The notes below the pieces were generated by a model that was not told the DNA's origin, made no database searches, and was given only the letters and a program-made list of their open reading frames with translations. Below are positions 1-64,000 of a stretch of 64,000 nt of DNA, piece after piece (position 1 is the stretch's first letter; each line of letters begins with the position of its first letter). The position numbers and the translations under genes are program-made. This stretch comes from Elusimicrobiota bacterium (GTDB lineage Bacteria; Elusimicrobiota; Elusimicrobia; Elusimicrobiales; UBA9959): the NCBI GenBank assembly GCA_036574205.1, contig JAINCQ010000021.1, positions 1 through 64,000 of the forward strand, given 5' to 3'.

Positions 1-4
1 CGAA

Positions 5-1478
5 TCAAGCAATGTATAATGTAACCCAAATTTCTGTTAAAGAAAGGAGGGTTTCATGCCGAGTTACAAATCAAAAATGGAATATCTACAAAATATTTAC
101 CATCGTTATCACAAGGCGGGCAAAACAGATAAAGGCAGGATTCTTGATGAATTCTGTAAGGTTTGTGATTATAATCGCAAGTATGCCATAAGATTGCTAA
201 ATGGTCCATATCCTGAAGGTAAGGTAAAAATAATTCGTAAACGTAAGCCTGTTTATAGCCAGACGACAATCGATATTTTAGAGCATATATGGAAACATTC
301 AGGATATTTATGTGGGCAAAGGCTTAAAGAAACTATTCCTTTATGGATGGGTTATATTACTAAACACTTTAATATTAACTCACAAATTAAAAAAGAGCTT
401 CTCAATATCAGCGCCAGGCAGATTGATAATCGTCTTAAAGTTAAGAAATCAATACTAAAGAGAAGCATTTATAGAACTACCCGGCCAGGTTATTTGCTTA
501 AACATAAGATACCGATACGCACACATAATTGGGATGTTAGAATACCTGGATTTTTGGAAGTAGATTTGGTTGCGCACTGTGGCAATTCCAATAATGGTCA
601 GTTTATTTATACGCTTAATGCGACAGACATCCAGACTGGTTGGACAGAAAGATTTGCCGTAATGGGTAAAGGGCAAAGTGGTGTTATGGCTGGGATTGTT
701 AATATCAGGAAGAACATTCCCTTCAGGATGCGGAAAATTGTCTCAGATAACGGGGAAGAATTTATTAATGAGCATCTTTTGAATTTTTGTATAAAATCCA
801 GACCACGTATCCAGTTTACCCGATCAAGACCTTACAAAAAAGATGATAATGCACATATTGAGCAGAAAAACTTCACGCATGTAAGAAAGATTTTTGGCTG
901 GGATCGTTATGACACTGAGGAGGCTTTATCAGCTATGAATGATCTTTATGAAAATGAGCTGAGACTTTTTCAAAATTTATTTCAGCCTTCCTTCAAACTT
1001 ATCAAAAAGACCAGAATAGGTTCAAAGCTGGTTAGAAAATATGACAAACCGAAAACAGCCTTTCAGAGACTTCTTGAATCGGGCAAATTTGATAAAAGCA
1101 AAGTTAAAAAGCTAAAAGAAATATTTGCTATTTTAGATCCTTTTGAACTATCTAAAATGATTGATGAGAAGTTAGAATGTATTTATAAAATGGCTGCAGA
1201 AAAAATCAATATTAACAACGGTTTTAAATATCCAAGAAGTCGGATTTTGACCTCAAATGAAACTATTTCAAGCTACCGTCAGCCATATAAAAATTCAAAA
1301 TCTTCATGGAGGAATTTTATTTTCTCCAGAAAGTCATTTGAGACGTAGAAAAATTATGATGCAGTCCATTGGTAAGAATTTTGTTGTTAGTAAAATTTAA
1401 ATGAAAAGGAGGAAAAATTCGGTTACCTTTCTGATTGCACAATTGATTATATTATGGTTACATTTTTAAATTGCTTGA
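5..1478 (+). mobile_element. Insertion sequence (ISNCY-like) with imperfect terminal inverted repeats
   Basis: Left end TCAAGCAATGTATAATGTAACC (5-26) matches the reverse complement of 1456-1478 (TCAAGCAATTTAAAAATGTAACC) and brackets a single transposase ORF; exact outer ends uncertain. Confidence 0.75.
56..1348 (+). CDS. DDE transposase, integrase core (rve) domain
   Basis: FLEVDLVAHCG, TDIQTGWTE, SDNGEEFIN, FTRSRPYKKDDNAHIEQKN motifs; N-terminal HTH-like region; SD AAGGAGG upstream. Confidence 0.9.
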   Translation: MPSYKSKMEYLQNIYHRYHKAGKTDKGRILDEFCKVCDYNRKYAIRLLNGPYPEGKVKIIRKRKPVYSQTTIDILEHIWKHSGYLCGQRLKETIPLWMGYITKHFNINSQIKKELLNISARQIDNRLKVKKSILKRSIYRTTRPGYLLKHKIPIRTHNWDVRIPGFLEVDLVAHCGNSNNGQFIYTLNATDIQTGWTERFAVMGKGQSGVMAGIVNIRKNIPFRMRKIVSDNGEEFINEHLLNFCIKSRPRIQFTRSRPYKKDDNAHIEQKNFTHVRKIFGWDRYDTEEALSAMNDLYENELRLFQNLFQPSFKLIKKTRIGSKLVRKYDKPKTAFQRLLESGKFDKSKVKKLKEIFAILDPFELSKMIDEKLECIYKMAAEKININNGFKYPRSRILTSNETISSYRQPYKNSKSSWRNFIFSRKSFET

Positions 1479-1503
1479 CAGGTTGTGTAAGATATCTATA
1501 CAT

Positions 1504-1565
1504 ACCTGTCTGCGTGCCTGCCTGAGCGAAGACACTCGCAGTCAGGCGGACACGCACAGGCAGGT
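1504..1565. repeat. GC-rich nested palindromic REP-like element
   Basis: ACCTGTCTGCGTG...CACGCACAGGCAGGT outer arms enclosing CTGCCTGA...TCAGGCGG and GCGA/TCGC inner arms; GC-rich island in AT-rich DNA. Confidence 0.6.
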
Positions 1566-1729
1566 TGGACTTTTTATGATTTTCAAATTGTTCCTTGAAA
1601 AATACTCCATATAATTATTTTAAGATTCTTTGACCTTAAATATGTCTAATATCTCGGATATTTTGCATAAAGAAGCAAAAAAATATTGTGAGGCAAATTG
1701 TTATTTGTTTTTATTGTATAATAAAAACT

Positions 1730-2746
1730 ATGGATGTGTTTAAAGTAATGAATTTTATAAGAGAAGAAAAATTACCTGAGTATAGGTTTTTACAGATAAA
1801 AGATATGGTTTTTAAAGGAAAGGTTAGATCATTTTCTGAGATACTCTCTCTTCCAAAAGAATTTAGAGAGGAGATAGAAAGAAAAATTGATTTTTATTCA
1901 ATCAATTATTTATCTGCTTTTTCATCTAAAAAAGAAAATGCTGTTAAGTTCCTTTTTGAACTTAAAGATGGCAATAGAATAGAAACAATGATTTTTGAAA
2001 AATCTCCGGGAGTTTGGGTGGCATGTGTGTCCAGTCAGGTTGGATGCCCTGTAGGATGTAAGTTTTGCGCTTCTGGAAAAAAAGGATTAAAAAGAAATCT
2101 TAATTATGAAGAAATAACCGATCAGGTGTTATTTACAATGGGATATTTAAAGCGGAAAAAAATGGGGGATATAAAAAGGATAGTTTATATGGGAATCGGA
2201 GAACCGCTTTTTAATTACGAAAACGTGCTCAAAAGCATAAAGATATTCAACGAATTATTTGGTATAGGTAAAAGGCATATATCGGTATCTACATTTGGCT
2301 ATATCCCCAGGATTAGAGATTTTGCTCACGATCTTCCTCAGGTAAATCTTGCAGTTTCTCTTCATAGCGCAACAGAGAATAGAAGACGCTTGCTTGTCCC
2401 TATGGCTTTTAAGTATGATCTTCTAAGTCTTTCAAAGGCTTTAAAAGATTATTTATTAATTACAAAAAGAAAAATATTTTTTGAATATGTTATGCTTTAT
2501 AAAATAAATGATAGAGAAAAGGATGTTTATAATCTAATTAAGTTTATTGATTCAATTGGAAAAAGAAAATATTTTACTGTCAATCTGATACCTTATAATA
2601 CTACGGATTCTAGTTTTGTTTCTTCCTCTTCGCAAAGAATCAGGGAATTTGCTAATTTATTATTGGCTGAAGGTGTTAATACAACAATAAGAAAAAGTTT
2701 TGGATCTGATATAAAGGGTGCATGCGGACAACTGGCAATAAAATAG
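1730..2746 (+). CDS. rlmN: Radical SAM RNA methyltransferase, RlmN family
   Basis: CVSSQVGCPVGCKFCASG (CxxxCxxC), MGIGEP, LAVSLH, C-terminal GACGQL; ATG 1730 preferred over GTG 1688. Confidence 0.88.
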   Translation: MDVFKVMNFIREEKLPEYRFLQIKDMVFKGKVRSFSEILSLPKEFREEIERKIDFYSINYLSAFSSKKENAVKFLFELKDGNRIETMIFEKSPGVWVACVSSQVGCPVGCKFCASGKKGLKRNLNYEEITDQVLFTMGYLKRKKMGDIKRIVYMGIGEPLFNYENVLKSIKIFNELFGIGKRHISVSTFGYIPRIRDFAHDLPQVNLAVSLHSATENRRRLLVPMAFKYDLLSLSKALKDYLLITKRKIFFEYVMLYKINDREKDVYNLIKFIDSIGKRKYFTVNLIPYNTTDSSFVSSSSQRIREFANLLLAEGVNTTIRKSFGSDIKGACGQLAIK

Positions 2747-2811
2747 CAATCTTTTAAGAATCAAATAAGCATTAAGTGATCTGGTATATAGAATTAATAG
2801 ATTTTTTTAAA

Positions 2812-2885
2812 TGGGCGGTAGAGGATTTGAACCTCTGACCTTTCGCGTGTGAGGCGAACGCTCTAAACCGCTGAGCTAACCGCCC
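2812..2885 (-). tRNA. tRNA-Val(CAC)
   Basis: GGGCGGT/ACCGCCC acceptor stem, AGCTCAGCGGTTTAGAGC D arm, TTCGC-CTCACAC-GCGAA anticodon arm, GGTTCAAATCC T loop; CCA not encoded. Confidence 0.95.
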
Positions 2886-2905
2886 TGTATTAAATTATTT
2901 TACTA

Positions 2906-2943
2906 AAAAAATAAGGGCGGATTTTTAATCCACCCTTATTTTT
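2906..2943 (-). terminator. Intrinsic terminator after clostripain gene (possibly bidirectional)
   Basis: AATAAGGGCGGAT / ATCCACCCTTATT stem flanked by A and T tracts. Confidence 0.75.
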
Positions 2944-2970
2944 GTAAAAAAGTTTTTATTACTTTTTAGT

Positions 2971-4338
2971 TTATTTTATAGAGTAATGTTGTCCGCCAAA
3001 TAACCATTCATACCATGAATTATACGGCTGCGTTGGAGTAGTTGTTGAAGGCGTGGTCGTAGCTGTTGCATCTTTTCCTATATACCATGCCAGAAACTCA
3101 TCCCAGTTTGAATATTTTGACCATTGAAGCTCTGAATAGCCGTTTGCTATAGAATAAGAAGGAAGGTATATGGCTATTCCATTTGAGTTTGAATAATCTG
3201 TTGGCCCCCACCATCCGCTGGATGAATTTGTATATTTATTATACTTCACAAGATTTGTTTTTATAAAACTCATCAAATCTTGCGCCTTTGTCTTTACTTC
3301 GCTGTTTGTTGTCTGAGAATATATAAGCGAGGCAAAATGATAGATATCTTTGTTGTCAGAGACGGCATATGACTGAGTTTGGCTTGCCGCAGTTTTCACT
3401 AAGTTTTTATCTCCAATCTTACTTAATGCATAAGCAAACTCATTGAGTTTTTTAAGAAATCCAGCCATCCGCTCGGCATCTATAACTGAAAGGGTTGAAC
3501 CATCCCCTGTTGATTGATAGTGGCTTGAAAAAGAATCAACCATCGCTTTTGAAAGTTCAAGCGGTGTCATTGTTGGTTTTGCTATAAGTTTATCAAGAAA
3601 GGTGTTGTAAGTGTTCCCGTCTCCTGGTTCTGTTTCTTCAGAAGCAACTATATATTTTACATGGGTTCTTATTTCATAAGCAACCTCTGCCATCTGCATA
3701 AGACATGCGTCAAAATTTAATATATCAACATACCCTATTTCCTTTAATGCCATACCAAGTTGTGGAGTATTTATATGATTTCCGCTTGCCTCATCATATG
3801 AAATACCTTTTGTTACTGATGATTTAAATCCTTTTTCCCATCCACTGCCATGATTCCATATAACAAGAAGATATCTTTTTGCAGGATATGCTTCCTTAGC
3901 CCATTTAACAAATGCTACTAAGGACTTATAATCGCCCATATCCACATCTCCCATGTCGCTTATCAATGTTGAGTTTATTATGTTTGTATCGTTATCCTTT
4001 GTTATATAATATCTTCTTACTCCGGTCCAATCTCCATTTGAACTATCATATCCTTTTATTCTTCCCATTTCAACGACTATGTTTACTTTATCGCTTGAGC
4101 CTATCATCTCCATTTCATTCATATCTTTGATGCCAAATTTTTCAAGGTCGTTTTTGGCATTGAGAAAAACCATAACCGTCCATTCTTTCTGTTCTTTTAT
4201 GGCTTTTGAAACCGACGCTTGCGGGGTTTCTACGCTCATTATTTTTTCTTTAATTTCGCTTTTATTCCCGTCAAAGCTTACCTCTGCAAATGAAAAAACT
4301 GGCAGAAGCAAACTAACAATTGTTAAGAGTTTAAACAT
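2971..4338 (-). CDS. Secreted clostripain-family (C11) cysteine peptidase
   Basis: Signal peptide; WTVMVFLNAKNDLE, WNHGSGW (catalytic His), FDACLM (catalytic Cys), ASEETEPG; T/P-rich C-terminal linker. Confidence 0.9.
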   Translation of the reverse strand: MFKLLTIVSLLLPVFSFAEVSFDGNKSEIKEKIMSVETPQASVSKAIKEQKEWTVMVFLNAKNDLEKFGIKDMNEMEMIGSSDKVNIVVEMGRIKGYDSSNGDWTGVRRYYITKDNDTNIINSTLISDMGDVDMGDYKSLVAFVKWAKEAYPAKRYLLVIWNHGSGWEKGFKSSVTKGISYDEASGNHINTPQLGMALKEIGYVDILNFDACLMQMAEVAYEIRTHVKYIVASEETEPGDGNTYNTFLDKLIAKPTMTPLELSKAMVDSFSSHYQSTGDGSTLSVIDAERMAGFLKKLNEFAYALSKIGDKNLVKTAASQTQSYAVSDNKDIYHFASLIYSQTTNSEVKTKAQDLMSFIKTNLVKYNKYTNSSSGWWGPTDYSNSNGIAIYLPSYSIANGYSELQWSKYSNWDEFLAWYIGKDATATTTPSTTTPTQPYNSWYEWLFGGQHYSIK

Positions 4339-4438
4339 ACTTCCTCCTTTAATATTTTATATATTTTAACAGTTACTTTCTGATTTATCAAGGTCATAAG
4401 GGAAGTTAAAATATAGGACCTTTGGGTAAAAAATAGAT

Positions 4439-7153
4439 TTATTCCCCATTTTTTTGGAGTTTTTCTTTAAGGATTTGATATTCTCTTTCAAGTTCCTGTT
4501 GTTTTATGATAAATTTTTCTTCAAGTTCACGCCTTCTTTCTTCATATTTATTTATAATCTCCCTTTCCTGTCTGATAAGTTTATCAAGATTTTCTTTATC
4601 TCTTTCAAGATTTTCGTTTTTAACCCTATATTGATATTCAAGTTCCTTCAAAAATTTTTCTTGTTCTTCTTTGTATTTTTGTTCTATTGTCTTTATTTCG
4701 TTGTCGTAATTTAAGATTTTTTCGTTCAGTATTTTTGTTTTCTCCCTTAGATCTTTCTGGAGGTTTTCTATTTCCAGATTAAGCCTTTGTTTGTTTTCAT
4801 CTTCCAATTTTCTTTCCTCCAAAAGATTGTTGTAAAGTTTTTCAAGAAGATCATATTTGTTTTTAATCTCAGCAGTTTTTATAGTATATATTTCTTCAAT
4901 TGAAGAAAGAAGTTTTGATTCTCTTTCCTCATATATTTTCCTTATTTCTTCTATTTCAGATTTATATTTTTTCTCTATTTCACTTTTAACTCTTTCTATT
5001 GTTTTAAAGATCTCATCTGTTTTGCTTGAGCTTTGAATTTCTTCTTCTGCGGCAAGCTTCTCAATATATTGAACATATTTTTTTTCTATTTCATTTAGTT
5101 TCTCTGTGTATTCTGCTTGAAGTTTTTTTTGGATTTCAAGAAGTTCAAAGCTGAGATTGGATTTAATTGAGTTTTTTTCAGATTCTATCATGGATTTTTC
5201 TATGGATATCTCGTTCAGTTTTTTAGTAAGGGATGCTACCATGTTTTGATATGTCTCAGTCTCTTTTTGTTTGATTGAAATCAAATTTTTTAACTCCGTT
5301 ACTTCCTGTAAGGTTTCAATATTGTTGTTTTTAATATGGTTTTTTTCGTTTTCTTTTTCAATCAATTCGGTTCTTAAATTTTCTATTAACCTGTTTTTCT
5401 CTTCATCTGCTTTAGAATAAATATTTTTTAAGTTTTCTGACTCATTTTCATAATATTCTTTAAGCTCAGTGATGGTATTGTTGAAAAAGTTTTTTATCTC
5501 ATCAAGCCTTCTTTCAAAATCGGATATTGTCTGGGAGGTGAGAGATTTGGCTCCCTCAAAAGATTTTTCTATCAACTTTTCTGTCATTAACCCAATTTTT
5601 TCTATAAGAGATTTCATATCGGTAGTGTTATTGTTTATTTTTGTTTCAAGTTGCATAATTGATTCCGATATCCCCTGCTCTATTGTTGAAAAATGTTTTT
5701 TTCTGTGCTTGTCAAATTCTCTTGATATTGCAGATATTTTCTCAATATAGTTTTTTCTCATCTCCTCAGCCTGAACCTGTTTTTCTCTTGCAAACTCCTC
5801 AGCCATTTTCTCTTTTTCGCTTTCAAGAGATTTAATCGTAGCCTTCATCTTTTCAATTGTGTCCTGCATATTTTCTTTTTCTTTTAAAAGGTTATTTAAT
5901 TCATTATTTTTCTGCTCAACTAAATTAATCAAGTTTCTTTCCTTAGACTCAAAACTTTTTTTAATGGAATCTATTTCTTGTTCATAAAGTTTTTTATAAA
6001 ATTCTGATATCTCATCCTCTTTTTGTTTTAGTTCTTCTGCGATTTTTTTCTTTTCAGCTATTATTTCATCTCTTTTGGCATTAATGTCGGCTTTTATCTT
6101 TTCAAGATTTTGCCATTCTGCTCTTAAAATAATCATTTTTTGCTCATAAAATTTCTCAAGTTCAGCTTTCTTTGTCTCATATTCTGCTTTAAGTATCTCA
6201 AATTTTTTTTGGTTCTCAATTTCAGTTCTTGCTCGTTCGCTTTCCATTTCCTGTTGTATCATTTCAAATTCTGTTTTGTGTTTTTCCTCAAGCCTTTTAA
6301 TTTCATTGTCTTTAAAATCTACTAAAGACTTAAGCTCCTGAATGTCCTGTTCATATTCCTTTTTAATCGCATTTAGCCTGAACTCATAATTTTTTTCAAG
6401 GTTCTTTTTTTCTTTCTCGGATATTTTTTTAATTTCATCTGTAAATTTTTTATATTCAGTTTCAAACTCCTCTCTGGCTTTTTCCCTTTCAATATTTTTT
6501 TCAGTTTCTATGTCTTTTTCTTTCTGCATCAGTATTTCCATAATTTCCATTTTACGTCTTTCCTCAAAGTTCTTTCTTGCTATATCAAGTTTTTCCATGT
6601 ATATTTTTTCAAGTAAAGCACTATTGGCTTTTATCTCCTTTTCATATGCGTCTTTTATAAGCTTTATTTCAAGATTTATTCTGTTTCTTTCCTTGATTAT
6701 TTCTTCATTTTTTTCGGTTTTTATTTTTTCAATAAGTTCGGCAAAGTCTCGATCAAGTTCTTCTTTTTTCTTTTTTGTCTCGTTTTCATATTCCTTTTGT
6801 TTTTCTTTGAGATACTCTTTTTCTTTTTCCATCTCCTCCTGCATTTTTTTAAAGGATTCCTCCATAAGGTCGCGGTATTTTTCCCATATCTTTCTTTCTC
6901 TTTCAGCAATTAATTCAATCATTTCTTTTTCGCGTCTTGCAATCTCAGTGTCTTTTGATTTTATAAATGTATCCAATTCTATCTCTTTAACTCGCTTAAG
7001 TTTTTGCATCTCGTTAAAAAAACTGTTTTTAAGTTGTTTTATCTCTTCTTCTTTTTTTTTCAATTCAGATGTCAACTCAAGTATGAGTTTTGCCTCATTT
7101 ATATCATCTTTATTTAAATTATAATCGTCGTCTTTTTCTATCTCCCATTCCAT
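4439..7153 (-). CDS. Large E/K-rich coiled-coil protein (904 aa), function unknown
   Basis: Long ORF, helical composition throughout, no NTPase motif, TM or signal peptide seen. Confidence 0.8.
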   Translation of the reverse strand: MEWEIEKDDDYNLNKDDINEAKLILELTSELKKKEEEIKQLKNSFFNEMQKLKRVKEIELDTFIKSKDTEIARREKEMIELIAERERKIWEKYRDLMEESFKKMQEEMEKEKEYLKEKQKEYENETKKKKEELDRDFAELIEKIKTEKNEEIIKERNRINLEIKLIKDAYEKEIKANSALLEKIYMEKLDIARKNFEERRKMEIMEILMQKEKDIETEKNIEREKAREEFETEYKKFTDEIKKISEKEKKNLEKNYEFRLNAIKKEYEQDIQELKSLVDFKDNEIKRLEEKHKTEFEMIQQEMESERARTEIENQKKFEILKAEYETKKAELEKFYEQKMIILRAEWQNLEKIKADINAKRDEIIAEKKKIAEELKQKEDEISEFYKKLYEQEIDSIKKSFESKERNLINLVEQKNNELNNLLKEKENMQDTIEKMKATIKSLESEKEKMAEEFAREKQVQAEEMRKNYIEKISAISREFDKHRKKHFSTIEQGISESIMQLETKINNNTTDMKSLIEKIGLMTEKLIEKSFEGAKSLTSQTISDFERRLDEIKNFFNNTITELKEYYENESENLKNIYSKADEEKNRLIENLRTELIEKENEKNHIKNNNIETLQEVTELKNLISIKQKETETYQNMVASLTKKLNEISIEKSMIESEKNSIKSNLSFELLEIQKKLQAEYTEKLNEIEKKYVQYIEKLAAEEEIQSSSKTDEIFKTIERVKSEIEKKYKSEIEEIRKIYEERESKLLSSIEEIYTIKTAEIKNKYDLLEKLYNNLLEERKLEDENKQRLNLEIENLQKDLREKTKILNEKILNYDNEIKTIEQKYKEEQEKFLKELEYQYRVKNENLERDKENLDKLIRQEREIINKYEERRRELEEKFIIKQQELEREYQILKEKLQKNGE

Positions 7154-7163
7154 ATATTTGCCC

Positions 7164-9977
7164 TTATCTTTCTATGTTTTTTTGTTTTTGTAATTCTTCC
7201 CATCTTCGCCTGTATTTTTCAATTAATTCATCTTCTTTTTTCTGAATCTGCGAAAGTAATGTGTTTCTTTCTCTTTCAAGCTCATCATATTTTTCCATTA
7301 ATTTGTCTTCTATCTCTTTTCTTTTTTTTGAAAATTCACTTTGCCATTTTTCTATGCTTGAGTGGTAATTTCTCTCAAGCTCCGTAACCTTTGCTTCATA
7401 TTGAGTTGTAAGTTCTTTTTTGAGCATATCAAGGTTGGCAAGTTCTGAAAGATATTTTTCCTCAATTTCTCTTTGCTTTTTTTCAAACTCAGCTTGTAAA
7501 ACTGCTTTTTCTCTGGCTATTATGTCAAATTTTCTTTTTTCCCATTCCGTCTTTTCTCTTTCAAAGTCTTTTATGAATTTTTCCTTAAAAGAGATAAAAT
7601 CACTTTCAAGTTTTTCTTCGCGCTGTTTGAGTTTGTTTTCCATTGAAATCAATTTTTCTTTATATTCTTTCTCTTTCTTTTCCTCAAAATCTCTAATTCG
7701 CATTCTGTAATTTTCCTCAAGATCATTTCTTATTTCCATAAGTTTTCTTTCCATCTCAGCTCTTGCAATTTCTTTTTCTTTTTCTGCTTCGGCTTTGATT
7801 TTTTCAATTTTTTCTTTATATTCTTTATCCTGCTCATTGGCTTTTGCCAGAATCTGGGCAAGTTTTGCCTCATAATCGGCTTCTATTTCTTTTGTTTTTT
7901 CCTTTGTTTTTTCCATCAACTCTTTTTTCATCTCTGCTATTTTAACATTAAGCTCAGCCTCTTTTTCTATCAATCTTTTTTCAAATTCCACTTCTTTTGC
8001 ATAATATTCGTCTTCAAGTTTTTTCCTCAAATTCTCAATTTCCTTTTCTCTGTTTAGAATGTGCATTTCTCTTGATTTGAAAAGTTCTGTTATTTTATTT
8101 CTTTCAGCCTGAAGTTTTATCTCATATTCTTTTTCCAGTTCAACTGCCTTTTGCTCAAATTTTTTTCTCTCTTCTTCAATACTTTCTTCCTTTGCGATAA
8201 TCTCTTTTTGTAGTAATTTCAATCTTAATTCAAACTCATTTTCAATTTTTTTCTTCTCATCGGCTACAAGCTGAGCAAGTCTTAATTCCATTTGAGCTTC
8301 TTTTTCCTCAATAATTTTTGAATATTTTTCTTCATATTCCTTTTTTATTTTTTCTACAAAATCTAACTCCTTTTTTTCCTGTTCCTCTTTTAGTTTTTTC
8401 TCCACTTCTTCATATTTTTTTCTTAAAATCTCACGATATCTTGCTACTTCTTTCCTTATTTGAGTATTTGCCTCTTGAGATATCCTTTCTTTTTCAATAA
8501 TAAGTTCTTCCTCTATCTCAATTCTTCTTTCCTCAATAGCGGCTTTAAAAGATTTCATTTTATTTTCCATCTCCGCATTCATCTTTTCTCTTTCTTGGTT
8601 AATTTCGGCGATTTTATCTGAATACCATTTCTGGGTTTCTTTCCTTAAAGCCTCACTAAGAGCGTCATAGTTTGCTTTATATCTAGCCTCAACTTCTTTT
8701 GTAATCTCAGCAATTTTTCTCTGGCTATCTTCGTTTATTTCTTTTTCTCTTTTTAAAAATTTTTCTTCCCACTGTTTGTTGTTTTTTTCTATTTCTAATG
8801 CAGCTTCTTCTCTTGATTTTATTATTATATTGTGCCAGTTTTCTTTTATTCGTTCAACTATCTCTGATATCTTCTGGCTGTTTTCCTCATCGTGTTTTTT
8901 TATTAATTCGGCATAATTTTTTTCAAGTTCTTCCCTGAGTATCAGATATGCTTTTTCCTTCTCATCAATAAACTTGTGAAATTCTTTTTGCTCTTCGTTT
9001 AATTTTGCTTCATATTCCTTTCTTATTTTCTCAATCTCTGCGTCTTTTTCGCTTAATATTCTTTTCCTTTCAATTTCAAAAGATCTGATAAATTCCATTT
9101 TCTCATTTTCAAGAGCTTTTGTTGCTTCGCTTATTTTCTCAATGAATTCCTGCTGAAGTTGTTTTTTGGCATTGGAAAATGACTCAAAAATAGCCTTTCG
9201 TTCATTTTCAATCTCCATCCTTAATTCTTTTTCTTTCAAGTCATACTTTTGTTCAAGTTCTTTTTTTATTTCATCTAATTTCAGATTGTATTGATTTTTT
9301 ATTTCTTCTTCTCTTCTTTCAAGTTCTTTTTCTTTTTCCTTGTAAAGATTTAGAAGATCCTGGTGTTTTTTGTCAAACTGCTTATTAATAGAGGCTTGAG
9401 CTTCCTCAAGTTCTATTCTATGTCTTTCTATGAGTTCCTGTTCAAGTTTTTCGTATCTTTCTTTCAGGTTTTGTCTTGCGGTGTTATGTTCTTTTTTATA
9501 GTTTTCTATTATTGCATTAACCTCTTCATCTTTTTTGCGTGAAAAATCTTTTATCTCCTCAGAAAGTTTTAGTTTAAGCGAATAAAGCTCGTTTTCTTTT
9601 GAGACAAGCTCTTTTTTTAGAAAAGAAATCTCCTCCTCTAATTTCTTTTTTATAGCGACAAAATATTCCTGTTCTTCATTAAGAACTTCCTGTCTTAGTT
9701 TTTCTTTTAACTCGCGTTCTATTTCATCCTGAGTTTTTATCATCTCTTCCCATTTTTTTACCGTCGTTTGCCATTTGGATAAAAGCGCTTCATTTTGCTC
9801 AAGCTTAAGTGTCATCTCCCTGTTTTTTGAAAGTAGTTCATCTTTTTCTTTTTTAATCAAATCATAATCGTCTCTTAATTTATACAGCTTTTCCACAGCC
9901 CATCTTAAGGCAAGTTTAGCGGTTTCAAAATCTGTAATAGTTGAGGGGTCTAATTTTTGTTTTTCATCCCAGTCCAT
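7164..9977 (-). CDS. Large E/K-rich coiled-coil protein (~937 aa) with 11-residue periodicity
   Basis: GGAGGA upstream of ATG 9977; short N-terminal head LDPSTITDFETAKLALRWAVEKL, then continuous coiled coil. Confidence 0.8.
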   Translation of the reverse strand: MDWDEKQKLDPSTITDFETAKLALRWAVEKLYKLRDDYDLIKKEKDELLSKNREMTLKLEQNEALLSKWQTTVKKWEEMIKTQDEIERELKEKLRQEVLNEEQEYFVAIKKKLEEEISFLKKELVSKENELYSLKLKLSEEIKDFSRKKDEEVNAIIENYKKEHNTARQNLKERYEKLEQELIERHRIELEEAQASINKQFDKKHQDLLNLYKEKEKELERREEEIKNQYNLKLDEIKKELEQKYDLKEKELRMEIENERKAIFESFSNAKKQLQQEFIEKISEATKALENEKMEFIRSFEIERKRILSEKDAEIEKIRKEYEAKLNEEQKEFHKFIDEKEKAYLILREELEKNYAELIKKHDEENSQKISEIVERIKENWHNIIIKSREEAALEIEKNNKQWEEKFLKREKEINEDSQRKIAEITKEVEARYKANYDALSEALRKETQKWYSDKIAEINQEREKMNAEMENKMKSFKAAIEERRIEIEEELIIEKERISQEANTQIRKEVARYREILRKKYEEVEKKLKEEQEKKELDFVEKIKKEYEEKYSKIIEEKEAQMELRLAQLVADEKKKIENEFELRLKLLQKEIIAKEESIEEERKKFEQKAVELEKEYEIKLQAERNKITELFKSREMHILNREKEIENLRKKLEDEYYAKEVEFEKRLIEKEAELNVKIAEMKKELMEKTKEKTKEIEADYEAKLAQILAKANEQDKEYKEKIEKIKAEAEKEKEIARAEMERKLMEIRNDLEENYRMRIRDFEEKKEKEYKEKLISMENKLKQREEKLESDFISFKEKFIKDFEREKTEWEKRKFDIIAREKAVLQAEFEKKQREIEEKYLSELANLDMLKKELTTQYEAKVTELERNYHSSIEKWQSEFSKKRKEIEDKLMEKYDELERERNTLLSQIQKKEDELIEKYRRRWEELQKQKNIER

Positions 9978-10225
9978 AATTCCTCCAATAAATGCTATAT
10001 ACCAGGAAAGCGGGCAAATTTTTAAATTCAATCATATCTATAAATATATTAAACTTTATTTTTTTAATATTTGTTTACATTTTGTTAAATAATTATTTCA
10101 ACAGGAGATCTAAAAAAATTTAGAGGTATTAAAAAAATGATTAACGGGCTAAGCATAAAAAATGTTTATTATAGTTTATATTTATGCTGTATGAGATTTC
10201 TTCGAATGTTGAAAACTTATTCTGG

Positions 10226-10450
10226 TTAATCTTCTTTTAACTCTTCCAGTTTTATCTTTCCCTCGGCGTCTTTTTTTATCACTTCTATTTTACCTTTTAT
10301 CTCTATAAGCTTTTCATTTAATTCTTTTGATATATTTACACCTTCCTCAAAAAGCTTAAGGGATTCTTCAAGAGGGGTATCATCATTTTCAAGCTTTAAA
10401 ACTATTTCCTCAAGTTTTTTCAGTTTTGCCTCAAAACTTTCTTTCTTCAT
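10226..10450 (-). CDS. xseB: Exodeoxyribonuclease VII small subunit
   Basis: SFEAKLKKLEEIV..LE...PLEESLKLFEEG; overlaps xseA stop. Confidence 0.95.
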   Translation of the reverse strand: MKKESFEAKLKKLEEIVLKLENDDTPLEESLKLFEEGVNISKELNEKLIEIKGKIEVIKKDAEGKIKLEELKED

Positions 10451-11661
10451 TTTTCCTCCATCAATTTTTTTTCATTTACGAGAGTCTTTGCATATCCATC
10501 ATAAAATATCAGCTCTAACTTATCTCCTGGCTCAACCTCCTTTATGGATTTTATTATTCTTTCCCCTTTTCTGGAGATTATATATCCTTTTTTTGCTGGA
10601 ATATTGGGATTTAGATTGTTCAGTCTTCCTTTAAGGTTTTCAAGTTTATTTGATATGATCAGAATTTTTCTATCCATTTCATCAATAATTTTTGTGTGGA
10701 GATCATCTAAAGAAACAACAAATTTTTCTATTATAGAAAAAGGGGATAAAAAAAATCTTGATTTTACAAATATCAAAAATTTAGAGTAGATTTTATGATA
10801 AATAAGTTTAAGGCTTTGTATTAGCCTTTTTTCAGTTTGCTTTATGCTGGATAAAACATCCTCAATATTTTGAGCTACTATTTCTGCGGCAGCAGATGGG
10901 GTTGGTGCCCTTAAATCAGCAACAAAATCTGATATTGTAAAATCAGTTTGATGTCCTACGCAGGATATAATCGGTATTCTGGAATTTGCTATTGCCCTTG
11001 CTACTATCTCTTCATTAAACGCCCACAGATCTTCCATTGATCCACCACCCCTTCCAACAAGTAAGACATCAACCCAGCTTAATTTTTCATTTATATCATT
11101 GATGGCAGAGGCTATTTCTTCTTTTGCTCCCTCTCCCTGAACTTTTACAGGATAGATTATTATGTTTATATTAGGCGCTCGCCTTTTTATTATAGAGATA
11201 ATATCTCTTACGGCTGCTCCATGAAGGGAGGTTATAACTCCTACGTTTTGTGGAAATTTAGGAATCTTTTTTTTTCTCTTTTCATCAAACAGCCCTTCTT
11301 CTTCAAGCTTTTTTTTAAGTTTTTCAAAAGCAATTTGCAGAGGTCCTAATTTTAAGGGAACAATTTTTTTTATTATAAGTTGATATTTGCTTTGCTTTTC
11401 ATAAATAGAGAGATCGGCTAAAACTTTTATTAATAAGCCGTTTTGAAGATCAAAATCAATATCTTTTACGTTCCATTTAAATAAAACACAGGATATAATG
11501 GAATTTTCGTCCTTTAAGTCAAAGTAAATATGATTTAGCGAGGAGCGTTTTATTCCGCTTATCTCCCCCTCAACCCATATATTATTAAAATTTCTGCTTA
11601 AAATATTTTTTATTTCAGCATTTATTTCGCTTACCTTATAAACTGGTTCAATATTTTCCAT
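10447..11661 (-). CDS. xseA: Exodeoxyribonuclease VII large subunit
   Basis: WVEGEISG, HIYFDLKD, GRGGGSMEDLWAFNEE, VGHQTD, RAPTPSAAAE. Confidence 0.96.
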   Translation of the reverse strand: MENIEPVYKVSEINAEIKNILSRNFNNIWVEGEISGIKRSSLNHIYFDLKDENSIISCVLFKWNVKDIDFDLQNGLLIKVLADLSIYEKQSKYQLIIKKIVPLKLGPLQIAFEKLKKKLEEEGLFDEKRKKKIPKFPQNVGVITSLHGAAVRDIISIIKRRAPNINIIIYPVKVQGEGAKEEIASAINDINEKLSWVDVLLVGRGGGSMEDLWAFNEEIVARAIANSRIPIISCVGHQTDFTISDFVADLRAPTPSAAAEIVAQNIEDVLSSIKQTEKRLIQSLKLIYHKIYSKFLIFVKSRFFLSPFSIIEKFVVSLDDLHTKIIDEMDRKILIISNKLENLKGRLNNLNPNIPAKKGYIISRKGERIIKSIKEVEPGDKLELIFYDGYAKTLVNEKKLMEEK

Positions 11662-12086
11662 TAATCATCCAATAAACGTTTTTCTCCCTCTAATTTCTTT
11701 ATTTCAGATATATCTATATCAAATTCCATACATCCCAGATATTTTCCAGATGGGCTTCTAAGGGCATAAAATTCAATCAATATCTTATGTTTTGGTTCAT
11801 CTTCATTTATCTTCATATCTATCCAGAATCTTGCCTTATCTCTTTTTCCTGATTTCATTTCGTTTACTATTTTTTCTACCAGATGAAGACTTTTTTGTGG
11901 ATGGCATTCCCTGAAATTCATACCCATTGCTACAACGGGTCGCCTGAATATTCTTGTATTATGTTTATTCCATCCAACAACCTCATCATTTGCATTTATT
12001 ACGGTAATCTCACCCGGGATTGTTTCAAAAATTGATTTTATCATTTCAGGTGTAAGATTATCAAAAAGATAGTCATTATCCGGCAT
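11661..12086 (-). CDS. Stand-alone PAS domain protein (PAS_10-like)
   Basis: IFETIPGEITVINANDEV, ECHPQKS, LRSPSGKYLGCME; SD AGGAGG; 1-nt overlap with xseA. Confidence 0.8.
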   Translation of the reverse strand: MPDNDYLFDNLTPEMIKSIFETIPGEITVINANDEVVGWNKHNTRIFRRPVVAMGMNFRECHPQKSLHLVEKIVNEMKSGKRDKARFWIDMKINEDEPKHKILIEFYALRSPSGKYLGCMEFDIDISEIKKLEGEKRLLDD

Positions 12087-12165
12087 TGTTCCTCCTTTTA
12101 TAATTATACAAAATACCCTAAAAAGCTATTATTAGATTTCTATTGGGTTTCTCCAATTTCTCCAA

Positions 12166-12193
12166 AGAGTCTGCCAGAAAGCAGGCTTTTTTT
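12166..12193 (+). terminator. Terminator-like hairpin in divergent intergenic region
   Basis: GAGTCTGC-CAGAAA-GCAGGCTT followed by a T run. Confidence 0.45.
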
Positions 12194-12261
12194 TAACAAA
12201 AAATAAATAAAATTGAAACCATAACTTTGATAAAATAAGATTATGATTATTTTAACTATTA

Positions 12262-13692
12262 GTGAAGAACTTTGGAAATGAAGTTTTTATGAAGATTTGT
12301 CTAATTAAAGAGGATTTAAAATTCAAGCGTAAATTTATTTTTTCAGCAAATATTATTTTATTTATTATGTCTAATATCTTTGGTTTAAGTGATGATAATT
12401 TTTCAAACACCTATTCAATAGCATATTCAAATACCTTGGTTAGTTTTCCAGTTAAATCCAACCCGGCTACTTATGGAGATATCAGAAATTTAACGCTTTC
12501 CTGTTATTATTCAAATCTTAATTATGGAGTTTATGACAATGAAGATTATCAGAACAGCGGTTTTGAGCTTTTCCTTCCCAAAATTACCTACACAAAAAAC
12601 ATGACATACTATTTTTCATATGAAAAAAATGAGGTGGATAAAAGTAAAATAAATATTTTTTCCTTTGGTGGGGCAAGTTATAACCTAATTGATTTTGAAA
12701 GCGAAAAGCTTGATATCGGATTTAATATTAAAAAACTAAATCTGGAAAATATTGTTGTTGATGGCGAAAGTAGCAAAGCTCTTTTTGATGTGGGGTTTTT
12801 AGTAAGAAAAAAAGATTATCTTTTTGGTCTTTCTTTTATTAATCTAAACTCTAATTTTGAGGATAAGGATTTTATTACTGTAAGTCGTGGCACAAAATTT
12901 TCAATCGCAAGGATAGGGAATGAATTTTCAGTTGGTTTTGATATAACACAAAGAAAATTGAATAATGATCTGAGTTCTTATTCATTAGCTCTTAGCGCAT
13001 CACAACTATGGAGAACATATAGATATGGCTCATTTACTACCGCATTAAGTATGATGATTGGCGATAAAAGGTCAAGCGCTGGTTTTGGGGTTTTTTATAA
13101 ACGCGATATATGGGAAGCAGGGTATGCTTTTTCTTTCGCTCTTAACTCCCCTCATAGCTTTAACAACGCGCTGTCGCTATCAGTTTTCTGGGGAAAAAGG
13201 GATGTGGAAAGCGATTATGAGAAGGTTATTCAAAGGGAAGTAAAATACAGAAAGGATCTTATGGCTGAAATTTATGAGGCTCAAAAAAGAGAGGAGAAGT
13301 TAAAAGCTAATATTTCAAAAATGCAGTCAGAGATAGATGAGTTAGTTTTTAATATGAAAAAACTTGAGGATTTACTTAACGCTGAAAAATTAAAAAAGAA
13401 AGAGATTGAAGAGGAAAAAAATAGAATAAAACAAACTCTTGACAATATAATTGAAAAACAAAGAAGGCAGCAGGAGGAGTTGAAGGATATAGAAGAAAAA
13501 AGAAGACTTGAAAAATTGAAGTTGATTGAGATGGATTTTAACAGAGATTTTGAAACTTATATGAAGATTAAGTCTCAAGGCGCCGCAAAAGAAGTGTTAT
13601 CTGGATATTTGAAAAAGATAATAAGTCAGTATCAAGATAGCGGAATAGATATTAGTATCGCAACTGTTGAAATGCAGAATCTATTAAAATAA
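12262..13692 (+). CDS. Putative outer-membrane beta-barrel (degenerate PorV/PorP-like) fused to a C-terminal coiled coil
   Basis: Hydrophobic leader, NPA motif, alternating aromatic strands (DVGFLV, YAFSF, LSLSVFWG), then ~150 aa E/K helix; start may be ATG 12289. Confidence 0.55.
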   Translation: MKNFGNEVFMKICLIKEDLKFKRKFIFSANIILFIMSNIFGLSDDNFSNTYSIAYSNTLVSFPVKSNPATYGDIRNLTLSCYYSNLNYGVYDNEDYQNSGFELFLPKITYTKNMTYYFSYEKNEVDKSKINIFSFGGASYNLIDFESEKLDIGFNIKKLNLENIVVDGESSKALFDVGFLVRKKDYLFGLSFINLNSNFEDKDFITVSRGTKFSIARIGNEFSVGFDITQRKLNNDLSSYSLALSASQLWRTYRYGSFTTALSMMIGDKRSSAGFGVFYKRDIWEAGYAFSFALNSPHSFNNALSLSVFWGKRDVESDYEKVIQREVKYRKDLMAEIYEAQKREEKLKANISKMQSEIDELVFNMKKLEDLLNAEKLKKKEIEEEKNRIKQTLDNIIEKQRRQQEELKDIEEKRRLEKLKLIEMDFNRDFETYMKIKSQGAAKEVLSGYLKKIISQYQDSGIDISIATVEMQNLLK

Positions 13693-13841
13693 AAAATTGT
13701 GTGTGTAGCTTGTAAATTCAGTTTATAGAATCAGGTTTTTATGTTGTTTTTTTCAACACTAAATCTCAAAACGGGAAATATGAAACAAAAAATTAATAAA
13801 GTTTTAATTAATATTTAAAGCACAGGATGTATAATTTTAGC

Positions 13842-15488
13842 ATGAGCGATTCTGAAAATTTTAATTTTTCTTTAAATGCAGATTCTCCAACCGCTGAGAT
13901 TATTAATTATTTTAAGAAAAAGCTTAAAGATAAAGTTCTTGAATATGAAGCTGAGCTTAAACATAAAAATGAAACTATAGAAAAGTTGAATGATCAAATA
14001 AGATCACTTGAAGAGATGATAGAACAATTAAAAAGCAGATATTCCCAGACAGAAAATGAAATCCTGACTCAAAATAAAGAGTTATTTGTAAAAATGGAGG
14101 AGTCAAAACAGATTTTAATCAAACAAAAAGAAAAACACCAGAAAGAGATATCTCTTTTAAAAGATATTTTTGAGAGAACCAAAATGGAGATATCACAATT
14201 TTCAGCGGAGATTGATGAGTTAAAAAAAGAAAGAAACAGGATTAAAGAAGAACTTCTGCTTGTAAAATCCCAGAAGTCTGATATTGAAGATAAAATGAAA
14301 ATGCTTGAAAATCAGCTTTCAAGCTCAAAAAAGGCGGTTGAAGAGACATTATCTGAGCTTTTTGAGGAAAGAAAAAAGGTTTCAGAGCTTTCAAAGAAAA
14401 TCACAGAAGGCGAAAAGGAGAAAGAGGAGTTGAAGAAACAACTTGAAAGCACTAAATTAGCCTGGGATAATGAAAGGGCTCAATGGAAGGAAATGTGGGA
14501 GAGAGAAAGAAGTTTATGGGAGTCCCATAGGATGGAGTTTGCTGTTTGGGAGGAAAGGCTCAGGAATGAGAGAGAGGCGTGGATCAAAAAATTAAAGGAA
14601 GAAGAGGAAAAAGGGGTTGAGTATGCTAAGGACTTAAGTAAAGTTTTAGAAGATGCGTCAAAATGGTCTTATAAGGTAGGCGAGTTGCTAAAACTTTATG
14701 CAAAAGACGGGGTGAGACTACCTCAGGTTTTTGTTTCACAAAAAACATTAGAGAAAAAAGCTAAATCAACTACAAAAAAAATTTTTGCTATGTTTTTAAT
14801 TGGTGCGCTTTTGCTTGGGTTAATAGCTTATACTGCTATTGATTATAAATCAAAACTTCATCTTGCAAAATATACATCTTTTACCTTAGATGATTCTAAT
14901 TATACTGGCTTTGTTAAAAGCGGCGATGTTTTCTTTTTCTCACATTGGTCTGGTGGAGTTGTCTTAAAAGATGCTGAGATGAAAAATATATCAAAAATTT
15001 CTGAGTTTGATGGATCAAAACTTAAAATATCAGCTATAGCAGAAGATGGAGAGTATCTATGGCTTCTTGATATGAGCGGACTTAGGTTTATCAAGGTTGA
15101 TCCATATACCGGAAAGATTGTTAAGAGTTTTAAAACGCTTGGTGTTGCTCCTCAAGGGGTTGCCTGCGATGGGTTTTATTTGTGGTCATTTGATGCATCT
15201 GCTGGACTTTTATATAGGTATGACATAAATGATGAAATTAAGGGTGTAAGCTCATATTCACTTGAAGGTATTAAAAATGTTAACTGGCTTGGATGGGTTG
15301 ATGGAATATTATATGTTGTTTCAAACGATAAGTTATATAGGTTTTCATACAACAATGATAGATTTAAAAAAATTTCAGTTCAAAACGCTAAAAATTTTGT
15401 ATATTGTTATGTATATAAAGATAAGATGTATGTTTTAAAAGATAATGGAAATATTAAGGAGTTTGATATTTATAAAATCAAAATTTAA
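13842..15488 (+). CDS. Bitopic protein: N-terminal coiled coil, TM helix, C-terminal beta-propeller-like domain
   Basis: ~300 aa coiled coil; TM IFAMFLIGALLLGLIAYTAI; repeats AIAEDGEYLWLLD / GVACDGFYLWSFD / LGWVDGILYVV. Confidence 0.65.
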   Translation: MSDSENFNFSLNADSPTAEIINYFKKKLKDKVLEYEAELKHKNETIEKLNDQIRSLEEMIEQLKSRYSQTENEILTQNKELFVKMEESKQILIKQKEKHQKEISLLKDIFERTKMEISQFSAEIDELKKERNRIKEELLLVKSQKSDIEDKMKMLENQLSSSKKAVEETLSELFEERKKVSELSKKITEGEKEKEELKKQLESTKLAWDNERAQWKEMWERERSLWESHRMEFAVWEERLRNEREAWIKKLKEEEEKGVEYAKDLSKVLEDASKWSYKVGELLKLYAKDGVRLPQVFVSQKTLEKKAKSTTKKIFAMFLIGALLLGLIAYTAIDYKSKLHLAKYTSFTLDDSNYTGFVKSGDVFFFSHWSGGVVLKDAEMKNISKISEFDGSKLKISAIAEDGEYLWLLDMSGLRFIKVDPYTGKIVKSFKTLGVAPQGVACDGFYLWSFDASAGLLYRYDINDEIKGVSSYSLEGIKNVNWLGWVDGILYVVSNDKLYRFSYNNDRFKKISVQNAKNFVYCYVYKDKMYVLKDNGNIKEFDIYKIKI

Positions 15489-15491
15489 GGA

Positions 15492-18400
15492 GTGTTTATG
15501 AAAAAAATATTAGCTTTATTTATGTTTGTTTTAGTTGCTAAGGTTGCATATTCTCAGCAGCTTTATGTTTCAAGAATGGAAGTTCGTCAGGGAGGTAATG
15601 AGTGGTGCAATGGCTACCAAGGAAGTGATAGATCACCGATATGGGATTTAGTTGGCGCAAGAATAGAATTTGATTATCCAAAGACTGGATATCCCGGGGG
15701 TTGTCTGTCACTTTGTGTATGGATTACCGCTGTAATACAGACTACAGCAAATGCTAATTTAGGTGTTGATGAGTTGACATTTGAAATATTCAAATTTAAA
15801 CCGGGGGCAAATCCTCTTGATCCATCATCCACACCTCCAATAAGAACTATACCTATGTATAATGTTGCGGCATTTTCAATGGCAGTCGTAAGTGAGCAGA
15901 CTTATGGCCCTGTATGCACTGCATGGGATGGGACTTATAATGTTGAGGGTTTTTGGGGAAAAACAAATGGTCAGTTTGGTTTTAGAGCTACGGTTAAAAC
16001 AAATATGGTTTCTCAAACTGCTGGAAATATAAATATACAGCAAACCGCTGCTTTCCCGGGCCAGAATCAAAACCCAATAACAGTTGATGTTACTAATATA
16101 CACGTTGTAAGAGCAACCCCAACTGTTGTTGGAAAAATAACAGCAGTAGGAGCTCAGCCGTATAACATACTATATAGATTGTCAAAAGACGCAACTGTGA
16201 CAATTACAGTTGAAGACTCACAAGGCAATCTAATAAGAACGATAGCTCAGTCATTGCCACGTTTTGGCGAAGGAATCCCTGATGGCGCGCTTATGAATGG
16301 TGATTTCTGGGACGGAAGGGATAATAATGGACTTCTTGTTCCCGCAGGCAATTATTTTTACAGAATAAATGCTGGAGCTCATGATGATTATGGCTGGGAT
16401 GAGGCTAATGAATATAGTGGGAATTTGAGTATAGATCCTCTTCAAATAACTGATATAGCTATAAAAGATTTAGGACCGCTTGCAACTGATGTTGCTATTA
16501 TAAGCTATCAACTAACAGAGGATGCGACAGTTTATCTTGATATATATCCACCAGGAACAAGCTTTAATTCTATAAACTGTTCTGCAAGATCAACAGCTTG
16601 TACAAGTGCATCTCCTTTGCGTTCAATAATATCTGAGATGCCGAGGCGGCAAACTGTAAGCATGTATTGGGATGGAAAGGATTCAAATGGGAATTATTTA
16701 TGCGATGGAAATTATACTTTTGCTTTATCTGCTGTTACAAAGGGAAGAGGGGGGGATATATGGACAAAAAAACTTGGGGTAGGAACTGTTTCAATAGCAA
16801 AAGGAAATCCACTTGCATTTTTAAATCCATCCACTACTATAATTGGTTCAACCCCTCCGGCTGCTGGTTTAAATCCATTTCATTTCAGATATCAATTACA
16901 AAGACCTGCAACAGTAAAACTTGAGATAAAAGATATGCTTGGAAATGTGAAAAGAACTCTTGTAAACAACGAAAGCCGTTCAAGCGGTTTAGTAAATGAT
17001 GAAATATGGGATGGTAAGGATGAACAAGGAAAGTGGGTATCAAGTGGAACATATCGTGCGGCTTTAACTATCAGAGATCCATATATGTGTATGCCGAATA
17101 ATACTTTTATGCACGATACCAGTTTTGATGTAAATCTTTTTAGAATAGTTGATGTTGTACCTCAGCATATAATAGGGCTTTCAACTCAGGCGGCAATAAG
17201 TTATCAGCTCAGTCAGAGCATGTGGACGGATGTTAAGATTTATAATCAGAATGTAAATATAAATCCATCGGATTGGCCATGGACACAAGCAGGTTATAGC
17301 GGATCAAATGTTATTTATTCTATTTCGGGGATGAGACCGGGAAGATATAAGATAACAGAATACTGGGATGGAAGGGACTCTCAAGGTTATCTTGTTGAAG
17401 ATGGGAGATATCCATTTACTATTGTTGCTTATTCTACGGGTTCTCAGGTTATGTATGCTATTGACAAAGCATATGGTTATATAGATGTTTCGCGCGGAGC
17501 TATAATGTTTTTCACTTTTAACATAACTCCAACAATAGCTGATATGAAGAATTCAAGCGAGGTTGTAAAACTTCCACCTTATCTTATTGAATATTCGTTG
17601 ACAAGACAGTCATCTGTAACGATAACTGTAAATGATTTTTATACAAATAATGTAGTTGCAAGAGTTGTAAATGGAGAAACAAGAGACCCATTTGTAAACT
17701 ATAAGGATTTCTGGGATGGGAAATGTTATAGAGGAATAGGCTGTGTTGATGGCCAGTGGCTAATTGGAACCTATAATGTAAATGTTTATGCTCAGGATAT
17801 TCTTGCAAATCCAAATGCCAGTATAGTTGTAACAACAGTTACTATGACAATAGACAATTATCCATTAAGGTTATATGACCTTGCTGTGGCTCCTTTAACT
17901 CCAGACAGTCCCGCGATGATAAGTTATCAGGTTTCAGAGCCAATGAAGGTTGCAATAAAAATCTATAAACCGGGGACGCAGTTTGTGGCAGATCAGCCCA
18001 TAGGTTGTGGGACAAATGAAGAAGGATGTCTTGTAAATAAGATTGTTGGGGTAAGACCAGCAAGGACCCTTATAACAGAATACTGGGATGGAAGGGATAT
18101 GACCGGCTCAGTTGTTCCTTCCGGAAATTATATATTTAAAATATTTGCTTCAACAGATTCAAGAGAGATAAGTTCTATCACAGCGGATTGCCCCGGCGGT
18201 GTTTGTAATTCACTTGCCGATGATATTATAATAGCTGATCTTCCCGCTATGCAGGTTTATGTAGAGGATGTATGTGAATATTTTGAAAACAACTCTTATT
18301 TTGCGCCAAATCCATTTAATACAGATGTGGGAAATTTTAGAGTAGCGGTTCCAATGCTTGGAAATGTTGAGATAAGGGTTTATAATCTTGGAGGTGATCT

Positions 18401-18653
18401 TGTTTATTCCTACAATAGCAAAAATACATGGCCAAATGGTATAGATCTTGAAAGCGAGGGGCAGTGTATATCAGGAAGTAATGATTTTAAAGGTGGAGTT
18501 ACTTGTAAGGTAGATCCAAAACTCAAATGGTCAAAAACAAATCTTTCTGGAAAGAAACTTGCCCCTGGCCTTTATATAGCTGTTTACAGGTTTTTGTCAA
18601 CGCAGGGAACAAAAGAATTATGTCAGTTCAGAAAAAAAATACTGATACCTTAA
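15492..18653 (+). CDS. Secreted multi-FlgD-Ig repeat protein with T9SS-like C-terminal domain
   Basis: Signal peptide; seven WDG motifs (e.g. FWDGRDNNGLLVPAGNY); terminal FAPNPF...IRVYNLGGDLV...GKKLAPGLYI...KKILIP. Confidence 0.8.
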   Translation: MFMKKILALFMFVLVAKVAYSQQLYVSRMEVRQGGNEWCNGYQGSDRSPIWDLVGARIEFDYPKTGYPGGCLSLCVWITAVIQTTANANLGVDELTFEIFKFKPGANPLDPSSTPPIRTIPMYNVAAFSMAVVSEQTYGPVCTAWDGTYNVEGFWGKTNGQFGFRATVKTNMVSQTAGNINIQQTAAFPGQNQNPITVDVTNIHVVRATPTVVGKITAVGAQPYNILYRLSKDATVTITVEDSQGNLIRTIAQSLPRFGEGIPDGALMNGDFWDGRDNNGLLVPAGNYFYRINAGAHDDYGWDEANEYSGNLSIDPLQITDIAIKDLGPLATDVAIISYQLTEDATVYLDIYPPGTSFNSINCSARSTACTSASPLRSIISEMPRRQTVSMYWDGKDSNGNYLCDGNYTFALSAVTKGRGGDIWTKKLGVGTVSIAKGNPLAFLNPSTTIIGSTPPAAGLNPFHFRYQLQRPATVKLEIKDMLGNVKRTLVNNESRSSGLVNDEIWDGKDEQGKWVSSGTYRAALTIRDPYMCMPNNTFMHDTSFDVNLFRIVDVVPQHIIGLSTQAAISYQLSQSMWTDVKIYNQNVNINPSDWPWTQAGYSGSNVIYSISGMRPGRYKITEYWDGRDSQGYLVEDGRYPFTIVAYSTGSQVMYAIDKAYGYIDVSRGAIMFFTFNITPTIADMKNSSEVVKLPPYLIEYSLTRQSSVTITVNDFYTNNVVARVVNGETRDPFVNYKDFWDGKCYRGIGCVDGQWLIGTYNVNVYAQDILANPNASIVVTTVTMTIDNYPLRLYDLAVAPLTPDSPAMISYQVSEPMKVAIKIYKPGTQFVADQPIGCGTNEEGCLVNKIVGVRPARTLITEYWDGRDMTGSVVPSGNYIFKIFASTDSREISSITADCPGGVCNSLADDIIIADLPAMQVYVEDVCEYFENNSYFAPNPFNTDVGNFRVAVPMLGNVEIRVYNLGGDLVYSYNSKNTWPNGIDLESEGQCISGSNDFKGGVTCKVDPKLKWSKTNLSGKKLAPGLYIAVYRFLSTQGTKELCQFRKKILIP

Positions 18654-18657
18654 AGAG

Positions 18658-19623
18658 GTGGTTATGAAAAATATATTAAAAACATTTATTGTTATAATAT
18701 TAGCTTCCAGTTTTTTAAATGCTGCTAGTGATGGGACAAGCGGTTTTGCTTTCCTTAAAATTCCAGCTGGATCTTCAAGGATTATGGGGCTTGGAAATAA
18801 TGGGGTTTCTCTCGCTAATTCTGTTGAAGCGATGAATATAAATCCAGCAGGGGTTGCCTTTGCCCAAATGAAAGAAATAAGTTTCTCCCTTGTAAATTGG
18901 TTTGAGGATTATAAAGGAAAGTATATTTCTTATGTTGAACCGCACGGCACAAATGTATTTGGAGTAAATATTGGATATTTTTCAACAGATGGGTTTGATA
19001 TAAGGGATGTAGATGGTGTTCCTCTTAATGCTGAGAATGTTAAATTTAAAAATATGTTTGGATCTATCTCTTTTGCAAAGTCTTTCTTTATGGAAAGATT
19101 TGCTATAGGCTTTTCGGCTAAGTATGTTAGCGAAGACAGGTATGAGACAAAAGATAATGCAATAGTATATGATGCTGGCGCGGTCCTTAAAATTTCAAGG
19201 AAGATTGCATTAGGTTTTTCACAGCAAAATATATCAGGAGATCAAAAAAAAGTCGTTGGATTAACCAGATATGGGATATCTATAACACCTTCAAGTTATC
19301 TTACGATTGTTGGTGACTCAAAGAAATATAGCGATACAAAAGGAAAATGGGGAGTTGGTTTTGAGTTTTCTCTTCCGGAGGAGCTTTTGCAATATGGAAG
19401 GTTTGTTTTCAGGGCTGGTTATAATGATTCAATAGATTATGGAAAAAATTATGATGATTCAATGCTTGATAAATTAGGCTTAGATCAAACAAGTGGGTGG
19501 AGTTTTGGTATAGGTGTTTATTCGGCATCCTCTTTTGGAAAAACATATGCTATTGAATATTCTATGATGCCTTATGGCGAGCTGGGAAAAACATCCCAGA
19601 TTACTTTTAAATTTCAGTTTTAA
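18658..19623 (+). CDS. PorV/PorQ-family (UPF0164-like) outer-membrane beta-barrel
   Basis: Signal peptide; FLKIPAGSSRIMGLG...NPAGVA N-terminal motif; YDAG; PYGELG; C-terminal Phe. Confidence 0.82.
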   Translation: MVMKNILKTFIVIILASSFLNAASDGTSGFAFLKIPAGSSRIMGLGNNGVSLANSVEAMNINPAGVAFAQMKEISFSLVNWFEDYKGKYISYVEPHGTNVFGVNIGYFSTDGFDIRDVDGVPLNAENVKFKNMFGSISFAKSFFMERFAIGFSAKYVSEDRYETKDNAIVYDAGAVLKISRKIALGFSQQNISGDQKKVVGLTRYGISITPSSYLTIVGDSKKYSDTKGKWGVGFEFSLPEELLQYGRFVFRAGYNDSIDYGKNYDDSMLDKLGLDQTSGWSFGIGVYSASSFGKTYAIEYSMMPYGELGKTSQITFKFQF

Positions 19624-19625
19624 TT

Positions 19626-19796
19626 ATGCGCAAAAGACGAGGACAAACAACTGTAGAATATATATTGATAACAGTTGTTATGGTTATAGCTTTTGTTGTT
19701 ATGCATAAAGCTCTTCAATGGGCGGCTGCCAAAAGATTTGAGCAGGATGGTGTGAGAATTTTAAGAATGTATAAAGAGGATTATTCAATAAAATAG
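19626..19796 (+). CDS. Small class III signal peptide prepilin (56 aa; absent from ORF track)
   Basis: MRKRRG|QTTVEYILITVVMVIAFVVMHKALQWAAAKRFEQDGVRILRMYKEDYSIK*: basic leader, Gly-1, Glu+5, Tyr+6, hydrophobic helix. Confidence 0.85.
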   Translation: MRKRRGQTTVEYILITVVMVIAFVVMHKALQWAAAKRFEQDGVRILRMYKEDYSIK

Positions 19797-19801
19797 AATA
19801 A

Positions 19802-19829
19802 TTGAATTTTTTAATAATTGTGCTATAAT
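19802..19829 (+). promoter_or_regulatory. Sigma70-type promoter for the major pilin
   Basis: TTGAAT (19802-07), 16-nt spacer, extended -10 TGcTATAAT (19821-29). Confidence 0.55.
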
Positions 19830-19888
19830 ATAAATAAAAAAGATAGAGGATAAATGAAAAGCAAATGCTTTTGATAAAGGAGGAAAAA

Positions 19889-20080
19889 ATGAAAAAGTAT
19901 TTTAAGGTAAGAAAAGGGCAAAATACTGTTGAGTATTTGTTGATGCTTGCTGTGGTCGTTGGTGTTGTGTTAATAGCAGGAATGGCTATAAAGAAATATA
20001 TGCCAACTCTCTGGGGACAGATACAGGGACTTATAAGTGGCGCTGCTGGATCACTCGGCGCTGGAGCTGGAAATCAATAA
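19889..20080 (+). CDS. flp: Flp-type (type IVc) major pilin
   Basis: AAGGAGG SD; MKKYFKVRKG|QNTVEYLLMLAVVVGVVLIAG; 63 aa. Confidence 0.85.
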   Translation: MKKYFKVRKGQNTVEYLLMLAVVVGVVLIAGMAIKKYMPTLWGQIQGLISGAAGSLGAGAGNQ

Positions 20081-20132
20081 ATTTTATAAAGAGTTTGATG
20101 GAACTAAAATTAGTTGAGAAAACAACAATGAG

Positions 20133-20621
20133 ATGGTGAAACTTTTAAGGAAAGCTCAGGTAACAGTGGAACTGCTTCTTGTTCTGCCGGTGTTTTTTTT
20201 AATGCTTTTTACAATAATGGAGTTCGGGCTTATAGCGCATAAAGTTATAGTGGTAAATCATGCGGCTTATGAGATAGCAAGGATAGGATCTCTTTTAGCA
20301 GGCCCCCATGGAGGGCAGAAAAATACTGCTTCAAAGATAGAGTATTCTAAACTTGAAGATGTAAAATGTCAGATCTTTGGTCCAACATGTGGAGAAGTTA
20401 ATCTTATTGCTACTATAGATACAACCGGCTATGATCCTCAGGTTGGACCCCAGCATATAAATGAAGATATAGTTGTAACACTTATTTATCCTGTTCATTT
20501 AATTTTTCCGGGTCCAAATTACTTTCTGGCGGATCCACCAAGAAATGTTCATATTAAAAGGATAAGAGTTACTGTGAGGATGCCAATTGAAAAACCGTTG
20601 TTTCAAAGTACAAGTTTTTAA
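20133..20621 (+). CDS. tadE: TadE-like minor pilin
   Basis: RKA|QVTVELLLVLPVFFLMLFTIMEFG...AAYEIAR. Confidence 0.88.
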   Translation: MVKLLRKAQVTVELLLVLPVFFLMLFTIMEFGLIAHKVIVVNHAAYEIARIGSLLAGPHGGQKNTASKIEYSKLEDVKCQIFGPTCGEVNLIATIDTTGYDPQVGPQHINEDIVVTLIYPVHLIFPGPNYFLADPPRNVHIKRIRVTVRMPIEKPLFQSTSF

Positions 20622-20685
20622 CTTTTTTTTAATATTAACTTAACAAGTTAAAGGTATAATTATTTTGTAAACCTAAGGAGAAAAT

Positions 20686-21441
20686 ATGGAAAAAAAACAT
20701 ACCCTAATCCCGCTTCTTCTTGCTATAATAGCTGCATCGCTATATTGGTGGATACTATCAAGCAAGGAAAGAGAGCTTTCAAGGGCATATGAAACAGCGC
20801 AGGTTTTGGTTGCTAAATACGATCTGCCTGCCAGGACCATATTAAAATCAGATCTTGTTGAGATTGCCGAGATACCAAGAAAATTTATAGAAAAAGATGC
20901 GTATGAAGTTAGAAATCCAAGCGATATTAAACTTGTTACAAACCTTGTTACCGCAATAAGAATTCCAAAAGGAAATCAGATAACACAGTCTGCTCTTTTG
21001 ACTCTCACCCCAGAAGCTGGGTTAAGCGTAAAGGTCCCTCCCGGATATAGAGGTGCGATGCTTTCAATTGATAGTGAGATGACAAAACTTATAAAGCCTG
21101 GAGACAGGGTTGATATACTTGTAAGTTTTGATGCAATAGTGGGAGAGAAAAAAGAAAAAGTTACCGCTACTATTTTGCAAAATGTTCTGGTTCTTGGTGT
21201 GGGGTCAAACCTTGGACAGGGGATGACCTCAGATCTTGCAAAAAAACAATCATCACAGGAAGCCGCTATGCAGTCTTTTTCAGATAAAGGTTCTTTAAGC
21301 CTTGCTTTAAATCCAATAGAGGCTCAGTATCTCGCGTTATCTCAGGAGATAGGAAAAGTTAATGTTGTTGTCAGGGCCCTTGGAGATGTTGAGATACATT
21401 ATATGGAAATAGCAAGCTTTAAGAAGCTTATTAAATCTTAA
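20686..21441 (+). CDS. cpaB: Flp pilus assembly protein CpaB/RcpC
   Basis: N-terminal TM, SAF domain (VLVAKYDLPAR), VPPGYRG, IKPGDRVDILV, ILQNVLVLGV. Confidence 0.92.
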   Translation: MEKKHTLIPLLLAIIAASLYWWILSSKERELSRAYETAQVLVAKYDLPARTILKSDLVEIAEIPRKFIEKDAYEVRNPSDIKLVTNLVTAIRIPKGNQITQSALLTLTPEAGLSVKVPPGYRGAMLSIDSEMTKLIKPGDRVDILVSFDAIVGEKKEKVTATILQNVLVLGVGSNLGQGMTSDLAKKQSSQEAAMQSFSDKGSLSLALNPIEAQYLALSQEIGKVNVVVRALGDVEIHYMEIASFKKLIKS

Positions 21442-21450
21442 GGAGAATCT

Positions 21451-22170
21451 ATGATTAAAAGAATAATTTTAATAGTTTTAGCTTCGGTTCCTTTTCCTCT
21501 GGTATCTCAGGATACGATGATAGCAGTAAGCGCCGATATAGTTGAGATAAGCGGTTCTATTCAAAAAACAAGCGGATTTGGGTGGAATCAGATGCTTGAT
21601 TTCGGTGAACAAAACATCCCGGGGATTTTGACAATAGGTGATTTTGAAAGAAGAACCCAGCTTTCATCTTCGTTAAAGCTTCTTGAAACAGAAGGAAAAG
21701 CCCAGCTTCTTTCAAATCCAAAAATTGTTGTTAAAAACGGAATGCAGGCAAACTTTACTGTTGGTGGCGAGATACCAATACCTTATTCTAACAATCAAGG
21801 GATAGGAGCGGAGTTTAAAAAATTTGGAGTCATACTTCAGGTTCTTCCAACTCAGGTTCCCAACAAAAAAGATACAGTTGATGTCCAGATAGCCCTTGAG
21901 GTATCAAATCCGGATTATTCAAAGCCAGTTGTTGTTCAAAATACCACAATACCATCAATGATTACGAGGCAAATACAGACTGAAGTAGAAATAAAAAGTG
22001 GAGAAACTCTTGTAATAGGTGGACTTAAAAAAAGCACGAGAAATGTTTCCATAAACAGAGTTCCATTGCTTGGTAGTATTCCTTTTATAGGAGCGCTTTT
22101 CAGGTCAAAAGATATTGTTGAAGATCAAAGCTCATTATTTTTGTTTGTGACATTTGAAATAATAAAATAA
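21451..22170 (+). CDS. cpaC: Tad secretin (CpaC/RcpA-like), secretin domain only
   Basis: LETEGKAQLLSNP, FTVGGEIPI, EFKKFGVIL, TEVEIKSGETLVIGGL, VPLLGSIPFIGALFRS. Confidence 0.88.
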   Translation: MIKRIILIVLASVPFPLVSQDTMIAVSADIVEISGSIQKTSGFGWNQMLDFGEQNIPGILTIGDFERRTQLSSSLKLLETEGKAQLLSNPKIVVKNGMQANFTVGGEIPIPYSNNQGIGAEFKKFGVILQVLPTQVPNKKDTVDVQIALEVSNPDYSKPVVVQNTTIPSMITRQIQTEVEIKSGETLVIGGLKKSTRNVSINRVPLLGSIPFIGALFRSKDIVEDQSSLFLFVTFEIIK

Positions 22171-22171
22171 A

Positions 22172-24367
22172 ATGGCTAATAGAATTATTACATTTACTGG
22201 GCCAAAAGAAGGTGTTGGAAAAACCTCTATTGTTATTAATTCTGCTGTAGCATATGCTCATCTTGAGAACAGAAATGTAATAATAATTCCAATGGATCAT
22301 CTTGCCAGGACTGAACATGATAAAATTCTTGGAGTTCCAAATACCCCATCAGTGGTGGATATCTTGAGAATGCTTGGGAGGGATTCTATAACAAGTGCGG
22401 GAATGCTTTTAAAAGGGAAAATACCGTTTTCTACATGGGGTGTTGGGGTTTTGCCGCTTGCAAAGAAAAGGCAGGATTTGCTTAAGCTTTCTCCCGATAT
22501 TCTAACAGGACTCATTTCAAAGCTTACCCAGAATTTTGATATATTCATAGATGTTGATCCGTATTATCCGATGCAGTTTTTCGCTTTTGATATCTCGGAT
22601 CTTGTTTTCTGGGTCACAAATTCAAATGCAAATTCTTTGAATGCCTCAGCCACAATATTTCGGGATATAAACGAAATGCATTTTCCTTTGTCAAGATTTG
22701 AGATAGTTGTAAATCTTTATGATATGCCGGGGGCGCTTGCTCCAAAGGATGTGGAGAAGTTTTTTAAGCAAATCGGCAAAGAGGTTCTTGCTTTTATGCC
22801 ATGGGAAGATGCATTGCCATCGTTTGCAAATCAAAACAAGATTTTGATAGTTGAAGATCCAAACGCTCAGTGGATAAAGATATTGAAGCTTATTATATCA
22901 AGGATAATGGATATAGAGCCGGTAGAAAAAAGCTGGGCAAGCACTGCCTCTCAAACAGAGTTTACTCATGGAAGTGATCTTTTATGGAAACCGGTTGAAA
23001 AAACCTCAGATCTTTTTGGTTCGGGTGGTTCGCAAACCCAGACAAAAGTAGTAAATATAGAACTTCCGCAGTGGTGGGAAGATCTTAAAATGAAAATTCA
23101 TAGAGATGTAGTAGCTGTTCTTGAGACTGAAAGGATAAAAATAAGCGATAATCCCGTTCAAAATCAGGAAGTAAGAAAAAAAGTTGATCAAATAGTTAAT
23201 TCCCTTTTGCAAAAAGAGACGGCATATCCTTTAACGAGAGAGCAAAGGACAAGATTTATATCGGAGCTTTTAGATGAAATATTGGGTCTGGGTCCGCTTG
23301 AAGAGTTGATGAGAGATCCTGCTGTTACAGAAATAATGGTTATTTCTGTTGATAAGGTTTATATTGAAAGAGCTGGAAAACTTACAAAGACGAAATTTCG
23401 TTTCAGGGATGAGGATCAGATAATTCAGGTTATCAAAAGAATAGTTGCGCCTTTAGGAAGAAGGATTGACGAGTCTGTGCCTCTGGTGGACGCAAGGCTT
23501 AAAGATGGTTCAAGAGTCAATGCTATAATACCGCCTCTTGCAGTAAGCGGGCCTGCTCTCACTATAAGAAGATTTTCCCAGAAACCTTTTACTGACAGAG
23601 ATTTGATTTCCAAAGGAAGCATATCGCAGGATATGGTTGATTTTATAAGATTATGTGTATTGCTTAGAAAGGATATAATAATTTCAGGTGGAACCGGAAC
23701 CGGTAAAACAACTTTTTTGAATATGTGTTCCGCTTATATCCCGGAAGGAGAAAGGATAATTACTGTTGAGGATACTGCCGAGTTAAAGCTTCAGCAGGAA
23801 CACTGGGTTCGTCTTGAATCCCGTCCGCCAAACATTGAAGGCAAGGGAGAGGTTACCATAAGGGATCTTGTAAAAAACTGCTTGAGAATGAGACCTGATA
23901 GAATAGTAGTTGGGGAGGTTAGAGGAGCGGAGGCTCTGGATATGTTACAGGCTATGAATACTGGACATGAAGGTTCGCTTGCTACAATACACGCAAACTC
24001 TCCCCGTGATGCGTTGACGCGTTTAGAGGCTATGTGCCTTATGGCTGGAGCAGATTTACCGATCTGGGCACTTAGAGAGATGATTTCAAGCGCAGTTCAT
24101 ATTATAGTTCAGCTAACCAGATTTTCAGATGGAACAAGGAAAGTTACATCTATTACGGAAATAACAGGAAGAGATGAAAATAAAATTCTTACACATGAAT
24201 TGTTTAAATTTGTTCAGACGGGAGTGGATGAAAGCGGAAAGATTCTTGGATATTTTACCGCTACTGGCGAGCCACCAAAGTTTTATCCTGATTTTAAAAC
24301 TCATGGTTTTGATGTGCCGGTAGAGATGTTCTGGACTGAAGATCAAAAAAGGCAAAGGGCAAAATGA
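22172..24367 (+). CDS. tadA: Fused CpaE/TadZ (MinD-like) - CpaF/TadA pilus ATPase
   Basis: N-terminal [10 protein letters not shown] deviant Walker A; C-terminal [50 protein letters not shown]. Confidence 0.93.
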
Positions 24368-25914
24368 AAAAAAATTTTTTAAAGGTAATATTGTTTTTTG
24401 GGGGATTAAATTGTTTTTTACCTCTTTCATCCGCAATTTTTTCAAAATATCAGATGGAGGAGATAAAATGCGCTTCCACAAAGGCTCAACTTTTTTATTT
24501 TTATCTCAAGCCAGATAGAGCCCCTGATATAAAGGATTTTTCTTTTAAATGCAAGGGCAATAATGTTAGATATATTATGCCACAATGGATTGACTCTACT
24601 CTTTCCAATATGATCAATAAAAAGGTCTGGCGCGATCCTGAGGAAGGAGAGGTGTCTGAAGCTGATTTATGGAGAACAGCTATATCTATAGTGTATGAAT
24701 TTCTTGAGGTAACCAAAAAAACATTTCCTCCTGAAGAGGGAGGACCTGGGATTCAACCAGCGCTTCTTGTTAAGGAGTATGCAGATGTTAAAATAAGATT
24801 CCAGATGTCTCTTGACAGGCTTTATAGGGCGCGGCTTGGCGAATCTTTTGATGGAAGGGGAAGGACCATACTTGCGATTTTTAATCTTATACTAAAAGAG
24901 ATGGAAGCCATACTTGAATCAATAGCCACTTCAAATCCGCAAAAATACAATCAAGCGGTTGTTTCTATAAGTGTTTTATCACAGGATGCTTTTTCAATGA
25001 TATTAAAGCCTTCAAGAAAGTATGAGCCACCAAGACCACCAGACAGATTCAAATTGATGTTATGGAAAATTTTTAGTGTTTTTGGAATAGTTCTCATTTT
25101 TGCAAGCGTTATATTATTTTTTGTTCTTAATGAAGAGAGTGTCAAAAAATGGAGTGAGGACTATAAAAAGAAAGTGGATATATGGAAACAGGATTTTTCA
25201 AGACAATTTCTTGATATAAACATCAATTATCTTGTGGTTGTCCCTATAATCTTTTTTGGTATTCTTGGTTTATTGACAATGAGTATACTTCTTTTCTTTT
25301 TCTTTCTCGTTATAGGGGCTATTATCGGCTTTAAACTCCCAAGGATTGTTTTAAACATCTTAAAAATGGCGCGTGGCAAAAAGATAGACGCTCAACTTAT
25401 GGATGCAATAATTCTTATGTCTAACTCATTAAAATCGGGGCTTGATATAATACAGGGTTTTGAGATGGTGTCAAAAGATCTTTTGCCGCCAATATCTGAT
25501 GAATTTGCTCTTGTTATAAAGAATTATCAACTTGGAATGCCATTTGAAAAAGCCCTGGCAATAATGGAGGATAGAGTTTCAAGCAAGATGCTTTCTTATA
25601 TGATAAGAGCCATTGTTTTACAAAGGCAGATAGGCGGAAATCTGACAAAGGTTTTTGAAAGAATTGTCATAGACATAAGAGAGGAATCAAAGCTTGAGGA
25701 AAAAACAAAGGCTCTTACTGCTCAACAGAGGATACAATCAATAGTTGTCGCAATAATGCCGTGGGTTATGGTTTCGGTGATGTTTGTTTTCCAGCCGGAT
25801 GTTATGATAAGATTTTATGCTACACCGCTTGGATTTTTTACCGCTGTTTTTTGCGTTATATGGATGAGTATAGGAATAAAGTTTGTTTCTTCGCTTGGAA
25901 AGATAGAGGTTTAA
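24364..25914 (+). CDS. tadB: TadB (T2SS F domain) with large N-terminal extra domain
   Basis: C-half DAIILMSNSLKSG, PISDEF, QRQIGGNL, KTKALTAQ; N-terminal ~230 aa with signal-like leader. Confidence 0.85.
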   Translation: MKKNFLKVILFFGGLNCFLPLSSAIFSKYQMEEIKCASTKAQLFYFYLKPDRAPDIKDFSFKCKGNNVRYIMPQWIDSTLSNMINKKVWRDPEEGEVSEADLWRTAISIVYEFLEVTKKTFPPEEGGPGIQPALLVKEYADVKIRFQMSLDRLYRARLGESFDGRGRTILAIFNLILKEMEAILESIATSNPQKYNQAVVSISVLSQDAFSMILKPSRKYEPPRPPDRFKLMLWKIFSVFGIVLIFASVILFFVLNEESVKKWSEDYKKKVDIWKQDFSRQFLDININYLVVVPIIFFGILGLLTMSILLFFFFLVIGAIIGFKLPRIVLNILKMARGKKIDAQLMDAIILMSNSLKSGLDIIQGFEMVSKDLLPPISDEFALVIKNYQLGMPFEKALAIMEDRVSSKMLSYMIRAIVLQRQIGGNLTKVFERIVIDIREESKLEEKTKALTAQQRIQSIVVAIMPWVMVSVMFVFQPDVMIRFYATPLGFFTAVFCVIWMSIGIKFVSSLGKIEV

Positions 25915-25917
25915 ATT

Positions 25918-26811
25918 ATGGATTTTTTTAACATAATATTGATAATAATAGGGGTTATAGGCGCCCTTGCAACTTTTGTTTTTACCCAGAGATTTTTTTC
26001 CCCGGCTAAGATAGAAGAGTCTGCGGTTTCAAATATAGCTGATATAGCCCAGAAAGAGGTATCACCATTTGACAGAATAGATCCTTCAAGAAGTTTTCTT
26101 GATAAGATAGATTATATACTTGCAAAGAACATGAAAATAGGAAGAAAAATAGAGAATCTTTTTATGCTTCTTGGAAAACCTGAAAACACAGATCCTCTTA
26201 AACTTTTACATATAAAAGAAGGATTGGCAGTTGGAGTTCCTATTTTCATTTTTTTCCTTATAGGTTCGCCTATAATGGCGCTGTTTTTTGCGCCTGTTGG
26301 ATTTATACTGCCTGATGTTTTTTTGAGTAGAAAGATACAAAAAAGACAGAGAGATATATTGAGAAACTTTCCTCAGTTTGTTGACCTTGCGGCGCTTATG
26401 ATAGAATCCGGGCTTGATTACATAACTGCATTTGATAGAATAGTGAAAGTTTCGCCGGTTAAAACAGAGCTTGAGAAAGAAATTGAAAAAATGATAGGTG
26501 AGATACAATTTGGATATTCCAGAAGAGACGCTTTAAGACGCCTTGCAAGTAGAACCGGACTTCAGGAGGTAAGATCTTTTTCCGGGCTTGTGATACAGAG
26601 CGATGAACTTGGAACAAGTCTTGTTGATTTATTGAGGAATTTTAGCGCGGATATGAGGTTTAGAAGATTAAATCGTGCCGAGAAATTAGCCGCTCAGGCA
26701 TCAACAAAAATGCTTATTCCTCTTTTCATATTTATATTCCCGGTTGTTTTTATATTAATGCTTGCTCCTATGATTAGCGATCTGCTTAGAGGCGGAGGTT
26801 TACCGTTTTAA
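25918..26811 (+). CDS. tadC: TadC (T2SS F domain)
   Basis: FPQFVDL...ESGL, GYSRRDAL, QSDELGTS, RAEKLAAQASTKMLIPLFIFIFP. Confidence 0.92.
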   Translation: MDFFNIILIIIGVIGALATFVFTQRFFSPAKIEESAVSNIADIAQKEVSPFDRIDPSRSFLDKIDYILAKNMKIGRKIENLFMLLGKPENTDPLKLLHIKEGLAVGVPIFIFFLIGSPIMALFFAPVGFILPDVFLSRKIQKRQRDILRNFPQFVDLAALMIESGLDYITAFDRIVKVSPVKTELEKEIEKMIGEIQFGYSRRDALRRLASRTGLQEVRSFSGLVIQSDELGTSLVDLLRNFSADMRFRRLNRAEKLAAQASTKMLIPLFIFIFPVVFILMLAPMISDLLRGGGLPF

Positions 26812-26824
26812 AGGTGGAGGTTTT

Positions 26825-28105
26825 ATGCGCTGGTTGTTTTTTTCTTGTATTTTTATTTCAGTATTTTCATTTGCTCAAAAATCCAGAGATGAATCCACTG
26901 CTTTTTTAAGCCTTGGAAATGTTGGGCTTGAAAAGTTAAACGATGTGGAGGAAAAGAAAAAATTTCTTGAAACGGTTGATATAGAAAAACAGAAAATCAG
27001 TGATTATCTCATTAAAAGAATACTTGATAACGCATATGAACTCTATCGTAATGGAGATTATGAAGGAGCAGCCACAGTTGCTAAAAAAGTTTTGTCTATA
27101 GACCCAAGCTCAGAAGAAGCAAAGATGATAGCCAATGCAAGCAGGAATATTAAGGGGAAATCTGGCGGGAAGATTTCGTTTGATGAGCAATTTGCCGAGG
27201 CTTTAACCCTCTATCAAAAGGGAGAAGTGCTTGACGCATATAGAAAGGTTGGGGTTTTAGTTAGACTTTCGCCAAGTAACGTAAAGGCAAAATACTGGTA
27301 TAAGAAGATAGAAGCTGATTTAAAAGATTATTATATATCTAAAGCCGGGGAGTATTATTCCTCAAATGATAAGAAGAATGCGCTTGTTATGTATTATAGA
27401 GCTCTTGAGTTTGCGCCAAAAGACAGGGAAATTTTATCCAGAATTTCAGGACTTGAAAATGAGATGAGGCAGGATAAGCTTAACCAGAAACTTAAAGATG
27501 CTCTTGAGATTTACGCTTCAGGCAGGATTGAGGATGCATATGCCCTGCTTAAAGAGGCGATAAGCATAAATCCGGCGGATGAGAAGACCAACAAGCTTTT
27601 TAATGAATTAAAATCTGAAATTGAAAACAAATATATAAAAGAAGGGGATGCTTTTTATAAGAAAAAACAATATTTATCATCCATAAAATCTTTTACAAAA
27701 GCGCTTGCTTACTCAGATAATCCTTCAAAACTTGAAAGAGTTATAAATAACATAAAAAAAACAATGAAGAAAGAAGAGGAAGCAAAAAAACGATATGCTG
27801 AAGAGAAAAAAAGAAAAGAGGAAGAGAAAAGGAGAAAAGAAAAAGAAGAGGAAGAAGCAAAAAAATCAGCTCAAGCCAGTACCACTGATGTTAAAACCTC
27901 AACTACTGATTTAAAAAATATTATATCAGAGCAGAATAAGATAGCGGCGCAGCAGCATTGGGTTGAAGGTGTTAAATATCTTCAAAGCGGAGATTATCAA
28001 AAAGCAAAAGAAGAACTTTCCATAGCAAAAAAACTTGATCCTACAAACTCGGATATAGACGCGGCTCTTAAAAGAATAGATCAGATCTTAGGGGGAGGAC
28101 AGTAA
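26825..28105 (+). CDS. Exported tetratricopeptide repeat protein (possible TadD-like)
   Basis: Signal peptide; several TPR motifs (AYELYRNGDYEGA...VLSIDP, ALEFAP, AISINP, AKKLDP); E/K-rich linker. Confidence 0.8.
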   Translation: MRWLFFSCIFISVFSFAQKSRDESTAFLSLGNVGLEKLNDVEEKKKFLETVDIEKQKISDYLIKRILDNAYELYRNGDYEGAATVAKKVLSIDPSSEEAKMIANASRNIKGKSGGKISFDEQFAEALTLYQKGEVLDAYRKVGVLVRLSPSNVKAKYWYKKIEADLKDYYISKAGEYYSSNDKKNALVMYYRALEFAPKDREILSRISGLENEMRQDKLNQKLKDALEIYASGRIEDAYALLKEAISINPADEKTNKLFNELKSEIENKYIKEGDAFYKKKQYLSSIKSFTKALAYSDNPSKLERVINNIKKTMKKEEEAKKRYAEEKKRKEEEKRRKEKEEEEAKKSAQASTTDVKTSTTDLKNIISEQNKIAAQQHWVEGVKYLQSGDYQKAKEELSIAKKLDPTNSDIDAALKRIDQILGGGQ

Positions 28106-28183
28106 ACTTAGTTAAGGGTTGTAAAAAGTATCTTTTATAGGTTTGAGAGTCATAACTTAAATAAAATATAATATAATATCATT

Positions 28184-28999
28184 ATGAAGTTAAAAGTTTT
28201 TTTGTGTATAATTTTGGTTTTTGTTAATTTTTCAAGCGCTAAAAATTTTATGGATTTTTCATACACAACAGGCGATAATGATTTTAATAAATATTCTTTT
28301 ACTTATCTTTTTAATTTTTCAACATATGTATTTTCAGGCTTTAATTATTCAGCCTATGATTTAAAAGATGTTTCTATAGTAAGCTCAGTAAGATTTCCAG
28401 TAAATATTTTATTAAAAAATGCTCTTTTATCTATAAAACCTTTCTATTATTTTAAAAAAGACGCATTTAAGGCAAAAGGCATAAGGCTTGGCGCAAGATA
28501 TATGAAGGGGGATGAAGAGAAAGAGATAAATACAGTATACTCTGGATTTATAGGGTATGCTAATATGGAATATGAGTCTAAAACTTTGAGTATAACTTAT
28601 GCTGATGCTTCTATTGAAAAAAATTTCTACGATCTTTTTTTCTTTTTTATCAGAGGGGGGGTCAGGCTTTCAAAAGAAGTTGTTAAATGGCCTGTTTGTT
28701 ATTTAGACAATTTGGATGTTTTAAGTTATAGTTATAGCGGCGTTTTATCTGATACTATTCACTCTGTTATAGGGCTTGAGCTGGCGCGAAGTTTTAAGCC
28801 AGATTTTAATAGTTATGTATATATCGGCGCAAACAGAATTAACACTTATTATAGCGATGTAAATTCATATTCCGCCGGCATTAAAACTTATCTTGACGAT
28901 AAAGAAAACTATTATATGGATTTCAATTATAATTATGCGGATTTTAAGAAAGGCAAAGATATTGATTTCTGGAAAATTTCAACAGGGATTAATTTTTAA
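28184..28999 (+). CDS. Putative outer-membrane beta-barrel protein
   Basis: Signal peptide, Tyr/Phe-rich alternating strands, C-terminal ISTGINF. Confidence 0.6.
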   Translation: MKLKVFLCIILVFVNFSSAKNFMDFSYTTGDNDFNKYSFTYLFNFSTYVFSGFNYSAYDLKDVSIVSSVRFPVNILLKNALLSIKPFYYFKKDAFKAKGIRLGARYMKGDEEKEINTVYSGFIGYANMEYESKTLSITYADASIEKNFYDLFFFFIRGGVRLSKEVVKWPVCYLDNLDVLSYSYSGVLSDTIHSVIGLELARSFKPDFNSYVYIGANRINTYYSDVNSYSAGIKTYLDDKENYYMDFNYNYADFKKGKDIDFWKISTGINF

Positions 29000-30540
29000 T
29001 GAATGCTATAATAGATAAACTTGAAATGCTTGTAACCGTGTCAAGACTCCTGTCGTCTAAGCTTGATATAGGAGATCTTTTAACCACTATAATGCGTCTT
29101 GCAACGCGTGTTGTAAATTCAGAAAGAGCATCATTGTATTTGCTTGATGAAAAAAAACAGGAATTATACTTCCATGTTGCGCTTGATTTGGATGAAGAGT
29201 TAAAAAAAATGAGATTTAAACTTGGCGAGGGAATTGCCGGGACATGCGCCAAAGAGGGAAAATCTATAATTTCCAACAATCTTGAAAAAGATGAAAGACA
29301 TACAAAAAAAGTTGATGAGAAAAGCGGATATCAAACCAAATCTCTTTTAACATGTCCAATGATAATAAAGGGCAAAGTTATAGGAGTTGTTCAGGCTATA
29401 AATAAAATTGATGGGGATTTTGGAGAAGAGGATAAGGATAGTTTTGAAGCCTTTGCCTCACAAGCGGCTATAGCTATAGAAAATTCAAGGCTTTTTAATA
29501 GTGTTAAGGATGAAAAGAATAAACTTGAAAATATTTTTAAGATAATAAAGGAGGGGGTCGTTGTAACTGATGAAGATGGAACAATAAAGATGATAAATAA
29601 CGCAGGAATAAATTACCTCGGGTATATAAGCTCAAAACATTCAAATATAAAAGATATTTTTATGGAATTTGACTGCGACATGGATATAGGTTCGGTAATT
29701 GCTAAAAGAAAATCTATGAAATTCCTTATCCAGAAAAAGGAGTCGCAAAAATTAATTCTTGAATGCTCTTTTGTATCAGATAAATTTGAATCTGGTGAAT
29801 CTTCTAATGAGTTTGTATGGATATTTGAGGACGTTACCCAGAAAGTAATGGAATCTAAGATTTCCAGAGAATTTATGTCTCTTGTCTCCCATAAATTCAA
29901 AACACCGATAACATCTCTTATAGGTTATTCTCAGGTTCTTGAAGCGACTGGAAAACTGGATAAAATGGCAAAAAAAGCTGTTGATTCCATAATCTCCCAG
30001 AGTTTTAAGTTAAGCTCTCTTGTAGATGAAATGATAGATTTTTCCACCATAGAAAACAAAACAAGTTCCGATATAAAGATTGTTGAAATTGGTATAGATG
30101 ATTTTATAAATAGCGTAATATCGCAGATGAAAAACAAATATAAAGAGGTTGAGTTTGAAAGAGCTGTTATAGATAGTTTTAATATTAATGTTGATATAGA
30201 TCTTTTTTATAAAGCTGTGGCTGAGATAATTACAAATGGAATAAAATTTAATTCAAAAGAAAAAAAGAAGATAGTATTGACATCCAAAATCGCAAAAGGT
30301 GAAAGAACTTTGTCTATCTGGGATAACGGCAATGGAATTCCATCACATGAATTAAATAATATATTTGAAAGATTTTATCAGATAGAATCCGGTTTTACAG
30401 GACAAACTGAGGGATGGGGACTTGGCCTTTATATGGTTAAAAAAATACTTTCACTTCATAATTTTTCTTTCAAGATTAAATCCCAATTAGGAAAAGATAC
30501 AATTTTTACCATAATAATGGAAAATAAGCCCGTGGAATAA
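28999..30540 (+). CDS. Cytoplasmic GAF-PAS-HisKA-HATPase sensor histidine kinase
   Basis: GAF (LGEGIAG, QTKSLLTCPM, AINK), PAS (EGVVVTDEDG), H-box SHKFKTP, NGIKF, DNGNGI, GLGL. Confidence 0.92.
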   Translation: MNAIIDKLEMLVTVSRLLSSKLDIGDLLTTIMRLATRVVNSERASLYLLDEKKQELYFHVALDLDEELKKMRFKLGEGIAGTCAKEGKSIISNNLEKDERHTKKVDEKSGYQTKSLLTCPMIIKGKVIGVVQAINKIDGDFGEEDKDSFEAFASQAAIAIENSRLFNSVKDEKNKLENIFKIIKEGVVVTDEDGTIKMINNAGINYLGYISSKHSNIKDIFMEFDCDMDIGSVIAKRKSMKFLIQKKESQKLILECSFVSDKFESGESSNEFVWIFEDVTQKVMESKISREFMSLVSHKFKTPITSLIGYSQVLEATGKLDKMAKKAVDSIISQSFKLSSLVDEMIDFSTIENKTSSDIKIVEIGIDDFINSVISQMKNKYKEVEFERAVIDSFNINVDIDLFYKAVAEIITNGIKFNSKEKKKIVLTSKIAKGERTLSIWDNGNGIPSHELNNIFERFYQIESGFTGQTEGWGLGLYMVKKILSLHNFSFKIKSQLGKDTIFTIIMENKPVE

Positions 30541-30542
30541 CT

Positions 30543-31028
30543 TTATTTACTATCAATTAAATTATTAATTATTTTATCGTATGTAATATGTCTTAATGCT
30601 TCATATACAACTATTCCACAGGATGTTGCAAGATTTAATGAGCGGACAAGATTTGATTTCATAGGGATTTTATACATCTGCCGCATATATTCTTTGTAGA
30701 AACTTTTTGGAAATCCAGAGGTTTCGCTGCCGAAGATGAGGTATGATTGTTCAGTATATGGAGCGTCCCAGAAAAGTTTTTTACCATGGGTTGAGAAAAA
30801 TAAAAGTTTTTTTAAATCTGAAACCTCTGAAAGAAAGTCTTCAAAAGAATTATAAACCTTAAGTTTTACATATTTCCAGTAATCAAGTCCTGCTCTTTTA
30901 AGGGCTTTATCGGAAAGGTCAAAACCTATTTTGCCAATGAGGATAAGTTCTATTTCATTTGCAACGCATGTTCTTGCAATATTTCCAGTATTTGGAGGTA
31001 TCTGGGGATTTATAAGAACAACCTTCAT
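30543..31028 (-). CDS. trmL: tRNA (cytidine/uridine-34-2'-O)-methyltransferase
   Basis: PQIPPNTGNIARTC, LKRAGLDYW, FGSETSG, RSLNLA. Confidence 0.93.
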   Translation of the reverse strand: MKVVLINPQIPPNTGNIARTCVANEIELILIGKIGFDLSDKALKRAGLDYWKYVKLKVYNSFEDFLSEVSDLKKLLFFSTHGKKLFWDAPYTEQSYLIFGSETSGFPKSFYKEYMRQMYKIPMKSNLVRSLNLATSCGIVVYEALRHITYDKIINNLIDSK

Positions 31029-32923
31029 AATTTAAAATCATCCATAAATTTCCTATGCCAGAGTTCAAGAATTAAAACTGTCCATAGTTTATAGCCATGG
31101 TCTCTCTTGCCAGTTTGATGTTCATACCAGAGTTTTTTGAGGCTTTGAGGCTTAAAATAACCTCTTCTTAAAGCATTTTCTGAAAGGCATGTATCTTCAA
31201 ATCTCTGTTTTAATCCTTTTCTAAACCATAACCCCAACGGTATCCCAAACCCCATTTTTCCTCTTTTTAAAATCTTTTCAGGTAACATATCCTTAAAGGC
31301 TTCTTTAAGAATATATTTTGTATTTGAGTATCCTTTTATTTTATATTCTGAATCAAGTGATAGAGAAAATTCTATTAGTTTGTGATCAAGGAAGGGGGAT
31401 CTTGCTTCAAGCGAGTTTGCCATTGAGGCAATATCCATTTTGGTCATAAGACATTGTGGTAGATATGTATTAAAATCAACATATGAAATTCTTTTTATAA
31501 TATCATTGCCTGAAATATTATTAAAATAGGTCATTATATATTTTTCAGCAAAATCTAAGTTTTCATAGACTAAAGCCTTAAATTGTTCTGACAAAAATTC
31601 GTTTTTTTCATCAATTGAAAAGAAAGATACGGTTGAAAGGTATGATCTTTCAATATTCTTTGCGATCATCATCTTTAAAAATTTTCTTATTTTCCATATA
31701 TTTGAAAAAGGAGCTACCCCTTCATTTGTTAAAGATATTATTGATAAAAGTGATCTAAAGAAGCTTTTTGGCATAAGGCGTAATGAATATGCAATCTTTT
31801 CTGCTAAATATCTCCAGTATCCTCCAAAATTTTCATCTCCTCCATCGCCATTTAAAGCAACTTTTACATATTTTGATGTTATCTTTGAAACATAATAACT
31901 TGGTAAAGCGCTTGGATCAGCATAAGGTTCTCCATAATGGAGCAATAAAGCTGGAAGGATATCAGTCATATCATCTTTAACAATAAATTCATGATGATCA
32001 GTATTATACATTCTTGCCACTTCCCTGGCATATTCTAATTCGCTGAATTTATCTTCACTGAATCCTATTGAAAAGGTTTTAATTTGAGTATTTGATAGTT
32101 TACACATTGATGCGACAATTACAGATGAGTCAATACCGCCGGATAGAAATGCTCCTACAGGAACATCCGCTATCATTCTAAGGCGTACAGATTCCATTAT
32201 TAAGTCTTTTAGTTTTTCTCTGGCTTCATTAAAATTTATATTTATTGAGTTTGATGGCACATCCCAGTATTTTTCTATTTTTATCTCATTGTCTTTAAGT
32301 TCAAGAATAGAGGATGGATCAAGTTTTTTTATTTCATTATATACTGTCATTGGGGATGGGATATATTGTAAAACAAGATATGTGTCTATTGCTTTAAGAT
32401 TTAATGTTAGTTTGATGTCTTTTAGAGAAAGTATTGGATTTATTTCAGATGAAAATATAAAGCGTTTATTATCAAAGTAATAAAATAACGGCTTTTTACC
32501 TATTCTATCCCGGGCAAGTATGATTTTTTTTTCTTTTAAATCCAGTATACATAAGGCAAACATTCCTCTTAATTTTTTAACAAAGTCTTTTCCATACTCC
32601 TCATATAAATGGATTACAGTTTCAGTGTCGCTTTTAGTTGAAAATTTATGGCCTTTTTTTATCAGTTCATTTCTTAAATCAAGATAGTTATATATCTCAC
32701 CGTTTAAGACTATATAAGCGGTTTTTTCTTCGTTGGATATTGGTTGTCTACCTGTGTCAAGATCTATTATGGAAAGCCGCCTTGAAGCGATAGAAAAATT
32801 ATCTTTAACAAAAAAACCTTCATCATCCGGTCCCCTATGGATGAGTAAGTCATTCATTTTTTTTAGTTCAGAAAACTCTATTTTTTCGCTATTTATATTT
32901 ATTATTCCACAGATCCCACACAT
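31025..32923 (-). CDS. asnB: Asparagine synthase (glutamine-hydrolysing) family amidotransferase
   Basis: MCGICG, HRGPD, RLSIID, NGEIYN, FLSGGIDSS, GDGGDE, SLEARSPFLD. Confidence 0.93.
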   Translation of the reverse strand: MCGICGIININSEKIEFSELKKMNDLLIHRGPDDEGFFVKDNFSIASRRLSIIDLDTGRQPISNEEKTAYIVLNGEIYNYLDLRNELIKKGHKFSTKSDTETVIHLYEEYGKDFVKKLRGMFALCILDLKEKKIILARDRIGKKPLFYYFDNKRFIFSSEINPILSLKDIKLTLNLKAIDTYLVLQYIPSPMTVYNEIKKLDPSSILELKDNEIKIEKYWDVPSNSININFNEAREKLKDLIMESVRLRMIADVPVGAFLSGGIDSSVIVASMCKLSNTQIKTFSIGFSEDKFSELEYAREVARMYNTDHHEFIVKDDMTDILPALLLHYGEPYADPSALPSYYVSKITSKYVKVALNGDGGDENFGGYWRYLAEKIAYSLRLMPKSFFRSLLSIISLTNEGVAPFSNIWKIRKFLKMMIAKNIERSYLSTVSFFSIDEKNEFLSEQFKALVYENLDFAEKYIMTYFNNISGNDIIKRISYVDFNTYLPQCLMTKMDIASMANSLEARSPFLDHKLIEFSLSLDSEYKIKGYSNTKYILKEAFKDMLPEKILKRGKMGFGIPLGLWFRKGLKQRFEDTCLSENALRRGYFKPQSLKKLWYEHQTGKRDHGYKLWTVLILELWHRKFMDDFKL

Positions 32924-32924
32924 A

Positions 32925-33905
32925 TCAGTCTTCCATTTTTGATATTTTCAGAATTTTTTTAAAATTAAACCCTAAGGAGTATATATAAATTATAGCCGTT
33001 AGAGTTATAAGAATATATCCTAATATATGCACCATTGCGGGGAAAAGTATTGAAAGCTCTTTTTCAATTCCCCAGCTCATACAAACGCGTGAAATCGCAT
33101 ATTCATAATTTCCAAAATATCCTGGCATTGATGGTATGCTTGATGAAAGTGAGCCTGCAAAAACTGTTATTGCCGCTTTAAAATAATCTATTATTTTTAT
33201 TTCAAGTGATTTAGCTATAAAATAATTATTCAATACATCAAAACTCCACTGAATTATCCCTACAAAAAATATAGCAAAAGCAAGCTTTGGATCTTTAAAA
33301 CACTTTCCCCCATTTTTAAATTTTATTATTAAAGAATATATTTTGGGATGTTTTATCTCTATTTTTTTGAAGTATTGTGTTTCAATTATTTTTTCAGAAA
33401 ATACAAAACCAATAATTATTATTAATATGGCAAGGTTTAGTATTATAAATATTGATGTTGTGTTTATCAGAATATTTATTCCGCCAATTTTTGAGTATAA
33501 AAGTAGCAAAGAAAATAATATGATTGAATCAAGTATTCTTTCTATAAATATTGTTGATATAACAGTGGTTTTAGAGACAGAATAAAATTTTGCCACCAAA
33601 AACATTTTTGTTAGCTCGCCCATTCTAAAAGGTAATATATTATTTATTCCAAGGCTTATAATCTCAAATTTAAAAATGTTGTAAAAATCGACTTTGATAT
33701 TTGAATTTAATATCAGATACCATTTAAGGGTTCTAAAAATCATTTCAAAAAAAGTTGAAACAAAGAAAAGCAATATAAATGGAATCCTTGCTTTTTTTAG
33801 CATTTCAAGAAGGTTTAAAAAATTTATATTTTTGAAAGACAAATAGAGCAAAAGAATACTTATAATGATCCCGAAAAAAGCTATAAAAATCTCTTTTTTT
33901 TTCAT
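32925..33905 (-). CDS. Lysylphosphatidylglycerol synthase TM / flippase-like membrane protein (UPF0104)
   Basis: Multi-TM; NNILPFRMGE, ERILD, PSMPGYFGNYE. Confidence 0.85.
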   Translation of the reverse strand: MKKKEIFIAFFGIIISILLLYLSFKNINFLNLLEMLKKARIPFILLFFVSTFFEMIFRTLKWYLILNSNIKVDFYNIFKFEIISLGINNILPFRMGELTKMFLVAKFYSVSKTTVISTIFIERILDSIILFSLLLLYSKIGGINILINTTSIFIILNLAILIIIIGFVFSEKIIETQYFKKIEIKHPKIYSLIIKFKNGGKCFKDPKLAFAIFFVGIIQWSFDVLNNYFIAKSLEIKIIDYFKAAITVFAGSLSSSIPSMPGYFGNYEYAISRVCMSWGIEKELSILFPAMVHILGYILITLTAIIYIYSLGFNFKKILKISKMED

Positions 33906-35638
33906 AATGAAATATTGGTTCTTCCAAATTTTGTAATGAGTTCATCCTTTGTAATTTCAAGCATTGTTGGCCTTCCGTGTGGGCAGTGAAGCGAATCTTT
34001 GGTCTTTCTCAATTCTTCTATCAAATGCAGTGCTGTTTTTTCATTGAGTCTTTCTTTAAATTTGATAGATTTCTTACAGGCTATTGTTGCAAGGGTATCT
34101 CGTTTAAGCTCGGATGATATGCTTAGAGGTTTTAAAATGACTTCGGAAAGATATATAAAAATATCAGAGATTGCCTGTGGTTGGAGACTGAATGCATCTG
34201 GCGTTGAGTATACCATAATTGAAGAAGGGCCATTTTGATTTATTTCAAAACCAGCTAATTTAAGCCATTCTTTCATTTCAATAATCTTTGTTATATTAGA
34301 TTTGGGGATTTTTACTTCAACAGGAACGATTAGTTTTGAGGAAGTAATTTTCTGGTTTTCAAATTCATTTAAATATCTTTCAAATGTTATTCTTTCAGCA
34401 GCTGCATGCTGATCTACAAGAAGAATAGATGTTTTTGTTTGATATATTAAAACACTGGAAAAAGCCTGACCCAGATAAACTACCGGGGGGTTGTACCATC
34501 TTGGTTTGTTTTCAGCGTTATACATTTGTGTTATAAATTCATTTTGTGTAAAAGAATTTTCTTCAAATTCTTTTTCTGAAATAAATTCTATTTTTTCCTT
34601 GCTTTGCTCAATAATTCTTCTTTCATATAGATTAACTGGTGAGGACTTATTTTCTATGGCATTTAAAACAGTTTTATAAACCACCTGATATATAAAATTT
34701 TCATCGCCAAATTTAACCTCCTTTTTTTGTGGATGCACATTGACATCTATAGTTGAGGGATCTATTTGAAGGGATATTAAAAAAATTGGATGTTTTGAAC
34801 CTCTTATATTTTCATAAGCTTTATAAACTGCCGTTTGAATTGTTTTTGACTCAACTATCCTTGAGTTGATGTAGCAGTATTGCAGGGCTCTGGATGAAAT
34901 TAGTGAATTTGCTCGGGATACAAAACCCTGTATATGAATATTTCCAAAGGTTTCATCTATCTCAATAACATTTTTTATTATTTGCTCGCCAAAAACATCT
35001 TTTGTTCTTTTAAGTATTTTACCATCGCTTTCTGGTAAGAAATCAAATATTTCTTTTCCATCTATAATAAGTTTTAATCTTATATTAGGTCTTATAATAG
35101 CAAATTCTTCAATAAGTTTTATTAATGAACTTCTAAGATACGAATCAGATCTCAAAAATTTAAACCTTGCAGGGGTGTTATAAAAGAGATCTCTTACTTC
35201 TATTGTTGTTCCTTTAACTGGAGGAGATGGAAATTTTTTAATTGAATTTATATCTCCTCCTTCAGCCTCTATTGTAGTTCCATTTTCAGCTTTACCATTG
35301 TAGCTGGAAATTTTTATCTTTGAAACAGAAAATATAGAAAACAACGCTTCTCCACGGAATCCATATGTTGTAAGCGAGTATATATCATCAATAGATTTTA
35401 TTTTGCTTGTTGAATGCCTCAAAAGAGCAAGACTTAGATCTTCTTCATTCATCCCTTCCCCATTGTCTTTTACCCTTATAAGCTTTTTCCCGTTTTTTTC
35501 TATTTCAATGGTAATTGAATTAGCTTTTGCATCTATTGAATTTTCAATAAGCTCTTTTAAAACCGATACGGGTGTTTCTATAACTTCGCCAGCAGCTATT
35601 TTTGAAACTGTATCTGGTGGAAGAATTTTAATTGGCAT
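33902..35638 (-). CDS. mutL: DNA mismatch repair protein MutL
   Basis: IAAGEV, KELIENSIDA, GFRGEAL, DVNVHPQK, DQHAAAERITFE, CPHGRP. Confidence 0.97.
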   Translation of the reverse strand: MPIKILPPDTVSKIAAGEVIETPVSVLKELIENSIDAKANSITIEIEKNGKKLIRVKDNGEGMNEEDLSLALLRHSTSKIKSIDDIYSLTTYGFRGEALFSIFSVSKIKISSYNGKAENGTTIEAEGGDINSIKKFPSPPVKGTTIEVRDLFYNTPARFKFLRSDSYLRSSLIKLIEEFAIIRPNIRLKLIIDGKEIFDFLPESDGKILKRTKDVFGEQIIKNVIEIDETFGNIHIQGFVSRANSLISSRALQYCYINSRIVESKTIQTAVYKAYENIRGSKHPIFLISLQIDPSTIDVNVHPQKKEVKFGDENFIYQVVYKTVLNAIENKSSPVNLYERRIIEQSKEKIEFISEKEFEENSFTQNEFITQMYNAENKPRWYNPPVVYLGQAFSSVLIYQTKTSILLVDQHAAAERITFERYLNEFENQKITSSKLIVPVEVKIPKSNITKIIEMKEWLKLAGFEINQNGPSSIMVYSTPDAFSLQPQAISDIFIYLSEVILKPLSISSELKRDTLATIACKKSIKFKERLNEKTALHLIEELRKTKDSLHCPHGRPTMLEITKDELITKFGRTNISL

Positions 35639-35685
35639 AAGAAAATTTTACAATATTTTATATAATATATAGAAAGGAGGGTGTT

Positions 35686-36252
35686 ATGAGGAAAACAATA
35701 TTAGCGGTATTTGGTGCTTTTTTTGCTGTCTCTGCTTTAATAAATGCTCAGCCAGCACCTCAAAATACAAATAATAGTGGAGAAATGAAACAGTCTGCTG
35801 TGGAAACTAAAAAAGAAGGTGGAGAGGTAAAGAACCCTGCTGTTGAACCCAAAAAAGGGAATGAAGAGATAAAAAATCCTACAGTTGAAATCAAAAAAGA
35901 AAGTGGAGAGATAAAGAAGTCTGCTGTTGAATCCATAAAAGAAGTTAAAGAGAAAAAAGGCACTATAAAGGCTAAACTTAAGACTTTAACAGGAATAATT
36001 AAATCTATAGATACAGAGAAAAAAATAATAATTGTGGATTCTATCAAGAAAAAGGGTGAGTCAATGACTTTTTCTTATGAAGGACTCAAAGTAAAGGATG
36101 GTAAAAATTATATTGATGCTTCACAACTTAAATCTGGAGATAGGATTAAAATGGAATATGAGGGCGAGATAACATCACCTACAATTAAGAATATTATGCT
36201 TATAAAAGAAAAAGTAGTAGAAAAAAAGAATACTGAAAAAAAGCAGGAATAA
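35686..36252 (+). CDS. Exported Lys/Glu-rich protein with four 14-aa repeats and OB-fold-like C-terminus
   Basis: SD AAGGAGG; signal peptide; LTGIIKSID...LKSGDRIKMEY. Confidence 0.7.
   Translation: MRKTILAVFGAFFAVSALINAQPAPQNTNNSGEMKQSAVETKKEGGEVKNPAVEPKKGNEEIKNPTVEIKKESGEIKKSAVESIKEVKEKKGTIKAKLKTLTGIIKSIDTEKKIIIVDSIKKKGESMTFSYEGLKVKDGKNYIDASQLKSGDRIKMEYEGEITSPTIKNIMLIKEKVVEKKNTEKKQE
35779..35946 (+). repeat. Four degenerate 42-bp in-frame tandem repeats
   Basis: GEMKQSAVETKKEG / GEVKNPAVEPKKGN / EEIKNPTVEIKKES / GEIKKSAVESIKEV. Confidence 0.85.
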
Positions 36253-36268
36253 GTCTTTAATTTTAGTG

Positions 36269-36772
36269 TTATAAATGTGTGTTTTCTTTTGAGTGAAAGG
36301 CAGATTTTATTATAAGATATAGACTCAAGAAAATTATCAAACTTCCAGAAATAAAAACTGCTTTTGAAATTTGAGGAGTATATTGTATTATTTTAAATTT
36401 TTCAAGAAGATACGCCCAGTCATGTTCTCCACCCCCTACTAAGGGAAGCTCTTGTTTTATTGCGTCGCCTATATATATACTTATATTTAAAAGATTTTCA
36501 CCTATCCAGAATATACAGAAATAAGATGAAAATACCTGTCCAGTTTTATAAAAATGAAAAGTAATTAATGATGGCCAGAATAGTTGAGAAATAGTCCCAC
36601 CCATAAAACCTATGGTTTCTCCAAATGGACCTAAAAAAACATGTCCTGCTTCATGAAAACATAAATTGATATAATCAAGAAAAGAGAAATAATTATCGTA
36701 TCTTAAAAAATTTGAATAATAATAAATCATAAAGGCAATAAGAATAAACCTGAAATAATTTATTTTTTTCAT
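36269..36772 (-). CDS. Small membrane protein with HExxH motif (putative M50-like zinc peptidase)
   Basis: FHEAGH, GGT, YIGDA, HDW; multiple TM segments. Confidence 0.65.
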   Translation of the reverse strand: MKKINYFRFILIAFMIYYYSNFLRYDNYFSFLDYINLCFHEAGHVFLGPFGETIGFMGGTISQLFWPSLITFHFYKTGQVFSSYFCIFWIGENLLNISIYIGDAIKQELPLVGGGEHDWAYLLEKFKIIQYTPQISKAVFISGSLIIFLSLYLIIKSAFHSKENTHL

Positions 36773-38298
36773 CTTCTAAAAATCATAGCTAAAATAAACG
36801 CGGAAAATATCATTACGCTTATATAAAAAAATATGTTTTTTTCAATATCATTTTGGCGTTTTAATTTTATAGGTTTTATTTCTGTTGCTATATATCCGTA
36901 GTCGTTTAATTTAAGCATTGAAGAAATTTTACCGTTGGGTTCTATAATTGCTGATATTCCGTTATTTGCTGATCTTATAAAGGTTCTTCCATTTTCAACT
37001 GATCTCATTATAGCGGCTGAAAAATGTTGATAGGGCGCAGAGGTGTTGAGATACCAGCCATCGTTTGTTATATTGACCAAAAAATCAATATCCTCATCTT
37101 CATAAAAAAGCCATTTAAAAATTGTTTCATAGCATATACTTACACCAAGTTTAAAGTTTTTAAAATTAAATGGTTTTTGTTGAGAAGGGCCTTCTTCAAA
37201 TTCGCCAAGGCTTGTGATAACATTTATATATTTTCCCAAAAATTTTCTAAATGGAACATACTCTCCAAATGGAACCAGCACCCTTTTGTTATATTTATAG
37301 ACTATTTCACAATCAGGATTGATAAGGTATGCTGAAACATATTTTCTGTCAGATTTTGAAATAGAGCCTACTATATGATAAGTTCTGGATTTTTTTATAT
37401 TAGAACAAAGCCATTCAAAAACATCAGGGTCATCTATCCAGCCAAAAAGAGCATTTTCAGGCCAGATTATAAGATCGGCTTTTTCTCTATTTATGTTATC
37501 AATCAAGGCTTCAATCCTCATTTTTATATAATCGTAGTAAGATTCATCCCATTTTGCATAAAAATCTATAGAAGGCTGAATTATTGCCACCTTAATAGAT
37601 TTCTCAGATTTATTTGAAAGGTTGCTTATATCATTATATTTAATCCAGCCAAACCCAACTGAAGCTGCAATCAACGCAAAAGCGGCAATAAATTTTTTTA
37701 TTTTTTCCCTTCGTCCTTTTGATAAAATTATTGATGAGATAATACAATTAACAAGAACGATCAAAAAGGTTATGGTGTAAGATTGTCCAAAATGAGCAAG
37801 GTTCAAGATAAAAGGATTGTTCCATTGAGAATAAGAAATATCAAACCAGGGGAAATAGACTATATGTTTAGTTATATTGTGTTTTATAAAATCTACTATA
37901 ACCCATATAGAAGGCAGGATGAATACCATCATTGTTGTTCCGTAAATATTTGCGATATATCCACCGATTGTTATTATTATAAATTCCACTGACAATATAA
38001 AAGATAATAATATCAAGGCCAAAATTGATATAAAAAAATTAACCCCTGCCGCCTGAAGTGTATTATATATCCAGTAAAGAAGAAGCAGGTATGTTGAAAA
38101 ACCGAGTAAAAAACCGTATTTTAAAGCTTCGCTTAATTTTTTTAGATTAAATAAAATTATAATAAAAGGCACAAGAGCAACAAAGGCGATAGGCGATAAG
38201 GAGATTTTGGGATATGATAAAAATAAAAGAAATGAACTTAAAACAACCATAAACGTTTTGGATTTTAATAATAGATTAACCCAGAATTTTATTTTCAT
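36769..38298 (-). CDS. lnt: Apolipoprotein N-acyltransferase
   Basis: N-terminal TMs; IIWPEN, YNKRVLVPFGEYVP, ICYE, NITNDGWY, RSANNGIS. Confidence 0.96.
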   Translation of the reverse strand: MKIKFWVNLLLKSKTFMVVLSSFLLFLSYPKISLSPIAFVALVPFIIILFNLKKLSEALKYGFLLGFSTYLLLLYWIYNTLQAAGVNFFISILALILLSFILSVEFIIITIGGYIANIYGTTMMVFILPSIWVIVDFIKHNITKHIVYFPWFDISYSQWNNPFILNLAHFGQSYTITFLIVLVNCIISSIILSKGRREKIKKFIAAFALIAASVGFGWIKYNDISNLSNKSEKSIKVAIIQPSIDFYAKWDESYYDYIKMRIEALIDNINREKADLIIWPENALFGWIDDPDVFEWLCSNIKKSRTYHIVGSISKSDRKYVSAYLINPDCEIVYKYNKRVLVPFGEYVPFRKFLGKYINVITSLGEFEEGPSQQKPFNFKNFKLGVSICYETIFKWLFYEDEDIDFLVNITNDGWYLNTSAPYQHFSAAIMRSVENGRTFIRSANNGISAIIEPNGKISSMLKLNDYGYIATEIKPIKLKRQNDIEKNIFFYISVMIFSAFILAMIFRR

Positions 38299-38543
38299 TA
38301 ATTAAATTATATAATTAAATAAATTGTTTTAAAAGTAAATAGGACCTGTGTTATATATTTAAAAATTGCTGTTTTAAAATTATGGTTTGCAAAATTGAAT
38401 CTTACTTAGTTTATTTTTGGTAAAAGTGAATTTGAAACTCATTTGATAAGAGAATTTAAAATAAATCAATAGTAATTTTAAATAAAGCAATAACTTTTAA
38501 TACACATTTTTAATACACAAGTTTTTGATTTTACATCAAGAAT

Positions 38544-38589
38544 CAACATCCACAGTTTAACCACGGCCGTGTAAAATTAGTGGATGTTG
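38544..38589. repeat. 46-bp palindromic dispersed repeat
   Basis: CAACATCCAC-N8-CACGGCCGTG-N8-GTGGATGTTG; related copies at 55829-55848 and 56064-56104. Confidence 0.85.
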
Positions 38590-38664
38590 GTTTTTTTATA
38601 GGTTTTTATAGATGTGTGTTTTTTGTCTTTTTAGCCCTGATTTTAATTGTTATAATATAAGTAT

Positions 38665-41286
38665 ATGATAAATAAAATTGTGGAAATATTCTTTGGAACA
38701 AAAAGCGAGAGAGACATTAAGAAAATAATGCCTTTACTTGAACAAATAAACTTGTTGGAACAGGATTATTCTAAATTAAGCGATCAAGAACTTAAATCAA
38801 AAACAAATGAATTTAAAAAAATGCTTCAAGAGGGAAAAACTTTTGATGATATATTGCCATTTGCTTTTGCGGCTGTGAGAGAAGCTTCAAAAAGAACTAT
38901 TGGTTTAAGGCATTTTGATGTGCAGATAATTGGTGGAATAGTGCTTCATCAAGGCAAGATAGCAGAAATGAAAACTGGTGAAGGAAAAACCCTTGTTGCT
39001 ACTCTTCCTGCTTATCTTAATGCTCTTGGCGGCAAGGGAGTTCATATAGTTACTGTAAATGATTATCTTGCTAAAAGGGATAGAAACTGGATGGGGCCTA
39101 TTCACGAATTTTTAGGATTAAGTGTTGGTTTTATTACGCATGATATGGACAATGAAGAGCGTAAAAAAATGTATGAATGCGATATCACATATGTAACAAA
39201 TAATGAATTAGGCTTTGATTATTTAAGAGATAATATGGTGATGGATAAGGGAGAAAGGGTTTTGAGGGGACTTAATTATGCTATTATAGACGAGGTGGAT
39301 TCAATTTTAATAGATGAGGCGAGAACCCCGCTTATTATATCAGGTCCTTCCGAGCAATCAACTGACAAGTATTATATAGTAGACAGGATAATACCTTTTT
39401 TAAAAATAAAATTTATAACCGAGAAAGAAGAGTTTATAGCTAAAAAAGATGGGCTTGATTTAGGTAAAGGATTTGATGCTATAATAGATGAAAAAAACCA
39501 TAGTGTTATGCTTACCGAAGAGGGGGTTTTGAAAGCGGAGAGGCTCTTAAAGGTTGATAATATATATAATGATATAAACGCTGAGTGGGCTCATCATATT
39601 AATCAAGCTATCAGGGCTCATTATCTTTTTAAGAAGGATGTTCATTATGTGGTCAAAGATGGCGAAATTGTGATAGTGGATGAGTTTACTGGAAGGCTTA
39701 TGCCTGGAAGAAGATGGTCCGACGGTCTTCATCAGGCTATAGAAGCAAAGGAGCATCTGGCTATAAAAGAGGAAAACCAGACGCTTGCCACCATAACATT
39801 TCAGAATTTTTTCAAGTTATTTAATAAGATATCTGGTATGACAGGTACGGCAATGACAGAGGCTCAAGAATTCTGGGAGATATACAAACTGGATGTCGTT
39901 GAAATACCACCTAATAAAAAATGTATCAGGTATGATTATCCTGATAAAGTTTATAGAACTGAAAGAGAGAAATTTAACGCAATAGTAAACGAAATTGAAG
40001 AAAGATGGAAGAAAGGGCAACCTCTCCTTGTGGGTACAAGGTCTATTGAAAAATCCGAGGCTCTGTCGGCTCTGCTCAAGAAAAAAGGTATACCTCATCA
40101 GGTTTTAAATGCAAAGTATCATGAGATGGAAGCCCAGATAATTGCACAGGCTGGAAGAAAAGGAACTGTTACTATAGCAACAAATATGGCTGGACGTGGA
40201 ACAGATATAATTTTGGGCGGCAATCCGCCAGATCCGGAAAATCAAAAGTATGTTATTGATGTTGGCGGATTATGCGTTATTGGAACTGAAAGACATGAAT
40301 CAAGGAGAATAGATAATCAGTTAAGGGGTAGATGCGCAAGACAGGGGGATCCGGGAATGTCGGTGTTTTATGTTTCACTTGAAGATGAGTTGATGAGACT
40401 TTTTGGATCTGATAGGATATCTGCGATAATGGAAAGACTTGGAATGAAGGAAGGTGAGGTTATAGAATCAAAAATCATAACCAGACAAATAGAGGGTGCT
40501 CAAAGAAGAGTTGAGGCGATGAACTTTGATATTAGAAAACAGGTGCTTGATTATGATAATGTAATGAACAAACAAAGGCAGGCGATATATGAGTTAAGGG
40601 ATATGGTTCTTGAAAGTGATGATATATCGGATAGGGTAATTAAGATGATAGAGGAGATGATAGAAGCAAAGATTTCAGAGTATATTGATGAAAAAATGCA
40701 TCCATCAACCTGGAATATTGAAAACTTAAATATTCAGCTTAAAAGAAGCTTTGGTTTTATAATAGAAAACGAGAATCTTGATTACAATAGTTTAAAAAGT
40801 GAAATAATTGAACGCGTAAAACAACTTTATGTAAAACGTGAGGAAGATTTTAAAGAAAGAGGTGTTAATTTCAAAGAGCTTGAAAGAATTCTTCTTTTAC
40901 AGATAATAGACCATAACTGGAAGAATCATCTTTATGAGCTGGATCATTTAAGAAAAGGGGTTGTTTTAAGAGCTTATGGTCAGAAGGATCCTTTAATAGA
41001 ATATCAAAAGGAATCTTATGGGCTTTTTGAAAGGATGCTTGATAGAATAAGAGATAATATGGTTGAATACCTTTTTAAAATACAATTGCCGCCAAGAATA
41101 ATAAGACCGGTTATTTCAAAGCAGAAAGAAAACAATGAGCAAAACAAAAACGAGCAGGGTCAAAGTTTGCCTAAAAAAGAATTAACTCAACCTCAGGCGG
41201 CAACAAAAATAAAGGTTGGCAGGAATGATCCCTGTCCCTGCGGAAGCGGGAAAAAATACAAAAAATGTTGTGGAAAGGATAAATAG
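38665..41286 (+). CDS. secA: Preprotein translocase ATPase SecA
   Basis: MKTGEGKT, VTVNDYLA, IDEVDSILIDEARTPLIIS, ATNMAGRGTDI, C-terminal GRNDPCPCGSGKKYKKCC. Confidence 0.99.
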   Translation: MINKIVEIFFGTKSERDIKKIMPLLEQINLLEQDYSKLSDQELKSKTNEFKKMLQEGKTFDDILPFAFAAVREASKRTIGLRHFDVQIIGGIVLHQGKIAEMKTGEGKTLVATLPAYLNALGGKGVHIVTVNDYLAKRDRNWMGPIHEFLGLSVGFITHDMDNEERKKMYECDITYVTNNELGFDYLRDNMVMDKGERVLRGLNYAIIDEVDSILIDEARTPLIISGPSEQSTDKYYIVDRIIPFLKIKFITEKEEFIAKKDGLDLGKGFDAIIDEKNHSVMLTEEGVLKAERLLKVDNIYNDINAEWAHHINQAIRAHYLFKKDVHYVVKDGEIVIVDEFTGRLMPGRRWSDGLHQAIEAKEHLAIKEENQTLATITFQNFFKLFNKISGMTGTAMTEAQEFWEIYKLDVVEIPPNKKCIRYDYPDKVYRTEREKFNAIVNEIEERWKKGQPLLVGTRSIEKSEALSALLKKKGIPHQVLNAKYHEMEAQIIAQAGRKGTVTIATNMAGRGTDIILGGNPPDPENQKYVIDVGGLCVIGTERHESRRIDNQLRGRCARQGDPGMSVFYVSLEDELMRLFGSDRISAIMERLGMKEGEVIESKIITRQIEGAQRRVEAMNFDIRKQVLDYDNVMNKQRQAIYELRDMVLESDDISDRVIKMIEEMIEAKISEYIDEKMHPSTWNIENLNIQLKRSFGFIIENENLDYNSLKSEIIERVKQLYVKREEDFKERGVNFKELERILLLQIIDHNWKNHLYELDHLRKGVVLRAYGQKDPLIEYQKESYGLFERMLDRIRDNMVEYLFKIQLPPRIIRPVISKQKENNEQNKNEQGQSLPKKELTQPQAATKIKVGRNDPCPCGSGKKYKKCCGKDK

Positions 41287-41342
41287 AAATTGTTAAAATT
41301 TTTGTAACATTAATTTAACCGATAAAAATATAAAATATATAT

Positions 41343-42452
41343 ATGAGACTAACTGTTAAATGGACATTATGGTTTCTTTCTATTGGTGTTTATGTAATGG
41401 CTCTTGGTGGGGTTTTTTATTATAACCTTTTTAAATGGACCTTTGATGAAAAATTAAAAGCTGATATAATAGATACAGTAAAGGTTTATGCCCCAACAAT
41501 GAGAGAGGGGCTTTTGAAGAATCCAAAAGCGATAACATTTGAGGAATTCAATCTGATGTCTGAAACCCTATCCAAAGACGAGAGGATAGCTTCTATAATA
41601 TATCTTAATAGAACTGGCGTAATAAGATGGCATAGGGAGGCAAGGTTTATAGGAAAGACATGGGATGAGTATATTTCTCAGGTTCCTCCACTTACAGACG
41701 CAATATCTCAGGCTATGCTTTCTAAAATTCCTAAAGTAAAGCCAGTTCCAAAGCAATCATATTATGAGATAGCAATTCCTCTTCTGGTTAATAATGAAAT
41801 AGTGGGGATAGTCCTTTTGCTTGCTTCAAAAGCAACATCCGATGCTCTGGTATCTTCGGCAATGGGTAAATATGTGGTAGGAGCTATTGGGGTTTTAGTT
41901 TTACTTGGTATCCCTTTTTATTTTTTCTTTTATCATTATATAATAAACCCGCTTTCAAGCCTTGCTGAGGCTGTTGAGGCATCATCTTTTAAAACATTTG
42001 AATTGAGGTTTAATATAAAAAATGATGAGATAGGAATGGTTGCTGAAAGTGTCAATAATTTACTGAAGAAATTTAAAAACGAAATAGAAAACTATTCAAA
42101 GAAAGACAAATATTTCAGGGATATAGAGGAAAAGTGGTGGAAAACAATATTGAAAACAATAGTCCCTTTAAATGAATATGTGATAGTGGTTGATGAAAAT
42201 AACAATGTTTTATATGCTAATTTTGAGTTAAAAAACTCAGAAAGCGGTTCTGTGCATCTTCTCGATGTGGTTGATAGCCAGCAGCAAAATCTTTTAAGAC
42301 TTGTGGGACAGGCATTTGATTCACCCGGCGAGGTTGTTGAAGGAGAAACAATTTTTAAAGGGCAGAATCTTTCAGTCAAGGTTGTTCATATAGGAGATAC
42401 TCCTGATTTAAATAGAACTCTGATTCTATTTCATCCCAAAAAAGTTTATTGA
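41343..42452 (+). CDS. Membrane sensor-like protein (TM-periplasmic-TM-HAMP-PAS-like), no output domain
   Basis: Two TMs; IINPL...DEIGMVAESVN HAMP; VIVVDENNNVLYAN PAS-like start. Confidence 0.7.
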   Translation: MRLTVKWTLWFLSIGVYVMALGGVFYYNLFKWTFDEKLKADIIDTVKVYAPTMREGLLKNPKAITFEEFNLMSETLSKDERIASIIYLNRTGVIRWHREARFIGKTWDEYISQVPPLTDAISQAMLSKIPKVKPVPKQSYYEIAIPLLVNNEIVGIVLLLASKATSDALVSSAMGKYVVGAIGVLVLLGIPFYFFFYHYIINPLSSLAEAVEASSFKTFELRFNIKNDEIGMVAESVNNLLKKFKNEIENYSKKDKYFRDIEEKWWKTILKTIVPLNEYVIVVDENNNVLYANFELKNSESGSVHLLDVVDSQQQNLLRLVGQAFDSPGEVVEGETIFKGQNLSVKVVHIGDTPDLNRTLILFHPKKVY

Positions 42453-42511
42453 CAATTCTTTTAAATATTCAGGCGACCAAAATAATTTTTAATTTTTTGT
42501 AGAATATAGGT

Positions 42512-43045
42512 ATGCTTATAGACCTTCTTAAAGCAAGAAGAAGTATAAGAAAATTTAAATCCTCGCCGGTAGAAGAAAGTAAAATCAAATATATAATTGA
42601 ATGTGGAAGAATTTCACCTTCCGCCTGCAATTTGCAGCCGTATCGCTTTATTGTCTTATCCGGTGGTTTTAAAAAGCGGTTTGATGAAGCAGTTTTTAGC
42701 GGAATATATTCTGTATGTTCTTTTGTAAAAAAAGCTCCATTGTCAATAGTTATAGTTCGGCTGAAACCGGGGTTTAAAACAAAAATAGGTTCTAAACTGC
42801 AAGATACGGATTTTTCTTTGATAGATATTGGAATAGCGGGGGAACATATGATTATGGCAGCATGCGAATTGGGGCTTGGTAGTTTATGGGTTGGATGGTT
42901 TGATAAAAAGAAAGCGTTTGATCTACTTTCTCTTAATAGAGGAGAAACAGCCGAGGTTATGATAGTTATAGGTGAAAAAGATGAAGATCCTTATGAAAGA
43001 AAGAAAAAAAATTTTGATGAGATTGTCATTTTTAAAAACGAATAA
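42512..43045 (+). CDS. Nitroreductase family protein
   Basis: RRSIRKF, SPSACNLQP, LGLGSLWVG. Confidence 0.92.
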   Translation: MLIDLLKARRSIRKFKSSPVEESKIKYIIECGRISPSACNLQPYRFIVLSGGFKKRFDEAVFSGIYSVCSFVKKAPLSIVIVRLKPGFKTKIGSKLQDTDFSLIDIGIAGEHMIMAACELGLGSLWVGWFDKKKAFDLLSLNRGETAEVMIVIGEKDEDPYERKKKNFDEIVIFKNE

Positions 43046-43054
43046 AGAAAATTA

Positions 43055-44326
43055 ATGCTTCTTATTAAAAATTCAATTATTATAGATCCACTTTCTAAAA
43101 CTCAAAAAAAAGCAGATATTTTAATAGATAATGGGATAATCAGAAGAATATCATATTCAATAACTATAAAAAGGGCTAAAGTAATAGATGCGCGGGGAAT
43201 GTGGTGCATCCCCGGTATTATTGATATGCATGTTCATACAAGGGTTCCCGGGAAAGAGTACGCAGAGGATTTTTCTTCTGTTACAAAAGCGGCTTTAAGT
43301 GGAGGAGTTGGGAGTATTGTAGTTATGCCAAACACAAAACCTCCTCTGGATAATGCTGATATAATAAAGAAATTTTTGGTCAGATCCCAAAAATTCCCTT
43401 TGAAATTTTATTTTACATCTGCAATAACGAGAGGGAGAAAAGGTTGTGTTTTGACTGATATAAAAAATATTTCAAGATATGTTGTAGCTTTTACAGATGA
43501 TGGTAGTTGGGTAGAAAAAAGTTTTTTAATGGAAGAAGCTTTAGTGCTTGCAAAAAAATATGGTAGAAAAGTTTTTTCTCATTGTGAGTGGCCTTATATT
43601 CGGGGAGCAGTAAATGAAGGAATTGTGTCAAATATTTTAGGCATACCGCCAATCCCACCATGGCTTGAATATAGCGCTGTATGGAGAGATGTTTCTATTT
43701 CTGTTTTGTTAAAAGTTCCAATTCACATCCAACATGTAAGTCTTAAAGAATCGCTTGATATAATAGAAGAAGGGAAAAAATTAAATCATCAAATCACTGT
43801 TGAAACCTGTCCGCATTATTTCTTTTTTACTGAAAAAGATGTGTTAAAAGGTGGTGCAAATTTTAAAATGAATCCACCGCTAAGAAAAGAGTCTGACAGA
43901 AAGTCTATTATATCTGCAATAAAAAATGACCTGATTGATGTTATAGCTACTGATCATGCTCCTCATTCTCAGCTTGAAAAAGAAAAAGGGCTTATTAAAG
44001 CACCTTTTGGAGTTATAGGACTTGAAACTCTTATTGCTTCTTCAATAACCATGCTTTATCATAAAAATAAAATTTCTCCATTAAAGTTTATAGATAAATT
44101 AACTTTAAATCCAGCCAGAATTTTGGGACTTAAAAAAACTGGGGTGTTAAAAGAAGGATATTTCGCTGATATCTCGCTTATTGATCCGAATAAAGAATGG
44201 GTGGTTGAAAATTTTTATTCCAAATCAAAAAATTCACCTTTTTGCGGTAAGAAATTGATCGGGAAAAATATTATGACAATAATTAAGGGAAAGATTGTTT
44301 ATGAAAATGGCAGATTTTTTATATAA
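43055..44326 (+). CDS. pyrC: Dihydroorotase
   Basis: IDMHVHTRVPG, MPNTKP, CPHY, KMNPPLR, IATDHAPH. Confidence 0.95.
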   Translation: MLLIKNSIIIDPLSKTQKKADILIDNGIIRRISYSITIKRAKVIDARGMWCIPGIIDMHVHTRVPGKEYAEDFSSVTKAALSGGVGSIVVMPNTKPPLDNADIIKKFLVRSQKFPLKFYFTSAITRGRKGCVLTDIKNISRYVVAFTDDGSWVEKSFLMEEALVLAKKYGRKVFSHCEWPYIRGAVNEGIVSNILGIPPIPPWLEYSAVWRDVSISVLLKVPIHIQHVSLKESLDIIEEGKKLNHQITVETCPHYFFFTEKDVLKGGANFKMNPPLRKESDRKSIISAIKNDLIDVIATDHAPHSQLEKEKGLIKAPFGVIGLETLIASSITMLYHKNKISPLKFIDKLTLNPARILGLKKTGVLKEGYFADISLIDPNKEWVVENFYSKSKNSPFCGKKLIGKNIMTIIKGKIVYENGRFFI

Positions 44327-45299
44327 AAAAATCGTAAGAAATATTTTATTTAAACTGGATCCTGAGTTTGTCCATAATCTGGCTATTTCTAAATTTAAGT
44401 TAGTCTCACATTTTGATTTGATAAAAAAAATCATGTTTAAAAATTTAGAATCTTATCAACCTGTAAAACTTTTTGGGATTGAGTTTAAAAACCCCATTGG
44501 ACTTGCTGCTGGATTTGATAAAAACGCTGAAGTATATGATGTGATAGAAGCGCTTGGATTTGGTTTTCTGGAAGTTGGGAGTGTTACCTTACATCCTCAA
44601 AGCGGAAATCCAAAACCCCGGCTTTTTCGTGAAGTTGATGAGGAAGCAATAATAAATCATATGGGACTTAACAATTGTGGCGCGGTTCAAATGAAAAAAA
44701 ACATAGAGAAAAAAGGAAAACCCAACATCCCCCTTGGAATAAATATCGCAAAAAACAATGATTGTAGCTTTGATGAAGCTGATGAAAATATCAGTGAATC
44801 TCTTAATATATTAAAGGATGTCGGCGATTTTTTTGTATTTAATATAAGCTGTCCTAATGTTAGAACTTTTTGTGGTGATTATAATGATTATATTAGAAAG
44901 ATAATAGAAAGCGCTAAAAAGAAAGAAGATAAAAAGAAGTTTTTTATAAAAATATCACCGGATTTATCTGATGATGATATATATAAAGTTGTAAAAATAT
45001 GTGAGGAATATGACTGCGGAGTTGTTGCCGCAAACACAACAAAAAAAAGAAGCATTTTAAAAACCAGAAAATTTGATGAAATGGATGGGGGGGTAAGTGG
45101 AAAGCCTATCGGAAAACTTTCTGAAGAAGTTCTTAGAAAAGTGAAGGAATTATCAAAAAATATATGCGTTATTTCAAGTGGAGGAATTTTTAGCGCAGAT
45201 GATATAGATCGGAGGAGAAAACTTGGAGCTAATTTATTTGAAATTTATACTTCTTTTATATATGAAGGACCTGGTATAATAAAAAACCTGCTCGGATAA
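44295..45299 (+). CDS. pyrD: Quinone-dependent dihydroorotate dehydrogenase
   Basis: DPEFVH, NPIGLAAGFDKN, GNPKPRLFR, NISCPN, KISPD, GGVSG; true start likely ATG 44301 or 44307. Confidence 0.95.
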   Translation: MFMKMADFLYKKIVRNILFKLDPEFVHNLAISKFKLVSHFDLIKKIMFKNLESYQPVKLFGIEFKNPIGLAAGFDKNAEVYDVIEALGFGFLEVGSVTLHPQSGNPKPRLFREVDEEAIINHMGLNNCGAVQMKKNIEKKGKPNIPLGINIAKNNDCSFDEADENISESLNILKDVGDFFVFNISCPNVRTFCGDYNDYIRKIIESAKKKEDKKKFFIKISPDLSDDDIYKVVKICEEYDCGVVAANTTKKRSILKTRKFDEMDGGVSGKPIGKLSEEVLRKVKELSKNICVISSGGIFSADDIDRRRKLGANLFEIYTSFIYEGPGIIKNLLG

Positions 45300-45405
45300 T
45301 AATAAAATCTATTTTATGGTTTTTTTTTATATTGTATAATTATTTATAGAAAATGTTTGTATAAAGCGGTAAGATCTTAGGTCTTTTCGCGTATCTGGAG
45401 GTATT

Positions 45406-45924
45406 ATGAAGATAAGCATAGTCGCAAGAAAAATAAAACTTACATCTGCCATAAAAAATTTTATAGAGCAGAAGGTTGAGAATGCTCTTGGGTATATACA
45501 TAATATCGTATGGGTTAGCATGGTAGTCGGCGTTGACAAAAAACAACATTTTGCCGAGATAGTAGCTCATATCGGTCATCAGACAATAAAAGCAACTGGT
45601 ATATCAGATGACCTTTATTCAGCGGTTGATAGTGTGCTTGATAAAATAGAAAAACAGGCAAAAAAATACAAAGAAAAAATTGTAGATTCAAGAAAAAATG
45701 CCACTGATATAGCTTATACCCCACCAATTAACACTTTTGATGTAAGATTTTCTATTGTTAAAAATGTTCCTATAAAGCCTATGTCAAAAGAGGAAGCTGT
45801 TGTTGAAATGGAAAAGTTGGGTTATAATTTCTGGTTGTTTTTAGATAAAGAAACAAATCAAACACAGGTTGTTTTTAAAAGACTTGATAGTACATATGGT
45901 ATATTGCTTCCAGTAAAAAAATAA
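45406..45924 (+). CDS. hpf: Long ribosome hibernation promoting factor
   Basis: DLYSAVD..DKIEKQ..KYKEK plus C-terminal KPMSKEEAVVEM domain; SD GGAGG. Confidence 0.92.
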   Translation: MKISIVARKIKLTSAIKNFIEQKVENALGYIHNIVWVSMVVGVDKKQHFAEIVAHIGHQTIKATGISDDLYSAVDSVLDKIEKQAKKYKEKIVDSRKNATDIAYTPPINTFDVRFSIVKNVPIKPMSKEEAVVEMEKLGYNFWLFLDKETNQTQVVFKRLDSTYGILLPVKK

Positions 45925-45925
45925 A

Positions 45926-46879
45926 TTGATGAATAATAAATATATCACGGTTAAAGATCTTTTGAAAGAGAAGTCAAAGGATTTTAAGTTAAAACTTATT
46001 GTCGGAAGAAATTATCTTGATAGGAAAATAACAGTTAGTGAGGTTAACAGGCCTGGTCTTGCTCTTGCCGGGTTTATTGAACAGTTTGGGTCCGAGAGAA
46101 TTCAGGTAATAGGAAGGGGAGAATCATCTTATTGTAATTCCGTTTCATATAATAAGATATTAAAGAATTTAAATAGAATGTTTGAGAAAAAAGATGTTCC
46201 CTGTGTTGTTATAACCGGTGGGATAAAACCCGCAAAAGCTATTATTGAAGCAGCAAAGAAAAATAATGTTCCTCTTATAACAACATATCTTGATTCCGCT
46301 GATTTTGTCAGGGAGCTTGTTATGTATCTTGATGATAAACTTGCTCCTTCTATAACCCTGCACGGTGTACTTGTAAATGTATATGGACTTGGTGTGCTTA
46401 TACAGGGAGATGCCGGGATAGGAAAATCTGAATGCGCAATAGAGCTTTTAAAAAGAGGTCATATACTTGTAAGCGATGATGTGGTTGAAATAAAAAGGCG
46501 GATGGGACAGATACTTGTTGGAACATCTCCAAAAACGATTAAGAATTTTATGGAGGTTAGAGGAATAGGAATCCTTGATGTGGAAATGTTATTTGGTGTC
46601 GGCGCGATACTTCCAAGCTCAATTATAGAGCTTGTTATATGTCTGAAATCGGCATTTGGACTTGATCTAAGTAAATATGATAGAACGGGAATCACTGAAA
46701 AAACTACAGAGATACTTAATGTAGTTTTACCCAAGCTTGATATCCCTGTTACGCCTGGAAGAAATCTTGCGGTTTTGATAGAGATAGCATCATTAAACCA
46801 GCGTCTTAAAAACACCGGATATTTTGCAGCTAGAAAATTAAACGATTTAATTATGAATGAGATGAAGAAAAGAAAATGA
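45926..46879 (+). CDS. hprK: HPr kinase/phosphorylase
   Basis: NRPGLALAG, HGVLV, GDAGIGKSE, LVSDD, MEVRGIGI, PGRNLA. Confidence 0.96.
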   Translation: MMNNKYITVKDLLKEKSKDFKLKLIVGRNYLDRKITVSEVNRPGLALAGFIEQFGSERIQVIGRGESSYCNSVSYNKILKNLNRMFEKKDVPCVVITGGIKPAKAIIEAAKKNNVPLITTYLDSADFVRELVMYLDDKLAPSITLHGVLVNVYGLGVLIQGDAGIGKSECAIELLKRGHILVSDDVVEIKRRMGQILVGTSPKTIKNFMEVRGIGILDVEMLFGVGAILPSSIIELVICLKSAFGLDLSKYDRTGITEKTTEILNVVLPKLDIPVTPGRNLAVLIEIASLNQRLKNTGYFAARKLNDLIMNEMKKRK

Positions 46880-47727
46880 AACATAGTATTTTCATAGTTA
46901 CAGGGACAAGTGGTGCTGGAAAAAGCCAGGCGCTTAAATGCTTTGAAGATTTTGGTTTTCATTGTATAGACAATATACCAGCAAAACTTCTTCCTCATCT
47001 TGCGGAGTTGATAAAAAAAGAGGATTATCTTAAAAAAGTTGCACTTGGAATAGACATAAGAGAAGCGAAATTTTCTATAGATTTTGATAGATTTCTTTCC
47101 TTTTTTTCGAAATTTAAACTTAAATATAAAATTCTTTTTTTTGATTGTGATGACCGTGTTCTTTATCAAAGATTTTCTGAAACAAGACACAGACATCCAC
47201 TTGGAGAAAATCTTGTGCTTGCAATTAAAAAAGAGAGGAAAATACTTTTTGAGCTCAGAGAGAAAGCGGATAAAATAATAGATACTACTAAACTTACTTT
47301 AGGGGAATTGAAAGAAACTCTTTCATCTTTTGTGATGCTAAAAAAAGTTTCTGATTTTAAAATAAATATAGTTTCATTTGGCTATAAGTATGGGATACCA
47401 CTTGACGCAGATATAGTTATGGATGTAAGGTTTTTACCAAATCCGTTTTATATAAAACGGCTGAGGGCAAAAACAGGGCTTGACAATGCCGTAAGGGATT
47501 ATTTGAGCGGTAATCCTGTTTATAAAAAATTTATGAATGAATGGTTTAGCCAGATTAAAAAATTAATACCGCTTTATATTAAAGAGGGTAAATCTTATTT
47601 AACTATTGCAGTGGGTTGCACTGGTGGAAAACATAGAAGCGTTGCAGTAGTGGAAGAGATGTCTTCTAAACTTCGTAACGCAGGCTATGATGTTGGTGAG
47701 TTTCATAGAGATATGAGGAAACAATGA
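46876..47727 (+). CDS. rapZ: RNase adapter RapZ / YvcJ P-loop protein
   Basis: TGTSGAGKS, RFSETRHRHPL, SFGYKYGIP, DVRFLPNP, GCTGGKHRS. Confidence 0.95.
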   Translation: MKHSIFIVTGTSGAGKSQALKCFEDFGFHCIDNIPAKLLPHLAELIKKEDYLKKVALGIDIREAKFSIDFDRFLSFFSKFKLKYKILFFDCDDRVLYQRFSETRHRHPLGENLVLAIKKERKILFELREKADKIIDTTKLTLGELKETLSSFVMLKKVSDFKINIVSFGYKYGIPLDADIVMDVRFLPNPFYIKRLRAKTGLDNAVRDYLSGNPVYKKFMNEWFSQIKKLIPLYIKEGKSYLTIAVGCTGGKHRSVAVVEEMSSKLRNAGYDVGEFHRDMRKQ

Positions 47728-48155
47728 CAGGTATAATAGTGGTTACACATAGTGATTTTGGAGCTTATCTTCTTGAGGCATGCGAACATGTAGTAGGGGT
47801 AAAAGAGGGAGTTGTCTCTGTTTCAATAAATTCAAGAATGTCAATAGACGAGGCGCATGCAAGTGTTAAAAAAGCTACTGATGATCTCAGAAAGGTTACT
47901 GACAGTATAGTTTTTTTTGTTGACATTCCCGGGGGGACCCCGATGAATGTTGTTTTGCCCTTTGCAAAGGAAATTGGCAAAGCCGCTGTTATATGCGGGA
48001 TCAATATGCCGATGTTGATAACTGCACTAAATCTTAAAGACAAAATGGATTTTGATTCACTTATTGAGAAGATAATGATTGATGGAAGAAGAGCAATATG
48101 CGAAGTAAAATCTATCCTTACACGTGATATCCGAGAAGACTTAAATAAGTTATGA
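47724..48155 (+). CDS. PTS mannose-family EIIA
   Basis: IIVVTH (phospho-His), DIPGGTPMN, GINMPML. Confidence 0.92.
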   Translation: MTGIIVVTHSDFGAYLLEACEHVVGVKEGVVSVSINSRMSIDEAHASVKKATDDLRKVTDSIVFFVDIPGGTPMNVVLPFAKEIGKAAVICGINMPMLITALNLKDKMDFDSLIEKIMIDGRRAICEVKSILTRDIREDLNKL

Positions 48156-48610
48156 TTATATTCAGAGTTGATGATAGATTGGTTCATGGGCAGGTTGTTG
48201 AGGGTTGGCTTGGAACTTTCAATATTAAGGGTCTGGTTATAGCAAATGATGAAGTATTTAAAGATGAGGCAATAAAAAGCATAATGAGATTTTCTACACC
48301 AAAAAGTGTTGAATTGATTTTTTCTCAAGTAAGTTTGCTTAAAGAAGTATCTTTTAACCCGGATGAAAATTATATGGTTCTTTTTAGATCACTTGAGGAT
48401 GTAATAAAAGCTATTGAAAATGGTGTTAAGATAGATAGACTTAATCTTGGTGGAATACATTACGCAAAAGGCAGGAATTTCAGTTTTGGAAGAGCGCTTT
48501 TTTTGAGTGAAGAAGAGAAGAAAATATTAAATAAAATTATCTCTATGGGGGTGGAAATCTATATGCAGGCTATCCCCCAGGAAAAGATGGTAAAACTTGA
48601 AAATTTATGA
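48152..48610 (+). CDS. PTS mannose/sorbose-family EIIB
   Basis: RVDDRLVHGQV, LNLGG, Q.IP. Confidence 0.93.
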   Translation: MIIFRVDDRLVHGQVVEGWLGTFNIKGLVIANDEVFKDEAIKSIMRFSTPKSVELIFSQVSLLKEVSFNPDENYMVLFRSLEDVIKAIENGVKIDRLNLGGIHYAKGRNFSFGRALFLSEEEKKILNKIISMGVEIYMQAIPQEKMVKLENL

Positions 48611-50580
48611 AAAGGCTTGCTTTTGTTGTTCATAATCATCAGCCTGTTGGAAATTTTGATAATGTCATAAGAGAGGCATTTGAAAAAAGCTATAAACCTT
48701 TTGTTGATGTGGTTTATTCTCTTGCCTACCCAAAGGTTTGTTTTCATTTTTCTGGAATTCTTTATGATTGGCTTTCTAAGAATGAGCCCCTTTATCTTGA
48801 AAAGATAAAAGAGATGGTCAAAAGAAATCAAATTGAGATTCTCTCTGGTGGCTATTATGAACCGATACTCAGTGTTATTTGTGAGCGAGATAGGGTTTCT
48901 CAGATAAGAAAAATGAGCGATTACATAGTAAAGAAATTTGATTTTCATCCAATGGGACTCTGGCTTACTGAAAGAGTTTATAATCCTGCTATTTTAAAAA
49001 GTTTAAGAGAATGTGGAATAAAATATACTCTTGTGGATGACACAAGCCTTTTTTTATCTGTGGTTTATCAAGATAAGGTTAATGATTGTTTTATAACTGA
49101 GTATGAAGGGGAGAGAATTAATATCTTTACTATAAATCATAAGCTTAGATATCTTATCCCATATCAAGAGGCTTTTAAAACAGTTGAGTATATAAATGGA
49201 TCAGATGGTGAGATCTTTGTTATGGCTGATGATGGAGAAAAGTTTGGCTTGTGGCCCAAAAGCTATAAACTTGTTTATGAGGAGAAATGGCTTATCAATT
49301 TTTTTGAAACAATTAAAAATTCCAATATAGAGATGACCCGCCTTTGTGATTTTATAGAAGAAAAAAAAGGAGCGAAAAAACTTGTATATATTCCCAATAC
49401 ATCATATTTTGAACTTTCACAATGGGCACTTGATGCTGATGATTCTTTTAATATAAGTGAGTTCAAAAGAAAATCTTCTACTGAATTTGAAAAATTTATA
49501 AAGGGTGGATTTTTTGAAAATTTTTTTGTTAAGTATCCACAGGCAAATTTAATTCATAAAAGAAATCTTTTTGTCAGCAATCTTTTAAGCCAGAATTATG
49601 ACCCGGTTGCAGAAAACCATCTACATATGGCGCAGTGTAACTGCGGATGGTGGCATGGTGTTTTTGGAGGCATTTATCTTCCACATATAAGAATGGCTAT
49701 TTATGAAAATCTTTTGAAGGCTCAAAAAATAGTTTTTAATAAATCAAAAAATGCTATTCAATTTGAAAAGAAAGATATTGATTTTGACGGAGCTGAAGAT
49801 TTGTTGATAGAGACAGATAATAATTTTTTTATAATATCTCCTTCTTATGGCGGATCTATAACTGAGTTTTCAAGTAAAAACAGGTTTGTAAATTACTCAT
49901 GTATTATGGACAGAAGGAAGGAGGCGTATCATTTAACCAATTCATCCGATATAAATGGCAATAGAGTTAAGTTTGAATTTGGAAAAAATATTTTTTATGA
50001 CTGGCATAGAAGAGCGTTTCTTTTAGATCACTTTCTTTCAGAGGGGACGAAGATTGATGATTTTATGAAACTCACATATGGCGAGGTTGGAGATTTTATC
50101 CCTCAGCCATATAAATATTCAGTTGCGCTCAAAGATGATATGATGGAAGTTTTTCTTTCAAGAGACGGAGTTGTGTGGGATAAAGACAGAAAGGTTGATG
50201 TTAGTATATATAAAAAAATAATTATTAAACAAGGTATAGACGGTTTTAGATCGGAGTATTCGATAGTTAATAGATCAGATTTTAAAGCAAGATTTACTTC
50301 AGCCACTGAGATGGTTTTCGCTTTTTCAAATATAAATGTGGCGCCTTTTGGCGAAGTAAATGGAGTTTCCGAATATATTTTTCATGATTCTGTTAGAGGT
50401 AATATAAAACTTTCATTTTCTATTCCTGTTAAGCTATGGATTTTTCCGATAGAGACTATTTCCAATTCTGAAAATGGTGTTGAGAAAACCTATCAGGGTT
50501 CGGTGGTTTGTTGTGTGTTTGAGCGTGATTATGAATCTAAAGAATCTTTTAATTTTTCTTTTGAGGTGCTTGTTTTATGA
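48607..50580 (+). CDS. GH57 alpha-amylase/4-alpha-glucanotransferase
   Basis: HNHQPVGNF, GGYYEPIL, WLTERV (nucleophile Glu), DDGEKFGLWP (acid/base Asp), WHGVFGGIYLPH, SENGVEKTYQG. Confidence 0.92.
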   Translation: MKRLAFVVHNHQPVGNFDNVIREAFEKSYKPFVDVVYSLAYPKVCFHFSGILYDWLSKNEPLYLEKIKEMVKRNQIEILSGGYYEPILSVICERDRVSQIRKMSDYIVKKFDFHPMGLWLTERVYNPAILKSLRECGIKYTLVDDTSLFLSVVYQDKVNDCFITEYEGERINIFTINHKLRYLIPYQEAFKTVEYINGSDGEIFVMADDGEKFGLWPKSYKLVYEEKWLINFFETIKNSNIEMTRLCDFIEEKKGAKKLVYIPNTSYFELSQWALDADDSFNISEFKRKSSTEFEKFIKGGFFENFFVKYPQANLIHKRNLFVSNLLSQNYDPVAENHLHMAQCNCGWWHGVFGGIYLPHIRMAIYENLLKAQKIVFNKSKNAIQFEKKDIDFDGAEDLLIETDNNFFIISPSYGGSITEFSSKNRFVNYSCIMDRRKEAYHLTNSSDINGNRVKFEFGKNIFYDWHRRAFLLDHFLSEGTKIDDFMKLTYGEVGDFIPQPYKYSVALKDDMMEVFLSRDGVVWDKDRKVDVSIYKKIIIKQGIDGFRSEYSIVNRSDFKARFTSATEMVFAFSNINVAPFGEVNGVSEYIFHDSVRGNIKLSFSIPVKLWIFPIETISNSENGVEKTYQGSVVCCVFERDYESKESFNFSFEVLVL

Positions 50581-51173
50581 GGGTTTTTTGGGTTATACTT
50601 ATTTCTTCTTTGATAAATCTTGATAATGCAAGTGCGTTTCAGTTTCTTATCTCAAGACCTTCTTTTGTCGGTTCGCTTTGTGGATATATATTCGGTTTTC
50701 CAGTTGAGGGATTTTTAATCGGGGTTCTTCTTGAGTTAGTTATATTAGATTTTACTCCTGTTGGAGGATTTACCATACCAAATGGAACTGTGGCAGCATG
50801 TGTTTCGGTGCTACTCCTTTCAAAGACAAATCCATATCTGGCTTTTTTTGCGGGATTAGTTTCTGGTGTTCTTTATTCAGTTGTTGAAAAATATTTAAGG
50901 CTTTTTAATTCTAAGTTTAATTTGCTTCTTGATAATCAAATTAAAAAAGGTGATTACAATTTTGGTAAGTTGATAATTTTAGCGCTCGTAATGGAAACTG
51001 TTATTTCTTTTGTTTTTATATCTTTATGTTATTATATCTTTTCATTTGTGGTTTCAAATCTTAATTTTGTTTATCTGACAAAAGTTTTTAGACTTTCGGT
51101 TTTTGGAACGGTTTTTGTGACTCTTACTTCACTTTATTTCAAATTTAGAACGCAGGTAGCTAAAAATGATTAG
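50577..51173 (+). CDS. PTS mannose-family EIIC (short)
   Basis: LD...QFLISRP, G.LLEL, PVGG..P; hydrophobic. Confidence 0.8.
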   Translation: MRVFWVILISSLINLDNASAFQFLISRPSFVGSLCGYIFGFPVEGFLIGVLLELVILDFTPVGGFTIPNGTVAACVSVLLLSKTNPYLAFFAGLVSGVLYSVVEKYLRLFNSKFNLLLDNQIKKGDYNFGKLIILALVMETVISFVFISLCYYIFSFVVSNLNFVYLTKVFRLSVFGTVFVTLTSLYFKFRTQVAKND

Positions 51174-51948
51174 TTTTATTGACAGAGTTTATTTGCTTTT
51201 CAGAAGTTTTTTTCTTCAAGCAGTTTTTAATTATGAGAGATTTCAGAATATAGGTTTTCTTTTTTCAATTGCTCCTTTAATTAAGAAAACATTGAGAGAA
51301 GCGGAAGTTAAAGGTCTATTTGAAAGGCATAGCGAGATATTCAATACCCAGCCTTATATGTCTTGTTTTGTAATGGGAAATATATTAAAAATGGAATTAG
51401 AAAGGAAAGATAAGGATGAGATAAAGAATATAAAGCAGTCTCTTGCATGTGCTTATGCCTCTGTGGGAGACAGAATATTCTGGTCAAGGCTTAGAGTCAT
51501 TCTTGCTGAGACGACATTTATTATATTTGTGCCTGTATATTTCTGGTTTTCTCAAACAAGTTTGATTGAGGGGATAGCAGTTTCAGTATTAACTCCAACA
51601 ATTTTTTATATTTCATATACATTATATATAAGATATATAGGAATAGTTTATGGTATTGAATGCGGTGGAAGCAAGAATTGTGGACTTGATAAGTTCAACT
51701 GGAATAAAATCATCAGAATTTTTAGCAGGGTGGCTTTTTTTATGACTGTTTTGCTTTACATAATAGCATTATTTTTATATGGTTTCTTTTATATAAGCTT
51801 GCCGGATATTAAAGAAACTATTATTTATCTTTCTTTACCTTTTTGCGCTTTTTTCATTCAGAGATATTTCAGGAAAGATAAAAAAAATATATTTTATCCA
51901 ATAACAGCTATGATTCTTCTTTCTTTTTTATTTGGGTTTTTTGTATGA
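51166..51948 (+). CDS. PTS mannose-family EIID
   Basis: QAVFNYERFQNIGF, RH..FNTQP, ASVGDRIFW. Confidence 0.9.
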   Translation: MISFIDRVYLLFRSFFLQAVFNYERFQNIGFLFSIAPLIKKTLREAEVKGLFERHSEIFNTQPYMSCFVMGNILKMELERKDKDEIKNIKQSLACAYASVGDRIFWSRLRVILAETTFIIFVPVYFWFSQTSLIEGIAVSVLTPTIFYISYTLYIRYIGIVYGIECGGSKNCGLDKFNWNKIIRIFSRVAFFMTVLLYIIALFLYGFFYISLPDIKETIIYLSLPFCAFFIQRYFRKDKKNIFYPITAMILLSFLFGFFV

Positions 51949-52211
51949 TTAAAAAGGAAATAATTGTAAAAAACGAGCAAGGATTACATGCCAAGCCATG
52001 TGGAATGATATCCAATGTTGCTATGAAGTTTTCATCAGAAATAAAGATTGTTAGAGATGGTTATGAGGTTAATGCAAAAAGCGTGATGGGATTATTAACA
52101 CTTGCTGCCTCTAAAGGTAGTTCGGTTATTATTGTTGCAGATGGTCCAGATGAAAAGGATGCTATAAATGAACTTGAGGCTCTTTTTGAATCTAAGTTTG
52201 ACGAGGAATAG
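51945..52211 (+). CDS. ptsH: Phosphocarrier HPr
   Basis: GLHAKP (His15), NAKSVMG (Ser46), DGPDE. Confidence 0.95.
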   Translation: MIKKEIIVKNEQGLHAKPCGMISNVAMKFSSEIKIVRDGYEVNAKSVMGLLTLAASKGSSVIIVADGPDEKDAINELEALFESKFDEE

Positions 52212-52214
52212 TAT

Positions 52215-53951
52215 ATGATTATAAAAAGAGGTATTGGTGTAAATATAGGTATAGCAATGGGGAAGGTTTATCTTGCCAGAGAGGAAAATATTGTTGTTGA
52301 AAAAAAATTCATTCCGAAGGAAAAAATAAAGGATGAGATAAACAGGTATAAGATAGCCATTGCAAAAACCAAAGAGGAACTTGATAGCATAAGGACTCAG
52401 GTTTTAAACGCTCTTGGAAAACAGCATGCCAGACTTATAGATGCTCACTCAATGATATTAAAAGACCCGCTTATAACTAAGGATGTGATAAATCTTATAA
52501 GCATGCAAAGATATAATGCAGAATATGCGTTGTCTGTTAAGATAGAGGAAGTACTTAAAAAATTTGATAAGATAAACGATGCGTTTTTTCTTGAAAGGAA
52601 AAACGAAATACTGGATGTTTCAAGAAAAATAATATTCAATCTGACAAATGCTTCAATAAGTTTTTTAAAGGATATAAAAGAACCAATAATTTTAGTTGCC
52701 AATAACATATATCCGTCGGATCTTTTAAATATACGAAAGTCTCCAAATATACTTGCTTTTTGCATAAACCTGGGTTCAAAGACAAGTCATACTGCAATAT
52801 TTGCTCAGAATATGGGAATCCCGGCTGTTGTTGGACTTGGCGATATAACTAAAATAGCAAAAAATGGAGATTTTATAATAGTAAATGGAGAAGATGGCAA
52901 CGTTATAATAGACCCTACCCCTGAGATGATAGAAGCTTTTAAAAAGAAAAAGGAACAACTTCATAAAAATGAGAGTTATCTTGCGAAAATAAAAAAACTT
53001 CCAACTATTACCAGAGATAATAGAAAAATAAGTCTTATGATAAATCTGGATAGCCAGGATAATCTAGATGAATATAAAAATTCTAATTCTGATGGGATAG
53101 GGCTTTTCAGGACTGAATTCCTTTATTTAAACCGCGATAATATACCTTGTGAAGATGAACAGATGGATGTTTACAGGAGGGTTCTTACCAGTGTCCCTTC
53201 TTTACCTGTTGTAATAAGAACAGCTGATATAGGAGCGGATAAAATCTCCAATATAGGTATTAAAGAAATAGTCAATGAAACAAATCCATTTATGGGTTTT
53301 CGTGGGATAAGGCTTTTTTTAAGATATCCTGATTTATTAAAAACCCAGATTAGAGCCATATATAGAGCTTCCCCGGATACAAATGTAAGTATTATGATTC
53401 CGATGATAACATCTGTTGACGAAATTATTCAGGTTAAAAACATAATAGATGACATAAAGAAAGAGCTTTCCCTTAAATCCATAGAATATAAACCGGATAT
53501 TCCTATAGGGGTTATGATAGAAGTCCCATCAAGCGCTATAATAATTGATCAGATACTTGATAATGTGGATTTTGTTTCCGTAGGAACTAACGATTTAATA
53601 CAATATCTTCTTGCGGTTGACAGGGTTAATCAGTATGTAAGCAGTATGTATGATCCATTCCATCCAGCAGTTTTAAGAATCTTAAATCTGATATTTCAGA
53701 CAGCCCATAAAAAAGGGAAAAAGGTTTCAGTTTGCGGGGAAATGGCTTCTGATCCGCTTGGTATGATGGCGCTTATTTCTCTTGGGGTTGACAGCCTTTC
53801 TGTTCCTTTGAAATTGTTCCTTAAATTAAAACAACATATAAGAGATTTGAATTATGAAAGACTTATTTCACTTTCAACGACAATACTTAATACTGATGAT
53901 TCAAGCAAGATAATAGAAATTCTTCAAAATGAAATAATACATGAACACTAA
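52215..53951 (+). CDS. ptsI: PEP-protein phosphotransferase (enzyme I)
   Basis: TSHTAI, GIGLFRTEF, NPFMGFRGIR, MIEVP, SVGTNDLIQY, VCGEMA. Confidence 0.97.
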   Translation: MIIKRGIGVNIGIAMGKVYLAREENIVVEKKFIPKEKIKDEINRYKIAIAKTKEELDSIRTQVLNALGKQHARLIDAHSMILKDPLITKDVINLISMQRYNAEYALSVKIEEVLKKFDKINDAFFLERKNEILDVSRKIIFNLTNASISFLKDIKEPIILVANNIYPSDLLNIRKSPNILAFCINLGSKTSHTAIFAQNMGIPAVVGLGDITKIAKNGDFIIVNGEDGNVIIDPTPEMIEAFKKKKEQLHKNESYLAKIKKLPTITRDNRKISLMINLDSQDNLDEYKNSNSDGIGLFRTEFLYLNRDNIPCEDEQMDVYRRVLTSVPSLPVVIRTADIGADKISNIGIKEIVNETNPFMGFRGIRLFLRYPDLLKTQIRAIYRASPDTNVSIMIPMITSVDEIIQVKNIIDDIKKELSLKSIEYKPDIPIGVMIEVPSSAIIIDQILDNVDFVSVGTNDLIQYLLAVDRVNQYVSSMYDPFHPAVLRILNLIFQTAHKKGKKVSVCGEMASDPLGMMALISLGVDSLSVPLKLFLKLKQHIRDLNYERLISLSTTILNTDDSSKIIEILQNEIIHEH

Positions 53952-55767
53952 TTTAATTAGAAATTTTTCTATAATAGCTCATATAGACCATGGAAAATCC
54001 ACTCTGGCTGACAGGATTATAGAGATTACAAAAGCTATTCCTGATAGGATGATGAAAGAGCAATTTCTTGATGCAATGGAGCTTGAAAGAGAGCGAGGTA
54101 TAACCATAAAGGCGAAATCCATAAGGATGAATTATTATGCTCAAAATACTAAAAGATATATATTTAATCTTATAGACACTCCTGGACATGTGGATTTTTC
54201 ATATGAGGTTTCAAGGGCACTTTATGCCTGTGAGGGAGCGATTCTTTTAGTGGATGCTACTCAAGGGGTTGAGGCTCAAACTCTGGCTCATGCGCAACTG
54301 GCGATGTCGCTTGGACTTAAGATAATTCCAGTTATTAACAAAATAGATTTAGAACATAGTGATGTTGAGATGGCTCAAGAGCAGATATGGGAAATTTTAA
54401 AGGCACCACTTGAATGCTCCTTTATAAGTGCAAAGACCGGGGAAAATGTTAAAGAGCTTCTTGAAAGGATTGTAAAGGAAGTTCCTCAGCCTTCAGGAGA
54501 TATAAACTCTAATCTAAAAGCTCTTATTTTCGATTCAATTTATGATAGTTATAAAGGCGTTATAGTTTTTGTAAGACTTTTTGATGGACAAATCAAAATA
54601 GGCGATTTCATAACAATGAATTCTACTGGCAAGTCATATAAGGTTGAAGAGGTTGGATATCTTATGCCAGCTATGGTTTCTTCAAATGTTCTATATGCTG
54701 GAGAGGTTGGATATGTAATTGCAGGAATAAAAAATATACACGACATAAAAATAGGAGATACAATTTATCACAAAGACAAAGAGGTTAAAGCGCTTGAAGG
54801 GTTTAAGGAGGTTAATCCAGTAGTTTTTGCAGGGATTTTTCCAGTTAACACATCTGATTATAATCTTCTTAAAAATGCGATTGAAAAGCTGAACCTTACT
54901 GATTCTTCCTTTTCATATCAGGGAGAGACATCGAAAGCTCTTGGTTTTGGATTTAGAGCAGGTTTTATGGGACTTTTGCATCTTGATATAATAAGGCAAA
55001 GAATAGAAAGAGAGTTTAACATACCTCTTATAGTTACAAATCCAAATGTTATATACAAAGTTAAAACTAAAGTGAATATAAATTCAAAACATAGTAAAAT
55101 TGTGGAGGTTAGAAATCCTTCCGAGTTTCCTCATTATGGTGAGGTTTTAGAGGTTTATGAACCTTATGTTGAGGCAAGAATAATAACTCCCCTTGAATTT
55201 ATGGAAAATGTCATAAATCTTTTAAAGGAAAAAAGAGGAGTTCATAAAAAAATAGATTATATATCTTCAAAAAGGGTAGTTCTGAATTATGAACTACCGT
55301 TAAGTGAAATAGTAATAGATTTTTACGATAAACTTAAATCTTGCTCTAAAGGTTATGCATCTTTTGATTATGAGCACTGTGGTTATAGACCTGGAGATAT
55401 TGTAAAGGTTGAAATACTCATACATGGCGAGGTTGTTGATGCTCTTTCTTTTATGACTCATCGTTTAAGAGCTCAGATTCAATCCAGGGAAATATGTGAA
55501 AGGCTTAAAAATATTATACCAAGGCATTTATTTGAAATAGCAATACAGGCAAGGGTTGATGGCAAGATAATAACAAGGGAAACAATAAGCGCATTGAGAA
55601 AAGATGTTCTTGCTAAATGTTATGGTGGTGATATAACAAGGAAAAGAAAACTTCTTGAGAAGCAGAAGGAGGGAAAAAGAAGAATGAAATTGGTTGGTAG
55701 TGTCGAAATCCCTCAGGAAGCTTTTATAAATGTTTTAAGAAACAGCAAAAAAGAAGAAAAAAATTAA
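53941..55767 (+). CDS. lepA: Elongation factor 4
   Basis: AHIDHGKSTLADR, DTPGHVDF, NKID, KCYGGDITRKRKLLEKQK. Confidence 0.99.
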   Translation: MNTNLIRNFSIIAHIDHGKSTLADRIIEITKAIPDRMMKEQFLDAMELERERGITIKAKSIRMNYYAQNTKRYIFNLIDTPGHVDFSYEVSRALYACEGAILLVDATQGVEAQTLAHAQLAMSLGLKIIPVINKIDLEHSDVEMAQEQIWEILKAPLECSFISAKTGENVKELLERIVKEVPQPSGDINSNLKALIFDSIYDSYKGVIVFVRLFDGQIKIGDFITMNSTGKSYKVEEVGYLMPAMVSSNVLYAGEVGYVIAGIKNIHDIKIGDTIYHKDKEVKALEGFKEVNPVVFAGIFPVNTSDYNLLKNAIEKLNLTDSSFSYQGETSKALGFGFRAGFMGLLHLDIIRQRIEREFNIPLIVTNPNVIYKVKTKVNINSKHSKIVEVRNPSEFPHYGEVLEVYEPYVEARIITPLEFMENVINLLKEKRGVHKKIDYISSKRVVLNYELPLSEIVIDFYDKLKSCSKGYASFDYEHCGYRPGDIVKVEILIHGEVVDALSFMTHRLRAQIQSREICERLKNIIPRHLFEIAIQARVDGKIITRETISALRKDVLAKCYGGDITRKRKLLEKQKEGKRRMKLVGSVEIPQEAFINVLRNSKKEEKN

Positions 55768-55828
55768 AAAATTTAAGCCTCTAGGCTGATAAATAAAAAT
55801 ATATTTCAATTTTTTATCCAGAATTATT

Positions 55829-56104
55829 AACATCCACAGTTTAACCACAATATTACCTTCCTTAGATGGTTTAACTGCTATGTCCCCTCTCCTTTTTTTC
55901 ACCCTCACCTTAATCCTCTCCCATCAAGGGAGAGGAAAATAAGTATTAGCAAGGGGATTTAATTTTTCATCCTCACCCTTCACCTTCCCCCCATCAAGGG
56001 GGAAGGAACAGTTTGATCTTTCTGGAAGGTAAAACCAGGTTTTGTTTGGGTTAAAAAACAATTATCCACAGTTTAATTATGGCCGTGTAAAATTAACGGA
56101 TGTT
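55829..56104. repeat. Composite repeat: copies of the 46-bp palindrome enclosing two REP-like hairpins
   Basis: 55829-48 identical to 38545-64; 56064-104 is 36/41 identical to 38548-88; hairpins TCCTCTCCC-ATCAA-GGGAGAGGA and CCTTCCCCC-CATCAA-GGGGGAAGG. Confidence 0.8.
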
Positions 56105-56196
56105 TGTTTTTTGGGTTTAAGTTGAGTAATAATTGAGTATTTTAAATTAATTTTAATATTTTTATATTGATTTGAGGAAACTTAAAAAAGTGAAGA

Positions 56197-56520
56197 TTAA
56201 AAACTATATGTATATCTTGTGTTTAAAATAACTTCGTTTGTTTTTGTTGAAGATATTTTATTATTGGTGGATTTTATTCCAGTTCCCAGAGAGATTTTAG
56301 AATTTTTTGTTTTAGCCCATAAAACCTCAATAGCAGATTTTCCATTTCTGTAAACAGTTGTAATAAAAGTAATTCCATAGTCTGTTTGTGTTAAATTTAC
56401 AGTAAGCGTTGAGACATTGGTAATACTGTTTCCAGGCATATTTAGGGTTGTTGCAATAAGTATTCCAAAATTATCTCCAACAATTGTAAGAGAAGATTGC
56501 CAGCTTGCGCTACTTCTCCT
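56197..56520 (-). pseudogene. Possible 3' remnant of a beta-barrel gene
   Basis: Frame stays open ~27 codons upstream of the ATG at 56439, up to a TAA; ends RYTYSF (terminal Phe); no signal peptide. Confidence 0.3.
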
Positions 56521-56590
56521 TTAGATACGAGGATATATAACCATGACGTTTCATATTAATGTTGCACAAAATTTTGTATAATTTAACATT

Positions 56591-56782
56591 ATGGCTTATA
56601 AATGTGAAATATGTGGAAAATCAGCAAAGAGCGGTAAAAGTTATAGCCATTCAAATAAAGCTTCAATAAGAAAATTTAAACCGAACCTGCAAAAACAGAA
56701 AATTTTAATTAATGGAAAAGTAAAAAGTTGCTATATCTGTACTACTTGCATAAAAAGCAACAGGATTATTAAAGCAGTCTAA
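56591..56782 (+). CDS. rpmB: 50S ribosomal protein L28
   Basis: CEICGK, SHSN, RKFKPNLQ, CTTCIKS. Confidence 0.96.
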   Translation: MAYKCEICGKSAKSGKSYSHSNKASIRKFKPNLQKQKILINGKVKSCYICTTCIKSNRIIKAV

Positions 56783-56819
56783 TGGCTTAACCGCTTCTTT
56801 TAAAAAAGTAACAAGACTA

Positions 56820-56848
56820 TTGACAAAAAGAGTGTAAATTATTATTAT
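56820..56848 (+). promoter_or_regulatory. Sigma70 promoter of the SWIB gene
   Basis: TTGACA-17 nt-TATTAT. Confidence 0.7.
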
Positions 56849-56882
56849 TGTATTTATAGAATTAATTTAGCAGGAGGAAACA

Positions 56883-57152
56883 ATGGCATCAAAAACAAAA
56901 AGAACGCCGAACGCAAAATTCATGGCGCCTGTTACACCGGACGAGGTACTTGGTGAGATAGTTGGGTCAAAACCACTTCCAAGAACCCAGATAACAAAAA
57001 AAATATGGGACTACATAAAGAAAAACGGTTTGCAGGACAAGAAAAATAGAAGGATGATAAATACAGATGAGAAGCTCAGCAAAGTGTTTGGCGGGAAAAA
57101 ACAGATAAGCATGTTTGAAATTGCTGTTTATGTAAAAAAACATACAAAATAA
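56883..57152 (+). CDS. Stand-alone SWIB/MDM2 domain protein
   Basis: LPRTQITKKIWDYIKKNGLQD..N.R.I..D..L..VFG...ISMFE; SD GGAGG. Confidence 0.93.
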   Translation: MASKTKRTPNAKFMAPVTPDEVLGEIVGSKPLPRTQITKKIWDYIKKNGLQDKKNRRMINTDEKLSKVFGGKKQISMFEIAVYVKKHTK

Positions 57153-57173
57153 GAACAGGCTTATAGTTATAAG

Positions 57174-57212
57174 AAAAGGAGCGAGCTTTAATATGTTCGC
57201 TCCTTTTTTTTT
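57174..57212 (+). terminator. Intrinsic terminator
   Basis: AAAAGGAGCGAGC...GTTCGCTCCTTTT plus T tract. Confidence 0.85.
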
Positions 57213-57253
57213 GCAAAATAAAAAATAATATAATAGAATTTTAGGATAAAGGA

Positions 57254-58615
57254 GTGGTGATTATGAAAGATATAATAAAAAAACCTGAAGGAAAGCTTGC
57301 AGTTTTAATTCCTGGAATGGGAGCCGTAACAAGCACACTTATAGCCGGTGTAGAAATGGTTAAAAAAGGAATAGGAAGACCTTTCGGTTCTATTACTCAG
57401 ATGCAGAGAATAAGGCTTGGTAAAAGATATGAGAATAGGAATCCTCTTATAAAAGATTTTGTTCCCCTAACAGATTTGAATGACCTTGTTTTCGGTGGAT
57501 GGGATATATATGACGATACGATGTACGAGGCGGCGCTTAACTGCAAAGTCTTTTCTCCAGAACAACTAAAACCAGTTAAGAATGAACTTTCAGAAATAAA
57601 ACCAATGCCTGGTGTTTTTGATAAAAAGTTTGTCAAAAATTTAAATCCCGCAATATTTAAAAAAGCAAAGAATAAAATGGAATTGGCAGAACTGCTTATG
57701 CGAGATATAGAAGATTTTTGCGCTAAAAATAAAACTAAAAGAGCTGTTATGGTATGGGCTGCTTCCACAGAAGTTTTTACAGAAGAAAAGGACGTTCACT
57801 CATCAATTAAAAAATTTGAGGAAGGGTTGAAAAACAATTCTCCTTTAATATCTCCCTCAATGATTTATGCTTATGCTGCCATTAAAATGAAAGTTCCATT
57901 TGCCAACGGCGCTCCAAATCTGAGTGTGGATATCCCGGCGTTGATAGAGTTAAGCGAATTAAACAGGGTTCCTATCGCCGGAAAGGATTTTAAAACAGGT
58001 CAAACCTTGATGAAAACTATTATTGCTCCCGGGCTTAAAGCAAGAATGCTCGGGATAAGAGGCTGGTATTCAACTAATATTCTTGGTAATAGGGATGGTC
58101 TTGTGCTTGATGACGCAGGTTCTTTTAAGACAAAAGAGAAAAGTAAAAAATCAGTTCTTGACAGCATTCTTGAACCTGAATTATACAGTGAGCTTTATGG
58201 CAACCTGCATCATAAAGTAAGAATAGATTATTATCCACCACGCGGAGACGCAAAAGAAGGGTGGGATAACATAGATATATTTGGCTGGATGAATATGCCA
58301 ATGCAGATTAAAATAAATTTTCTTTGTAGAGATTCAATACTTGCTGCCCCTGTTATGCTTGATATACTTCTTTTTATGGATCTTGCGTATAGAGCAGGGC
58401 TTAAAGGAATACAGGAATGGATGAGTTTCTTTTTTAAATCTCCGATGCATAGACCTGATCTAAAACCTGAAAATGATTTATTTATTCAGCATATTAAATT
58501 AAAAAATACTTTAAGACTTTTAATGCGTGAAGAGATAATAGATCATAGCGGGCTTGATTATTATGAATCTAAGTTTAAACCAGTTGTTGCAGATCCTCCT
58601 AAAAAAGCCAAATGA
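57254..58615 (+). CDS. ino1: myo-inositol-1-phosphate synthase
   Basis: GMGAV, FGGWDI, NGAPN, GKDFKTGQT, STNILGNRDG, CRDSILAAP, FFKSP. Confidence 0.93.
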   Translation: MVIMKDIIKKPEGKLAVLIPGMGAVTSTLIAGVEMVKKGIGRPFGSITQMQRIRLGKRYENRNPLIKDFVPLTDLNDLVFGGWDIYDDTMYEAALNCKVFSPEQLKPVKNELSEIKPMPGVFDKKFVKNLNPAIFKKAKNKMELAELLMRDIEDFCAKNKTKRAVMVWAASTEVFTEEKDVHSSIKKFEEGLKNNSPLISPSMIYAYAAIKMKVPFANGAPNLSVDIPALIELSELNRVPIAGKDFKTGQTLMKTIIAPGLKARMLGIRGWYSTNILGNRDGLVLDDAGSFKTKEKSKKSVLDSILEPELYSELYGNLHHKVRIDYYPPRGDAKEGWDNIDIFGWMNMPMQIKINFLCRDSILAAPVMLDILLFMDLAYRAGLKGIQEWMSFFFKSPMHRPDLKPENDLFIQHIKLKNTLRLLMREEIIDHSGLDYYESKFKPVVADPPKKAK

Positions 58616-61050
58616 AATTGGCATTGATAATTAAAAATTTAGTGTTAAGCTTGATAAGGCATTTTACTCATTTATTGATTTACCGTTTAGATATCATCGG
58701 CTACTCATATATTTTCCTTCGCAAGTGTGCCTTTTCTTTAGCTTTTATTTTATTCTTGAATTTCTTTATTAATCCTTCTTGCTTTGCGCAGGAAAGTGCC
58801 CCTTTGAATGGTCCATGGCAGGTTAATGAAATTGAAATAAACGGGCTTATAAATATAAAACCGAAACTGATTCTCAAAACTGTAAGAGCTAAAAAAGGTA
58901 AGGTATATTACGAAGAAGATAAGAAGACAGACATAGAAAACCTTATGGCGCTTGGCAATATAGATAGAGCTGAGGTTGAGATTAAATATTCGGTAGATAA
59001 AACCATAGATAAGAAAAATTACGACATAATTAAGGATACTCAGCCTATAAAAGTTATATATACGATCTTTGAAAAACCTTATATCAGGAATATTATAATT
59101 AACGGCGCAAAAAAACTTTCCAAATCTACCATAAAGTCTGAAATGAAACTTGAAATCGGTGATTTTTATGATGAACTTAAGATAAAAGAGGATATAATAA
59201 ATATAACAGAAAAATATCGCAGTAAAGGTTTTATAAATTCTAAAGTTGATTATGAAGTTAGCCTGGATACATCTTCCAATAAAGTAGACTTGATTATCAA
59301 TATTATAGAGGGAGAAAAAGTAGTAGTAAGAAACGTACTTGTGGTTGGGGTAAATTCATTTAAGGAAAAGAAGATAATAAAACTGATGAAAAATCGCCCT
59401 AAAAAAACTTATCAGGAACAAAGTTTTTCAAAAGATATTAGTGAAATAGAAAATTTTTACAAAAACAATGGTTTTGCAGATTTTAAGATAGAAAATGCAA
59501 CTGTAACTATTTCAGATGAAAAATATGCTGATATAATAATCTATTTAAATGAAGGGAAAAAATATAAATTTGGTGAAACAAGTTTTTCTGGCAATAATGT
59601 TTATAACTCATCAGAATTAATTGAAGCGATAGAGTATAGAAAAGGAAAGTTTTTTAAAGAAGAAAAAATTATAGATAGTTTGAGAAATATTCAGGAAAAA
59701 TATGCCGATAAGGGTTATCTAAAAGTAACAATTTCAACCTCTGGGATAGTAGAAAACGATAATATAAACATACATTTTCTAATAGAAGAAAATTATCCGA
59801 TATATGTCAGATATATAGACATAGAAGGCAATAAGGCAACCAAAACCAAGGTTTTTAAAAGAGAAATTGTTCAGAAAGAGGGTGAGGTTTTTTCTCTTTC
59901 AAAGGTAAGAAGAAGCCAGGAAAAAATATTTAACCTTGGATTTATAGAAAATATAGATCTTATTATAAATCCTGCTGATTCTATGGATAATGTAGATCTT
60001 GTTTTTGATATTTCTGAGGGTAAGCCGGGAATGCTTACAGCAGGTGCTGGAGTTTCTTCAAAAGAAGGGCTTGTAGGAATGATTTCAGTCTCACATATGA
60101 ATATGTTTGGATTGGCCCAACGATTTTCTTTAAACTGGAATTTTGGAAAAAGGGTTCAGGATTATTCACTTAACTGGACTACCCCCTGGCTTGATAATCA
60201 TCCTACGTCGCTTTCTTTAAGCCTTTTTAATAACAGAAGATACAGATCATATTCCACCACATATTCAGCTTATACTGAAAAAAGAACTGGAGGAAGAGTT
60301 TCTTTAAGGCCAAGGTTTGAGGATGATAAATATCACCTGGGTTTTACATACTCTTATGAAAAAGTCAATATATATGATATTTTGGAGATATACCAAAACC
60401 AGATAATGGAGGGGACAAGTGTTCAATCTTCTCTTTCAGTTGAGTTTGCGCGCGATACGAGAGATTATATATGGGATCCAACAAGAGGTTCAAGACTTTC
60501 GGTTGGGATTGAGGTGTCTGGAGGAGTTTTAGGCGGAGACTCAAATCTTTATAAACCTTCTCTGTCTTATTCATATAATAAAAAACTTTTTTCTATAGAT
60601 GATTGGCCTTTTGTTTTTTCAGTAGCAACTAAATTTGGCTGGGTAAAAGAATATGGAGCAACTAAAGATGTTCCTGTTTATGAAAGATATTTTTTAGGTG
60701 GTGCTGATACTGTAAGAGGATATAACACTAACGGACAGATAGGGCCGAAGGATGGCGGGCTTGTTTATTCAGTAACCAATTTTGAATTTAAATTTCCGCT
60801 AGCAAGGGAGAAAAAAAGAACTATAGTACAGTGGGGATTTTTCTTTGATATAGGGGGTAGCTGGAGCGGATTTGATGATATCAGTTTTAAAATAGGGTCA
60901 AATACAAATCAACTTAAAGCGGGAGCTGGTTTTGGAATAAGATTTACGACCCCAGCTTTTCCTATAAGACTTGACTGGGGCTATGGTTTTAATCATAAAC
61001 CAGGCGAACAACGTTCAGATATATATTTTACACTAGGTAATCTGTTTTAG
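58612..61050 (+). CDS. bamA: Outer membrane protein assembly factor BamA
   Basis: POTRA repeats, FLGGADTVRGY, AGAGFGIR, PIRLDWG, terminal Phe; start uncertain. Confidence 0.95.
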   Translation: MKLALIIKNLVLSLIRHFTHLLIYRLDIIGYSYIFLRKCAFSLAFILFLNFFINPSCFAQESAPLNGPWQVNEIEINGLINIKPKLILKTVRAKKGKVYYEEDKKTDIENLMALGNIDRAEVEIKYSVDKTIDKKNYDIIKDTQPIKVIYTIFEKPYIRNIIINGAKKLSKSTIKSEMKLEIGDFYDELKIKEDIINITEKYRSKGFINSKVDYEVSLDTSSNKVDLIINIIEGEKVVVRNVLVVGVNSFKEKKIIKLMKNRPKKTYQEQSFSKDISEIENFYKNNGFADFKIENATVTISDEKYADIIIYLNEGKKYKFGETSFSGNNVYNSSELIEAIEYRKGKFFKEEKIIDSLRNIQEKYADKGYLKVTISTSGIVENDNINIHFLIEENYPIYVRYIDIEGNKATKTKVFKREIVQKEGEVFSLSKVRRSQEKIFNLGFIENIDLIINPADSMDNVDLVFDISEGKPGMLTAGAGVSSKEGLVGMISVSHMNMFGLAQRFSLNWNFGKRVQDYSLNWTTPWLDNHPTSLSLSLFNNRRYRSYSTTYSAYTEKRTGGRVSLRPRFEDDKYHLGFTYSYEKVNIYDILEIYQNQIMEGTSVQSSLSVEFARDTRDYIWDPTRGSRLSVGIEVSGGVLGGDSNLYKPSLSYSYNKKLFSIDDWPFVFSVATKFGWVKEYGATKDVPVYERYFLGGADTVRGYNTNGQIGPKDGGLVYSVTNFEFKFPLAREKKRTIVQWGFFFDIGGSWSGFDDISFKIGSNTNQLKAGAGFGIRFTTPAFPIRLDWGYGFNHKPGEQRSDIYFTLGNLF

Positions 61051-61312
61051 TGAAAAAATTAACAATAAAATTTATCCGTTCGAAAATAGAATATTTTAAA
61101 AACTCTTTATTTTTTCATTTATAATGTTTGTTAATCATGTTTTATCATTTTATCTTGCTGAAAAACAGTTAATTTATTTTGCAAATAAATTTTTATTTTT
61201 TAATAACGTCTTATTCTAAATTTCAAAAAAATGTATAATTTAATAAGAAAGAGTTTGTGACAGTAGATGTAGAGCTTTTTATTTAAAAGTTTTTTGATTC
61301 GTTGGAGATATT

Positions 61313-62671
61313 ATGCTTGGAAGGTTTTTATTTTTAATCCTATCTACGATTTTTTCAGTTAATATTTTTTCTGCCTCAATAAAAAAAGATATAGGTGAAG
61401 AGAAAATTTATGAGGTAAGAAGAATAATTGTTGCGACATATTCTGGAGTAATTGCACCTGTTGCATCTGAGTATCTTAATTCTGCAATAGACAGGCTTAA
61501 CAACGAAAATTTTGACATGCTTATAATTGAACTTGATACGCCAGGCGGGCTTGATGCGTCTATGAGAGATATAATAAAAAAGATGCTTGGTTCAAAAAAA
61601 CCGATAGTGGTATATGTTTATCCAAAAGGAGCAAGAGCTGCGTCAGCAGGGGTTTTTATAACTGTTGCATCACATATAGCTGTTATGAGCCCATCTACGA
61701 ATATAGGGGCTGCTCATCCGGTAATGATTGGTGGAGGGATTGATTTTGATCCGTCCAAAAAAGAAAAGGATAAAGATAAAAAAGGCAAAACCGCTATGGA
61801 TGAGAAGGTTTTAAATGACGCGACAGCTTATATAAAATCGATATGCCAGTATAAAAACAGGAATGTTGCCTGGGCCGTTAATGCTGTTACAAAAAGCGAT
61901 TCTGTTACCGCCACTGAGGCTCTTAAATATAAAGTAATAGAATTTGTTGCTGAGGATATTGCCAGCCTTTTAAAGCAAATTCATAATTTTAAACTTGAGA
62001 ATTTTGGAACTCTTAAAACAGATAGAGTTAACGAAATTTATCGTTTTGAGCAAACCAAAAGACAAAAATTTCTTTCAAAAATAACTGATCCAAATATAGC
62101 TCTTTTCCTTATGAGCATCGGAGGAATAGGTATATTGATAGAGCTTTATAATCCTGGACTTATATTGCCCGGGGTGGTTGGCGCGGTATCTTTGGTTGTG
62201 GGACTTTACGCTTTTCAAACTTTGAGCGCAAACTTTGCCGGTGTAATTTTAATACTTCTCAGCTTTTTGTTTTTATTAGCTGAGATAAAGGTTATGAGCT
62301 ACGGACTTTTAACATTTGCGGCTATTTTGTCAATGTTTTTAGGCGCGACAATGCTTTTTAAAGGATCTCCGCAGATAAGCGGAGTGGGAGTAGATATGAG
62401 TTTCCTGACAGCGAATATGATAGGAATAATAATAATTGTTTTTGTTTTGGCTTATGTAGTTTTGAGGGCTCAGCTAAGGAAAGTTGAAACTGGTAGAGAA
62501 GCTCTTATTGGCAAAAAAGCAATTGCTAAAACAAGACTTTCACCGAAAGGGAAAATTTTTATTGATGGTGAGTTATGGGATGCGGAAAGCATTTATGGTG
62601 AAATAGAGCAGAATAGCGAGGTGGAAGTTGTTGAGATAAATGGATTTAATGTTAAAGTAAAAAAGGTATAG
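61313..62671 (+). CDS. nfeD: Long-form NfeD (ClpP-like serine protease, TM, OB-fold)
   Basis: LDTPGG, ARAASAG, TNIGAAHPV, TM bundle, ETGREALIG...G.I..DGELW. Confidence 0.92.
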   Translation: MLGRFLFLILSTIFSVNIFSASIKKDIGEEKIYEVRRIIVATYSGVIAPVASEYLNSAIDRLNNENFDMLIIELDTPGGLDASMRDIIKKMLGSKKPIVVYVYPKGARAASAGVFITVASHIAVMSPSTNIGAAHPVMIGGGIDFDPSKKEKDKDKKGKTAMDEKVLNDATAYIKSICQYKNRNVAWAVNAVTKSDSVTATEALKYKVIEFVAEDIASLLKQIHNFKLENFGTLKTDRVNEIYRFEQTKRQKFLSKITDPNIALFLMSIGGIGILIELYNPGLILPGVVGAVSLVVGLYAFQTLSANFAGVILILLSFLFLLAEIKVMSYGLLTFAAILSMFLGATMLFKGSPQISGVGVDMSFLTANMIGIIIIVFVLAYVVLRAQLRKVETGREALIGKKAIAKTRLSPKGKIFIDGELWDAESIYGEIEQNSEVEVVEINGFNVKVKKV

Positions 62672-62693
62672 ATATTTTTAAGCAGGAGGATTT

Positions 62694-64000
62694 ATGCAGG
62701 GAAGATTCAGTCCGCACTTTCAAAAAATCTTTATGATAGCCCAGGAACATGCCAAAAGATTAAATCATGATTATCTGGGAAGCGAACATATATTGCTTGC
62801 TATAACCGATGTAGAAGAATCTGTTGCGGCAATGGCTTTAAAAAATCTGAATGTGGACTTGAAAAAATTAAGGCTGAATATTGAAGATGCTATAGGTGTT
62901 GGACAGTCTATGATGCTTTTGGGGGAGATCCCATTAAGCAGTCAGGCAAAGAAAATAATTGAATATGCCGTTGAGGAAGCGCAGAAGTTTGGACATAATT
63001 ATATAGGTAGTGAGCATATACTACTTGCCCTTGTTAAAGATGATGAGGGGATTGGGGCAAGGATATTAAACCATATGGGGGTTAAATTTTCAAATTTAAA
63101 GCAGGAGATAATAAAAATCCTTGGTGAAAACTCAATTGGTTTTAGAAAAGAAGATGAAGAAGATATGGAAGAAGAGGAGGAAGAAGAAAAACCACAAAGA
63201 CAGGTAAGGGATACAAGACATACCTATAAACCTTTAAGAGTAAAAACGCAAACCCTTGATGAGTTTGGAAGAGACTTGACTGATTTAGCTAAAAACGATC
63301 AGCTTGATCCTGTAATAGGAAGAGAAAATGAAATGGACAGGGTTATACAGGTACTTGGAAGAAGAACAAAAAATAATCCAGTTCTGGTAGGGGAACCAGG
63401 TGTTGGGAAAACGGCGATAGTTGAAGGATTGGCTCAAAGAATTGTTAGCGGCAATATTCCTGAAACTTTAAGCGGGAAAAGGCTTGTAAGTTTGGATCTT
63501 GCCTCCATTGTCGCAGGGACAAAATATAGGGGGGAGTTTGAGCAGAGACTAAAGACTATAATAGATGAGATAAGAAAGGCAAAAAATTCAATAATAGTTT
63601 TTATAGACGAGCTTCATACTGTAATAGGAGCTGGTGCTGCTGAGGGAGCGATAGACGCAGCTAATATTTTAAAACCTGCTCTTGCAAGGGGGGAGTTGCA
63701 ATGCATAGGAGCTACGACTTTTGATGAATATAGAAAACATATAGAGCATGATCCAGCGCTTGAAAGAAGATTTCAGCCTATAATAGTTGACCAGCCTTCG
63801 GTTGAAGAGGCGATTGAAATTTTAAAAGGATTGAAAGAAAAATATGAAATGCACCATATGTGTGAATACACTGATAAAGCCATAGAAACTGCGGTTATTC
63901 TTTCCGACAAATACATAACCGATAGAGCGCTTCCAGATAAAGCCATAGATCTTATGGATGAAGCGGGATCAAGCGCGAGACTTAAAATGTCTGTTTATCC
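62694..64000 (+). CDS. clpC: ATP-dependent Clp protease ATPase ClpC (3' truncated by window end)
   Basis: SD GGAGG; two Clp-N repeats (GSEHILLA), [49 protein letters not shown]. Confidence 0.93.

Follow-up and report, generated by a model that had tools for sequence, protein, structure and literature searches.

A PorV-family barrel and a rod protein with a type A-like CTD at the head of a remodelled Tad pilus locus in Elusimicrobiota

A Tad pilus locus of an Elusimicrobiota bacterium (Elusimicrobiales; UBA9959; assembly GCA_036574205.1) is headed by genes resembling type IX secretion system (T9SS) components, which raises the question of which machine exports the C-terminal domain (CTD) protein encoded there, and what that protein does beside a pilus. 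The locus occupies positions 12262..28105 of the window, the whole stretch of DNA analysed (64,000 nucleotides, positions 1-64,000 of contig JAINCQ010000021.1). In the papers that we found, T9SS is confined to Bacteroidota or to the FCB group and relies on the GldLM motor; Elusimicrobiota lie outside the range reported in PMC4793230. Our literature search, which covered mainly open-access main texts, found no report of SprA or PorV in Elusimicrobiota, or of PorV with secretins; supplementary T9SS tables could list Elusimicrobia.

Layout of the locus and its Tad genes

All 13 open reading frames lie on the + strand at the positions first assigned to them, separated in gene order by 134, 3, 4, 2, 68, 52, 64, 9, 1, −4, 3 and 13 nt. 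The 2-4 nt spacing reported from the propeller gene to the first prepilin was confirmed (3, 4 and 2 nt), the first two of these gaps being set by GTG starts; with an ATG two codons downstream they would measure 9 and 10 nt. Family scans (50 ORFs of the window against Pfam, 17 against NCBIfam) agreed with the earlier labels from flp to the TPR gene. The series begins with a minor Flp-like prepilin (19626..19796, 56 aa), which has a class III signal below the cut-off and a GQ..EY motif conserved across 33 aligned sequences, and a Flp prepilin that is probably the major pilin (19865..20080; PF04021, PF16982; the true start may be the ATG at 19889). It continues with a TadE-like minor pilin (20133..20621, 162 aa; PF07811), CpaB/RcpC (20686..21441, 251 aa; TIGR03177, 96.5 bits against a cut-off of 71), a minimal secretin (21451..22170, 239 aa; PF00263) and a TadZ-TadA (CpaE-CpaF) fusion ATPase (22172..24367, 731 aa), in which CbiA-like (6-223) and T2SSE (372-651) domains share one chain. 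TadB (24364..25914, 516 aa; T2SSF at 350-473), TadC (25918..26811, 297 aa; T2SSF) and a protein with TPR matches at the conserved place of TadD (26825..28105, 426 aa) complete the locus. Ahead of the major pilin gene, at 19802-19829, is a promoter-like TG-TATAAT site; the frequency of such sites is near chance, promoter and terminator counts (83 and 15) being close to the shuffled values (70 and 11).

The locus thus encodes Flp and TadE-like pilins, CpaB/RcpC, the TadA ATPase, TadZ and paired TadB/TadC, in the order usual for Tad/Flp (type IVc) pili such as those of A. actinomycetemcomitans (tad), Caulobacter (cpa) and P. aeruginosa (RcpA-TadD), as far as the cited passages of PMC10499894 describe them. 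Unlike those systems, it has a fused TadZ-TadA, a TadB with an extra exported domain and a secretin without an N domain; a TadG-like pilin and others are encoded elsewhere, in a second locus, and the operon is headed by a CTD-cargo/PorV pair. The secretin consists of a signal peptide and a secretin domain only; its best solved match is RcpA (8odn, E 1e-26), it lacks the periplasmic N domain of RcpA/CpaC secretins, and the short form is conserved in 38 orthologues. The extra N-terminal domain of TadB, about 200 aa with two conserved Cys, is predicted from the transmembrane profile to be exported, and a search of the ESM Atlas with it gave no usable match. Neither a TadG/CpaL tip pilin nor a prepilin peptidase is among the genes of the locus; the second locus, on contig C43, supplies further pilins, including a 375-aa TadG-like candidate, which had no match in Pfam.

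Two further genes lie upstream. The product of 12262..13692 (476 aa) had no match in Pfam; an HMM of its orthologues matched PorV paralogues (E 2e-13), which points to a divergent PorV-family outer-membrane barrel, here with a C-terminal coiled coil. The product of 13827..15488 (553 aa), with SMC-like and weak propeller matches, is predicted, with the help of hydropathy, to consist of a coiled coil in the cytoplasm, a single TM helix (315-340) and, at the C-terminus, a beta-rich domain; the propeller label given to it earlier survives as propeller-like for that domain, on a weak Pfam match (E 0.005). Counterparts of the two genes were found in 11 and 13 orthologous loci, respectively, and in none of the streamlined family f2, and we therefore regard both as accessory. 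One accessory barrel labelled tad in the barrel tree (L044 1014) was left out of the counts.

The rod and its cognate barrel

The product of 15492..18653 (1053 aa), which we call the rod, matched FlgD_ig (PF13860, E 1.7e-34). Its AF2 model (pLDDT 87) is all-beta, preceded by a signal peptide, and divides into eight domains: seven FlgD-Ig-like beta-sandwiches and a terminal type A-like CTD at about residues 927-1053. The type A CTD score, 21.9, is just below the curated cut-off of 23, a value exceeded by four paralogous cargo CTDs of the genome; the Lys at −5 is conserved in 113 of 114 aligned CTD sequences, and profile, alignment and model evidence together support the label. The rod repeats are homologous to the CTD (hhalign, 96%). 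Identity with true FlgD, or a flagellar role, was considered and rejected, as only the Ig-like repeats match, the model is all-beta and there is a signal peptide; the helical N-terminal cap region of the hook cap FlgD, a protein of about 230 aa, is not seen. Structure searches added little: Foldseek with the whole-chain model returned generic multi-beta-sandwich proteins only (TM ≤0.19; uninformative), and an ESM Atlas search with domain 1 only FlgD-Ig-like leads below 0.9. A search of genome contigs for relatives, with the 1053-aa protein as query, confirmed no locus. Comparison of 15 pairs of related genomes showed weaker conservation of the rod than of its own barrel in 14. Tandem rod copies at two loci (L051, L052) are 100% identical past their starts and may therefore be assembly artefacts; they were left out as evidence of variation.

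The next gene (18658..19623, 321 aa) encodes a barrel that scored 88.2 bits against the PorV family NF033709, just below the curated threshold of 90, and whose profile matched PorV (6h3i_F, E 5.6e-11); profile, alignment and model evidence support its assignment to the PorV family. An interface between CTD and barrel, which had been foreseen, was indeed predicted: the complex model scored 0.93 and the best control 0.00, on a scale whose mark is reached by 116 of 157 solved pairs and by 2 of 215 that are mismatched. Contacts agreed to at least 97%, partner pLDDT was at least 84, and the near-terminal Lys, K1049, lies within the modelled interface. The model may pass through likeness to solved PorV-CTD structures.

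Pairing of CTD-cargo and PorV genes is a phylum-wide habit, with six pairs in the source genome, where 6 of the 9 terminal-CTD proteins have a PorV gene next downstream. Of the top 30 PorV loci, 19 are immediately preceded by a CTD gene and in 2 more a single gene intervenes, and a genome may hold up to 13 or more PorV-family barrels. The CTD of the rod is of the same ordinary type as those of eight other cargo proteins of the genome. In the barrel tree, the cognate barrels form a dedicated lineage on their own branch; the branch uniting all secretin-linked barrels has a support of 83/88 only. In the CTD tree, the secretin-linked CTDs are not cleanly separated, with 2 other CTDs among them, and CTD and barrel similarity showed no significant co-variation among the non-secretin pairs (rho 0.21; 132 of 2000 shuffles).

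Linkage to tad loci and to other secretins

The barrel and/or CTD gene heads the tad locus in all 60 sampled relatives, from six families, and the order barrel, pilins/tadE, cpaB is kept in 49 of the 49 whose DNA was fetched. The synteny expected from the original prediction is therefore borne out: the linkage is far beyond chance, chance adjacency can be dismissed, and in the source lineage the rod/barrel pair is a constant component of the Tad locus. In f2, a single CTD match was found in 34 of 45 genomes, tad-linked in every case that could be placed; of the 31 with listed positions, 30 are no more than 2.5 kb from cpaB. In each of five genomes searched to E 0.05, all CTD matches fell in that one ORF. 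The CTD profile used is half tad-type, and divergent cargo in this family may escape it.

Outside the lineage, related rod/barrel pairs of other classes adjoin Tad secretins and also follow pilMNOPQ operons, four of them after pilQ-type secretins, and the link is therefore not Tad-specific. For nine of 12 related repeat proteins, from 46 other genomes, a secretin gene is no more than 10 kb away (chance about 2% each), and the remaining three lie at contig ends. The link survives varied gene orders, with the pair placed between tadA and tadB, on either side of the secretin gene, or behind pilQ. For the majority of secretins beyond this lineage, no pair of this kind lies nearby (9 links in 89 secretin matches).

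Export of the rod and its possible role at the secretin

As originally noted, the 64-kb window contains no recognisable gene for SprA or PorKLMN; a SprA-like gene does lie on another contig of the source genome (TIGR04189, 126.9 of 200 bits). TIGR04189 matches occur in 141 of 151 Elusimicrobiota genomes, none of them reaching the curated 200-bit cut-off. A profile of the family had SprA as its sole match in the PDB (E 1.4e-37, colinear stretches), whereas a single-sequence PDB search found no SprA. The AF2 model of residues 561-1760 (pLDDT 87) matched SprA at E 1.7e-40 to 6e-34 (TM 0.62-0.65), the next match being at 3e-6. By profile and by the predicted fold of these residues, the protein is a SprA homologue, about 600 residues shorter than SprA (about 1,760-1,900 aa vs 2,403). 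GldL/GldM (PorL/PorM) and GldK/GldN gave no significant match in the source genome (best GldL, E 0.1), and GldL none in the 151 genomes; no control genome in these searches carried the families, and remote homologues may escape them. The PorU sortase (peptidase C25) was found in 0 cases in the source genome and in 2 of the 151 genomes, and the PorZ model matched CTD regions only. A complete canonical T9SS elsewhere in the genome could have accounted for the pair; no canonical motor or sortase was found. Elusimicrobiota thus appear to carry a reduced type IX-like route, with a SprA-like translocon, many PorV-family barrels, most of them with the gene of a single CTD-bearing cargo as neighbour, and no recognisable GldKLMN or PorU.

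This route resembles the Bacteroidota T9SS (F. johnsoniae; PDB 6h3i, 8gl6, 8gl8; PMC10994853, in the passages cited) in its giant SprA-like barrel, its PorV-family barrel, for which binding of the CTD is predicted by a model that may pass by likeness, and cargo with a Sec signal and a type A-like CTD whose near-terminal Lys touches the barrel in the model. It differs in the shorter SprA-like protein and in that no GldL/GldM motor, GldK/GldN ring or PorU sortase was found; moreover, one PorV is described for all type A cargo in Bacteroidota (PMC12618676, passages cited), whereas here many PorV paralogues are paired with cargo genes.

The rod gene sits next to genes for a pilus channel, so cooperation between two distinct export machines is possible. 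We think it reasonably probable that SprA exports the rod, that its own barrel holds it outside, and that the rod serves the secretin or pilus. As the proposed SprA cargo, the rod would cross the inner membrane by Sec, as its signal peptide suggests; its CTD would bind the neighbouring barrel, to which the complex model and gene pairing point; and it would cross the outer membrane via SprA, which is retained where the rod is the sole CTD protein found. Without a sortase, it would stay on the barrel as an Ig-domain rod, by analogy with type B CTD/PorP pairs. Its linkage to Tad secretins and PilQ suggests that it may then work on the outer face of a type IV filament secretin, in concert with the pilus and in the role of adhesin or collar.

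In P. gingivalis, the PorQ-PorZ and PorV-PorU pairs each place a CTD protein, its CTD uncleaved, on a PorV/PorQ-family barrel; the cargo here is instead a non-catalytic Ig rod, and no sortase domain was found. Another known arrangement is that of the type B CTD proteins with PorP/SprF (SprB-SprF, PG1035-PorP), for which the cited passages of PMC9143113 and PMC12618676 describe linked cargo and barrel genes and propose that the cargo remains anchored on its own barrel. The present signal is type A-like, the barrel is of the PorV family, and the machine it accompanies is a pilus rather than a gliding track; TIGR04131 (type B CTD) had no match in the source genome in a search run without a positive control. 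The pair is therefore not of this type, yet may work like one.

One could envision instead that the CTD protein leaves through the Tad secretin, or that this protein is the pilus tip adhesin. Tight linkage to the tad locus, the unusually stripped secretin and one genome (G042; 98% complete, 8 contigs) with a tad locus and barrel and no SprA match would fit this idea, which we nevertheless consider very improbable: 44 of 45 f2 genomes keep SprA, with the rod mostly the sole CTD protein found there; the CTD is ordinary; the second locus provides further pilins; and a barrel-bound protein cannot ride the tip of a pilus. Export by the Tad machine, one option of the original prediction, is not supported, given the SprA-like translocon in this genome and across the phylum and the generality of cargo-PorV pairs. 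What stands of the proposed hybrid is the tad linkage, the dedicated barrel lineage and the predicted interface; Tad export and the Tad-specificity of the link do not. None of the three outcomes named beforehand as refuting the prediction came about, and none of the results relates to contact killing. Simple co-regulation, in which a PorV-anchored adhesin and the pilus share an operon without physical contact, would accord with the commonness of cargo-PorV pairs and the many barrels per genome, with the promoter-like site ahead of the major pilin and with secretins that mostly have no pair. We regard it as unlikely, since the link persists across different gene orders and is retained where nearly all other pairs have been lost, and the secretin-linked barrels cluster in the tree.

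Another alternative gives the pilus machine the part of the absent motor: the TadZA ATPase, or retraction of the pilus, would pull the barrel-cargo complex off SprA, a step powered by GldLM in Bacteroidota. Release of the substrate-bound carrier is described as the energy-requiring step (PMC10994853, passages cited), and GldL was found in none of the 151 genomes. A search for other stators, confined to the FliF-FliG/MotAB module, found it in 0 of 45 f2 genomes, a family that yet retains SprA, Tad and one cargo; and at three fetched loci of family f12 (L106-L108) cpaB is preceded, 3-4 genes upstream, by sprA. Against this, SprA is present in each of the 20 listed genomes that lack cpaB, and Tad is therefore not generally needed for SprA, a general requirement that we reject; five other cargo-barrel pairs of the genome also have no pilus link. 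We hold such a motor to be improbable. One may further picture a motor-less type IX translocon coupled to type IV filament secretins via a dedicated PorV lineage and its Ig-rod cargo, in which, where no other stator exists, the Tad ATPase or pilus would release cargo from SprA; such a T9SS-pilus hybrid is a tentative and rather doubtful possibility.

A SprA-PorV-CTD core across nearly the whole of another phylum, without motor or sortase, hints that T9SS has a simpler form, perhaps an older one. What releases cargo from SprA can be asked in a minimal background, that of streamlined Elusimicrobia with a single translocon and, as far as these searches show, a single cargo-barrel pair. The findings also point to an undescribed outer-surface accessory common to Tad and type IVa pilus secretins.

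A conserved rod-barrel module at tad loci

All 13 ORFs of the original prediction are present on the + strand at 12262..28105, with intergenic gaps that measure, in order, 134, 3, 4, 2, 68, 52, 64, 9, 1, −4, 3 and 13 nt. Profile searches (Pfam and NCBIfam) recognised FlgD-Ig repeats and a weak type A CTD match in the rod gene (15492..18653, 1053 aa) and gave the adjacent barrel gene (18658..19623, 321 aa) a PorV-family score slightly below the cut-off; the rest of the locus encodes two Flp-like prepilins, TadE, CpaB, a secretin, a TadZ-TadA fusion, TadB, TadC and a TPR protein. Unlike P. aeruginosa RcpA (PMC10499894), the secretin lacks an N domain. The first of two accessory upstream genes (12262..13692) encodes a second, divergent PorV-family barrel and occurs in 11 orthologous loci, the other (13827..15488) in 13; neither is found in any locus of the streamlined family f2, where the FliG module is absent as well.

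Both accessory genes encode coiled coils, and the − strand at 4439-10031 encodes two long coiled-coil proteins, of 904 and 955 aa, that match no family, with similar proteins on contigs C29 and C32 of the source genome (1.85 Mb, 95% complete). Downstream of the TPR gene, at 28184-30540, are a 271-aa outer-membrane-like protein and a GAF-PAS histidine kinase, a pair seen there only in the two closest relatives. The window also contains, where the contig begins (56-1348), an IS-like integrase-core gene and, at 56883-57152, a stand-alone SWIB/MDM2-domain protein of 89 aa. A second pilin cluster, on contig C43 (L186:2082-5611), comprises Flp-like (70 aa), TadG-like prepilin (375 aa) and TadE-like (205 aa) proteins, all three without a Pfam match, and then an FtsH-like ATPase.

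We searched 151 genomes of the phylum and retrieved the DNA flanking the best matches. Rod, barrel, pilins/tadE, cpaB and secretin follow one another in this order at 38 of 39 loci, the 39th stopping at a contig edge and continuing on another contig. The linkage to tad genes in relatives, on which the original prediction depended, holds: barrel, pilins/tadE and cpaB occur in this order in 49/49 fetched genomes (ten further f2 genomes included), and the other 11 of 60 relatives (families f1, f2 and f5-f8) have a CTD match within 2.5 kb of cpaB. Because related genomes are not independent, these counts represent one old, stable linkage; the locus is real and conserved. In a quick tree, 50 tad-linked barrels share a branch that excludes 46 others (SH-aLRT 89, or 99 without L111, the locus at which G064 of family f4 carries a 357-aa version). 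The rod ranges from about 1,030 to 4,044 aa, and in 14 of 15 related-genome pairs the barrel is the better conserved of the two; assemblies frequently break within or beside the rod gene. In genome G022 the tad region (L118) seems fragmented and no SprA, PorV or CTD match was obtained, possibly through joint decay in a reduced genome.

The rod CTD and its barrel

An AlphaFold2 model of the rod (114 sequences; pLDDT 87, pTM 0.56) contains eight beta-sandwich domains. The last (approximately residues 927-1053) shows the type A motifs PNP, IY..G..V, W..N..G and G.Y; it also has a Lys at −5 that 113 of the 114 aligned sequences share. The internal repeats are homologous to the rod's own CTD (hhalign, 96%) and to FlgD Ig domains, and the named close homologues of the rod come from Elusimicrobiota or Elusimicrobiales. 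PorV was the only PDB match of the barrel profile (E 5.6e-11). As the original prediction required, a CTD-barrel interface is predicted: the ESMFold2 complex of barrel residues 23-321 with CTD residues 925-1053 scored 0.93, against 0.00 for the best of three controls, and passed a mark reached by 116 of 157 solved pairs and 2 of 215 mismatched pairs; since similar complexes are already solved, this pass reflects likeness to them and not binding in the cell. The runs share at least 97% of contacts, with partner pLDDT of at least 84. K1049 is among the best-defined contacts in the model, as a near-terminal Lys is in PorV complexes (PMC10994853). Barrel residues 306-309 of the modelled interface precede the last strand and should thus face outward. 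We consider the interface plausible.

A SprA-like translocon and links to other secretins

A 1,760-aa protein on contig C29 matches TIGR04189 at 126.9 bits (cut-off 200). As a single sequence it did not retrieve SprA from the PDB; the family profile (24 sequences) retrieved SprA only, colinearly, at E 1.4e-37. Modelled over residues 561-1760 (pLDDT 87, with some 32 long strands by our count), the protein matched SprA structures at E values from 1.7e-40 to 6e-34, the next match standing at 3e-6. TIGR04189 matches are present in 141 of 151 genomes, all below the cut-off; PorV-family genes occur in 143 and CTDs in 137. Canonical T9SS has a motor and a sortase, and neither was recognised here: GldL was found in 0/151 genomes and GldK, GldM and GldN gave no match in the source genome (both searches run without a positive-control genome for Gld families), and C25 peptidase is present in 2/151. 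The system is therefore not a canonical T9SS; we regard it as a variant of known systems. The sprA-like gene (L071:3930-11449; L124-L143) usually diverges from lptF/lptG-like genes, and the gene that usually follows it, of about 240 aa, looks ComF-like. Three loci of family f12 have sprA preceding flp-cpaB-tadZA by a few genes, and in five a divergent PorV-like barrel of 407-477 aa follows tadC (set L106-L108, L093, L094, L097, L101). Very large CTD-bearing ORFs occur at L079 (C26), L074 (C19), G060:C6 and G032:C2, at over 5,300 aa in the source genome and 13,077 and 18,913 aa in relatives.

Earlier papers note an Elusimicrobia Tad region with a suggested role in DNA uptake (PMC8809381, PMC6668835), record T9SS in 60 of 97 genomes of Bacteroidetes and nowhere outside that clade (PMC4793230) and describe the Gld energy chain (PMC12635249); passages of PMC12204202 contained nothing relevant. 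Among the papers that our literature searches listed, none reports a SprA or PorV protein from Elusimicrobiota.

The module proved linked to tad as proposed, but it is not Tad-specific. The internal-repeat profile was run over 54 other genomes and ten repeat-protein loci were fetched, several multi-kilodalton ORFs with weaker repeat matches lying outside this set. Across these and the earlier loci, rod and barrel genes, in that order, stand between tadA and tadB in L206, before a short secretin in L211 and L222, after one in L221, and after long AMIN-STN secretins in L225, L227, L228 and L230; upstream, PilM/PilN/PilO were confirmed in L225 and L228 and PilN in L230. In a systematic check of 46 genomes, 12 ORFs matched the repeat region, with five further C-terminal-only matches left out. 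Nine of the 12 have a secretin gene no more than 10 kb away (about 2% expected by chance for each), few among the 89 secretin matches; the remaining three reach contig ends, and the 6.8 kb upstream of one (G004) contain no secretin. A careful tree built from 41 chosen barrels places the 16 secretin-linked ones apart from 25 others, a split that its support (83/88) neither establishes nor rejects; the pilQ group unites with the other-class Tad groups at 97/90.

Proposed export route of the rod and possible sources of force

At E 1e-9 or better, 34 of the 45 genomes of family f2 have one CTD match, seven have more and four none, and in all four the contig begins at the barrel gene. Positions were listed for 31 of the 34, and 30 are by cpaB; in five genomes searched to E 0.05, every CTD match fell inside the rod ORF. 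A single strong PorV match was found in 31/45, and in five genomes checked the best match was the tad-linked barrel, with weaker, longer barrels elsewhere. Yet SprA is kept in 44/45, and the simplest reading is that it is retained to export the rod. Against this reading, G042 gave no SprA match even with the family profile, and the CTD profile, with 9 tad-type rows out of 17, could overlook unusual cargo. Export by the Tad machine, one of the original proposals, is not favoured, and passage through the Tad secretin seems very improbable to us.

We think it fairly probable that SprA exports the rod, that the barrel retains it and that it serves the outer face of the secretin. The rod would leave the cytoplasm by Sec, cross the outer membrane through SprA and, for want of a sortase, stay on its barrel, by analogy with PorP/SprF pairs (PMC9143113, PMC12618676); it might then act as adhesin or collar. 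That rod, barrel and pilus are purely co-regulated is unlikely. In Bacteroidota, release from SprA requires the motor (PMC10994853). A candidate motor for the SprA route is the operon at L123:8167-16972 (contig C32), which encodes a PorV barrel-TPR fusion, an exported/TM FliG(M,C)-TPR protein, a 923-aa coiled coil, MotA, MotB and a lipoprotein-like product. Matches to such FliF-FliG/MotAB/PorV operons occur in 57/151 genomes (weak matches included) but in 0/45 of f2 and 1/44 of f12, which makes the Tad ATPase a candidate force source for cargo release there; we doubt this, since SprA is present in all 20 listed cpaB-less genomes, so that Tad is not needed for SprA.

A PorV gene follows six of the nine terminal-CTD proteins of the source genome, and at the phylum's 30 best PorV loci the gene immediately upstream encodes a CTD in 19 cases, with one gene intervening in two more. 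The rod and its barrel are thus one case of a phylum-wide system of cargo with its own barrel, which most likely works like the translocon half of T9SS.
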